Position numbers and translations under genes: made by a program. Shown here one piece after another: positions 1 to 64,000 of a stretch of DNA of 64,000 bases (positions are counted from its first letter, which is position 1; each line of letters starts with the position of its first letter). The notes under the pieces are model-generated. The model saw only the letters and a list, made by a program, of their open reading frames with translations. It was not told the origin of the DNA and ran no database searches. Source of the DNA: Octopus bimaculoides (taxonomy: Eukaryota). The stretch lies in contig NC_069007.1 in the NCBI RefSeq assembly GCF_001194135.2, positions 13,775,186 through 13,839,185 on the forward strand, in the 5' to 3' direction.

Positions 1-582
1 GCATGACACAGAGTGTGACAAGGCCGGCCTTTTGAAATACATGTACTACTCATTTTTACCAGCTGAGTGGGCTGGAGCAACGTGAAATAAAGTGTCTTGC
101 TCAAGGGCACAATGCGTCATCACAGGAATTGAACTCACGACCTTACGATCGTGAGCCGAATGTCCTAACCACTAAGCCATGCACCTTCACTATATATATG
201 TATAATATTAATCCTTTCTATGGTAGAAGGCCTGAAATTTGGGGGAGGCAGTTGATTACATCAACCCCCCAGTACTCAATTGGTACTTATTCTATCGACC
301 CTGAAAGGATGAAAGGCAAAGTCAACCTCGGAAGAATTTGAACTCAGAACATGAAGACAGACAAAATACCGCTAAGCATTTTGCCCGGCGTGTTAATGTT
401 ACTGCAGGCTTGCCATCTTAATAGGTACACCATATCTTCTACAGGTTGCGTGAGACTAAAAGTCAGTGTCCAGAAGAGCATCAGTCTCTTACACAGTGGT
501 ACAAAAAGTTCCATCTAACCCATACTGGTCTAGAGAATCGAACAAAAAAGTTTTACATAACAGATCCCTACCAATTTCATAC

Positions 583-905
583 GCGCAGGAGTGGCTGTGT
601 GGTAAGAAGCTTGCTTACCAACCACTATAGCCTCAGGCCGAGCAAAGCCTTGTGAGTGAATTTGGTAGATGGAAACTGAAAGAAGCCCTTCATATGTCTG
701 TGTATCTGTGTTTGTCCCCTCACCATCACTTGACAACCAATGTTAGTGTATTTACCTCCCCATAACTTAGTTGTTCGGCAAAACAGACTGATAGAACAAG
801 TACTAGGCTTACAAAGAGTAAGTCCTGGAGTCAATTTGTTCAACTAAAGGTGGTGCTCCAGCGTGGCCACAGTCAAATGACCGAAACAAATAAATGAATA
901 AAAGA
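583..905 (+). mobile_element. Major SINE family A copy (internally deleted)
   Basis: Head gcgcaggagtggctgtgtggtaag, core gtggatttggtagayggaaactgaaagaagc, tail ggtgctccagcatggcc.cagtcaaatgac. Confidence 0.85.
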
Positions 906-1108
906 ATATATAAAAAAAAAGAAGTACTGATTTCTTGGTGTTTTGAGTGAATCATCAATAGTTTAGTGTGGCCCACCAGGAGTACCTGTCTCGTCAAACA
1001 CCAATACTTGGCCTTCAGGTATCTCTAGCAGACTGCACTGTAGCAGTCAATCATAACAGACCCCTACCAATTACTGCCCTTGTGTGGAAGGCCTGATATT
1101 TGGTTTAA

Positions 1109-1315
1109 CCTTTTAGCATTCAAACTGGCCATATCCAGCTTAAATAACCCATTTTATGTTCAAACCAGTCAGATCTATCTAGCCTCTCGTGTCTAATCTA
1201 CAATCTACTCCTAAAAATTACGAAAACCTCAAAGCTACAAGATAATACAGGATTATACAGTTCTATATTTAAGAGATGAGGAATTATGTACATTATTTAC
1301 CTTATTTACATTTGA
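1109..1315 (+). mobile_element. Partial family-1 MITE
   Basis: TTAA|CCTTTTAGCATT then family internal sequence, degenerate 3' end. Confidence 0.6.
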
Positions 1316-1338
1316 CGGATATCTGTCCTCATCTTGCT

Positions 1339-1348
1339 NNNNNNNNNN

Positions 1349-1408
<60 letters not shown>

Positions 1409-1530
1409 ATATCTATCTATCTATATATCTATCTATCTATATATCTATCTATCTATATATCTATCTATCTATATATATATCTATATCTATATATATATCT
1501 ATATCTATATATCTATATCTATATATATAT
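1339..1530 (+). repeat. (CTAT)n/(AT)n compound microsatellite
   Basis: Direct reading. Confidence 0.95.
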
Positions 1531-3339
1531 ACACACACGACGGGCTTCTTTCAGTATCCGTCTACCAAATCTACTCACAAAGCTTATTTGTCTACTTGCT
1601 TTCATCACAGTAATGTGGCCTCCTTGATAACTAATTCTCTATCAAAAAGGTCACAGTAGCATGATGAAGTTTAGTAAATTATAAAAAAAAATAAAAAATA
1701 AAAAACACTCAAGGGAACTGCAATCAGTGCATGTGCCTATTGGCAATATGACCCCACCAAGGTACATTTGTTTCAACAGTTTCAAAGCAAGTTCAAAAAC
1801 GGAATAAAATAATATTTCTGTATCACTTCTTGCAAACTTAAATTGCCAACTAGAAGATTTATTCGATGATTAGAGAGCTTAAATAATTATGCACCTAAAT
1901 AAGTATATCCAAAACAAATGAACTGTACAGAGGCCTCCTTGTTGGAAGTATTTAAGGGGTGGGGGCCTTCAAATTCAGGACAACCTCAAGACACAAACTA
2001 ACAGCAATAGTAGTTGTAATACTACCACTACTACTAACAATAAGAGCAGATTGTTTTGATGGGTGTGTGGTTATATTAATTCTGTTAATCGAATGCAGAA
2101 AAGATAAAAGGTTGCTATGTTTATGCTTTCTTTGAGGACATCACATGAAACTGACAGGCTAACCTAGTTTTTCAAGTGACCAAAAGCTGTAAAATGATTG
2201 GAGACAGGAAGGGCATCCAACCATAAAAAAAATCATGCCACAGACAATGTGAAAACCCATCCAACAAATAAAAAATTTAAGGGAAAAATATTTCCAATGT
2301 CTACAGACAGTTCTGGAAGGACAACAAGAATGTCTTAACCGCCAAGAACAGCTGAAGACATTCCAATGTTTGTAGACTGATATAAGACTTTTTTGCTTAA
2401 ATTATATTGCGCAGCCAGTACAAGTTGGCCAGAGGACCCGAGGGCCTACAACAGAGTGTCAAGCGCTAAAATATCACCAATTGTTAAGACAAATTTGTGA
2501 AGATGCTTGTCCTTGTGGTTAGGATGTTGTACTCAATCACAGGATTGTGGTTTCAATTTTCAGGCCAGTTACTGCATTGTGTTCTTGGGTGAAGCACTTT
2601 ATTTCCCACTGTTGCAGTTCACCCAGATGTAAAACACTAAATTTGTACTGGACTGGTGTCCTGTCCAAGAGAATGGTGTGATCTCAGTCACAGAAACCAG
2701 GTAACTGGCCCGGTACGTACTGGGGCTAAAAAGAAAAATTGCACACAACCCCTTTTGACAAGATTCAAAGTTTATTTAGTGATTACAAAAGTCGCTTGAA
2801 GGGACCATGTCTACATATAATGGCCTTTACAACCTCACCAAAACCGAAAGATACTTGCCTGAGGTGCTATGCAGTGAGATTGAACTTGAAACCACATGAC
2901 TGTAAAGCAAAAGTTAAATCTGTATTTGTGAATTCAAGCCAACAAGGAACCCCTAAAAGCTAGAAATAGCAGCCAAATCTTTTTACAAAGGTAAAAACCT
3001 CATTTTTTTGAATGGGAGAATTGCAGGTTCAATTTAAGGTCAGTACGAAAAGCAAGGGCCTGCCTCTAGAAAGATTTGGTCTCAAAATGGCACTAATTCT
3101 AAGAAATTTAGTTCAGCACCATCATTATAATCATCCTTGCCTTCATAAAATGCCTCTTGACAAGAGAAATGACAAACACTTGAATCATCCCATCAAATAA
3201 CTGGTACTTATTGACTTTGTGAAAGGTTAACCTCTGATTAACAACCAACACCCAAGATCGTCTCTGGTTACAGGATGATCAAAACCACTCGTAAAAGGTT
3301 CAGAGTTAAAATTAAAACTTACCATTGCTACTTAAGTTC

Positions 3340-3960
3340 TTAAGATCATGACCCAAACAAACTTTTCCCATCTTGTGTATCATGTGCAATATATAGGACA
3401 TATTTCCTTGGTGTCCATGCATTTGATACACATTCCCAATTTTTATATCAACCATCGTAGTAACTTGGGACTTAGGAAACAAAAACTTGATATTACTCAG
3501 AACATGAAACAAGGGCCAAATAAAAGTCCGAAAATGAGCAGACGTTTAGTATAAATTTATTAAAATGCTTTAAACTGGCAAAGAATTAAGGCAGTTTACA
3601 AAATCTCTCCAAATTCTTGATTATTTTCATAACTGATGAAAGCTAATCCATTAGAAATTTGGTGACGATTATGAAAATTCCCTGGCATCCATGCATATGA
3701 TACATATTCCCCCTTTTTTTTTTTCAACCTCCACAACTTGGGACTTAGAAAAGGAAAACTTGATATTACTTAGATCATGAAACAAGGGCCAACTATAAGC
3801 CTGAAAACCAGGACAGATGATCAGGACAAACTTTTTAAAAGGCTTTAAACTGATAAAGAAAGAGTTAAGAGTTTTAAAAAATCCTTCCAATTTTTTGATT
3901 ATTTTCATAATAGATTAAAACTAATCAATTAGAAATATCATGATAATTATGAAAAATATT
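3340..3960 (+). repeat. Diverged direct duplication, ~275-bp unit
   Basis: ccatgcat..gatac..acttgggacttag..aacttgatattact.ag.catgaaacaagggccaa occurs at ~3414 and ~3687. Confidence 0.75.
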
Positions 3961-4318
3961 TTTAAAAAAAAAAGAAAAAAAAAGGAGGGGCTCAAATCAA
4001 GGTTTGAACACGCAATAGTAGGTGACGTTTTGTACTAGAAAACCACAGTATTAACTACCAAGAGAACAAACCAGGTCAGATGATAAACAGAAACTATGCT
4101 ATCTGCAAAGATAAAAACTGATCAAAATTTAACATCTTACACAATCATGTTGAGTTCTTGTTTTACAGCAACTAAATTAAATCTTCAGCATGACCCAGCT
4201 GAAATAAACAATGTCAGGGTTCAAAGGTCAACAGTGATTAGACATTAAATCAATCTTGATTTTCCTTTTTAACCCTCTTTAAACAGATCTACCCTAAAGT
4301 CACCTGTCTTTGATAATT

Positions 4319-4370
<52 letters not shown>

Positions 4371-6128
4371 GGTGTGGTGAATAAATTGTCTAAATTACGC
4401 AAATATGAAAATAACACTGACATCGCATTTTAACAGATATATTTACCAAAATTACATTAAAAATATCATGAAATCCTAAGGAGTAAATTTATTAAAGCAT
4501 GGAAAAGTGGATAACAAATGAAAGATATATATGTACGAATGTGTGTGTGTAATAATTTCCTAAATAAATTGCTCTTCAAATTTGAGGCTCTGATGAAGCT
4601 ATAAGGTATTAGTCAGGAACTCATGAGTCCACTGCATCTTATAGCAGAAATAGCTGTAAGCTACTGAAGTTCATACAATAATTGTTCATTCCTTTGTCAT
4701 CTCATTTTCTTTTGAGATATGTATATATATATATATATANNNNNNNNNNNNNNNNNNNNNNNNNNNNNNNNNNNNNNNNNNNNNNNNNNNNNNNNNNNNN
4801 NNNNNNNNNNNNNNNNNNNNNNNNNNNNNNNNNNNNNNNNNNNNNNNNNNNNNNNNNNNNNNNNNNNNNNNNNNNNNNNNNNNNNNNNNNNNNNNNNNNN
4901 NNNNNNNNNNNNNNNNNNNNNNNNNNNNNNNNNNNNNNNNNNNNNNNNNNNNNNNNNNNNNNNNNNNNNNNNNNNNNNNNNNNNNNNNNNNNNNNNNNNN
5001 NNNNNNNNNNNNNNNNNNNNNNNNNNNNNNNNNNNNNNNNNNNNNNNNNNNNNNNNNNNNNNNNNNNNNNNNNNNNNNNNNNNNNNNNNNNNNNNNNNNN
5101 NNNNNNNNNNNNNNNNNNNNNNNNNNNNNNNNNNNNNNNNNNNNNNNNNNNNNNNNNNNNNNNNNNNNNNNNNNNNNNNNNNNNNNNNNNNNNNNNNNNN
5201 NNNNNNNNNNNNNNNNNNNNNNNNNNNNNNNNNNNNNNNNNNNNNNNNNNNNNNNNNNNNNNNNNNNNNNNNNNNNNNNNNNNNNNNNNNNNNNNNNNNN
5301 NNNNNNNNNNNNNNNNNNNNNNNNNNNNNNNNNNNNNNNNNNNNNNNNNNNNNNNNNNNNNNNNNNNNNNNNNNNNNNNNNNNNNNNNNNNNNNNNNNNN
5401 NNNNNNNNNNNNNNNNNNNNNNNNNNNNNNNNNNNNNNNNNNNNNNNNATATATGTAATGAATATAATAATAAAGGCGGACAATTATTTTTTATTTTTTA
5501 TTTTTTTTGTAAACAAATAATACAGTATTATTACATAAGCATTTTATAATGTTTCTTACTTTTCTGGAAACTTGCCACGTATCAGCAGCTGGTGGACCGT
5601 GGACCAACACCGGTCCACGGTCCACCATTTTGAGTAGCACTGATTTAGAATATTTAAGAGTAAGGTGAATAAAACAGAATGGAGAAGTAGAATTATAACT
5701 TCTATTTCACCATACTCTAATTAAATATTCTAAATGACCAGAGATACTCATCCTGCTTTGGTTTTGTTGTCCATTTTCCTTTAACATAGAGTGAGTGTGT
5801 GTACACATTAAACATAGTGAGTTAACAGTGCTTCACTCCTACAATATAATGTAGGACATATTTGTAGGGAATTTTTAGCCAACACTGTTACAGCAACTTC
5901 AGGCAATTTGTCTGTACATGTAAATGTGTATGAGGACATAAATAGGGGGGGGGNNNNNNNNNNNNNNNNNNNNNNNNNNNNNNNNNNNNNNNNNNNNNNN
6001 NNNNNNNNNNNNNNNNNNNNNNATATTTGTCAGGCCATTCACTACCTACGAAGTGTTGTGTTATTTTATTCAACACCTCAACACAAGGAAATCTATACCC
6101 TCAATGTTCTTTCAGCTGTAACAAACTC

Positions 6129-6160
<32 letters not shown>

Positions 6161-9100
6161 AGAGAGAGAGAGAAAGAGAAAGAAAGAGAGAGGTAGGTAA
6201 AGAGAAGGGTAAGGTAGGTCAGTGATAGTGTTTAATGACACCCACCTCGTTAACATGGAGACCGTTCATACAGAATTCATACGAAGTAGGAGTGATGTAA
6301 AATTGGTTCTGTTGTATATTTAAGCATGTACAAACATTGGGCACCCAGACTTTTGTGGAATTTCTGGCGCAGTGACAGGGAAGTAGAAGTTTAAATAAAA
6401 TAAGTCTTGACATGACGAATGACTGATTAAAATATTATATAGCTGGTGGGAGTTTTAGTCCTATCAATCCTGAGATCACTCAGGTTATTTAACCTTAGAT
6501 TGACCCTGATGAAACTGAGTTACAAGTAAAGACAACCCAACTACAATAGTCCTGTCTATTTCAGGTATAATACAGACTGCATTATCAAACATAATTTTTA
6601 TTCAGGCAGTAGGGTCCAATTTTAGGGATACGCCACTGTTAGTTCTAACAGATTGATCAAACAAATAGAAGTTTACTGAGTCTGGCAGTTCAGACATTTC
6701 AGGCTTCTTTAAAATAAAAGAAAAACTTGAATATTTTTGGCACCATCCCATCAGTTTGCCTCTGTATAATTCTTTCTTTACCATGGAATTGGACAATTTC
6801 AAAGTGACCATCTCAATTTTCTAAACAGTAACTTTTAACCTTCACAACATCCTCCCCATCAGGAGAAATGCTGCCCTAATTGCTACTTAGTGACCTAATT
6901 AATGTTAGTGAAGCTGTAAAAATTGTAGTAATAGTAGTAGTAGTATATACAGAAAGGGACAGGAGTTATTTACAGACTACTACAGCTTCTGTAGCAAACA
7001 GATTCTTACTCTGAGCTAAAAGGAATTAGGTTTGAAAAATATGGAACAAGTATGATGATGCAACAATGGTGAGATTTGGGCCCTAAATATCAATGATTCA
7101 TGGAATCCAGGCATAAACTTGTCTTGTCGTATTAGGTGGTGGTCTTGAAGGAGTGCTTGACCATTCCGGTCCTTCAACCTCGTCACAATCACTCCTTGGT
7201 AATGCCAGGAATGTTTAGGATGGCCTTGTTTCTACACCGGAATAAGGGATATTCTCTGTAAGGGGTGTGTAATTAGGGGTGTGTAATTAGGGGAGTGGGT
7301 TTACCTTTCTTTCAAGTCATTGTTTTTGTCCACTTCTGTAAATCTTTTATTCTTTTATACATCTCAGCCAAAAGGCTGTGGCCATGCTGGAGCACCACCA
7401 GTGAATATAAAAGCCTCCCGCATAACAAGCGGGGATACTTACCATACTACCAAGGACCGGTGGTATAGTGGTTGGTTATATTCCAGATAAAAACCACTAG
7501 CACACCTAGAATTACACATTTAATGCCCACTTTCCATGCTTGCATAGGCCAGATGGAATTAAGGCAGATTTTTCTACAGCTGGATGTCCTTCCTGTCACC
7601 AACCCTCACCTGTTTACAGACAAGGTAGTCTTTCCCCATGGCCAGACAAGTTTTTCATGGAAGACTAGAAACAGCATTGCTTGTATGATGATGCTCATTT
7701 ACACTCAAGTGATGTCAAGGCAACACACAAACATATTCACACAATTCTTCAAAAGCACAGATGTCATATAAACCTGCAGGAAAGCTGATGTAGAAGTGAG
7801 GTAGGAAGATGGTCCTCGGGTACTAAAGATAGTTATTGTGTGTGATCAAGAGATAGGTAAATGAAGAATCTGTGGCAGATGGGGAAAAATGAGGCAAGTA
7901 TGGTCTGTTGGACATTGGAAGATATTGTATTATCTAAGGAAGGGCCATTTGACTGATCAAAATTAAGTCCCCTCACACAGACACCAACCCCAACAAATGG
8001 ATCCCCATAAGCCTACTCCAGCATCTGGACATGTTTTTTCCTCTGCTGTCATAACAATGGCTTCTAATCCCAAGACCCCGCTAGTCTCCTATTACTTTCA
8101 CTCAAGCACTCTTGACATAAATTACTTAGATTATGTCCAACCAAACAGGTGCCATTAACCACTGATACCACCAGAACGTTTGCCTTCAGGAATCACCTCC
8201 AAACTCACACCCACCTCACCACCACAGGGATTGACTTGCAGTGCTCACAGTGGAATATTAACAGTATCAATTACATAACACACTCAGAGAGATATACAAG
8301 GGGTCACAGGAACTGCCACTTTTTCTACATTTAACAAAACAAAGCCTAAAAAGATATGGGGGTAGTTATGATTTGTTAGACATATGGTGTTAACTGAAAC
8401 CCAACTGTCAAGGTAGAAAATTAAAGGTAATGCCAACATCTTGGATTGAATCCAAAGAAAGGTCATTCAACTTAACACAAGTCCCTTACAGGTGTACTCC
8501 AATCCTGTTGGTATATCCCCAACCACTGGGCCACAACCATGTTCTCTACTGCTACAACAATTATAGTAACCAAAAAAAAAAAAANNNNNNNNNNAAAAAA
8601 AAAAAAAAAGTGCATATTTTTAGTGGAGGTCATGCATGGAAGACCAAGACGAAGGATAAAAATATATGGCAAAGTCAGATGTTGGATATCAAAGAATAGC
8701 AACAGGCTACTAATATTCCATAAGATATATTCAGCCAAAATATACCAAAATGGAAAAATAGAGGATGAGAATATTTCTGAGTAATTAAAGGAGTTTCATG
8801 GTGGAGTGACTCACAGAGTTATAGATGATATACTGGTTCAATCCTTACCTGGTGCTCAACACTCTTTATAAAATACATTCATACCCACATCTGTCCCATA
8901 TTATCAGAAGTCAAAATGGGGCCTACTACAAGTCCTGTTGAGAGAATAACCAAAAAAAAACGACTGTGTTAAGGGCTGACATTGCCAAATGATTTATAGC
9001 TATCATCTACCACCAACAGGGTTCAAATCACAGTATGGGAAATCTTTATACCGTGGTAAACATTTTTCACGTCTACTACAATCAATACCCAACAGTGAGG

Positions 9101-10641
9101 TAGACCAAGACAGTAAAGATTAGAGCAAGGTTCTACCCAGGATCAAAGTGCCCAGGATCAAACTCCAGAATCATGCGCAGGTGTCAAATACCTTATTTCA
9201 GCCAAAACACACCTCCAATAAACTCCCTAAAGGTTTTTAAAATGGGGACAGCAGCAGGCATCAAAAAGTACTGAATAATTGGCTTTTGCTAGCTTGCAGT
9301 TTTGGTTTTAACCCTTGATGCCAACCTGCCTAAGACCACCCCTGATTCTATGATACAAACTTCCTGTGACAAGTTTGCTTCCCAACCATGGCACCAGCAT
9401 TAGAGGGGTTGCCATCTCCTCAAATGGACTAAAAAGTTCTCTTGAAACATGGGTTTATTCTTTCAATGAGGTTGGCAAATGAGTAAAGAAAGACCAATGA
9501 CTATCCAGTATTAATAATGATCTTGTAAACCCACCTAGGTAAATAATTAGCAATCCCCTTGAAGGATTCATAATTCAATAATGACCAAGTGTCTTGTTTT
9601 CTACAGAGTAAGTAGAAAGAGAATCAGTTCAACACTACCATGTTATAATTTAGCAATCCTTACCAAAACCAAAGTTGTAGCTAAGCATAGAGTTGCTATG
9701 GTAACAGTTCTAACCGAAAATATAATTAGAAATCTAGACCAAAAAAAAAAAATGTTAATTCTAGGACAAGATAAAAAAAGCGAAGAAGATTTGCTTCTGT
9801 TTTTATTAATAACGTAAATGACTTCTCATTTCTCTCCATCGTAATCTGATTAATTCTTAGACAGGGCTGCCATGTCAGGCAGAGACTAACAGAATTGCTA
9901 TAAATCAAGAAAGCAAAACAAAAACTGTCCAAGGAAGCATTTTATGTGTACAAAAAAGTCACCTCCATTGAAGAGGGGACTGTGACTACACATTATCACT
10001 ACTAGAGAACATTAGTTCCATGGTATCTAACAAGATACCAGGGAACATTCTGGAACCAGACAACTTCATTGGTGGTCAATTTTTTGAAAAAGAATCTGAA
10101 AAATTCTTGGCAAATGGTTTCACTTTAAGCAATTGTCTTCTATAGATCCAGGCTAATCAATGCCCTACAAGTTAATATGGTAAATGGAAACTGTGTGGAA
10201 GCCTGTTGTGTTAGTGTGTAGAAAGGTATGTCCATCCTTCCACTGCTTGTCAACTGGTGTTGGTTTATCTATGTCCCTGCAACTTAACCAGTTCCACAAA
10301 AGAGACCAATACAATAGGTATCACACTTAAAAAACCAGTTCTGAGGTTGATTTGTTTAACCAAAACATCCAAAGCAGTGCTCCAGCAAGGCCACGATTAA
10401 AACAAGTAAAGAAAAAGGATTCTGTATGTTTAATATGAAAACATTTTCTTTGTAACAGTTTCAAAAATGTCATTCTTGGCAAAGCAGAAATAATTCTTGG
10501 CAAAGAGGTTCACGATAAACATTCTTAGATTTGCCATCTTTGAACATTGACTAAAGATTGAAGGATTCTAACATCTCAAACATCGGGAAACTGTCACAGA
10601 ACAAATTATCTTTTAAAACATGGAAGAAAAGAAACCTTTAA

Positions 10642-10861
10642 CCCTTTAGCATTTAAACTGGCTATATCCAGCCCAAATGTTCCACATATTTTACATTCCA
10701 TCTGGCCATATCAAGCCTCTCACACCTAACCTACACTGACATTGTAACAATAATCACATCATCTAAACCGCAACACTATAAGATTATGCATGATTAATTT
10801 TAAACAATTTTAATGAAAAAATAAGCATTACATTTGACAGAACAATCTGAATGTTAAAGGG
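10642..10861 (+). mobile_element. piggyBac-type MITE (family 1, ~220 bp), complete copy
   Basis: TTAA|CCCTTTAGCATT ... AATGTTAAAGGG|TTAA. Confidence 0.85.
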
Positions 10862-12109
10862 TTAAATTGTTCCTGGATATCTTTATGGGTCCAATTCTTA
10901 AAATTATTTTGTGATGAACTAAGTTATAAGGACCGAAGCAGATCTTTTCCTGCTCTTGCAGGCTGCTTGGTAGCCTGTGCCTCACCAGTGCCAGTGGCAT
11001 AATAAAAGCAGCCAGTACACCCTGTGATGTAGTTAGCATAAGGAATGGCATCCAGTTATAGAAACTGTGCCAAAGATGGTATAGGAGCTCAACATCGCCC
11101 TGTGACTCGCCAGATCCTGTCAAACCATCCAACCCATGCCAGCATAGAAAACGGATGTTAGATGATGACCTTTAACAGCAGCACTGAGAATATGCCCAAG
11201 GGGAGAATTGGAAAGAATAATAATAGAAATGTGTAACTTTCACCAGTGAATTATGAATATTTTAGAGCTGAATATAAACACACAGAGGATGTATATATCC
11301 CAATAAATAATATCAAAGTGTTCAGTAGAATATGATGAAAAATACATAAGCATCAGTGACTTCATTTTCGAGTAACTCAGATACAGGCAGTTGAGTAAAC
11401 ACTCACAAATATTTATATCTAAAAGCCACATTATAGCTTTATTTCAATCAACTGGACAAGTTCTGAAATGGCGAAATATCCACAAATGGACGTCTTTTGT
11501 TCAGAAATGCTTTGTCATTTAGCCCCTGGTCAGTCATGAAGTAGAACTACAATAAAATATGCTATGGCCTTGTTTTTGATTGTAACAGTATTTGTGGATA
11601 AACAGTGAATGATACAATAGAGAACTTAACCTTTCAGGAACACAAAATGTGTAATTTGAGAAAGATTTGACAGCCATTTCTATCCTGTCGTTCTATTGTA
11701 TAGACATTGCAAATTATCTAATCAATTATAGAATGTAATTAGTTATAATAATTAGCAAGTAGCATTTGTGCTGACCATGTCACTCTCACAAATATTGACA
11801 TTGGTTATTATCAGGGATGATATGGCAACAAAAAAAAAACTGGTTCAATACAGAAATATGCGTGTGTCATCGTCATCATGGTTTTAATGTCCACTTGTGC
11901 TTGCAGAGGTCACATGAAAATTGTTGAGGCAGATTTTCTATGGCCAAAATTCCCTTCCTGCTGCCAATCCTCGTAACATTTCCCTGTGGCCCAGAAGATT
12001 GTCAACAGATGGCGCCACTTGTGTGAGGTTGATGTTTGTTCACTAAGTCACATGATGTCACGAGGAGGTGGTGCTAATATATACAATGATCTTTCAGTTT
12101 CCAAGTGCA

Positions 12110-12478
12110 TTTTCTTTTATTTATTTCAGTCATTTGACTGCGGCCATGCTGGGGCACCACCTTTTTAGTCGAGCAAATCAACCCCAGGACTTATCCTTTG
12201 TAAGCCTAGTACTTATTCTATCAGTCTATTTTGCCGAACTGCTAAGTTATGAGGACGTAAACACACCAACATCGGTTGTCAAGCAATGGTGTACACGGGG
12301 ACACACACACATAGCAGGCTTCGTTCAGTTTCCATCTACCAAATCCACTCACAAGGCTCCAGTCGACCTGAGGCCATAGAACACATTTGCCCAAGGTGTC
12401 ACACAGTGGGACTGAACCCAGAGCCATGTGGTTGGTAAACAAGCTTTTTAGCACACAGCCATACACACAGTTTACATT
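12110..12478 (-). mobile_element. SINE family A copy
   Basis: Reverse complement of the family head, core and tail. Confidence 0.85.
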
Positions 12479-14550
12479 AGCTTAAATCATGCATATTCAT
12501 AAGTCATGCTGTTTGTGGTGTTCTATCAGCATATCCCTGTCAAACAAAATAAATCCTCTGCTAGTTTTGTGATTTTGAAGGTACATGGAATAAAAGATTC
12601 CTTACATGAAAAACAGCTTAGGGTTAGCACCAGGAAGAGCATCCTGCTGTAAAACAATGCCTCAACAATATATCTAACCCAGTGTATCAATGGACCCCAT
12701 TTATTCCTATTTTACACTGGTGGACCCTCCTAGATATTAAATATTTAACCCTTTCGTTACAGTATTTCTGATGAGATGCTCTGTGTTTCTTTGAATTACT
12801 TTAAATATAACAAAGAATTTAGTAAAATAACTTAGTTATCATTAAGCCAGTGTTAGGAACATAAATTGTGACTAAGGTTTGGTGAAAGATTTTAATTCAA
12901 AACTTATAAAAACGAGACATTTTGTACTACAGAACCAGGTGGTTTTAGCTTTTTACATCAATGAAGTCTCAAAATTATGAAATAATGCATGATGAATTTA
13001 TGATGAATATATATGCATTACATTTGACAGAGTAATCAATGCTAAAGGGCTAAAGTCATTTTGTGGCACAAGTTGTTTGGGGCCATTCAACACCTCTTCA
13101 TGCTCTTATCCCATTAAACATCAAATGCTAATAGGGAAGGTAATTAACATTTTTTTTTTTTCATATCAGTAATCAGACAACGAATAGAAAACTCAACAGA
13201 TCATCATACGATGACAGGCAGGGACTGGCAGACTTGTGCCATAGGATGCAGTGTTTGGTATGGTTTTTACACTCAATTCAAATATCATAAAAATTAACTG
13301 GGTTTTTCATTCTTTTGGTATTCATAAAACAAATACTGGATCAATTTTCTGTTTTTTTTCTTCTTAACTTTAGGCTTTACGCTTGTACTTGGATAGGCCT
13401 CTATGCTATAACTGGTTTATATTAAAGAATAAAGAAATTGTGAGTTGGAATCAGAGTCTGTATAGTTTCACAGCCCTGTGTGACAGGCTTCTTTCAGTTT
13501 CCGTCAACCAAATCCACTCACAAGGCTTTAATCAGCCCAAGGCTATAGTAGAAGACACTTGTCCAAGGTTCCATGCAGTGGGACTGAACCCGGAACCATG
13601 TGGTTAGGAAGCAAACTTCTTGCCACAGCCACATCTAATAATTNNNNNNNNNNNNNNNNNNNNNNNNNNNNNNNNNNNNNNNNNNNNNNNNNNNNNNNNN
13701 NNNNNNNNNNNNNNNNNNNNNNNNNNNNNNNNNNNNNNNNNNNNNNNNNNNNNNNNNNNNNNNNNNNNNNNNNNNNNNNNNNNNNNNNNNNNNNNNNNNN
13801 NNNNNNNNNNNNNNNNNNNNNNNNNNNNNNNNNNNNNNNNNNNNNNNNNNNNNNNNNNNNNNNNNNNNNNNNNNNNNNNNNNNNNNNNNNNNNNNNNNNN
13901 NNNNNNNNNNNNNNNNNNNNNNNNNNNNNNNNNNNNNNNNNNNNNNNNNNNNNNNNNNNNNNNNNNNNNNNNNNNNNNNNNNNNNNNNNNATAAGGTAAA
14001 TATACATCCATTGTTATTATTGTATACACCCCACTGCCTTCTACATACATTTAATATCATACACCATTGTAACAATCAATTTGTTGACCGACTTTGTAAT
14101 TAAGAATTTCACTTAAGGAGAAGAAAAGAACTCTCTCGTGATTGAAAGGGGGGGATGGGGGGGGGTAATTTGTAAAGGTGACCCACAACTACATCACTGT
14201 GACAAATGAGGAGGGGGCAGCAGGGAGGAATGTGGCTGGTGTGGATAAAGGAATTTCATTACCAAGTTATGCATGGATTGTGAATTTATAACTGGTTGTA
14301 GTCTGTTTTATTGGGTTTCTTGGTATAGTACAGTTTCACAGATCTCATTTCACCTCGTTGTGGATGAGATAACTAAGTACTCACTACCATCATCACCATA
14401 GCCAGCCAGCCACATCAACAAATGCCAGTCAGTATCTACTATATCTTGAGTTGTCTTGCTACATAAGATAACATCTTGATTTAATCTAAAGCAAATTCCT
14501 TAACCTTCTGAGGCTATGGTGGGTTTCCTTATAATGTACAGAGTCCTACA

Positions 14551-14800
14551 GGGCTCATTTCTGTGTATCAAACCAATGGGGGGAGAGGGGACTCATTTCT
14601 CCCAACATCAAACCAATGAGGGAGGGGGATCATTTCTCTACATAAAACCGAGGGGGAGGATCTCATTTCACATTAAATCAATGGGNNNNNNNNNNCTACA
14701 AACCAATGAGAAGGAGCCTCATTTCTCTACAAACCAATGGGGGAAGGGGCTCATTTCTCTACAAACCAATGGGGGAAGGGGCTCATTTTTTTCTACATCA
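14551..14800 (+). repeat. Minisatellite, ~31-40 bp unit (ctcatttctctacaaaccaatgggggaagggg)
   Basis: About 7 degenerate units, interrupted by a 10-N gap. Confidence 0.85.
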
Positions 14801-15854
14801 AACCATACAGGACCCAATCATTTCAAAGTCTACAAACAGAACTACAAACTCAACACAGCAAGCTCCTACAAGGAGAAAACAAGCTGAATTTTTAGAACAT
14901 AGGATAACAAGCCTTGTGGTATTTATTTCAACTCCCTGCACAGAGTTTCAAATCCCAGGAAAGCCAACTTTGCCTCTCGTATTTTCAGGATCAATGAAAT
15001 GAAGTACAAGTCCAAGGAAGTATATTAGTGGAATTGTTAAATCAGCAGACAAGACACCTGTTTCTGTTCCAGCAGTTTGCATTCTGAGTTTCTGGAAAGC
15101 AGGTTTCAGCCATTAATCAGTTAAACACCACCATCTGGGATTTGCAAGATTTTAAATGTTCTCTGGTTCCCACTCACTAAAAGTTCCTTCTGTTGCAAGC
15201 TTTTAAATTTTGTTCTCTGGTTTCACGATCACTGCCCCTTCCCCGTACCAATTTCAGGAATTTTGGGGGAAAAAAAAAAAAAAAGATCAAGAATGTTCCC
15301 TACCCCTCCTCAACTAAGTAGTAAAAATAAACCCCATGGCTTACAGCAACGAGTCAAGTTTACAGTAGTTAGTGAAAGCAAGTGGCTTAGTGGTCAGGGT
15401 GTTGCACCAGGATTACAAAATTGGTTTCGATTCCCAGACCAGCTGAGCATTGTGCTCTTGAGCAAAACAAAACACTTCATGTTGATCCAGTCCACTCAGC
15501 TGTAAATGGGTCACCATCCTGCGACATGCTGGCTCAGGAAAATCACTCAAATAGGGGGGGGGGGTCCCATGAGCCACATTTTGCATTCAGTGATTGAAAG
15601 GATGAATTGTACAAGACATTGTGTGAATCTGGACTGGTTGGGATTGGCTGTTTAACTGCATTGAAGGATGACAAGAGTTAAGTGAGATTGGCTACAGGTA
15701 CCCTGCTTTGCCTAGTGATTCTACACAAAACATAACACCTGGTCAAAATATCTCGACTAGGAAAGTCACTGTGAGAAAAATAGTAAAGCCATGAAAATGC
15801 TGAAGGGGTTTAACACCAGATCAAGGATCAAAGGCATCATATATATATATATAT

Positions 15855-16190
15855 ATGCGTAGGAGTGGTTGTGTGGTAAGTAGCTTGCTTACCAACCACA
15901 TGGTTCTGGGTTCAGTCCTCGGGCAGGTGTCTTCTGCTATAGCCTCAGGCCGATCAAAGCCTTGTGAGTGGATTTGGTAAACAGAGACTGAAAAAATCCC
16001 GTAGTGTGTATGTGTGTGACCATCGCTTGACAACCGATGGTGTGTCTATATCCCTGTAACTTAGTGGTTCAGTTAAAGAGACCGAGAGAATAAGTATTAG
16101 GCTTACAAAGAATAAGTTCTGGGATTGATTTGTTTGACATGGGGCAGTGCTCCAGCATGGTTGCAGTCAAATGACTAAAAATAGTCAAAG
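15855..16190 (+). mobile_element. SINE family A copy
   Basis: Head, core, microsatellite and tail present. Confidence 0.85.
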
Positions 16191-17144
16191 AAGTAGTATA
16201 TAAGTAGTAGGTTGTGATTTAGGAGCAGTTTGATATATTTCTTGAAGGTCAAGCAACCATTCAGCACAGTGGTTTACAACCATTTTTTTTTCCATCTGTA
16301 GACCCTCAACCATTCTATATTTAAAACATCCTAATATATTTTTATCATTAAATATTAAGAAATATATCAAAAAAGAAATATCAAAATATTTGGTGAGCTG
16401 TAGAAGGAGAAGCAATTTATCTTTTATTACTCATAAATTTTAAAAGATCTTTCTGGACTCTCAAGGCCCATGTGGACCCCAGTTGAGACCTACTGATTTA
16501 GCAGCTTCCCTCATAATACTGAGGATTGGTGGGGAAATAGGGCATAATCGCTAAAATAACGAATAAAGCTTTGCCACATTCATTCCAGGGCTCCATACAC
16601 TGAGTTTCAATCCCTACCCCACCAGGTCAAATTTATCTCCTCTTTAAGAGTCGTTAAAATTTTTAGTCGATTATACCTCCCCCCTTCTGTCTCACTCTGG
16701 ATTGTACTTCTAAGTGAAAAGTCCAGTCTTACCTCTTTCTCTCTCTCTCACATACACACAGTGTCATGCTGGTTCAACGAAAAAAAAATACATTTAAAAG
16801 TACACGTGTCTGTGGAGTACTCAACCACTCGCACAAGACAGAATTCATTTGTTCAAATGAGCAGAATGCTTATTGCTTATCGTCGACCGAGAATTCGTTA
16901 CTTAAATTGCATACAAATGTGTCCCGTTAGGGTNNNNNNNNNNNNNNNNNNNNNNNNNNNNNNNNNNNNNNNNNNNNNNNNNNNNNNNNNNNNNNNNNNN
17001 NNNNNNNNNNNNNNNNNNNNNNNNNNNNNNNNNNNNNNNNNNNNNNNNNNNNNNNNNNNNNNNNNNNNNNNNNNNNNNNNNNNNNNNNNNNNNNNNNNNN
17101 NNNNNNNNNNNNNNNNNNNNNNNNNNNNNNNNNNNNNNNNNNNN

Positions 17145-17194
<50 letters not shown>

Positions 17195-17909
17195 GGACAC
17201 ACACAGAGTGTTTGTGTTGGAACGATTCAGTAGGGGTGTGCGTATGTGTGCAAGAAGGGTGCATTCAGTACATTCTTCAACAACACCCTGGCACAAGATG
17301 AAACACTAGTTTCTTTCACAAACCAAAAAGGGGGGGGAGGAAAAAGACCTTTATCTTTTGAGTAATTCTTAAAAGCTATTAAAGTGAAAGACCCTTTATT
17401 TGTAAAGGAGGTAGTTATTGGAATAAAAGATCCTATATTTGTTGGGAGGGAGGGGGCTTATCAAAACATCAGACCCTCTACATGTACAAACCACTTTAGA
17501 TTCAAAATTTAAGAGTTGGAATCTCAATAAATAGGATTGTTAAACCATAGGTGAGTCTTGATCTGATATACTTAGGATTAAAGGCATTCCAGCCTTAAAT
17601 ACGTAGTTTCACCCACCACTTCCTTTTCAAGCAATTTTCTTTTATTTAAATCAAAAACCGAGGAATGTTGTCCTATTATTTCTAGCAGAAATATGATTAC
17701 ACAGATCATTGCTGGAATTAATTTTCACCACCTCCTGATATTTATTGTGTTTTTAACATGGCACATCCATATGGGATGTAATCTCGGAACAAATACAACA
17801 GTAACTTGGCTAATCAACAGTGAGTATACATTTAATATGATACATAGATGGCTATTTTGATTTTAATACTGCTTCAATTGCATATAACGGGTGTGGGTGT
17901 GTGTGCAAG

Positions 17910-18280
17910 CTGGCATGGCTGTGTGGTATGAAGCTTGCTTCCCAACCACATGGTTCCAGGTTCAATCTTACTCATTGGAACCTTGGACAAGTATTTTCTA
18001 CTAGTCTTGGGCCGATCAAAATCTTGTGAGTGGATTTGGTAGAAAGAAACTGAGAGAAGCCAAGGTGTCATGTGTGTATTTGTATCCGTCCCCTCCATTA
18101 CCACCTGACAACCAGTGTTGGTCTGTTTATGTCCCCGTAACTCAGTGGTTCAACAAAAGAATAAGTCCTAGGCTTACAAAGTACAAGTCTCGAGGTCAAT
18201 TTCTTTGACTTAAAAAAAAAAAAAACCCTTTAAGGTGGTGCTCCAGCATGGCTGCAATCAATTGAAACATCTAAAGAATA
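17910..18280 (+). mobile_element. SINE family A copy
   Basis: tRNA-like head (ggttccaggttcaatc), core and tail. Confidence 0.85.
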
Positions 18281-18634
18281 ACCACAAAGCTTCAAACTTG
18301 GATGTATATCAGCCGGATTCCAAAAGCATGTGAAGGCAGTGGTTTTGCTATTTGAAAGAGTTGAGATATTTTGGAAAGTTCATTTCTCATTTTGATTTAC
18401 AACACTTGATTTTATATACACACACAAAGACCATCAAATATTCGATACACTGAAGTAGTGTGAGAGAGCAGTATAGACAATATTGTCGCAATCAAGCAAG
18501 CAAACTGGATGAAAAAACAGTGGCACTTAAGTTTTAGGTGGTTGGATAATGTAAGGAGATGTGTTTCCATAAGCAATAATTTTAAAATAACTTGGAGGGA
18601 AAGGAGGAGTAAATACAAATATTCTCATTATTAA

Positions 18635-18859
18635 CCCTTTAGCATTCAGATTATTACTCTTTTACTTATTTCAGTCATTTGACTGTGGCCATGCTGGAGC
18701 ACCGCCTTTAGTCGAGCAAATCAACCCCAGGACTTATTCTTTGTAAGCCTAGTATTTATTCTCGGTCTCTTTCGCCGAACCACAAATTTATGAGGAAGTA
18801 AACACACCAGCATTGGTTGTCAAGCGATGCTGGGAGGGGGTAAACACAGAGACACAAAC

Positions 18860-18903
<44 letters not shown>

Positions 18904-19214
18904 GATGGGCTTCTTTCAGTTTCCATCTACCAAATCCACTCACAAGGCTTTGGTCGGCCCAAGGCTATAGCAGAAGACACTAGCCCAAGGTGTTACACAG
19001 GAGGACTGAACCCAGAACCATGTGGTTCGTAAGCAAGCTACTTACAACACAGCCACTCCTGTGTCATATATATTGCTTATTTATTCACATTATCTTGTAG
19101 CTTCAAGGTTTCAATGGTGCATTTGTATATTTTTAGAACGACATTGTAGGGTAGGTGTAAGAGATTGGATATGGTCAGGTTGAACATATAACAGGTAAAA
19201 TATTTGGGCTGGAT
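18635..19214 (-). mobile_element. Family-1 MITE interrupted by a full-length SINE
   Basis: TIR at 18635; MITE sequence resumes after ~19065. Confidence 0.75.
18654..19062 (-). mobile_element. Full-length SINE family A copy
   Basis: Complete reverse-complement copy with internal (TA)n. Confidence 0.9.
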
Positions 19215-22200
19215 ATCATCATCATTGTTTAATGTTTGTCTTCCATGGCTGGCATGGGTGGGATGGTTTAACAGGAGCCGGCCGGGCAGAAGCCTGCACT
19301 AGACATCTGTGACCGTTTTGGCAGGAATTTTACAGCTGTAACCAACTTTCACCCGTTTCTAAACTAGCTAATAATTTCCCCTGGTCAAACATGTTTTTCA
19401 CTGAAAGGTACAAACAACCAACCTTACATACCTGACAATGCTCATTTACAACCCTCACTTAATGCCTGGACAAGGCTACAAACAAACATACGCACAAAGG
19501 GCTTCCACACAGTTTCCGTCCAAATCTACTCAAGACTTTTGTTAGTCAAGGTTATAATAGAAAAGAAATACTCCAAAGTGGGAATGAACATGAAACCACA
19601 TGGTTGGTAAATGAGCTTCTTAAGTACATTGCCATACTTCCACTACTCAGTAATAAAAATTTCGAGTTTCAAATCTTCGCCTGTAATTTCTCTTCCAGTT
19701 TGATAACCAAATAGATAATGTACTTTATGTAATCCTAAGCCAGCCCTGATATAGCAGTCTGTCAAAGCCATTCCTGTCTTTTTCCCTAAATACTGTTAAC
19801 TTGTCTATACAGTATCCAAAGTTGTTCTTTTCTCACATAGGGTATGATGTGGGAGAGCAACATCATTTTAATGTCCCTTTTTGCAGGCTTGCACAAGTTA
19901 GATGGAGGCCATTGAGGTAGATTTTCTACAGCTGGAAGCCCTTCCTGTTGCCAACCATCTGTTTCTAAGTAATGTGCCCCACCCCATAGAACGTTTTCAC
20001 AGATTGGAAGTGGACGCTACTATGGTGGTGACACTTGCTTACGACTATTGCTTCAAGTTAAGACCAAACACACAAGGGTTACTTTCAGTTCCCGAGTATC
20101 AAATCTACTTACAAGGGTTTATAGAAGTGGGACTTCAGCCAAAACCATGTGGTTGGAATGCAAACTTCTTAACCATACATCCATGCACATTTTGCTATTT
20201 TTAGAAGGTGAAGTGATAACATAGCTCTTCCAGTACTTTTTCATATGTACTAGGTCAAGTGGCACATCTGCAAACTTAAATTACATTCCATTTAACTAAA
20301 CTTGGGTCAAGCCTAGTCAAATATCTATCCCTGAACATGAAACTTAAGTTGACAAACTTTTAGAGTGTCAATTGTTTAGCAGTACATACAAGCACACATG
20401 AAATACCTCGTACTTAAATTTAATTAACACATTAAATTAGGATCTCATTAGATATTAAAATACAAACTGGCAGACATTAAACATCAGATTTAAAGCGTTT
20501 CTGACAGTAATATACCAGCAAGGCTGAAAAATTACTACAATCTTCAGAGGCCACGCACAGACTAACAAACCTAAAAGTCAGAAATAATGACTAACAACAA
20601 AATGTACAGAAAACATCATTGACAATCTGGATTGGAAAGGGATTAACAGCAAAAAAGAAAAGGGACTACAAAACCTGGCAGTAAAACAATTTAAGATCGA
20701 TTTATCATATTTTAATACTGTCTACTTATATGTATAACTAAGCTCCGATTTTAGTCAGCTAATTACTTTTAATTAGGAAGATACTTAATATATCAATGCT
20801 AAACTAGATATTTTTCTTTCTTTCTTTTGCCTTGTTCAAGCTCTTTCTAAATCTTTTATGCATGAAACATTTAAACTGTGTGACAATGTCTAGATATAAA
20901 AGAGCAATCATGCTATCTTAAAGGTAACAGTTTTGGCATTGACACTAAGTATGTGGGCGATTATTTGAGACATGTTTTTGCATGTATACTTCTTTTCTCT
21001 CCTCAGACTAAAAGAAAAAAAGCATTTGCTTACCAAGAGATGTGTGGGATTTCTAACAATATGGTTAATTCCTATTTCATTGGTTCTAAGCAGTTGTACT
21101 ACATCAACAAGTATCCGAAATTAATACATTATGTGAATACACCTAAATGTGTACACATGCAAATATGCTATCATGCAAATGCTTATGTACATGTATTATA
21201 TAACTGAAAGTGGTGCACATCCATGCACATAAACTGAAGACCAGAAAGTCAGCACAGGAAGGGATTTTAATTATGCTACCCATCTCTCCTACCTCCTCCT
21301 CCTTCGATCTTCTATTTTGTATCTCCTCTTAAGCTCACCCTTTTGAACTTTGAAGGAGATTGCTCTGGCACCCCATCATTACCTATCTCTGCCTTCTTTC
21401 CCACTACTCTCACGCACCCTCATAATATGGAGTTGCCATGTATAAAGCAAGCCATCTATGTTTGTCCTGAAATCATGCCTTAGTTTCACAAAACCCGACA
21501 TGAAAAACTGCACATGTGGGGCTTTTGGGTTTTTCCCAGGTCTTCCTAGTTACTTGGCAACTTAACTAGCGCTGGTGCCAAGACAAAAAAAGCACCAAGT
21601 ATACACTGTCAAGTGGTTGGCATTAGGAAGGACATCCAGCCACAGAAACCATGTCGAAGCAGACACCGACGCTCGACAACCCTGCAGTTTGCTGGATCCT
21701 ATCAAACCATCAAACCAATACCTGTACACACACACACACATACAGACAGAGAAAGAGAGTTAACAGATGAGATTGGGAGACTCATCTGTAGGACTTGTAA
21801 CACCATATCTCCCATCTAATTCTATGGGTCTGTGTAAGCTGAGCAAGTTTATTCTTAATATACATATATCGTTGCTGTTGTGTTAAACTGTTGTATGTCC
21901 AAATGTGAATTTTTTTTTTTTCTTCTCAATGTTTATTTTTGCTTGCAATAGCCGGTTCTTTTGGTCAAACTATCATATCTCCAGCTGCTTCAGATGCCAA
22001 GTTATCAAAAATTGTCCAAGTGTAGTACAACGGTTTTGCTATGGACTGGTGAAACTACTTTTTGTTTTCTGAAAAAACAACCATATATATTTAGTTGTGT
22101 ATTAATCATCTGAAAATTTTCACTCTTTGCCTTTTTCCTTTCTTTTTTTTATTTACACGCATGAATGTGTGTGTATGTGTGTGGTTCTTTAAAATGTTTC

Positions 22201-22744
22201 AGCTTCAAAACTGCAGTTATGCTGAGTAACCATATATTCATTCTGTACACTCTCGGAATGGTTGGCATTAGGAAAGGCATCCAGCTGTAGAAACACTGCC
22301 AGATCACATAGGAGCCTGGTGCAGCCTCCTGGCTTCCCAGACCCCAGTTGAACCATCCAACCCATGCCAGCATGGAAAACGGATGTTAAANNNNNNNNNN
22401 NNNNNNNNNNNNNNNNNTCATCGAGGTCGACTTTGCCTTTCATCCTACCTGAGGAATAAAGACTCAAAACTGGCTTCTTGGATTCCCCCCATCTGCCACA
22501 CCCTGTACGAGATGCCACTTCATCACAGGAATACTCATTTTGGGCAGCTGAGTGGACTTGAACAATGCGAAATGAGGTGTTTTGCTCAAGAAGAAAATGC
22601 ATTGCCTGGTTTAGGGACCGAAACCACAAACACACGATCATAAGTGCAACTACCTAACCACTAAGCCATGCACCTCCACTAACATACATACATATGTATA
22701 GACATCCATATATACACACACACACACAAACATACATGCACGCG

Positions 22745-22775
<31 letters not shown>

Positions 22776-24230
22776 AAACATACATGCACGCACTCAGACA
22801 CACATACATGCATGCATACACACAAACATACATGCACGCACACAAACATACATGCACGCACGTATGCACACACACACTTTATGTAGATATGTATATGCAC
22901 ACACACACACACACATATATATATTATATCTATAGTACATAATTTAGAACCTCCATTGCTAATTATGTTTAGAAGACTATTTGAACAGAATTCTCTCACA
23001 GTGTTGCAAATCCAAACCACTGCAATAATGACACAAAATCCAATCAAACTAACGAGCTTTACTTTTCAAATGGGCAAACAACATTTGTTTAGGCTTTCTT
23101 TTTCTCTTTTTTTCTTTTCTTTAGTCATCTGCACCCATCAAGGAATGTATTTTCTTGATCATTACAGATAGATTTCTCCCTCCTCCCTGAACACAATGTA
23201 AAGAAACCCCAGCATGGACAAACATGCCAGAAACAGCAGCCAAACGTTTTTTTTTCTGTTCTTTTGATGATGAGATACAGGCATGATAGCATGGTTAAGC
23301 AGTTCACTTCTCAACTATGTGATTCTGGTTTCAGTCCCATGCGTGACAATTTGGGCAGGGGACTTCAATTAGTGCCAACCACAGCCTTGTGGGTGGATTT
23401 GGTAGATGCAAACTGAATGAAGCTCATCGTGTGTGCGTGTGCGTGTGTGTGTGCGCACGCACCTCTAAAAATTACTCACCTACAGGCAGTGGACACGTTT
23501 CTCTTGTCAACAGGCTGTGTACTGACTGTGCTTTTGAAAATGTGTAGAAAAAGATATCTGTTACTGAAATACAGATATGGGTTAGCAGGAAAGGGAAGGG
23601 CATCCTGCTATGATAACATGCCCCAATAATATAGTGTAACCAATGTAAACAAGGAAAACAAAAACCTGTAAAAACAAACTGGATAGATTTGAAAGAAAAG
23701 GACACTAATGTGCTCCTGGTCAGGAAAACCGGATGGTTGGTCACAGCTGGAATGTCTGATTAGAACCCGAAGCAAAATAAAAAAAAATTTTTAAATCAAC
23801 ATTNNNNNNNNNNNNNNNNNNNNNNNNNNNNNNNNNNNNNNNNNNNNNNNNNNNNNNNNNNNNNNNNNNNNNNNNNNNNNNNNNNNNNNNNNNNNNNNNN
23901 NNNNNNNNNNNNNNNNNNNNNNNNNNNNNNNNNNNNNNNNNNNNNNNNNNNNNNNNNNNNNNNNNNNNNNNNNNNNNNNNNNNNNNNNNNNNNNNNNNNN
24001 NNNNNNNNNNNNNNNNNNNNNNNNNNNNNNNNNNNNNNNNNNNNNNNNNNNNNNNNNNNNNNNNNNNNNNNNNNNNNNNNNNNNNNNNNNNNNNNNNNNN
24101 NNNNNNNNNNNNNNNNNNNNNNNNNNNNNNNNNNNNNNNNNNNNNNNNNNNNNNNNNNNNNNNNNNNNNNNNNNNNNNNNNNNNNNNNNNNNNNNNNNNN
24201 NNNNNNNNNNNNNNNNNNNNNNNNNNNNNN

Positions 24231-24440
24231 CCTTTTCTACTCTAGGCACAAGGCTCCAAATTTTGGGGGAGGTAGCCAGTCGATTAGATCGACCACAGTA
24301 CGCAACTGGTACTTAATTTATTGACCCCGAAAAGATGAAAGACAACATCAATCTTGGAATTTATACTCAGAACGTAAAGACAGACAAACTACCGCTGAGC
24401 ATTTCACCAGTGTGCTAACGTTTCTGCCAGCTCGCTGCCT
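24231..24440 (-). mobile_element. tRNA-headed SINE family C (~210 bp); other copies at ~210-418, 53380-53590, 57435-57530, 60190-60290, 61990-62130
   Basis: Shared ..ctgagttcaaattccgccgaggtcgactttgcctttcatcc..ggggtcgataaattaagtaccag.. consensus on the minus strand. Confidence 0.8.
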
Positions 24441-24794
24441 TAGATAATGTCTAAATATTACTTCAGTCAATTATGTGTGTTCGTTCATCAGTGACGAGGA
24501 CTATCTGGTCATCATGGAGTTGGAGCTGAGCATCAAGGGTGCACTGGTGACTGATCAAGTCAAGCCACACCCAGAAGGTTCTCTGGCAGTGCAGACAGAT
24601 AATGGTGATGGTAGTGGTGGGGACTTGATGGCACTAGTCTTCTTGGCCTGCCTGCATTGGTCTGCTGCAGCAATTCCGTTGGCTTTGCAGGTTTGCATGC
24701 CTTTACAAACAGTTGATTGCCACTTGCTTCTGTCCCAAGCTATCTGCTCCCAGGTGAAATGGCTGATGCTGAAAGGCAGGACGAAAGCTTTTAA

Positions 24795-25200
24795 CCCTTT
24801 AGTGTTTAAACCAGCAGTATCCAGCCCAAATATTCTATCCAAACTGGCCAGAACCAGGTCTCACACCTACCCTGCAGTGTAATTCTAAAAATAAACAATT
24901 CAGTCTTTCAAATCTCGAAGCTACAAGATAATAGCAGATAAATTTTTTAAAACATAAATAAATAAGGAGTACTTTTGACAAATTAATCTGAACACCAAAG
25001 GGTTAAGCCAAGCTATATCCAGCCAAAATATTTTATTTGTTTGATGTTCAAACTGGCTAAATCCAGTCCCTCACACCTCCCCTATAATATCAAACTAGAA
25101 GTGAGCAACACAATTGAGCTAAAAGATAATGCATGATTAATTCAAAACAAGGTGAAGAAATAAGTATTACATTTGACAGAGTAATCTGAAAGCTAAAGGG
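24795..25200 (+). mobile_element. Two tandem piggyBac-type MITE family-1 copies (24795-25002; 5'-truncated 25007-25200)
   Basis: TTAA|CCCTTTAG.. to ..AAAGGG|TTAA, then a second copy ending CTAAAGGG. Confidence 0.8.
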
Positions 25201-25538
25201 TTGAAGTAACTTTGAAGTCCCTTTTCTGGCCTCACTGGAAGTGTTTTGCCAGAGAGTTCACAATATAACAGTTTCTTCAGTTAAGTAATTAAAGACAGTA
25301 AAAAATAAAGCAATGAGGAATCTTCTACATTGTTGCAAACCCATACTGGAAACCTCTACCAAATCTTCCTTGAAGCATACCCAAAAGTATAACAAAAGAC
25401 AGTTAATAATATACACCAAGATCAACAGTCAAGGAGAGAATAAATATTGTCCGATCATTGCTTTGCCTTACATCAGTGGCTTCTCCAGCCACCAAGCTAT
25501 GGATCATTCAGTACCAGGCTGCAGAGAAAGGAAACTAA

Positions 25539-25949
25539 CCCTTTAGCATTCAGATTTCTGTCAAATGTAATGCTTATTTATACAGTTTTGCATTCATCGT
25601 GCATCATCTCATAGCTTTTAGATTTCAATAATGTGATTATTTTTACAATGACATTGTAGGTAGGCTAGGTGTGAAATGTTGGATCTGACCAATTTCAATA
25701 TAAATGAGGCAGAATACTTTGTCCAGATACGGCCAGCTCAACCCTTTAGCATTTAAACTGGCCATATTCCGGCCTAAATATTCTACCAGTTTTATGTTGA
25801 AATTGACCTCTCATAGCAAACCTACAATATCAGTGTGAAATTTAACACTCACCCCATCAAAATCTCATAGCTACAAGAGAATGCATCGTTAATTATAAAC
25901 ATGAATAAATAAACATTACTTTTGACAGAATAATGTAAATGCTAAAGGG
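25539..25949. mobile_element. Head-to-head inverted pair of family-1 MITEs
   Basis: Reverse copy 25539-~25737 abuts a forward copy 25742-25949 ending AAAGGG|TTAA. Confidence 0.8.
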
Positions 25950-26009
25950 TTAAATTCAGTTTCTATTTCATTGACTATCGGTCTGTAGGGTATTTTTGCA
26001 TTACGTATA

Positions 26010-26395
26010 CGTTCTTTTTAACTGTTTCAATCATTGGATTGCAGCCATGCTGGGGCACCACCTCGAGTTTAGTCAAACAATCAGCCACAGTATTTTTTTT
26101 TCCTTTAAATCTGCTACATATCCTATTAGTCTCTTTTACTGAACTGTTAAGGGGGATGTAAACACACTAACACCAGTAGTGAAGCAGTGGTGGGGGTGGA
26201 CGAACACACACACAAAGACAAATACACAGATATACATAAATATGATGGGTTTCTTTCAGTTTCCATCTCCCAAATCCACTCAAAAGGATTTAGTTGGCTC
26301 AGGGCTATAACGGAAGATGCTAGCCCAAGTTGTCACAGAGTGGGACTGAACTCGGAACCATGTGGTTGGAAAGCAAGATTCTTACAACTCCGTCA
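26010..26395 (-). mobile_element. SINE family A copy
   Basis: Reverse-complement head, core and tail. Confidence 0.8.
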
Positions 26396-26494
26396 TACAT
26401 ATATATATGTAATATATACATATATATATGTAATATATACATATTATATATTTTAAAGCAGTGCTCCAGCATGGCTGCAGTCAAGTAACTGAAA

Positions 26495-26533
<39 letters not shown>

Positions 26534-26984
26534 ACTAATTAAATATTCACTTATTATATGTGTGATCCTTCAATCTGTGGATAAACTGTCTTGGGCCAGG
26601 GGCCACTACCTTAAATCATTGACCAGTGTGACCAGGCTGACCTGGGGTTAAACAACAAAGTAGATAATCAGAAATGGCCATTCAGGAGTAAAGGACACAC
26701 TGGAATTATTTAGATTTATGTTTCCCTGACGAACATCAAAGAAACACTCCCTCTGCTACCATTTTCACTTGAGTACAACACATTCCAACATCATGTGACC
26801 CTTTTTTTTTTTTTTTTTTNNNNNNNNNNATAATGCTACCCTTTACTTTTTATCTTGATGTTTGTCCCCTAACCTTGACAGTGTGATAGTTGTAAAAGAG
26901 AGTCATTGTTGTGCAAGCAGTGTCCATTTCCAATCTTCTGTGAAAATATGTCTGGTCACAAGGAAATATTGCCATGCCATAGAG

Positions 26985-27360
26985 CATGGCAGGAATGGCT
27001 TTGTGGTAAGAAGCTTGCTTCCCAACCACACAGTTCCAGGTTCAGTCCCACTGTGCAGCACTTTGGGAAAGTGTCATACTATAGCCTTGGGCCAATCAAA
27101 CCCTTGTGAGTGGATTTCATAGATAGAAACTGAAAGAAGCCTGTCGTGTGTGTATGAGTGTCCCCCACCACTGCTTAACAGGTGTTGGTGTGTTTATGTC
27201 TCTGTAACTTAGCAGTTCAGCAAAAGAGAAAAGAATGAGTAACAAGCTTAAAAAACAAAACAAAAAAAAAGTACTGGGAGTGATTCATTCATTCGACTAA
27301 AAATCTGAGGTGGTGCCCCAGCATGGCTGCAGTCTAATGACAAGTAAAAGATACAAGATA
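26985..27360 (+). mobile_element. SINE family A copy
   Basis: Head, core and tail present. Confidence 0.85.
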
Positions 27361-27476
27361 CCTGGAAACAGGTGAAGGTGAGCAACTGGCATCCAGCTGT
27401 AGTAAGTTTGCCTCAACAAATTTTGATGCAAGTATGGAAAAGCAGGTGTTAATTATTCATGTATCCTCATGCTTAA

Positions 27477-27691
27477 CCCCTTAGTATTCAGATTACTGTC
27501 AAATGTAACCCTTATTAATTCACATCGTTTTGAATTAATCAAGCATTATCTTGTCACTTCGAGATTTTGATGATGTGATTATTTTTAGAATGACATTGTA
27601 GGGGAGATCAGAAAGGCCAGATCTGGCTAGTTTGAACATAAAACATGTAAAAATTATTTGGTTGGATATGACCGATTTAAATGCTAAAGGG
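27477..27691 (-). mobile_element. piggyBac-type MITE family-1 copy
   Basis: TTAA|CCCCTTAG ... ATGCTAAAGGG; internal sequence matches the family in reverse. Confidence 0.8.
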
Positions 27692-29249
27692 CTTAAGACT
27701 TACTGAGCTATAGTCCTGATCAAGAAGAATTAGTACAACAGTTTGAAACTGATCCCTGCCCCCACTTCTTCACAAAAGCAAACCAGGATAGATCACAAAT
27801 ATCCAGTTAATTATGAAGAAATAACTTATTAAAATTTGGCTTACACCGATTGCTATTTAAAGAAAGCCAACTTAATTCTCTCATGAGAAATGCTTTGAAA
27901 AGCTGAAGTGAATCCCAGAGTATGAATCAAAAAGGGAGCCACTATATCGGTTCTCAACTGGGGTCCACAAAATTGTTAAAATCTGCAATAAATTAGTTAT
28001 ATACTTCTACAATACACAAAATATTTTTTTTAATGCAATTCCTAATATTTAATTCTAAAAATACAAGAGGGTTTTTTAAAACCTCGAATGGCTATGAGGG
28101 AGCACCTGGAGCAAAATAGGAATTGAAGGGCTCATAGGTACAATAATGGTCGATAACTACTGATGCAGATGGTCAGTCAGTCTACTAAAATAGCAGCTAA
28201 ATCTCATAACACTTACACCATCAGTAAGCCTGCCCTGCTGGATTAGTGTAAAACAGGGATTGAACAACAACAACTAAAAAGAACTGGGTAATTACCATCC
28301 AAAAAGGCCGACATCCAAATCCCAAGAAAAGACACGATGTAAAAATCTCAGAACACCACCTTTTTATGAACGCCCTCCAGATAAAACATTAAGTCCAAAG
28401 TTGAAGTCAACCCTCAGTATATTTCAGACAGTCCATGGATTAAAACGTTTTTTAAAATTATTTCCTATGTCCCCCCAAATTCCCTCCTCACTAAAGTAGC
28501 TGGTTATGAACTGAGCTAATAATACTCCTTTAGTATTCTACAACAGCAATCAACCACAGAAATAAAGTCATTCCCTCAAGGCTGCACACAACATACCTCT
28601 GTGGTGGCCTCCGAACATTCTTCACATAACAAACATACTTACAAAAAGGTTGGGTCTTGTTTCTCCCAGGTGGGAAATCTAACTTTAAAAAAGCTAACTG
28701 TACAAAGAAGGACATATTCTTCATGCCACCTGCATATTTGAACTGGTATGTTTATTCCACCCACACACTTTAGTTTAAAAATAATAAAAAATAAAAATGT
28801 AAAAACAAAAAGGTGTAAAGATGATAAGATTAGTTTTCTCTTTTGTTTCTTTCCCTCCACCCCCACTTCATTAATAAGCTACAAAAAGAAATTCCTTTAA
28901 TGTAAGAGTTGCAAACCTCTCTCAGATTATGCCCTACAACCAAGATAAACTTAAGCCAAGATGTGATTGAATGATACAGCCATGTGGTTTCATGTTCAAT
29001 TTCATTGCATGGTACCTTGGTCTTCTATAGTTTCCAATTAGCCAGAATCTTGTGAACAAATTTGGTAGACAGAAGTCATGTGTAAACCCCACTGTGTGCA
29101 TACACGCACATGCATGTGTGCATATGTATCAATACAGTTTGAACCCTTTAGCATTTAAACTAGCCAAATCCAGTTTGAACATTCAACACGTTTTACATTC
29201 AAAACAGGCCATATCTACCCTCTCACACTTAGCCTACACTAATAATCAC

Positions 29250-29710
29250 ATTGTAGTCGTAGCTGATGCCAGTGTCACATAATTGGCCCATTAAAACCAC
29301 CTTTCAATCGTTAGGCAATATGCTGTGCTTGTGAAAACCTGTTGAACCAAGTGAAATTGTAGTTGTGGCCAATGTCAGTGCCTTCTGACTGGCACCCATG
29401 CCAGTGGTATGTAAAAAGCACTGTTCGACCATTGGGCCTCGCAGAAGCAGTGATAGGTGACCAAAACCTTTGGCGACATACTGTGCTTGTGTAGACCTGT
29501 GAAGCTAAGTGAGATCGTAGTCGTGGCTGATGCTGGTGGCAGGTCAATGGCATGTAAAAGGCACCCACTACACACTCAGAGTGGCTGGCATTGGGAAGGG
29601 CATCCAGCTGTAGAAACCTTGCCAATTGGCACCTGGTGCAGCTCCCCAGTTTCCAGTCAAATCAGCCAACCCATGCCAGCATGGAAAGTGAGTATTAAAT
29701 GATGATGACA
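29250..29710 (+). mobile_element. Retroposon 3' end with RTE/Expander-like tail; others at ~11010-11170, 19215-19450, 21590-21720, 22250-22390, 46235-46670, 49455-49690, 52180-52373
   Basis: Tail ggaagggcatccagctgtagaaacc..aacccatgccagcatggaaa..ttaaatgatgatga, with internal tandemly repeated blocks. The RTE assignment is from resemblance only. Confidence 0.7.
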
Positions 29711-29932
29711 ACGACATCACTGAAACCTCAAAGCTATAAGAAAAGGTCTCAATTACTTTTACTTGTTTCAGTCATTTGACTGAGGCCATGCTGGAGCACC
29801 ACCTTTAGTCGAGCAAATCGACCCCAGGACTTATTCTTTGGAAGCCTAGTACCTATTCTATTGGTCTCTTTTGCTGAACAGCTAAGTTACAGGGACGTAA
29901 ACACACCACCATTGGTTGCCAAGCGATGTTGG

Positions 29933-29976
<44 letters not shown>

Positions 29977-32777
29977 TGTGTATGTGTTTCTCTTTTGACA
30001 GCATGACAGTCGTAAACAAGCAGTGCCCATTGCTTCCAATCTCCCATGAAGACGGGGGAATATTACCTTGGTTGGAAACCGGTGAGAGTTGGTGACAAGA
30101 AAAGCATCCAACTGCAAGAATGCCTGTCGCAAGCACAAAGCTGCAGGTGTTAAAACATCAGTGATAAAGATTTAACTATTATGAGGGAGGTCAAAGTGAC
30201 CGACAGAACTTTTGACTGCAGTGCTCCTGCACAGCTGCAGTCCAATGTCTGGATTCATTAAAAATATACATTTGTGATAGTTTCTATTGACGTAGATTAA
30301 CAAAGGATGTAAATAAAAGAAACACTGAAAGAACCGTGCGTCTGCACAAAAACATGGAATAGATTCAGCATAAGCTGTAACTGATCACTTCTCAACGCTT
30401 TGCAAGGAGAGGTGCAGCAGACCATGACCAAGTGATCTGGCCATTTGAAAGTTATAAACAACAACAATCATTTAAAAATGCATGTTATATGACGTCAGAA
30501 ATACATGATTAATAGATCATGCATGTGACTGAACAAGACTGGCAACATTAGAGCCTATATGTGGTTGCTTAATATGCTAGAAATAACAGCCCAACAGCCT
30601 TGATATCTACAACCTACTATCTTAACCCTTTAGCATTTAAACCAGCCATATCCGGCCTAAATATGCTAACCAGTAAGATCCAGCCTATCACACCAACCCA
30701 TCAATGCCATTTAAAATATTCTAAATTCTCTCCAAAACTACTTTCAGCAATAGTTCAAGATTAGTCTTGCTTTGCCAGTAGCTACGAGAAAAATTATGGA
30801 AACCCATGAGAATCATACTTGTAACTTGAGGATCTGGTTTACCAACAGCATCACAATGACAATTCTACAAATAGTAGAATCAACAGTTCTATGAATAGTT
30901 GACAATTCTATGAATAGTTAAAAATGCAGTGGAATATTCAGCCACTTCACCCAATGTCAAATGTTGTTGAAACCAAAAGGAAATTAATATTTGATTGCAT
31001 GGGTCCAACCAATGTTTCCTCCTCAACAGAAGAGCTCTAAAAGCCAACTCACACAAGTGTCAGACACTACAACACTAGAAAATTGCATTTTGGGAAGAGC
31101 AAATGTTAAGAAAGAAAGAAAGAAAATATTTCAAGTGAGAAAACTACAAACTGAGTCTGGGATGATTTGAGAGTTATACAAACTGTTGCTCCTCCATCAT
31201 TCAGTGAGATGCAACTGTTTCAGGATAGAATTTAAATGACGTGTTAGCAGCAAGTAAGCTTTTACAAAGGAGGCACTTCAGGTTGCAAATGGTGCCCCAT
31301 TTCCACAAACCTTGAACCAATAAGACCAAAAAAAGTTACCAAAATTCAAAAGGAAACAAAATCCATAAGTAATGGAGTCCATCTGTTCGACTAAAACCCT
31401 TCAAAGTATTATCATGCTCCAGCAACCCCAAGAGTGGCACAATCCAATGCTAAACAAGTAAAAGAAGGGACCAAGACTAAGAAAAGCTGGCTGCTATTTC
31501 TAGCAGATCAAGCGACTGTAAAGTCACACCCTACTGTAAAAAGAAGTCAAAACTGTAGATATGTTGTCTAAAATAGTATAAAAATATACTGGATGGTCAC
31601 AGGTGGAAAGACAGATTATCTGTCAGATCAAAACTGACCCAAGGCTAAACAATTTAATGACCATTTCCCATGGAAGAGGGACAAAACTGATCCTCAAAAC
31701 ATGGAAGGGGAAATTTTAATTGGAAAACCAGATACTAAAAAACAATGTAGTAAATATATTAGACATTTGTCCAGTTTAATTACAATCCATTTCACTAATT
31801 AAAAAAAAAAAGTAAATCAAACATTTTTACACAATGCCAATTATAACCGCAGATCTGTTCGTCTGTCCCTTTACTTGAGTATCGGATTTCATTTCACCCC
31901 ACCCCCAAAGAACTACACATTACTAAGTATCAATATCACTGCCTTCATCTAAGTTACAGGGTCACCTTCATTTAAGTTGTATTGCTACAAAAGTTAATTA
32001 AAGCAAAAAAAATCAACCAATGATTAAGGAATTAGTCGGTCGTAAGAATTGGTCAGAACATAAGAATAGGAAATAAAGATCAAAAAGCTGTCTTATCTCA
32101 GCAAATTGTTGACCCTGCGTCGAGATTTAGTTAGCTTCTCCAGTTACGAATGACCAGGTCACACATTTAGCATCCTTCAATTAGTCATTAAAGCAAGATT
32201 TTATCTCAGTTACACAATATCTATTACAGGATGGCCGCTATTTCACAACCTGAATGTTGTCAATGAAAAAAATCTAAATCAGAGTTGAACAAGGACAAGA
32301 GAGAAAATAACTAAATATTGCCGGGTTATACATTTTGACAGGATGACCATGGTTTGTATCTCTGATCCGGCATATGACCAATAAATTAGAGCAGAGCCTG
32401 AATGTCCTTGGTCAAAGATCTAAACCAGAGCTGAACAAGGAAACCACCACCATGTGTGGTCTGATTACACCATATTACAGTTTGATTGATCAAATCTACT
32501 CTATCGGGTCTAACCAGGAACAGCCACAGAAAGGCAGATTAAACAGCGTCAGTTGAAAGTTATGGGGACCACATTAAGAGGGGTTAAAATAGCAAAAGGG
32601 TTTCAGAGGTAGTATATAACAAAAACCAACTTTAGAGAGATTTTTCTCTTTTTACTGTATCTAGTCCTAAGACCCTTGAGGTTGGTTACTTGGTTTCCAT
32701 GGTGCCGACATGACCAAGATGGCATTTCCCCTGGATGGGATGCCAGTCTGAGTAGACTGGAACAGTGTTTTACTTAA

Positions 32778-32992
32778 CTCTTTAGCATTTAAACCGGCCA
32801 TATCTGGCCCAGATATGCCTCGTTTTAAGTTCAAACTAACCAGATCCAACCTCTCACACACATCCTACAATGTCATCCTAAAAATAGACAATAACATCAA
32901 AATCTCAAAGATATGAGATAATATATGATTAATTCAAAGTCATATGAATGAATAAGCTCTACATTTGGCAGAGTAATTTAAACCCTAAAGGG
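32778..32992 (+). mobile_element. piggyBac-type MITE family-1 copy
   Basis: TTAA|CTCTTTAGCATT ... CTAAAGGG|TTAA. Confidence 0.8.
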
Positions 32993-34179
32993 TTAAGAAC
33001 AAAGCACATCACCTGGTTCAGACTTGAAACCACAATCTTGCAATCACGAGTGTAACACCCTAACCACTAGGCTATGCATCTTTACAATAACTTTACAGGA
33101 CCACGTATTGAATAGAAACCAGACTTTCCCCAGGGACTGAGCATTTGGTACTTGGGTGCTTTACCTGTTTCTTTTTTCTTTTTTTTTAATCACCCTTGAC
33201 ATGAACCATGAAAACAAGTCGAGCAAGGTTAGAAATAAAAAAAAAGAAAAAGCTTCATAAAACCATATTTAAGCTAAAAACTTCTCACTGGGAAGTAAAA
33301 TACCAACTCAACGAAAAGAAATAAAACTTATAACTATGATATACATAGAAGTGAATTATTCATTAAAAAAAAATTTAGGTCGTGGCTAATAGTGTTTCAC
33401 CATTAGAAAAATATAAAAGAATGTGTGACTGGTTTAACAAGTTTTATCTCATCAACACAAAACACAAAAATGCCAGGCTAAATAACTACACACACACACA
33501 CACACACAGACAGACGCCCACACTGTAACAAATGACAATGCATACTCGAGTGGAAAGAGTGATTTTTGTACTGGATTCTCTCTCTCTCTCCTCACTAACC
33601 CCCCCCCCTCCTCTGAATCAGAATGCTTAAAAAGAAAAGAAAAAACTTATCAAAGTCAGAAAATGAACTTTTAAGTCTATCAAAATTAAAAAGAACTGAT
33701 TAGAAGTCTTCAGAGAAGAGAGAGAGAAATGGACTTTTACCGAACTGTGCTGATTATTGAGGGCTTGGTGTTAAATGTTAGATTAAAAACCACAAATTTA
33801 GCATGTCAAAAGAACGTGTGTGTTACACCACAAACACCAGTAGTAGTAGTAGTAGTAGTAGTAGCAGCAGCATTGGTAGGTTAATGAATATCGCCCTCAC
33901 CTTTAAGAACACCCACTTCTATGTCCCAGTGGACCTAGTTTACAGTAAATTATTACTGACGAGGAGGGAAGGGCAGTGGATAGCTCACATAACTGACACA
34001 TTGATAATTGACAAGGGTTTCATTGGGGGTGGGGTTAGGCAATGGTGGACTGGCCAGAGTTCAACTTTTGTTAACATATAGGTGGGTGGGTTGTCTTGAT
34101 AAGGTTCAACCAAGTTTAACATATTCAAATTTAGTTTCACTCAATACATGGCGTGCGTGTGTTGTATTCAAGGGATAAG

Positions 34180-34726
34180 TACAGCATGGCTATGTGATCA
34201 AGAAGCCTGCTTTGCAATCATGTGGTTTTGGGTTCAGTCCCATAAGGTACCATCTTCAGCAAGCAGCTTCTACTATAGCCGTGGGCTGTCCAAAGCCATT
34301 GAGTGAATTCAGTAGATGGAAACTGTGTGGAAGCCCATTGTGTGTATGTGTAAGTTTGTCCCCCACCTTCACCATTTGACAACCAGTGTTTTGCTTACAT
34401 TCCCATTATTTAACAGTTCAGCCAAAGATACTGACAGAATAAGTACGAGACTTAAGAAATAAGGCCTGGGGTTAACTTGTTTAGGTATATACCCTTTAAG
34501 GTGGTGCCCCAGCATGGCCACATTCCAATGACAAACCAGTAAAAAGGTAAAAGAAATGTTTGCCCTAAAGTTTATTTTCAAGGCATGGCTGTGTGTTAAG
34601 AAGCTTGCTTCCAAAACACATGGTTCTGGGTTCAGTCCCACTGCATGGCACCTTGGGCTGGTGTCTTCTACTATGGCCTTGGGCTGACCAAAACCTTGAG
34701 TGGATTTGGTAGATGGAAACTGAAAG

Positions 34727-34757
<31 letters not shown>

Positions 34758-34960
34758 TCATGTTTGTCCCCCACCACCACTTGACAACCAGTGTTGGTGT
34801 GTTTGCATTCCTGTAACTTAGCGGTTCGGCAAAAAGAGACCAATAGAAAATGTACCAGGCTTAAAAGTAATGGGCTTGATTCGTTCAATTAAAAATTCTT
34901 CAAGATGATCCTGCAGCATGACCACAGTCTAACGCCTGAAACAAGTAAACAATAAAAGCT
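34180..34960 (+). mobile_element. Two tandem SINE family A copies (~34180-34560, ~34583-34960)
   Basis: Two complete head-core-tail units. Confidence 0.85.
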
Positions 34961-35255
34961 TAACACACGAGTTACTCAGTAGAAGTTGTTTTATATGTAA
35001 CTTCCAATAAAGAAAATCAGATGCTTGACTAATAGACAAACCTAAGAAATCTTGTATTATAGAAGTTTTGTACGCAAGTAAATATAACACACACCATTGC
35101 CATAGTCTAATCACCTCGCAACCTCTTGTACTTTCAAAACGGATGACTGGTCAGACGACCTGACAAGTTGTATGCTAACTATATAGTTGGTAGAATGTGA
35201 ATCAATTATGAAACATCAAAAGCAACTCAGCAGTTAAGTGTAACTATCCTCTTAA

Positions 35256-35480
35256 CCTTTTAGCATTCAAACCAGCCACACCCAGCCAAAATATCCTACT
35301 TGTTTTATGTTCAAACCAATCAAGATCTGGCCTCTCTCATTTACCCTACAATGTCATTTATTATTAAAAAAACAAAATCATATCAAAATCTCAAGCTATA
35401 AGATGATGCTCATAGCTTTGATTCAAAACAATGTGAATAAATAAGGATTACATTTGATAGAATCTGAATGCTCTAAAGTA
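35256..35480 (+). mobile_element. piggyBac-type MITE family-1 copy, degenerate right end
   Basis: TTAA|CCTTTTAGCATT and family internal sequence. Confidence 0.7.
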
Positions 35481-38400
35481 TTAAACAAGACCCTCACAGC
35501 ACCAAATCCCCCATGTGGGACTCATAGCTACACTTACAATTCAATGTTAAAAATTATCTGATCACTTCAAATTCACAAGACCACTACCCCTGAGAACATC
35601 CTTCCATTACCCTCAGTAATGCAACCCAGAGCTAAGCCCTCTTTACAGAGATAGATCCCAATTTTGAGGATTACAGTAGTGTATCCCATTCCTTGCTTTT
35701 GTCCCTGCCAATTAATCTCTTATACTCACTTCCAACAGATAAAAAGTTAACCATCAAAAACCTTATTCACTTTGAAACTCCTTCCTTCTGACCACAAAAA
35801 AAACTTCCAGGAGACCAGATCTATTAGGGCCCCACTTTCCTCTGTAACCAGGGTGCCCTTGCCCCCCAGAAATTTAAAATAGTGTTTTTGGTTTCACTTT
35901 CAATGTTTTCTTCTTTTCAACAAGGTCTGGTAAACAAAGCTGTCCACACATATACTCCATTTGTCCCTCAGGTTTTGGCTGGACAGACTGACCACAGTAA
36001 TGCAACCAGTGCTGATGGAACTGACACTCCATTCTGATTTGGCCTTGGGTTCAAGTTTTGTCCAATAATACCCCTCCTTCATTCAAGTATCTCCTACATG
36101 CAACAGGCATGCCAAATTGTCACTGACCACATGAATACATACTGCCCCAGGCCAGAAACATCCTCCAGTGTGTCATAGTGATGCCATCTCCTACAAATGG
36201 CAATGATTACTGCACCATATCACAAAAATATTGCACCTTGCCCTTCCTTTAAATCCAAAGCACACACCAAGAACCCACACAGCTGGTCCAAATGCTAAAT
36301 CTCACTAACTATCACTGAAGAATTCATATCCTAAACGCAGTAAAGACTCCATCTCAAAGACCAGCCTTCAAGTCCAGAAAACACTTCCTTTGTAACAGGT
36401 ACATATCACAAGATCTTGTCGCAATGTGATGGCTCAAGTGCTTCACCTCCAAGATTCAAACACATCTGCTGTAAACCATATAGCTGTTCTCTTTGTGTGT
36501 GTGTGTGCGTGTGTGTAGAACAAGATAGCTTTCAGTAGTACCCCTACAACCTGATGGTACTACCTGTACCATCAGGTTATAAGTGTACTAAATTCAAGTG
36601 TTAAAAATAAGTGATCAGAGAAAAAAAAAAGGGAGGGACAGGTAAAGGACAATACCATGTACTCGAATTAAGTATTCAAGAACATTCCTTTACAACAGAA
36701 TNNNNNNNNNNCTGTAAACCATATAGCTGTTCTCTTTGTGTGTGTGTGTGCGTGTGTGTAGAACAAGATAGCTTTCAGTAGTACCCCTACAACCTGATGG
36801 TACTACCTGTACCATCAGGTTATAAGTGTACTAAATTCAAGTGTTAAAAATAAGTGATCAGAGAAAAAAAAAAGGGAGGGACAGGTAAAGGACAATACCA
36901 TGTACTCGAATTAAGTATTCAAGAACATTCCTTTACAACAGAATGGTAAGCCGAACAAGAAATTAATGCAGCTGCCCATACCTGCTTTGGCAGGTAAATA
37001 CACCATTTCTAACAAAATAAGTGTTCTCGTTAACAATTGGGTGAAGTAAGAACAAGATGGAAACCTGGAAAAGGAGGGGGGGAGATTCTCTCAGAAATGA
37101 AAACATCTGCAATAAATTTAAACTAGGTTCAACAACTGGTGGAGGCCCACTTCAGCCCACTCACCAGTAGTTAGATAAATCACTGAATCATTGCAATTAA
37201 TTTCAAAGAGTTAATTAGAACTTGCAGTGGAAATTATTAAAAGTAGATTACTTGAGGACAAAGAAATATACAAGTGTGTATAGCGTGAGTGATTGTATAC
37301 AGTGTGCATGTAATGTGTGTGTGTATGAGTGTTTATATGTATGTGTGTGTCTTATGTACATGGAGGACTACTTGAGAAGTAGATGACAGTTTTTATTAAG
37401 GTTTCTGAGAACACTTCACAGAGCAANNNNNNNNNNNNNNNNNNNNNNNNNNNNNNNNNNNNNNNNNNNNNNNNNNNNNNNNNNNNNNNNNNNNNNNNNN
37501 NNNNNNNNNNNNNNNNNNNNNNNNNNNNNNNNNNNNNNNNNNNNNNNNNNNNNNNNNNNNNNNNNNNNNNNNNNNNNNNNNNNNNNNNNNNNNNNNNNNN
37601 NNNNNNNNNNNNNNNNNNNNNNNNNNNNNNNNNNNNNNNNNNNNNNNNNNNNNNNNNNNNNNNNNNNNNNNNNNNNNNNNNNNNNNNNNNNNNNNNNNNN
37701 NNNNNNNNNNNNNNNNNNNNNNNNNNNNNNNNNNNNNNNNNNNNNNNNNNNNNNNNNNNNNNCCCTAGTACCCTGTTGTATAGGCCCCCTCCTGCCAGTG
37801 AGATTTGAACCTAGCACAAAAGAACCAGTACAAAATACTATGAAACATTTTACCCAACGCTCTACCATTTGTTACTCCGCCACACCTCTGTAGAGATTAA
37901 CAACAGAGAAAGAGGATTCAATAACTTCAAATTTTAGAACAACAATTTTAAGGGAGATGGTTGGTGGATAACACTGACATGCCCCTCCCTCAGTATTTTA
38001 TCAAACCCAAAAGAATAAAAGCAAAGTTGAATTCAGCAGAATTTGAACTCAGGTGGGGAAAAATTCCACTGCATTTTGTCCAACGTCAAACAATTCTGCC
38101 AGTTATCAGTTAGTCACCTTTCTTAATAAAAGAAAATGGTCTTTGTTAGTTAGTCATAGAGTTATTTATGGACAAAGGAAGATCGTTGTATTCTTCAAAG
38201 AATTGGTCTCAATTTGGAAAGTGGAAAATATTGCTATAAGACTAAGCATGTCAGCATGCTGTCAAAGCTATTTCAACTACTGCTGCTTTACAAAAATAAA
38301 AGATGAAAGAATACTGGTCATAAAAATAAGAGAAACAACAAAAAATAAAACAGCAACTTAAAAACCATAAACTGAAGCAAACAAACTTAAAACAGATTTG

Positions 38401-39567
38401 CCAGTAAAACAATGGTAAAACAAAAAAATAACCGTTACTAGAAAATCAGGGTAAAACAGAGGCCAGTGAATAAATGTTATAGAATTTGACAATCCAAAGA
38501 TGGAGGTAGGAGTATCCAAAAAAAAAAAAAAATCTGTAGAAAATATCAAAAAAAAATAAACGAAACGGACGAACAGAATGTAGAAATAATTGTGAGACAT
38601 AATCAAACAGAAATGATTCTATATTTATAAAAGTATGTTTAAAGATAGCTTCACTAAATAATTTCAAGGTTGTAAACCTATAATTGATGGCGATGGTGGT
38701 AGGGAGAGGAGTGCATGTTGACAAACCGAAAAATAACGATCTCAGAGATGGATTTCTTCTGCTCGCACAATTGGGACAATGCAATTCTTGCAAATATAGA
38801 CAAGTCATAGAGGACACCTAAACATTTTTAAAAATCTGATTAACATGACTTCAAGCCCGACTTCAGAGGCTTTCTAATTGGAGTCGTACGCTACAGCGCC
38901 ACCTTCATAATTGTGTCATCCCTCATGGTGACCCCTTTAACTGCATCGCCCCGGTTGTTGACTCCCTGAGATTCTCTACCCAGGTTTCTTTTCTCGAGAG
39001 AAACTCAAGTCTCACCAGCTTCTGTGAGAAGAAGGAACAGCCCTTTCCTTTCAAATACAACCAGATTCAATGATGCAAGCATCAGGTCGCCGACACCGCA
39101 ATCATCTGTCACTCCTGACACCACACACTTCTCTCCACCTGTCATCAACTTATTAAACTTTAAACCAGCCACAGGCAAACTGCGGTCAGTTAGACTTTCT
39201 GAATGGCACACCGAGCGAAAAATAACCATCTTTTTTCTTGTTTTATAAATGGATTTTTTTTAAAGTAGTGCGGTCCGCCTATGGTGATGAGAAATGTCTC
39301 ATGTCCGAGTCACGTAAAAGCTTGCCCATGCCTGTTTTAAACAAACTTCAGCCGCAAGACTAAAAACGTTTAGAATTTAATAATCATACTTTTATATAGA
39401 AAAAAATATATATATATAGTGATATAAATATACTTTTATATATATAGAAAACACGAGGAGGAAAAATACAGAACGAAAAAATAAAACACTGACATGAACA
39501 AACAACTAAAAATGGTGAAGATGTGAATGAATGGAAGAAAACCTAGCAGAGGATAAAAGTTACTCAC

Positions 39568-39588
39568 CTCCCCATGCCGGAATCGGAA
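39568..39588 (-). other. Candidate 21-nt phase 0-0 microexon (FRFRHGE), or the 3' end of an alternative first exon
   Basis: Minus strand: ..ctttcccccgttaaaaattgccaatttttctctcag|TTCCGATTCCGGCATGGGGAG|GTGAGTAAC. About 79 nt AG-free upstream, pyrimidine tracts, TGC motif, consensus donor. Confidence 0.5.
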
Positions 39589-40206
39589 CTGAGAGAAAAA
39601 TTGGCAATTTTTAACGGGGGAAAGAGAAAAAAAGACAGTGAAGACATTGGAACAGTTCATAAAAAAAAACTGACCCCTTAAAAATAGGAACGGTTAAAAC
39701 TTGGCGGAAAATTGACTTTTCTAATAAAATTTTATTCCTTAAAGAGTAAAGAAAGATAAAATGAATGATTGAATGAATGATGTTTGAAGAGAGACGAAGA
39801 AAAATAAACAGCTGAGGTCAGAAAATGGAAAACGAAATAAAACCATCTGTTTTTACACACTGCTGCGATAAAAAAGTTCAAGCATTGATTTAAAAAATAA
39901 AAGAAGCATATTTCTATTTACATATAAATATATAATTTATTTAACAAAATGATACTTTTTTTCTTTTTTTTGCTTTACTAGTTCTATATATATGTGTGTG
40001 TGTGTGTAATGTTAAAAAGTAGAAATATAAAAAATAACGAAAAGAAAAATAGACAAAAATTGAAATGAAAGCCTAAATACCACAAATCCGGTTCTGGCTT
40101 TCAGAATAAAACAATGTATGATTCATACAGTGAAGTTTTACGTTAATAAAATATTTCTGCTCAGTAACTCGAGAGACAGAAAACACTTTATTTATATAAA
40201 TATATA

Positions 40207-40233
<27 letters not shown>

Positions 40234-40239
<6 letters not shown>

Positions 40240-40345
40240 ATATCTATATATCCATATCTATATATTATATATCCATATCTATATATTATATATCCATATC
40301 TATATATTATATATCCATATCTATATATTATATATCCATATCTAT
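40234..40345 (+). repeat. 21-bp tandem repeat (atatccatatctatatattat), ~5 copies
   Basis: Direct reading. Confidence 0.85.
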
Positions 40346-41509
40346 TATACAAAACACATGCCAAACATACATTTTTCATTACACACGCACTAATATATTA
40401 CATGAACTAAAAATGACTTAGAAAATAATTAAGCACATCAAAAACTAAATCAATAAACCACTAATATATAACATTACGTATTTTCCTGACACAACGTGTG
40501 TGCGTGCGTGCGTTTGACATCCCCCACACACTTCTAATTAAACCAAGACGAATATGTAAAGGTTAAGGTTGAAACTAATATATTTAATCCTAGATTTATT
40601 ATGTATGTCAGTATTATGTAAAACTAATAAAGCTAAAAATTTAATTTACAAAGTAAAAACATCTCGCGTCTTAAATACTTGGGCAATTTTCATTTAGAAA
40701 TATTTCTGAGAAAGAAAGAAAGAGCAGAGTTTGAGGGTAGCCGTCCTTTGAAGTTCCGAGCCTCAAGGAAGAGTAGAGAAAGAGGAGAAAATGAAATATA
40801 AAAAAAAATTGCGGAGAAAGAGGATATTTCTTAAAAATTATGATTTCCGTTCTATGAAAAACACACAAAATACTTTAAAATACTTTCCAATGAGATATTA
40901 GACTTCGAAGGGCAGTTATTCCAATAAAAGAAACCTCTTGCTATCTCCGATATTATTTAGACCTTGTGACGATGGGTGACTTAGGGTTTATGTTACGGTG
41001 TTGGGCTTGCCATTGCAAGGTCGTGCGTTCGACTCCACCCACGACCGAGTGCTGTGTTGTATCCTTGAGCAAGACCATTTCTTTAGCACCCCACCGGCTG
41101 ACAACAGGAGTTGAGACTTAAAACTTGCGTGGCATGGCGTCCCGTCTAGGGTGGAGGGCGTCTTCACAGATACCAATAGCAATGACCCGATGCTTCTATT
41201 TCAAAGCAGAAAGAGCCAAACTTGACGATAGCTCCATAGTGAGAAAATAAAATAAAAAGGAGTCTACCTGGTCAACAGACCTGCACGACATAGTAACCAA
41301 ATAGCCCTCAAATCAGTCTTCCAATGTAAAAGACATTGTACTATCATACTTATAAACTTAGACTGATCTATCATAAGCACCAGAACTTAAGGCCAGGGCT
41401 TAACGAGTTCTATAGCCTTACATGCTATGGAAAAAAAATGGCTTTATTTAGATCTCTGCTCAGTCATGACCAACAAGGGGCTAAACTACAGCAAACAGCC
41501 AAAATATTG

Positions 41510-41621
41510 CTCCTGGGTTCAGTCCCAATGCATGGCACCTTGGGCAAGTGTCTTCTGCTATAGAATCAGGCCAACTAAAGCCTTGTAGGTGGACTTGGTA
41601 ACGGAAACTGAAAGAAGCTTA

Positions 41622-41688
<67 letters not shown>

Positions 41689-41905
41689 CGTACATATATA
41701 CATATGAATATATTTGTGTTCCCACGATTGCTTCACAACCGATGTTGGTGTGTTTGCGTCCCTGTAATTTAGCGGTTTAGCAAAGGAAACTGATAGAATA
41801 AGTACTAGGTTTACAAAGAATAAGTCCTGGGGTTGATTTCTTTAACTAAAGGCGGTGCTCTAGCATGGCCACAGTCAAATGACTGAAACAAGTAAAAGAA
41901 CAAAA
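41510..41905 (+). mobile_element. SINE family A copy, 5'-truncated, with long (GT)n
   Basis: Core and tail match the family. Confidence 0.85.
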
Positions 41906-42998
41906 AAATTCCTAATAATATTTAATTCATAAAAATATGATTATTTTAAAAAACATTGAACAGCTCTGAGGGTCCATTTCAGTAAAATAAGAACCAACAG
42001 GTTAACAAAATAGTTGAGAAACTGCTCAAACACTTCAAACGAAATCTCACTCATCCACGCCCATTTCTTGACAGCTGAACCAACCAGGAAGTATATCTAG
42101 ATCAATCGACCTGCCAGAAATAGTAACCAAATCTACCTCAAATCATGTCACACTTCCAAATTTTGTCACTATAATCCCAAGACAAGACAGTTATGAATGG
42201 GACATCTTTGGTCAAACGTCTGTTTAATTAGGATAAAGTACAAATGAACAGCTTAATGCTAGCTGGCATTTTCACTTTCAAAACATCGAGACTCCTTTTA
42301 CATAGCAGTTTGAAAAATAGATATTGATGAAAAAGACTAATTACTGGTGTGACATGATTGACTCAGGAAAACAGTGTTCCTGCATGACAGCTGACCAAGG
42401 ACTGAAACCAGTAAAAGACTGACCTAATAGTGCTCTCCTGCATGGCAAAGTCACCAGATGTGAACGATATTTGGTTTGATAGCACCCTATATCATCAGTA
42501 CCAAGAAATACAGACATAGCTGACAGTACAGTCTTCTACCAAAAAAAATCCCAGTACAAATTTGTAACCAAAAGTTAAAAGCCAGTTAAAAAATAATAGA
42601 ATGCTCTTTTAAATCATTTATAATACACACTCAAACCACAACCAAGGACCAATCAAAATATATATATACACACATACACACAGTATCATCTGTATAAAAA
42701 TTTGTATACCATTGTAATAGACTGACAGTTTAATTTAAGAGATTCTATAAACAGTCCATAACTCAAGTCTCGGATGAAGACCAAAATGGATTTAGCAAGA
42801 GCAATTAATACAGCACCACGAAGAATTTATGGTAACCAACAAACTAAAGAAATGCTCATATTGAAGAAAGAACATAACAGGACTGGCACAATCATACATA
42901 CACACACACACACACATAATACATACATACACACACACATACACACACACACACACATAATACATACATATGATCACTTTTAAGAATGTTTGACTTAC

Positions 42999-43010
42999 CG
43001 GTTTTGGCAT
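42999..43010 (-). CDS. RDX: First coding segment (MPKP) of a probable ERM (ezrin/radixin/moesin) gene
   Basis: Minus strand reads CCGACC ATG CCA AAA CCG | GTAAGT: good Kozak context, in-frame TAA 30 nt upstream, no upstream ATG in the exon, consensus donor in phase 0. Ezrin and radixin start MPKP with an intron after codon 4. Only 4 codons are visible, so the identity is an inference, and the symbol stands for the ERM family rather than a specific paralog. Confidence 0.68.
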
Positions 43011-43111
43011 GGTCGGTAGTGATGGTAAGGAATAATATTAATATCCAATGTTTATAGATTTATATCCTACTAGTCTATCTAGAAATACAGATTCCAAGAG
43101 GAAATCAAGTT
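42999..43111 (-). other. 113-nt internal exon (101 nt 5' UTR + 12 nt CDS) of the probable ERM gene
   Basis: Long polypyrimidine acceptor (..ttttttcctcttttttttctttgcag|AACTTG, AG at 43113-43112) and CCG|GTAAGT donor at 42998. The acceptor implies an upstream non-coding exon. Confidence 0.8.
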
Positions 43112-44224
43112 CTGCAAAGAAAAAAAAGAGGAAAAAAATTATATTTAAATACAAAAAAAGAAAAGTTTTTGAAAATATCCAAAATGACAATTACAAAAAA
43201 TACATTAAACAGTGTAAAAATAAAAAAAAAAGTCAAAATATCTAATTTTAAAAATCCTGCAATTTAGTTTTCAATACCTGAAAATAGATTCATTATGAAT
43301 AATGGTTGTTAAATTGTAAAAATAGGAAATAAATTTTTTTCTTCTGATTCATATTCATTCAGGGTGGGCAGGTAAAAAAGAACTAATTGAAATAGGTGTT
43401 GTCAACAGTTTTTGGTGTGTCAACACCTACTACCTAAGAAATAAAGAAAAAAGGACTGGTTAACCCCAGTAGGGTGGAAACAAACTAAACAGACCCTTAA
43501 ACTATTGTATCAATTCCAAACCACTGCCTAAGAATGTATTCATAGTAATGAGAGCCTCTATGAGGTCCCTACACCTGCTAGAAATAACAAACAAAAACCT
43601 TGTCAAATCGTACTCCACCCTTTTAAAAGGGTCGTTAGTTAATGGAAAACTTTAAATTTATTTTTTCTTTAATTTCTTTTTTTTAGAAAAACAGGAATGG
43701 CCACAGCTTGAATATTTTGCTCAGAGGACTGTTCAACAAAGATGGTCTGAATATTAACAATGTAGTAAACCATTGATTAAGAGAAATGTTTAAAAAAACA
43801 AAAATGCAGTTTTTTTGTTAGAAAAACAATGCAAAGTCAGTGTAGAAAAAGAAAAGAAAAAGAAATACGAGCTAATTAAAATGAAAATAGAAGTTTTACT
43901 TGCTAATTAGTTGAAGAGTTCTTTTTCTTGTCCAGGAGTTTTGACAAACTAAAAACCAAGACCACGCCTAAAACTTACAGAGCAGGTTGAATTTGTGAAG
44001 TGAAATGAAAAAAAAAAATCTATGAAAAGAATACACACAGACACCACATAACTATGAATGAAACACTACTTGGTTTATATTATAAAGTGAAATGTGTGTG
44101 TGTGATGGTAGAGACGGAGAGAGAGTATGTTGTTGGACCTGTTAGAGAGAGAACCTGCCACCAAATGTTCTAACCACACCCCAACGACTTAAATAAAGAA
44201 GAAAAAAACACTACACATACACTC

Positions 44225-44625
44225 AAGCGTGGTAGCACGCTTAAGAAGATTGCTTGCCAACAATGCAGTTTGGGGTTCAGTCCCACTGTGTGACACCTTG
44301 AGCATGTGCTTCTTGCTATAGCCCTTGGCTAACCAAACCCTTGTGAGCAGATTTGGTAGACTGAAACGAAAGGAATCCTTTGTGTGGGTGTGTGGTAAGA
44401 AGCTTGCTTCCCAACCACATGGTTATAGGTTCAGTCCCACTGCGTGGTACCTTGGGCAAGTGTCTTCTACTATAGCCTCGAGCCAACCAGGGTCTTGTTA
44501 GTGGATTTGGTAGACAGAAACTGAAAGAGGCCAGTCACATTATATATGTGTGTGTGTGTGTTTGACTAAAGGCCGTGCTCCAGCATGGCCGCAGTCAAAT
44601 GACTGAAACAAGTTAAAGAGTAAAG

Positions 44626-44705
<80 letters not shown>

Positions 44706-45005
44706 TTTTATTCATTTCAGTCAGACTGCGGCCATGCTGAGGCACCCTCTTGAATTTTAGTTGAATAAATCGACTCCAATACTTAATTTTTAAGTTTGGT
44801 GCTTATTCTATGGGTTCCTTATCCTTTGTCAAGTGGTGGACAAACACACATACACACACATCCAGGCTTCTTTCAGTTTCCATCTACCAAATCCACTCAT
44901 AAGGCTTTGGTTGGCCTGAGGCTATCGTAGAAGATACTTACCCATGCAATGGAACTGAACCCAGAACCATGTGGTTGGGGGGCAAACTTCCAACCACACA
45001 GCCAT
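44225..45005. mobile_element. SINE family A cluster: two + copies (44225-44630) and a - copy (~44700-45005) around (TA)n
   Basis: Family motifs in both orientations. Confidence 0.8.
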
Positions 45006-45228
45006 GCCTACACCTGTGTGCGTGTGTGTGTGTGTGTGTGTGTCCGATAGCAATTTCTTCTCTTCGGATTTTTCCCTTTCTACTTTCCAACGAAGGGCTA
45101 TGCTGGAAACGTCAGGCCATCCCCTTTCACCCTGTGATATTGATATGTGCAGGGATTGGAGAAAGCACATCCAAACTACAAATGCTTCCAAGTCAATTTA
45201 AACAGGTTTTATGTGACTCAAGAAAGTA

Positions 45229-46124
45229 CAGGGTATTTCAAAAAATTTAATATCATTTCGCCATGTAATAACTTTGGCCAGTTCTTGTACAAATGACTTC
45301 ATATTTTAACAGCGTGTGTAGAAACAGGTCAAAATTTTGTGTTTAATGCTTGATATGTTTATCTTTTCAGGTATAGAAATGGTATTCACTGGAAGAGAAA
45401 TGGTGTTTTGTGTGTTGGAGTATGCTTGAACACAGTCAAAGAAGATTGTGCATTAGAGAGTTCTCTAAAAAGTCACCAATGGCAATGCAGATTTGGACAC
45501 GACACAAAAATTTCAAAGAGGAAGGCTGTCTGTGCAGGGCAAAAGGATCTGGGCGACCACTAACATCGGAAGAGACGATCGAGCGGGTTCGCCGAAAACT
45601 CTCGCGAAGCCCCAAGAAGTCCATAAGAAGAACAAACCTGGAAACCCAGATTCCTTCAATGACAGTTTGGCATGTCCTGAGGAAGTGCTTGCTAATGAAC
45701 CCCTACAAGCTGCAGCTTGTTCAGGCCATAACAGATGACAAGCGAAAGCACCAACAATTCTGTGTTGATTTGCAAGAGAAACTTGAAGAAGCCGAGTTCA
45801 AGGAATGTCTCGTTTCCTGCAAACCTAGAGGAACTCGAACAGAGAATCACTACCACACTGAAGACTGTTACCCAAGACATACTGCAGCATGTTTAGGAGT
45901 AGCTGGACTACCGACTTGATGTGTGCCGTGTCTCAGGTGGTGCGCATATTGAACATTTGTGAAATCATTCATGGAATCCACATACCTTTGAATTTCTCAT
46001 TCAAATTTGGAGGAATAAGTTTTATGTTGCTCAACATTAAGCCTGTTTAGTTTCATTTGCTTTGACTTTGTAGTTTCTGTGACATTTACATCTCAAATGA
46101 TGTCAAATTTTTTGAAACGCCCTG
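45229..46124 (+). mobile_element. Tc1/mariner-superfamily DNA transposon, internally deleted
   Basis: 29-bp TIRs CAGGGTATTTCAAAAAATTTAATATCATT / CAGGGCGTTTCAAAAAATTTGACATCATT (4 mismatches); TA on both sides. Confidence 0.93.
45379..45962 (+). pseudogene. Degenerate Tc1/mariner transposase (HTH N-terminus fused to C-terminus; catalytic domain deleted)
   Basis: MVFTGREMVFCVLEYA*.., ..GCLCRAKGSGRPLTSEETIERVR..SPKKSIRR..TVWHVLRKCLLMNPYKLQLVQAI.., then a jump near 45815 to ANLEELEQRI..LDYRLDVCRVSGGAHIEHL*. Contains stops and frameshifts. Confidence 0.9.
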
Positions 46125-47200
46125 TATAAGATATATTAAGGTTTAGCGTTTCTTCAGGTACATTAACATGCGGGCTACAAGATAGTTTTGTTAGGAGAAA
46201 GGAAAAAAAAGTTTGATATTGGATGAAGTGTATATCGTTATCATTCTGCATCCATTTCCCATTCTGGTATGTGTCAAGATGGTTTGACTGGAACTGGTAA
46301 GCCAGAGAATTCCACCAGGGTCAGGTCTGATTTGGTTTCTATGGTTGGATGCCCTTCCTAATGCCAACCATTTCACAGAGTGTATTGGATGCCCATTAGG
46401 TGTCACCAGCATGGGTGCCTTTTACATGTCACTGGCACTAGCCACAACCATGATTTCACTTAGCTTGATGTCTTCTCAAGCACAGCAAATCACCGAAAGT
46501 CTTGGTCACTTGTTATTACCTCCATGAGACTCAGTGTCCGATGATCAAATTTCACCACCTCATCCTACATCTTCCCAGGTCTACCTCTTCTACAGGTTTC
46601 CTCCACAGAGATTAGCACCTCTTTACACAGCAGTCCTTGTCTATATGCACATAACATACGTTCATTCATAAACTTTGTTGATTGAGTGTCATCTGCTTCG
46701 TGTCATCTATACATGCTCGATGATAACTGCCTGTACCAAAATCCTTTTGGCACGCACTACTATTACTATATATATATATATATGCGTGTGAGTATGTGTG
46801 TGTGTGTGTGTAATAAATATATATAAAATGTGTGCACACAAGTGCCACTTTGTCTTATAGTTGTAAACGAGCATCACTCCCAGACATGTACTGAGGTCGG
46901 TTTCCAGTTTTCCATAAAAAATTTGTCTGGTGATGGGGAAATATTTCCTTGCTTGAAAATGGCTGAGGATTGGTGACAGGAAAGGCACACAGCTGAAGAA
47001 AATCTGACTGAATAACTTCTCTGACCCATGCAACCATAGAAAATTGGATGTCAAATGATAAAGACATGTAAGTGTCAACTGATAACAGGATTATTCAAGA
47101 AATTAGAACCAATATACTGAACTAAAAAGTTTGTCACTGTCTACAATATATTCCGACTTGCTCGTTGCTGCCTTCATGCTCTTGCTTGATGGGGCTGGGG

Positions 47201-47480
47201 TCAACCCAGGTTAGAGGTTCCAAAGACATCATGAATAGAGTGAATTGGGTCTACCAGTACTCTCCATTACTGGTGGTTCCATGCCAACCCCTCTGCATCC
47301 TCTAAAGAGATGTCAAGCCTCTGAAGATCTTCCTTAATTACATCCAACCATTTGTGCGTGGGGCCTGCCATGAGGCCTCTTCCAGCTTTGAAGAAGCTCA
47401 ACAGCCATAAAGACCCTAGACATGATGAAAGCAGGCAGAGAAAACCTGATCCGGTGGCTCATTCACATCACCAGCTATGT
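47201..47480 (-). pseudogene. LINE (RTE-like) ORF2 C-terminal remnant
   Basis: Minus-strand translation WKRPHGRP/THKWLDVIKEDLQRLDISLEDAEGLAWNHQ*WRVLVD (one frameshift, one stop), typical of the KRPRGRP..W.D.I..DL...A..R..WR tail. Confidence 0.75.
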
Positions 47481-48351
47481 AAGGGTTTCAGAGTGACTCC
47501 CAAAATGACTGAATCCAGGACATCATATGCTCAACTTAGAATGCAAAAATGAACAGTAACCAAATAGGGTTTGAATATTGAGGTTTGTCAAATAAAAGAT
47601 AGGCTGAGCTTAAACATCTACTTCACAACATTTCTAGTATCTCTGGTGGAACAGAAAACAATCCACAACCAAACCAAAACCTTGGAGATCTGAAGAGTCA
47701 GCAAAAGTGTGTAAACGTGTTAAAGCTCTCCAAAAGCAGTGATGCTTAGCATTTTATTCCATCTTTACCAAAAGATGGTAGAATTGTTAGAGTGCTTTGT
47801 AGTAGTTGTTCTTATCCCCTGTGCAGCAATTTCAAATCCTTCCAAGGTTAACTTTGCCATTCATCTTCCTTGGTTGATAAAATAAAATACTCATCATGGT
47901 TGATGGAATTTTCTGAGGGGAGATGCCTTATGGTAACTGTTCCAAATCTTTGTATATTGAATCTTTGGCTGGTAGATTTAAACCTGTCTCAAGTTTAAGA
48001 CCATCACCTGGTCCTTCAAGTGTAGCCTAATTTGTTGTCACCCAGTTTGACACCACCACCTGATCCTGAGATACCCCTAGTATGGTTAATTATTACAACT
48101 ATTCAACCCTTTTTTCCAGTTTGAAGGCAACTTCCTTTCATCACACAAACCTTAGGGGTCCTGGAAAATTAAAGAATAAAGGGCACCACCCTTTCCTTGA
48201 CAAAGAAAGTGAAAAATTCAAAAAGATGAATAAAGAAAAATTTAAGACATGTCATCGTCTGGTTTTGGTACAGTGAGAAGTTAAAGACAATACCCATGAC
48301 ATCCAAGACTGATGGAAGTTACAAAGAAACCACAACATCTAGGTTACCCTT

Positions 48352-48549
48352 AACCATTCTGATACCAACCCCACCTAAGATCAAGCCCTGGTTCTATGGT
48401 GCATACTTCCTGTTTTAAAGTGATCCAAATTAAAACCTTCCGTCAAACACCAGTATACAAATTATTTTACTTAAATATTCATTAATTTCAAAATTAATTG
48501 AAACGAAGGCAGTGTATTTCATTAGAAATATGGTAACAAAAAAAGGTTA
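48352..48549. mobile_element. Second TTAA-type MITE family; related pieces at ~9311-9400 and 12749-12945
   Basis: ttaaccattctgatacc ... ggtaacaaaaaaaggtta termini; shared internal sequence between the copies. Confidence 0.55.
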
Positions 48550-49689
48550 CACAAGAGACCTGCTCTGAAAGCTTGCAACAAGAGACACTAGTTAGTATAA
48601 GGTCTCTAATGCCCTGTGGTAGTGGTCATCAGCTGGACATAAATTTTTTTTCCCCACATGTTAGTAAAGGTTGGTTAAGATTTAACTTGTTTGCAAGTCC
48701 CAAGCGCTTTCATCAGTTAGTTCTAAATGTCCACGTTTGTTTTCAGACTTTTAGTTAGCGCTTGTTCCATACATTCCTTTTGTAAGTCCAAAGATATTAT
48801 GGTGGTTGAAAAAAATTAGAAATGTGTATCACATATGATGTATGAATGCCAGGAAAATCTGTCCTGGGTACCATGTAATACACAGGACAGACAAAGAGTA
48901 AAGCAGTTCTATTTGTACAGATGGATGCTTATTCTCAACACTGACTCTCGTTTACAAGGAAGGCCCTTTATTGTCTACACAGACTGAAACCACCGAGCTA
49001 CCAGATGAATTGTGAATGTGAGGGCATAAACATCACCAATTCTCAAATGGTATCAATGCAGAAAGACATGTGGACACACACAGGATTTATGTACAATCTC
49101 TGTCAGCCAAATTTCACTTCATACTGACTGGTCAAACCATGGCTGTAGTAAAAGACCCTTGCTAAAGGGGCCACACAGTGATCAACCCTAAAACAAAAGG
49201 TGCAAAGTGAAATTCTTTACAGCCAGTAAAGACTCAAATCCAACATCCAAGAATTCGTACAGTCCATCCTACATACTTCTGCAGTTTGTTTAACCAATTC
49301 CAACAGAAAGCATAGACAACGCAATAAAGAGGAAACTCTGAAGACCTCCAAGAACCAAGTATTGTGCAAAACCAGTGTGTTGAACAATGATCAGGTGCAT
49401 ACTACTGAGGGCTGATCTTTTACATGGAAATTATGGGTTTTGGGGGATGAGATAATCATCATTGTCATTTAGTGTCCACCTTGGGTTGGATGATTTGACA
49501 GGAGCTGACCAGGCAGAAGACTGCACCAGACTACTGTGTCTATTTTGGCATGGTTTGTATGGCTGGATGCCCTTCCTAACACCAACCATGCAGCAGAGTG
49601 GAATGAGTGCTTTTTACATGGCACCAGCACAGGCAATGTCAGTTTTGGCATGGTTTTTACAGCTGGATGCTCTCCCAAATGCCAACCAG

Positions 49690-49974
49690 CTGATCCAATC
49701 AACAGAACAGGCTGCTTGTGAAATTAACGTGTAAGCAGCTGAGCACGCCACAGACATGTGTGCCCTTAATGTAGCTCTCAGGGAGATTCAGCATGACACA
49801 GTGTGACAAGGCTGGCCCTTTGAAATACAGGTACAACAGAAACAGGAAGATAAAGTTGTAGAACTATAGAGCCTTGTGGAACTTTAGGTGTTTTCGCTCA
49901 ATAAACACTCAATGCCCGGTCTGGGAATCGAAACCGCGAGTCTGCTGCCCTAACCACTGGGCCATTGCACCTCC
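49690..49974 (-). mobile_element. tRNA-headed SINE family B; partial copies at 1-190 (-), 15377-15520 (+), 22530-22680 (-), 40975-41190 (+), 49990-50130 (-)
   Basis: Minus strand GGAGGTGCAATGGCCCAGTGGTTAGGGCAGCAGACTCGCGGTTTCGATTCCCAG (A/B-box-like) followed by a shared body. Confidence 0.75.
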
Positions 49975-50139
49975 ACTAATAGAATGTGATTAGGATGGCC
50001 CTTTAAAATACGGGTGCTACTCATTTTTGCCAGCTGAGTGGACTGAAGCAACATGAAATAAAGTGTCTCTCTCAAGGACCCAACACATCACCTGGAATCA
50101 AACTCACAACCTTACGATCATAACCCAAACACCCTCACA

Positions 50140-51650
50140 CACGTTCTTTTACTTGTTTCAGTCATTTGACTGTGGCTGAGCTGGAGCACCGCCTTTAGTC
50201 AAGCAAATGGACCCCAGGACGTATTCTTTGTAAGCCTAGTACTTTATCAGCCTCTTTTGCTGAACTGCTACGTTACAGGGACGTAAACACACCAGCATTG
50301 GTTATGAAGAGATGTTGGAGGAACAAACACAGACACAAATATACACACACACACACATATATATATAACAGGCTTCTTTCAGTTTCCATCTACCAAATCC
50401 ACTCACAAGGCTTTGGTCGGCCCGAGGCTATAGTAGAAGACACTTGCCCAAGGTGCTACAGAGTGGGAATGAACCTGGAACCATGTGGTTGGGAAGCAAG
50501 CTACTCACCACACAGCCACTCCAGGTATTTTACACTACAAATCTCGAGGGATATTTGGCTGCTAGTTTTACCAGGTCAAGCTACTATTTAGGGACTCCAT
50601 TGTTGGTTGACCCATATACGTGTATGAAACTCATACGTGATTGGTGTGAAGAACACTTTATCAGGTACAAATGACCGGTCGTGGGAGAAAGAATGCAAAC
50701 AATAGGATTCAAATTGTTAACATGAAATGAATTCCAACCAAAGAAATCACAAAAAAAAAGAAATTCCTTCAGACACGTTTTTATGTCTATGTTTATAAAT
50801 ATGTACAATCGTATCTGAAGGAAAAACCACGTCAAGGGCAAAGAATGTAGTAATAACAAACCTATGACGTGTCGGTGTCATGTTGCAGGTTTTTAGGTGA
50901 CGCACAAACCTTGTGCCTCTTTGCTTTAGTCGTTGCACTGTGGCCATTCTGGGGTGTCACTTTGAAGCATTTTTTAGTCAAATTATACCCAGTACTCATT
51001 TTTAAGACTGATGCTTAGTATGTCAGTCACCTTTGGTGAACTGCTAAGTTACGGTGATGTAAACAAACCAACAACTGGTTGTCAAATGGTGGAGGAGAAT
51101 ATAAACACATGCACACATGAGTTTCTTTCAGTTTCTGTCTACCAAAGCCACCCACAAGGCATTGGTCGGCCTGAGGCTTTAGTTGAAAACACTTGCCCAA
51201 GATGCCATACAGTGAGACTGAACCCAGAACCATGTGATTGGGAAGCAAACTTATAAACATAGACCCATGCCTATGAAAAAATTCTTCCTACATAAAACAT
51301 TATAGAAAGTTTATCTAGGCATGGCTGTGTAGTAAGAAGCTTGGTTCCAGGTTCAGTCCCACTGCATGGCACCTTGGGCAAGTGTCTCGTATCATAGCTT
51401 CAGGTCCATCAAAGCCTTGTCAGTGGATTTGGTAGACAGAAACTGAAAGACACCTGTCATATATATGTGTATGCACGTGTGTCCCCCAGTACCACTTGAA
51501 GTGGTTACATCCCCATAACTTAGCAGTTCAGCAAAAGAGATAAAATAAGCCCCAGGCTTAGCAAAATACATGTATTGGGGGTTTATTAATTCAACTAGAA
51601 TTTCTTCAAAGTGGTGCGCCAGCATGATCACAGTCTAATGACTGAAACAA
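50140..51650. mobile_element. Three SINE family A copies: - (50140-50522), - (~50930-51270), + (~51317-51650)
   Basis: Family motifs. Confidence 0.8.
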
Positions 51651-52121
51651 AAGTACCTACCAAAACTTAAAATACTGAAATAACATGAACAACTAGTTTG
51701 ATTAAAACATAAATTTTAACTTGTTGGGTTAAAAAGGTTCATCGTTACTNNNNNNNNNNNNNNNNNNNNNNNNNNNNNNNNNNNNNNNNNNNNNNNNNNN
51801 NNNNNNNNNNNNNNNNNNNNNNNNNNNNNNNNNNNNNNNNNNNNNNNNNNNNNNNNNNNNNNNNNNNNNNNNNNNNNNNNNCACAATTATCAATGAAGGG
51901 GAAAAATAAACCATTGGTACTCAACCATTTTTTGTCTAGGGGCCTTTCGGTTATTTTTACACAGGTAAACCCTCATAGCCATTCATTGTTTAAAAAATCC
52001 CATAATTATGTTTCTATGATTAAGTATTAGGAATTGTATGAAAAAAATTGTTAAAATAAGTATTGTAAAAGTAGAACCAATGTTGCTGCACATAAGCTTT
52101 AACAATAAAACCTTATATGGG

Positions 52122-52174
<53 letters not shown>

Positions 52175-54320
52175 GGTACTTCGTAACTGGCACTCGTGCC
52201 AGTGGCATGTGAAAAAGCAACCACTGCACTTTTGGAGTGGTTCGTGTTAGGAAGGGCATCCAGCTGTAGAAACCATGCTAAATCAGATTAGAACCTGGTG
52301 CAGCTTCCTGGCTTACCAGTTTTCAGTCAAACCATCCAACCCATGCCAGCATAGAAAACTGATATTAAATGATGGACCCTAAGGGTCATATTGACCCCCT
52401 GTTGAGAACCACTGGTCAAGTGCCTTTCAAAACCCTATTCTAACACTCATACAGTCCATGTATTTCAATTAGATTTTGTAAGACTTCTGATGTTTGGAAC
52501 ACCACTGAAGATAAAATTCTTTAAAATCCTGACAGAAGTTTCTAATTAGCAACAGACACTAAGGCTATCTCAAGCAGGTTGGCATAAAAAAAGTGGTTAA
52601 AAAATGCCTAAAAATAAAATAAAAATAAGTATGAAAATCTACTTGTAGCCCTGAACCAAGTCATGACTTCCTGTCTGATATGACTGATAAGAGGCAAATT
52701 AAATGGGATGTAGCGATTAGCTTNNNNNNNNNNAGGGGCAACTACAGTAGCAGTTGTTTAATCCAAGTTCAGTTCTAACCAAAATTGAGGACCAGGAAGA
52801 GTTCAAAGATCAACCATCTATTGCTTTTCTCTTCAGGCATAGACTACCCAGAGTCACATCAGCCAATGTCAGTCCTTTTAAGAAAGGCATTAAGATGTTA
52901 GATAAGGGACATTTGGCTGCTGTTTCTAGTATCTCAGGAGACCACCAAGTGACAGTTTCAGCTGGACTAGATCAGCCCTGACTGAGCAAATGCATCTCGA
53001 CTTTTTACTATTCACAGAGCACCAAAAGGACCTCATTACCCAATGTTCTTTTCTAAGACAGTGAGGTGTGATGAGGGAGATTTGGCTGCTATTTCCAGCA
53101 AGCATCAGGTAAAAGAATGGCACAATCAACAGACCATCATACAAAATGCCTTGCAATATTTCTTCAAATCCCTCTGAGGTTAACTTTACCTTTCATCCTT
53201 CCAGTGCCAAAATGAAATACCAGGTGGTTGAAAAGAAAAATCTAGGAATGTGCACCAAATATGAAGTATGGACACGAGGGAAATGGATCCCGTGTACACG
53301 TGATATGCAGGACAAGCAAAGAGTTAAGCACTTGTCAGAGGAGAGTAGTGTGACATTGCTAAATCAAGTTATACAAAATATTTTTCTGCTCTAGGCACAA
53401 GAGCCCGAAATTTTGGAGGAGGGGCGGGACAGTCGATTAGATCGTCACCAGTACACAACTGGTACTCAATTTATCAAGTCCAAAAGGATGAAAGGCAAAG
53501 TTGACCTCGGCGGAATTTGAACTCAGATCATAAAGACAGACGAAATGCCGCTAAGCCTTTCGCCCTAAATGCTAACGTTTCTGCCAGCTACAAAATCTAT
53601 CTTTATATTACAATGAACGTAAACAAACAAACGAAGTTTGCTTTAGAAGCGTTGAGATGTCTTTTTTCTGCAAAATAGGGGTAGCTTATCCTGTTCAGGC
53701 TATATTATAAGCATTACCCTGCGTTTGAGAATTTAAAATCACTTTAACTATCTTTGTGGCATTGATTCTTTGTGGCATTGATTCTTTGCCTGTCTAAAAC
53801 GTCCGTGCTTGTTTTCAGCCTTTTAGCTAACCTTTGCTTCATACATTCTGAATAGTATAAAGCTTTCTTTCCATAGTCCCAAGTTACTGTGGTGATTGAA
53901 AAAAAAAAAATTAGTGTATCCTAAACGATATATGGATGCCAAAGAAATGTCCTCTGTATAATTTGTGACACAGGACTGAGTTAAAATACAAATTGGTCCT
54001 AGAAAGAAAAAAAACCCCTTACTTTTGGTTAAGTTGAACAGAGAAACTGTTGTGTTGATGTAGCGTTTATATTGGTGAGAAAGAGATAAAGGTTCGCATG
54101 GACACTGTTTAACTCTAGGTCAGACTTGATTAGACACAGCTAGGATTACACTTATGACACACATTCCCATATATATCTAAGATTAATATATCTAAGATTA
54201 ATCCAGTATCTTTTTCAAAGTTTTTTTTTGTTTTTGTTTTTAGAGACATTGGCTGCTATTTCAAGACAGTCCACTGACCAGAAGGCCCTGTAGTTTGGTA
54301 CATTAAATCCTGAGCCTGTT

Positions 54321-54321
<1 letters not shown>

Positions 54322-54384
<63 letters not shown>
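54322..54384 (+). repeat. (TA)n microsatellite; other simple repeats include (CA)n 4322-4368, (GA)n 6126-6190, (TA)n 44636-44700, (GT)n 52123-52172
   Basis: Direct reading. Confidence 0.95.
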
Positions 54385-54388
<4 letters not shown>

Positions 54389-54530
54389 TCGCCAAGCCAA
54401 CATGGCAGTCCCAAAATTAGGACGAAAGCTGCCGTGAATTAGCTCCAAGAAGCCATCGCCTCTAGCTAGCTATGTGACACACGAAACCTGTGTCCTTTAT
54501 TTGGGACTGCCATGTTGGCTTGGCGATAAC
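54385..54530. mobile_element. 146-bp MITE with perfect 31-bp TIRs, TA-flanked
   Basis: GTTATCGCCAAGCCAACATGGCAGTCCCAAA (54385-54415) and its exact reverse complement (54500-54530); TA both sides, with a (TA)n tract on the left. Confidence 0.85.
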
Positions 54531-54639
54531 TATTAATTTCCAGTACCGCTGCCGTAGTCTCCTTTAGAGAGACTTAGAAATATTAATAACTCTATATATA
54601 TATATATATATATATATTATAGCCCAAGACACCTAATAA

Positions 54640-54920
54640 TGGGCATAGAATCGTTTGCCTGTTTGTTCTTATATAACAGACAGGTGTGTGTGATTTGCGA
54701 GAGATTTGGCTGCTATTTCTAGACGGTTGACAGACACAAAGGCTCCCTGTAGCTTTGATAAGTCCATAACATGCTGCCATACAAATTGGCGAAGGCATTA
54801 TTCAAACCATAAAATTATTTTCCTAGTTTTTATACAACAGACAAGAGGGTGGGATTTGAGAGATTTGGCTATTATTTCGGTTAAGGCAGCCGACCCCAGC
54901 GGCTCCTAGAGATATTTCTT
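54640..54920. repeat. Unclassified abundant repeat with core gagatttggctgctatttctag; fragments also near 28190, 30540, 31470, 41200, 42060, 43540, 52900, 55220, 55930, 60880, 61490
   Basis: The same core motif recurs more than 10 times in both orientations. Confidence 0.6.
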
Positions 54921-56029
54921 TTGTTGAGTGGGAGGAAGATGCAGGGTGGGGTGGGGGTAGATTGCTGGTAAGGAGACATCGTAGGGCGGCCAGAGAGGAA
55001 AGGAACATAGAAGAGGAGGAAAAGGAAGCTGTAACGGGTGATGCAATAAGAGAATCAGTGACGAGGGGTACTGGGGTATGATAAGGGTGCAGCAAGCTGA
55101 GCGGGAAGAGATGAAGACAAAGAACTGCAGTATTTGAAGCTGGTGGGATTGTTTAGGCCCCCTACCCCTCACCACTAAAAATTTTTTTTAAAAAGTCGGC
55201 CCTGAACTAGCAAACGTATGATCAAAAATGGATTTCAGTTACTAACATCCCATCCCTATTTAAGGATAGTGGGAAGGACATGGAGATTTGGTTGCTATTT
55301 CTAGCAGGTGGAGTATTTACCTCCCGTTTAGTCTGCAATCCATATATACATATACATATATACGCACAACACACATATACACACTGAATATAGACGTGCG
55401 CGTGCAAGTGAAAACACGAGGTTTAAAATATTTGAAAGTGAAGTGCGAGTCTCAGAGTTATCCCAAGACACTATAGAGACGGAGGTGATGCGATGGCCAT
55501 GATGCCTATCACGAACAGAAACTATCACAGGTTCTCATATCGTATTAGCCCTGACTTTCTCCGAAACTTAGAAACGGAAAGCTTAGAATATGCAAACACA
55601 CACATATATATATCCCAGCAGAGGGAGAGGGCGAGATTGTGACATTTTTTTTCCTAACTTTCTTACGGTACAAATNNNNNNNNNNNNNNNNNNNNNNNNN
55701 NNNNNNNNNNNNNNNNNNNNNNNNNNNNNNNNNNNNNNNNNNNNNNNNNNNNNNNNNNNNNNNNNNNNNNNNNNNNNNNNNNNNNNNNNNNNNNNNNNNN
55801 NNNNNNNNNNNNNNNNNNNNNNNNNNNNNNNNNNNNNNNNNNNNNNNNNNNNNNNNNNNNNNNNNNNNNNNNNNNNNNNNNNNNNNNNNNNNNNNNNNNN
55901 NNNNNNNNTAAAAAAAAAAAAAAACCAAGGGCGATTTGGCTGCTATTTCTAGTAGATCGAGGGCCAACTAACAGGAGCAGTGATTCTATTTGAATATACT
56001 CGGCATATATATATATTTATTATATGCGT

Positions 56030-56350
56030 GGACATGACTAGTTAATAAAGCTCGCTTCGCAGCCACGTGGTTTCTGGTTCAGTTCTACTGCGCGGCAGTT
56101 TGGAGAATTGTCTTCAACTTCGCAAGTAGATATGGTGGGTGGAAACTGGATGTAGGTATGGCCCACCACCACTTGACAACTTATGATAGTTCAAGTCGCC
56201 ATAACTCAGCAGTTCGAAATACATGACTCTAAAAAAAAATTTTTTTAATTAAAAAAACAAAAATAAGGCACTAGGGTCGATTTATTCGACGAAAATCCGC
56301 CAAGATGGTGCTCCAGTATGGCCACAGTAAAATAACTGAGAAAGTAAAAG
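56030..56350 (+). mobile_element. Diverged SINE family A copy
   Basis: Head-like ..gccacgtggtttctggttcagtt.., tail ggtgctccagtatggccacag. Confidence 0.65.
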
Positions 56351-58112
56351 AAAGTTGTTGTTTAATTAGCGGACAATCCTCAGCTGCTATGTATCACTAT
56401 ATCGAGTGAGGATATAAATATCCTCACTCGATATTTATAGAGAAAGGATCCCTAATCACCTCAGCCGGGGTCGACATTTCTCTAATCCCTACTAGAAGGG
56501 GTTGGAGGGACGAAATTAAAAGTACCGGTGATAAACATAGGTCCATTCAATGAAAATAACCTCTCTCCAGCAAAGATTACTGGATAGATTTGTGTCAACG
56601 CGAGAAACCTAGCAGACCGGCTGCGTAACCGAAAACCAGGTTTTAGAGACGCTTCTTGGTTTTTATTTAATTTTTACTCTATCCACCATCACCAGAGTCA
56701 ACAAACCCAAAACTTAGCACAGCCAGCTGTACCGTAATGAGGGTCATCCACAACCGCGAACCCATTTACAACAGGCTTCAAGAGAACAGTGTACAATTTA
56801 GCTCGAAGATCAAGTCAAATAGAACGGGTAACCTACGATCGAAGTCCTTCAAGCGCATGACCAACCCAGTTCTAAATGGATAAGGCTGCAGGGTATGGTT
56901 TTGAAAGATTTACTACCTGCTATTTCTAACAGAAAGACCGACTACATCATAATGGTTGGCCTTTGTGCGCAACTATGACATTGGAGAGAGAGATGGGGGG
57001 AGGAGAGGGTGCGGAGGACCATCAACCTTTTGGCAATCGATATTTTCATTATAACAAAGCATATTTATAGATAAGAAAGATAGTGCAGTCTTAAGGCGCC
57101 GAACCCTATACATAAAAGTCCCGAAACCGGCGGCGCTGTATGTCCGTCCCATCCATGGCCAATACTGATTAATTAACAACTACACGACTTAACTGACCTT
57201 AAATCCACGAAGCAGTGAATAAATGCCGCAAGGTAGCAACAACGAAAACATTGCTCTAATAATAACGTTTTATTTGCCACGAGGGCATAGATGATGGAAA
57301 CATCACAAGGACAGTTTACAATAATGGTGGAGACGGGTTAAATATAAGATGAGGTGGGAAAGCCTGAAAGGAGAAAAGAATACATGGTACAACAATAATA
57401 ATCGAAGTACAAACAAGATCAGCAGTTTTTTTAGGGTAGGCGCAAAGTCGATTACATCGACCCAAGTACTTATCAATCCCGAAAGGATGAAAGACAGAGT
57501 CGACCTCAGTGGAATTTGAGCTCAGAACCTAATGACTGAAATAAGTAGTGTTCAGTTTTTGTAAAATTTACTCAAACTTTTATTAGGTTATATAAATGGA
57601 GAATTAATTACAGACGGGGATTATAAAATTCGAGAGTGATGGGCACAACTAGGTTGTGCTTGCTTGCTTGGTGGTAGCCTTGTTATTAAAATATGCAGAC
57701 ATTTCTACACACAAAGAGACTTTATATAGCTAGGTGGCCTTACATTAAAACAAGATTCCACCCAGAAAGAATGACGTAGTTGTGCTGAAGACGGGTGCGA
57801 CGACGACGAAGTGGAAGGTCAAAGGGCAAAGCTGCGCTGTTTCATAAGGTGGGTGGGTACAGAGTAGAACAGAACTGTCAGTTGAAAGTTTTACGTGTCT
57901 GAGCAAGTTTATACGGGACACAGTTTTGTGCTTTTGATAATGTTTTTAATTTTTATTCTCTTCGAGCCATATCTAGCCTTCAGCTACACACCCGCAATAA
58001 TTACATATTGCTGCGTATACCTAAAACGTGTACACAGAAAAATCACTGCTCTCATATATATATATATATATATATATAAAGCAACATCTATACACGCACG
58101 CGGCTATATACA

Positions 58113-58330
58113 CCTAATGCAACATCTATACACACATTGCTGTAGACGCCTAATGCAACACATACACACTGTTGTAGTCGCCTAGTGCAACATATATACA
58201 CACTGTTGTAGTCGCCTAGTGCAGCATATATACACACTGTTGTAGACACCTAGTGCAACATATAAACACTGTTGTAGACACCTAGTGCAACATATAAACA
58301 CTGTTGTAGACACCTAGTGCAACATATATA
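58113..58330 (+). repeat. Minisatellite, 32-36 bp unit (cctagtgcaacatata(ta)cacactgttgtagaca), 6.5 copies
   Basis: Units start at 58113, 58149, 58181, 58215, 58249, 58281, 58313. Confidence 0.92.
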
Positions 58331-58963
58331 TATATATATATTATATATTACATGCACAAATACATAGTTAAAACAGATTGTGTGTGCATATATATGTATA
58401 TACACACACAACAGCCATATATATGCCTAAAGCAACACAGAGACATATACACATATATATATATTAACGTCAAATACAAACAAATCATTCCAAATATAAA
58501 CTCCCATAACATTACAAATAGCAACAACATTTAATGTAAGCAACACTTAAAACCTAACAATAAAACAGCAATTAAAAGAGACAGAATATAATGTGCAAAA
58601 CACACACAAATATATATCTATGTAAAATCGGGAAGAGTCTATATATTAAGCCACTAGAACACAACTAAAACATACTCTTGTTGGATCAACAAGATTTAAT
58701 AGTTGTAACTCATCTTCCTAAAACCATTAAAAACAATGAGACAATTATGAAATACCATAACGTACGTTGTTAAGATTACATACGAATATTCCTCTCGTAC
58801 AAAGTATATAATATAATAGATACATTAAATATTAGATATATTTGGTGGTAGGAGGTTTGCTTCATGCCGGCCAATGCCATTGTAAGTAGATTTGGTAAAC
58901 TGTAACTGAGAAAAGCCGTCGTGAAAGAAACCGAAGCAGACGTAAATATTTGTTCCACTAAAC

Positions 58964-60017
58964 CAGGGATGGGAAAACTTTTTAGTGCGGCGGGCAAGAA
59001 TTTCCAAAGAAAAAGGTCCGCGGGCGGGTCACAAGTTCTAACTCATATATATATATATTACAAATTAAAAGAGTAAAGGATTATCAATTTATTAATTAAT
59101 AAATCAATTAACAATTAATAAATTTTACCAAGCCCATCGGTATGAAAGCACCATTATTGGTGGAGAACTTATTTAAAAGCTCATATATATTTATAAACAT
59201 AATTAAGGGATCAGCAAATATTTGCTTCACCATATACCGAAGTTCAGTTAAGAAGGACAGTTAGACTGGCTGACCGAAGTGGATTCGGTTATGCTTTCAG
59301 ATCTGTGTCGGTGTGGAATGTTACTCGTTCATGCTTGCACAGTTTGCTAGCATAGTCAAATTTACTGCTGGAATACAGTATTGATGAAGGAAATTGAGTA
59401 TCAATCATAATCCAGAAACGCGTCTACTGTTAACCTCCGGAATGGTTAGTTTTTCANNNNNNNNNNNNNNNNNNNNNNNNNNNNNNNNNNNNNNNNNNNN
59501 NNNNNNNNNNNNNNNNNNNNNNNNNNNNNNNNNNNNNNNNNNNNNNNNNNNNNNNNNNNNNNNNNNNNNNNNNNNNNNNNNNNNNNNNNNNNNNNNNNNN
59601 NNNNNNNNNNNNNNNNNNNNNNNNNNNNNNNNNNNNNNNNNNNNNNNNNNNNNNTGTGTGAATAAGTCGATATACATTAATAAAGATAAGTTTAACACAT
59701 TAAATTAACACATAACATTACTAACACCGCCACTGAATTTAGGACGTTTCTATATTTTTCAGCTAGAATATAGTTAGGTCTCAAGGCAGGGGGAGGGGGT
59801 ACTAACAATGTGCTTTATAGTGATAACATTACCGGACGATTTCTGTTCGAGTCTGACCCTTCTAGGTCGTAGTGGAAACGCGACTTATCTCGCAAACAGG
59901 CATACAAATATTGTATAAATTTTACAATTGAAAAATTTACTATATCTTGAACATACGAGTATATAAACCTGCGGGCGCAATGAAATGGGCCGGCGGGTGG
60001 GGTTTTCCCCACTCCTG
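58964..60017. mobile_element. Non-autonomous hAT-type element with 8-bp TSD
   Basis: Imperfect TIRs CAGGGATGGGAAAAC / CAGGAGTGGGGAAAAC; exact 8-bp duplication CACTAAAC at 58956-58963 and 60018-60025; GC-rich GCGGGC subterminal motifs. Contains an N gap. Confidence 0.85.
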
Positions 60018-62982
60018 CACTAAACTCTTAGAGGCCGTGCCCCAGCGTAACTGCAGTCCAATTATTAAAGCTGTGTGTGTGTGTGTGTGTGTGTGTGTTA
60101 CATACGCACACAGCTGTAGAGAACTCATTGTCAGAGAGGTTTGTTTTATACAAGACTAGGCCGTTAAATATTGATTTCAAATGTTAGTACAAGGCCAACC
60201 ATTTCGGAGGACGGGAAAGTCGATTACATCGACCCAGTGATATTAACTAGTACTTTCTTTATCGACCCTATAAGCAGTGCCGGAATCAGGACAAATGAGA
60301 GCCTGTGTTAGGTAAGTTGTGAGACCCCTTACTTGGACAATTAGGCATACATGCTCAGGAAATTCATCGTAAAAAAAGAGGGGGGAAACAAGACGCCCCC
60401 CCTGCCCCGGGGCCCTGTGCTTAAACACACCTAAGCACAATAGTAAATCCAGCACAGCCTATAAGGGTGAAAGGTAAAGTCCACATTGTTAACTGCCCTA
60501 TATGTGCTAAACGGCGATGTAAATGTCGTGTGAAAAATAAGACTTATTGAAATTTAGTTGCAGAAAGAAGACGAAAGTTGCGTAGAGACAATTCTAGGTT
60601 CAGAAAACAAAGAGGGTGGCGGGTAATTTCAACAAGAGAAAAATTAAGAATTCATCACAAATTTGGCTAAAAGAAAGTGATGTGTGTAGGCGAAGGACAA
60701 ATGTGAACTAGTTCCGGTCTTATTAGACTTCATCAGTTGAATCCTATCTGGGCTTTTTGATATGTCGAAAGGTTTTGATATCGAAAATGAGTTAATCCTC
60801 GGCCAGTTTTAATTTGCATTGATTATACAAATGAGCTAAGGGGAAATAAGTCAAATGAGCCAATGGATTGAAAGGTGAAGTGAAAAGACAATCCTATCAC
60901 ATTGGTAGGCAACAATGTCCAGGAGTTCGTGTTTAGAAGTCCTTTGCATAATCACAGGACAAAAGCAGCGAAACCCAGAGAGAGCTGCTACACAACCTGT
61001 TAAAAATAGCAGCCAGATTTCCTTCACCATCGTCTAGAAACGAGGAAGAAAACTACTGGTTAATGTAATCCTAGATATGGAAATGCCCGACAATACAGGA
61101 TGGTCATGGTTGACATGCCCTTACAGTTTTATGTATCAAATGGCAAGAACTTGTAATAATATCCAGATAAAAGGGAAATGAGATTGTCGGGCTCAGATTG
61201 ACAAGGTTTGTCATAAACATTGCTACCGTTAGTCCCTGAATAACGGTAAACCAGATGACCAATTAAAAGCGCTTCAGCCATGGCCATCTCCAACAATTTC
61301 CAAATATGTACTCCGTCCTGAGAAAAGTTATGCAATTTCCATAGAAGTTAACTACCGTTTCTTGTAGGTCAAGCAATCATGTAGAGGCACACTCCCTTGG
61401 ATAGAGTTTCCTTATAAAGTTACAGAAGATGCTCCTCCGCTAATTGGATCCATGGATATATCGAAACAGACTTACACAGTAGACTTATAATCAAATATGT
61501 TCCAGCCATGACCATCCTATCCTTTAAGCACCGAGAGTATATTGTCCAACGTGATTTTAGAGAGATTTGGTTGCTATTTCTAGCTTGTCCAACCACGTAG
61601 CGACACTCCTTGCTTGGCTGGCTGGAGGTCGGTAGTTTTATAAAAAGTTCTCATACCGACATTTTTCTTCACTGACAAACTTTGTGAACGTGGGAGGAAG
61701 CGAGAGAAAATATTTTTCTTTTTTAATAAAGAAAAAGAATTTGCCTGTTCTTCCATGAAGAAGTTCTACGCAAATATGTATCACGATTAAAAAAATGTAC
61801 ACCAAACGAATAAAAAAAAAGTATTTACAATCTAATATATTGTTGATACCACTAAAAACTATTATTAAATTCATATATATATATACATACATACACACAC
61901 ATACTATACATACATATATACAGGTATATGTACACATACATACACACACGCATATGTACACATAGATACACACACATCAGTGTGTACAAACTGGGGCTTT
62001 ATTCTACAGACCCCAGTAAGGGATGAAAAGCAAAGTTAAAAACCTTGGCGGGATTCGAATTCAAGAGAGTAACAACGAAGGGGCGGCGAAAATGAATACC
62101 GCGAGGTATTGTCCCGATAAACGATCTTTTTTACTAAGGCCCAAGAAGGAGGTAGAGGACCTCGACTAAATGAATTCTGAATAGTTTTTTTCTTCCTCCT
62201 CCTCATTCAATATTTCGGTTACCCCCACCATGCATATGGGATTGTGAAGCTAAATCTGGATGGAGGGGTTGGTTTGTGTGAGGTGAATAAGGGCGGCAAC
62301 GTGAGAAAAAACGTGGGTAAACTGTTCATCATGATGGTGATGAAGAATAAAGGGAGGGAAAAAAAAGGGGGTCAGCCGATTGCCAGGAGTGACGTGACAA
62401 TATAGAAATATAAAAATATATTCCGTTTCTTCGTACCGGCATCAGCCATAAACAGGATGCTTACGAATACTTCATGAAAACACAGTTAAAACTTATTCCA
62501 AGAACAAACGAGGAGGGGAAACAGCTGCACAATCACCGACTTCGTAAAAACATGAGCAGAAATCCTTCAAATCACAACCATTTACAAAAAAAAAAAAAAA
62601 AAAAAAAAAAAANNNNNNNNNNNNNNNNNNNNNNNNNNNNNNNNNNNNNNNNNNNNNNNNNNNNNNNNNNNNNNNNNNNNNNNNNNNNNNNNNNNNNNNN
62701 NNNNNNNNNNNNNNNNNNNNNNNNNNNNNNNNNNNNNNNNNNNNNNNNNNNNNNNNNNNNNNNNNNNNNNNNNNNNNNNNNNNNNNNNNNNNNNNNNNNN
62801 NNNNNNNNNNNNNNNNNNNNNNNNNNNNNNNNNNNNNNNNNNNNNNNNNNNNNNNNNNNNNNNNNNNNNNNNNNNNNNNNNNNNNNNNNNNNNNNNNNNN
62901 NNNNNNNNNNNNNNNNNNNNNNNNNNNNNNNNNNNNNNNNNNNNNNNNNNNNNNNNNNNNNNNNNNNNNNNNNNNNNNNNNN

Positions 62983-63042
<60 letters not shown>

Positions 63043-64000
63043 ACTAGTTTCAGTCATTGAACTGCAGCCATGCTGGGGCATTATATATATACGCGTGCAC
63101 TCTTGTCGATAGTTTCAGCTATTGGACCGCAAGCCATGGCCGGGCACCGCCTTCAAGAGAAGAGGTAATTTTTATCGACCACCCCACCCGCACAGACGAA
63201 GGGCAGAAAAAGGAAAGTTTACTGAAAATAAAAAGATAAAGCATAAAATGTCGGATCCGTCTAAAATTCTTGAAAGACATTTCGCTTTATTCTTCTTAGT
63301 CATTTTCTCAGTCAAATAAAGGAGTGCATTTGCTTTCCTGTGTGAGAGGAATGCAAATACATCCATTCATACACACTTCCATATAATACAGCCGGAGGAT
63401 ATTAAGATTCCCTCAGACATGTCGAAATACAATTTAGACATCAACACCGCAGTAACACTGACACACAAGAATCACCAATCGGGTAAAGAAGCAACCGGAG
63501 ATCATTTCGACTTCACACTAAATTTTAAAACAAACATTTTAAATTACAACTGTCTTTCACACCGAGCTATAGTATCGCCGAAGAAAGGAGTGAAGATACA
63601 TGCTTTTTACCCTTTACTAAAGACCTGAAGTAGAATGAAATGGAATGGTAAATTAATATTTCCTAACTTGGGACAAAGTACCTACGATGTTTAACTGCGT
63701 TAAGTTACCAGTTCAGGTCCAGCTGAAATTAACTTAGCTTTTTCAGCCTTCCGGAGGAGGGCGATAGAGTGAGAAAATAAAGTCACATAATATGTATATG
63801 GAATTATAATAGAAGAGAGGAACCATAATAAAATGTTGGAGAGGGAACCTTAGGTCCGATTTTATTGACCGTGAGAAAAGCTGAATGAAAACTTCCTGGA
63901 GAGTTTTGAACTGAGAATATGGGTACAAAGCCAGCAATTTCTAAGGAGGGTTTCTACCAAGCGTTTCTATACTTTGTAATATTGAAGTGTTTTAACACAT

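What the first reader, a model, noticed from the sequence alone, without database searches (positions are those of the whole stretch)
39568..39588. Candidate neural-type 21-nt microexon inserting FRFRHGE at the ERM N-terminus
Seen: ~79-nt AG-free zone, two pyrimidine tracts, a TGC about 15-18 nt before the acceptor, a stop-free 21-nt exon and a GAG|GTGAGT donor, in phase 0-0 like the intron after MPKP. Known: UGC motifs near the 3' splice site plus strong donors mark SRRM4/eMIC-dependent neural microexons in bilaterians. Inferred: inclusion gives MPKP-FRFRHGE-(xNVRVTT..), a basic/aromatic insert just before FERM lobe F1 that might alter membrane/PIP2 binding or autoinhibition. Alternative reading: an alternative first exon, in frame from ATG 39660 (MNCSN..FRFRHGE) or non-coding.
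Basis: partly seen in the sequence, partly recalled or inferred. Interest (0 to 1): 0.72.

Follow-up and report, generated by a model that had tools for sequence, protein, structure and literature searches.

The report
Unconfirmed microexon candidate in ERM intron
A 21-base stretch with very good splice signals lies in the long first coding intron of what looks like a mollusc (probably octopus) ezrin/radixin/moesin gene, but nothing in the protein collections searched contains its product, so it is a reasonable but unproven alternative exon, not a discovery.

Summary
The sequence is as described. On the minus strand, cag|TTCCGATTCCGGCATGGGGAG|gtgagt (39588..39568) has a 79-nt AG-free zone, two pyrimidine tracts, a TGC at -18 and an open frame (FRFRHGE).

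The host gene is plausibly ERM. ATGCCAAAACCG|GTAAGT (43010..42993) matches the first coding exon of a clam ERM gene, which is followed by a phase-0 intron and VNVRVTT. However, no FERM exon lies in the window.

At the strictest thresholds, such a splice-site pair is expected about 0.001-0.1 times per strand. Looser versions occur at chance rate. The donor ranks 3rd of 3,942 GT sites.

Three searches of 5.8 billion protein clusters found no protein with FRFRHGE next to xNVRVTT. This covered thousands of ERM proteins and mollusc isoforms. No cephalopod genome or RNA-seq data could be reached, so usage, neural specificity and conservation are untested.

The site lies in a 2.75-kb CpG-undepleted island, which suggests a regulatory region.

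My rough weights:
- Unused pseudo-exon: about 0.5.
- Real cassette microexon: about 0.25.
- Alternative first exon: about 0.15.

Interest is low to moderate.

The parts
39568..39588 (-). Candidate 21-nt exon TTCCGATTCCGGCATGGGGAG (FRFRHGE). It is 62% GC, has 2 CpG and contains the direct repeat TTCCGR x2. An out-of-frame ATG lies at 39575..39573.
   Evidence: GC is 13/21 against 33-34% in the 100-nt flanks. Only 3.4% of 21-mers in the window reach this GC, and 0.9% reach it with at least 2 CpG.
39589..39671 (-). 3' splice-site region. Acceptor AG at 39590-39589; Py run at 39600..39591; UGC at 39606..39604; Py tract with UCUC at 39635..39616; branch-point-like TTCAC at 39642..39638; T9 run at 39669..39661; previous AG at 39671-39670 (AG-free zone 79 nt).
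   Evidence: One of only 3 acceptors on this strand with at least 10/12 pyrimidines, an AG-free zone of at least 40 nt and a UGC at -26..-8. No CURAY branch point is present.
39562..39567 (-). 5' splice site GTGAGT (full 9-mer GAG|GTGAGT).
   Evidence: Ranks 3rd of 3,942 GT sites on the minus strand with an approximate consensus matrix. It is the strongest donor in the 38.5-41.25 kb island.
39658..39660 (-). In-frame ATG for the alternative-first-exon reading (MNCSNVFTVFFSLSPVKNCQFFSQFRFRHGE). Its context is weak: T at -3, A at +4.
   Evidence: 42 open codons before the donor.
42999..43111 (-). ERM-type first coding exon. Acceptor tttctttgcag| (AG 43113-43112), 5' UTR, ATG 43010, CCA AAA CCG, then donor GTAAGT at 42998..42993. 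Phase-0 intron.
   Evidence: Identical coding and donor sequence in the Mactra ERM locus L002. Donor ranks 5th of 3,942.
38500..41250 (.). CpG-undepleted island (o/e 0.6-1.6) inside an otherwise CpG-depleted intron (o/e 0.1-0.35). It contains the candidate.
   Evidence: Unique within the window.
39016..39021 (-). Second microexon-like site in the same island: ttccttcttctcacag|AAGCTG|gtgaga (6 nt, KL, phase-0 compatible).
   Evidence: It shows how readily such pairs arise.

Best explanation
The stretch is most likely an intronic pseudo-exon. A very strong 5' splice site and a good, eMIC-looking 3' splice site happen to lie 21 nt apart. They sit 3.4 kb into the more-than-43-kb phase-0 intron that follows the MPKP exon of a mollusc (probably octopus) ERM gene. 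On this reading the pair is not spliced into the mature ERM mRNA at an appreciable level, and the protein starts MPKP-VNVRVTT as in other molluscs. The surrounding CpG-undepleted island would then be an intronic regulatory region, probably unmethylated in the germ line, whose CpG retention also explains the two CpGs in the 21-mer. Shown: the sequence features, the ERM-type first exon, and the absence of the product from all proteins searched. Inferred: that the site is not used.
For: No protein with the insert turned up among 896 short, 3,127 full-length and 639 short ERM-like hits. A protein carrying the insert should have scored well above the best non-insert scores of 175, 201 and 75 bits. 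RefSeq isoforms X1-X3 of several bivalves all start MPKPVNVRVTT. The clam's intron 1 has no related exon. Looser acceptor-donor pairs occur at the chance rate in this window (20 found against 14.9 expected, and 5 against 4.5). A second phase-compatible pair lies 550 nt away. A repeat family supplies 7 more YAG-21nt-GTGAGT mimics. No strong branch point (CURAY) is present. From general knowledge, pseudo-exons with good splice sites greatly outnumber real exons in long introns, and mammalian ezrin and moesin are reported as single isoforms (PMC6515277).
Against: The strict combination of features is rare: 0.0025 to 0.11 expected per strand, and about 0.001 semi-empirically. It is found nowhere else in about 258 kb of strand sequence examined. 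The donor is stronger than the presumably real MPKP donor. The order BP-Py-UGC-AG with a 79-nt AG-free zone is the published eMIC code. The 21-mer is a GC-rich block bounded exactly by the two splice sites. The database negative is weak for a tissue-restricted microexon, and I could not verify that this species' ERM is in the collection.
Confidence: 0.5

Rival explanations
1. It is a real, frame-preserving cassette microexon. In cells expressing the eMIC form of Srrm234 (neurons), the factor would bind the UGC at -18 between the distal Py tract and the AG. It would help U2AF/U2 recognise the 3' splice site, while the strong donor recruits U1. The product would be MPKP-FRFRHGE-VNVRVTT, a 7-residue basic/aromatic extension of the flexible tail before strand beta-1 of lobe F1.
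For: Every sequence criterion of the eMIC code that could be tested is met, apart from a strong branch point (literature). The length is 21 nt, open in phase 0-0. The exon has exon-like GC. The strict combination is rare by chance. Small inserts at exactly this position are annotated in other animals' ERM genes: a 7-aa insert in Callorhinchus and a 29-aa insert in Cyanocitta.
Against: No protein with the insert exists in any length range searched. It is not present in the bivalve intron, so at best it is lineage-restricted. The proximal 10-nt Py run makes the 3' splice site conventional rather than weak. There is no CURAY branch point. The prior that any given gene carries such an exon is about 1% (my estimate). 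The thresholds were chosen after the fact.
Confidence: 0.25
2. The donor at 39568 ends an alternative first exon transcribed from an internal promoter in the CpG-undepleted island. That exon would splice to the VNVRVTT exon. The product would begin at ATG 39660 (MNCSN...FRFRHGE-), or the exon would be non-coding. The acceptor-like signals would be coincidental.
For: A CpG-undepleted island at 38.5-41.25 kb sits inside a CpG-depleted gene body. The candidate's donor is the strongest in the island. There is an in-frame ATG with 42 open codons. Alternative N-termini spliced in phase onto xNVRVTT are annotated in many ERM genes, including a gastropod: Batillaria MSAMRGPK|VNVRVTT, with its first exon 0.9 kb upstream of exon 2.
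Against: No protein MNCSN...FRFRHGE-VNVRVTT was found. The ATG context is weak, and an out-of-frame ATG (39575) lies inside the 21-mer. The would-be exon is T-rich and intron-like. The GC-rich core of the island (38850-39350) lies downstream of the donor, which places a likely TSS after it. The rare acceptor architecture would be left as a coincidence of about 0.002-0.005. Part of the island looks like a SINE, and part is tandem repeat.
Confidence: 0.15
3. The splice-site pair belongs to something other than the ERM coding mRNA. It could be an exon of a non-coding or rare transcript from the island. It could also be a decoy that influences removal of the very long intron.
For: The intron is over 43 kb, and an island of unknown function surrounds the site.
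Against: It is not a recursive splice site, because the acceptor is followed by TTCCGA, not GT. Rfam and tRNA scans found no known RNA family. There is no positive evidence.
Confidence: 0.1

Closest known systems
SRRM4/SRRM3 (eMIC-domain)-dependent neural microexons of bilaterians
   Same: Length of 3-27 nt in a multiple of three. UGC close to the 3' splice site, downstream of a UCUC-containing Py tract. A long AG exclusion zone. A strong 5' splice site, as in mammalian targets. A host gene that links cytoskeleton to membrane.
   Different: Inclusion, neural restriction and eMIC dependence are untested. There is no strong CUAAY/CURAY branch point. A second, proximal Py run gives a conventional 3' splice site. 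No conservation could be shown, and no product is in any database searched.
Alternative N-terminal first exons of ERM genes (annotated isoforms in vertebrate radixin genes and the gastropod Batillaria; Drosophila Moesin isoforms, from my own knowledge)
   Same: A short, unrelated peptide is spliced in phase 0 onto the exon beginning xNVRVTT. Here there is an in-frame ATG and a CpG-undepleted island that could be a promoter.
   Different: Those isoforms replace MPKP rather than following it. Most are computational predictions. Here no transcription start site or product is documented.
Merlin (NF2) N-terminal extension ahead of the FERM domain
   Same: Extra residues immediately before lobe F1 of an ERM-family FERM domain, with a regulatory role there (Ser10/Ser13 phosphorylation; PMC6515277).
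   Different: The merlin extension is constitutive, about 17 residues long, unrelated in sequence, and not produced by a microexon.
Intronic pseudo-exons (splice-site pairs in long introns that are not used)
   Same: Lies in a very long intron, with no evidence of use. Neighbours of similar type are present in the window.
   Different: The splice-site quality and architecture are well above the window's other pseudo-exons.

Membership tests
eMIC/SRRM4-dependent neural microexon | Exon of 3-27 nt that preserves the reading frame | tested here: met
   21 nt, no stop codon, phase 0-0 with the MPKP intron.
eMIC/SRRM4-dependent neural microexon | UGC motif between the Py tract and the AG, close to the 3' splice site | tested here: met
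   The single UGC is at -18..-16, downstream of the 20-nt Py tract at -47..-28. Criterion taken.
eMIC/SRRM4-dependent neural microexon | Long AG exclusion zone with a distal, strong branch point | tested here: inconclusive
   The AG-free zone is 79 nt. Only 4 acceptors on the strand reach 70 nt, and one of them belongs to the MPKP exon. The only branch-point-like site is TTCAC at -54, and there is no CURAY.
eMIC/SRRM4-dependent neural microexon | Strong 5' splice site (mammalian targets) | tested here: met
   GAG|GTGAGT ranks 3rd of 3,942 GT sites (approximate matrix).
eMIC/SRRM4-dependent neural microexon | Inclusion in mRNA, enriched in neural tissue, dependent on the eMIC domain | not testable with these tools
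   No RNA-seq, junction or perturbation data are available.
eMIC/SRRM4-dependent neural microexon | Encoded peptide present in predicted or assembled proteins | tested here: not met
   No FRFR, RFRH, FRHG or RHGE next to xNVRVTT in the best 120 hits of three searches. A protein carrying the insert should have ranked first.
eMIC/SRRM4-dependent neural microexon | Conservation of the exon and flanking intron in related species | tested here: inconclusive
   Absent from intron 1 of the bivalve Mactra ERM gene. No cephalopod genome was reachable. A metagenome scan for a degenerate form of the exon found 0 matches.
ERM (ezrin/radixin/moesin) gene | First coding exon ends after MPKP (12 nt of CDS) with a phase-0 intron | tested here: met
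   ATGCCAAAACCG|GTAAGT gives 1 match against 0 in 100 shuffles. It is identical in Mactra ERM locus L002, where it is followed by cag|VNVRVTT.
ERM (ezrin/radixin/moesin) gene | FERM-domain exons downstream on the same strand | tested here: inconclusive
   None found in the 43 kb available, using human or mollusc ERM queries. They may lie beyond the window start or in one of 17 assembly gaps.
Alternative first exon from an internal promoter | Promoter-like (unmethylated, CpG-retaining) region around the exon | tested here: met
   CpG o/e of 0.6-1.6 at 38500-41250, against 0.1-0.35 in the rest of the intron.
Alternative first exon from an internal promoter | Transcription start upstream of the donor | not testable with these tools
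   No CAGE or 5' RACE data are available.
Recursive splice site / RS-exon | Acceptor AG immediately followed by a GT that recreates a 5' splice site | tested here: not met
   The sequence is cag|TTCCGA.

The most novel reading that the evidence does not exclude
A lineage-restricted (cephalopod) eMIC-type neural microexon adds the basic/aromatic heptapeptide FRFRHGE between MPKP and strand beta-1 of lobe F1 of an ERM protein. This would give neurons an ERM variant with an altered N-terminal tail. It would also show that the UCUC-UGC-AG microexon code operates in Lophotrochozoa.
Probability: 0.2. Interest if true: 0.45.

Novelty: new member of a known kind. Interest (0 to 1): 0.25.

Why it matters
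If the exon is used, it would be a documented N-terminal splice variant of a mollusc ERM protein. Mammalian ezrin and moesin are described as single isoforms (PMC6515277). It would also be a concrete, mutable test case (UGC to UAC, with or without eMIC) for whether the bilaterian neural microexon code works in cephalopods. That is a modest addition to a known class of exon. If it is not used, it shows that even a textbook-perfect microexon architecture in the right frame cannot be called from sequence alone. The CpG-retaining island around it may be the more useful lead, because it points to an internal regulatory region or promoter of the gene.

Tried and rejected
- **ERM exon 2 in the window.** Nothing was found.
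- **Exact look-ups.** I looked up the two window ORFs that run through the candidate and through MPKP. Neither is on record.
- **Protein search.** A 96-aa chimeric query returned only proteins of 68-168 aa, so the tool seems to filter by length.
- **Protein search.** Padding the query with X to 541 aa got round the length filter and returned 3,127 full-length ERMs. None has the insert.
- **Protein search.** A two-row profile (alternative-first-exon product plus the genomic ORF) also found nothing. No orthologous genomic ORFs appeared, so no cross-species comparison was possible.
- **Finding this species' own ERM mRNA.** The one unplaced Logan transcript (P0240/L001) does not share the 5' UTR. 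Ranking by similarity cannot single out cephalopods, because all phyla are about 64% identical.
- **Other look-ups.** Two RefSeq isoform look-ups were not on record.
- **DNA, RNA and literature scans.** The metagenome DNA scan for a degenerate exon gave 0. Rfam and tRNA scans gave 0. A literature search for the peptide gave 0. The one paper with octopus exon data holds no supplements.
- **Repeat origin.** Rejected. The 500 bp around the exon and the whole island are unique in the window apart from microsatellites.
- **Recursive splice site.** Rejected.
- **My first impression that ORF 45410-45919 is transposase-like.** Not supported by Pfam.
- **One simulation script timed out** and was rerun.

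Full report
**What is there.**
On the minus strand the window reads ...ttcactgtctttttttctctttcccccgttaaaaattgccaatttttctctcag|TTCCGATTCCGGCATGGGGAG|gtgagtaac. The 21-nt stretch (39588..39568) translates to FRFRHGE without a stop. The features upstream of it are:
- Acceptor AG at 39590-39589.
- A 10-nt pyrimidine run at -12..-3.
- The only TGC of the last 110 nt at -18..-16.
- A 20-nt pyrimidine tract containing UCUC at -47..-28.
- A branch-point-like TTCAC at -54.
- The next AG at -83, which gives a 79-nt AG-free zone.

The donor is GAG|GTGAGT. ATG 39660 is in frame, and 42 codons are open before the donor.

**Host gene.**
- 3.4 kb upstream on the same strand lies tttctttgcag|...ACCGACC ATG CCA AAA CCG|GTAAGT (exon 43111..42999).
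- The pattern ATGCCNAARCCN-GTRAGT occurs once in the window and in none of 100 shuffles.
- In the annotated ERM gene of the bivalve Mactra antiquata (locus L002), the first coding exon is the identical ATGCCAAAACCG|GTAAGT. It is followed by a 7.8-kb phase-0 intron and then ttttttcag|GTCAATGTACGC = VNVRVTT.
- The ERM assignment is therefore well founded by gene structure.
- It rests on four codons, however. tblastn with human and five mollusc ERM proteins, plus motif searches, found no other ERM exon in the window.
- Exon 2 must lie more than 43 kb downstream, beyond the window start, or in one of the 17 assembly gaps.
- I believe the organism is an octopus, because I recognise the abundant repeat. 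That is memory, not a test.

**Chance.**
- With loose criteria there are 32 acceptor/short-gap/GTRAGT pairs in the window. The candidate is the best of them.
- With strict criteria (YAG, at least 10/12 pyrimidines, 3-51 nt, AG|GTRAGT) it is the only one on either strand. None occurs in 130 kb of two other mollusc ERM loci, counting both strands.
- A first-order Markov null gives 0.11 per strand. Adding frame and openness gives 0.02. Adding an AG-free zone of at least 40 nt gives 0.0025.
- Real counts on the minus strand are 2 such donors and 3 acceptors with Py, AG-free zone and UGC. Together they give about 0.001.
- The donor ranks 3rd of 3,942 GT sites, above the MPKP donor, which ranks 5th.
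- The 21-mer has 62% GC and two CpGs, against 33-34% GC in its flanks. Only 0.9% of 21-mers in the window combine these properties.
- Against this, the thresholds were fitted to the candidate.
- Relaxed versions occur at chance rate: 5 found against 4.5 expected, and 20 against 14.9.
- A second phase-compatible pair, cag|AAGCTG|gtgaga (39021..39016), lies nearby.
- A repeat family contributes seven YAG-21nt-GTGAGT mimics.

**Evidence of use.**
I ran three searches of the 5.8-billion-cluster protein collection, each built so that a protein with the insert would rank first.

| Search | Query | Hits | Best non-insert score |
|---|---|---|---|
| 1 | 96-aa chimera | 896 hits, the best 120 of them 68-168 aa | 175 bits |
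| 2 | Chimera padded with X to 541 aa | 3,127 full-length ERMs | 201 bits; rank 120 at 198 bits |
| 3 | Profile of the alternative-first-exon product and the genomic ORF | 639 hits | 75 bits |

- No sequence contains FRFR, RFRH, FRHG or RHGE next to xNVRVTT.
- RefSeq isoforms of Mya, Dreissena, Mercenaria and Ruditapes all begin MPKPVNVRVTT.
- The clam's intron 1 holds no FRFR-like exon.

These negatives have caveats:
- Lengths of 169-379 aa were not covered.
- Microexons are often missed by annotation, and they break de Bruijn contigs.
- I could not bring this species' own ERM into view. Ranking by similarity cannot isolate cephalopods, and the one unplaced transcript has a different 5' UTR.
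- No cephalopod genome or RNA-seq data are reachable with these tools. A metagenome scan and a literature search found nothing.

**Context.**
- The window is strongly CpG-depleted (o/e 0.1-0.35), with two exceptions.
- The first exception is 38500-41250 (o/e 0.6-1.6), which contains the candidate. The second is roughly 53-64 kb, upstream of the MPKP exon and probably the main promoter region.
- The inner island is unique in the window. It contains a tRNA-like, SINE-looking piece and tandem repeats.
- Its GC-rich core (38850-39350) lies downstream of the candidate donor.
- This suggests a germ-line-unmethylated regulatory region or internal promoter.
A start site in the core would, however, lie after the donor.
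- Annotated ERM genes in many animals carry alternative N-termini spliced onto xNVRVTT. Examples are Batillaria MSAMRGPK|, several vertebrate radixins, a 7-aa insert in Callorhinchus and a 29-aa insert in Cyanocitta. The tail before lobe F1 therefore tolerates variation.

**Weighing the hypotheses.**
- The architecture matches the published code. The mammalian work describes Py tract, then UGC, then AG, with a long BP-AG distance and a strong 5' splice site (10.1101/2024.09.17.613571). The Drosophila work describes long AG exclusion zones, UGC near the 3' splice site and UCUC-rich Py tracts (PMC8797185).
- I made rough genome-scale estimates. These are my own arithmetic from the counts above and from assumed numbers of real short exons. 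On them, chance pairs of this quality and real alternative microexons of this quality are of the same order of abundance.
- The missing product and the low per-gene prior tip the balance.
- My weights are: unused pseudo-exon about 0.5, cassette microexon about 0.25, alternative first exon about 0.15, other about 0.1. They are soft.

**Mechanism if real (inference).**
The eMIC form of Srrm234 would bind the UGC at -18 and promote recognition of the 3' splice site, helped by the strong donor. The protein would gain seven residues (two Arg, one His, two Phe, one Glu) in the tail preceding strand beta-1 of F1. Any effect on PIP2 binding or on FERM-C-tail autoinhibition is untested speculation. The nearest precedent for a functional pre-FERM extension is merlin's N-terminal extension (PMC6515277).

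**Novelty and verdict.**
Whatever it proves to be, it belongs to a known kind: a microexon, an alternative 5' exon or a pseudo-exon. The host gene is plausible. The functional interpretation cannot be decided with the tools at hand. Interest is low to moderate.

Noticed in passing
window 38500-41250: A CpG-undepleted island (o/e 0.6-1.6; 57 CpG in 2.5 kb against about 20 in neighbouring sequence) sits inside a CpG-depleted intron. It has two blocks separated by AT-rich tandem repeats (about 40200-40340). It may be an internal promoter or enhancer of the ERM gene.
   Followed up: partly
window ~53000-64000: A broad region of CpG o/e 0.5-1.07 lies upstream of the MPKP exon. It is likely the main unmethylated promoter region. 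The ATG exon has its own acceptor (AG 43113-43112), so a non-coding exon should lie upstream.
   Followed up: no
window 628-657(+), 13516-13545(-), 15940-15969(+), 18002-18031(+), 18938-18967(-), 27082-27111(+), 50401-50430(-): A dispersed repeat family carries TAGCCTYGGGCCGAYCAAAGCCTTGTGAGT. Each copy mimics an acceptor, a 21-nt gap and a strong donor. I recall it as an abundant octopus SINE, but this was not verified.
   Followed up: partly
window 39016-39021 (-): A second microexon-like site: ttccttcttctcacag|AAGCTG|gtgaga. It is 6 nt (KL), compatible with phase 0, and has the second-best donor in the island.
   Followed up: partly
window 41000-41250 (-): A GC- and CpG-rich segment with a tRNA-like motif (...gtggagtcgaacgcacgaccttgcaatgg...). 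It looks like a tRNA-derived SINE. ARAGORN and Rfam report nothing.
   Followed up: partly
proteins P0122, P0141, P0124, P0125 (search 2): Annotated ERM isoforms in other animals carry extra or different residues exactly between MPKP and xNVRVTT. Callorhinchus has a 7-aa insert (LCWAHYT), Cyanocitta a 29-aa insert, Hipposideros a 10-aa insert, and Batillaria an alternative start (MSAMRGPK).
   Followed up: partly
window, 17 runs of N (e.g. 4740-5448, 23804-24230, 37427-37762): The sequence is a draft assembly with 3,119 N in 17 gaps and many (GT)n/(TA)n microsatellites. An 84-nt ERM exon 2 could be hidden in a gap.
   Followed up: no
window 45410-45919 (+): A 169-aa ORF that looked transposase-like to me has no Pfam match at E<=0.01. 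Four other ORFs of 123-135 aa and one of 74 aa also have none.
   Followed up: yes
tool behaviour, vs 19: the search for homologous proteins appears to list only proteins about 0.7-1.75 times the query length. Padding the query with X shifts that range.
   Followed up: yes
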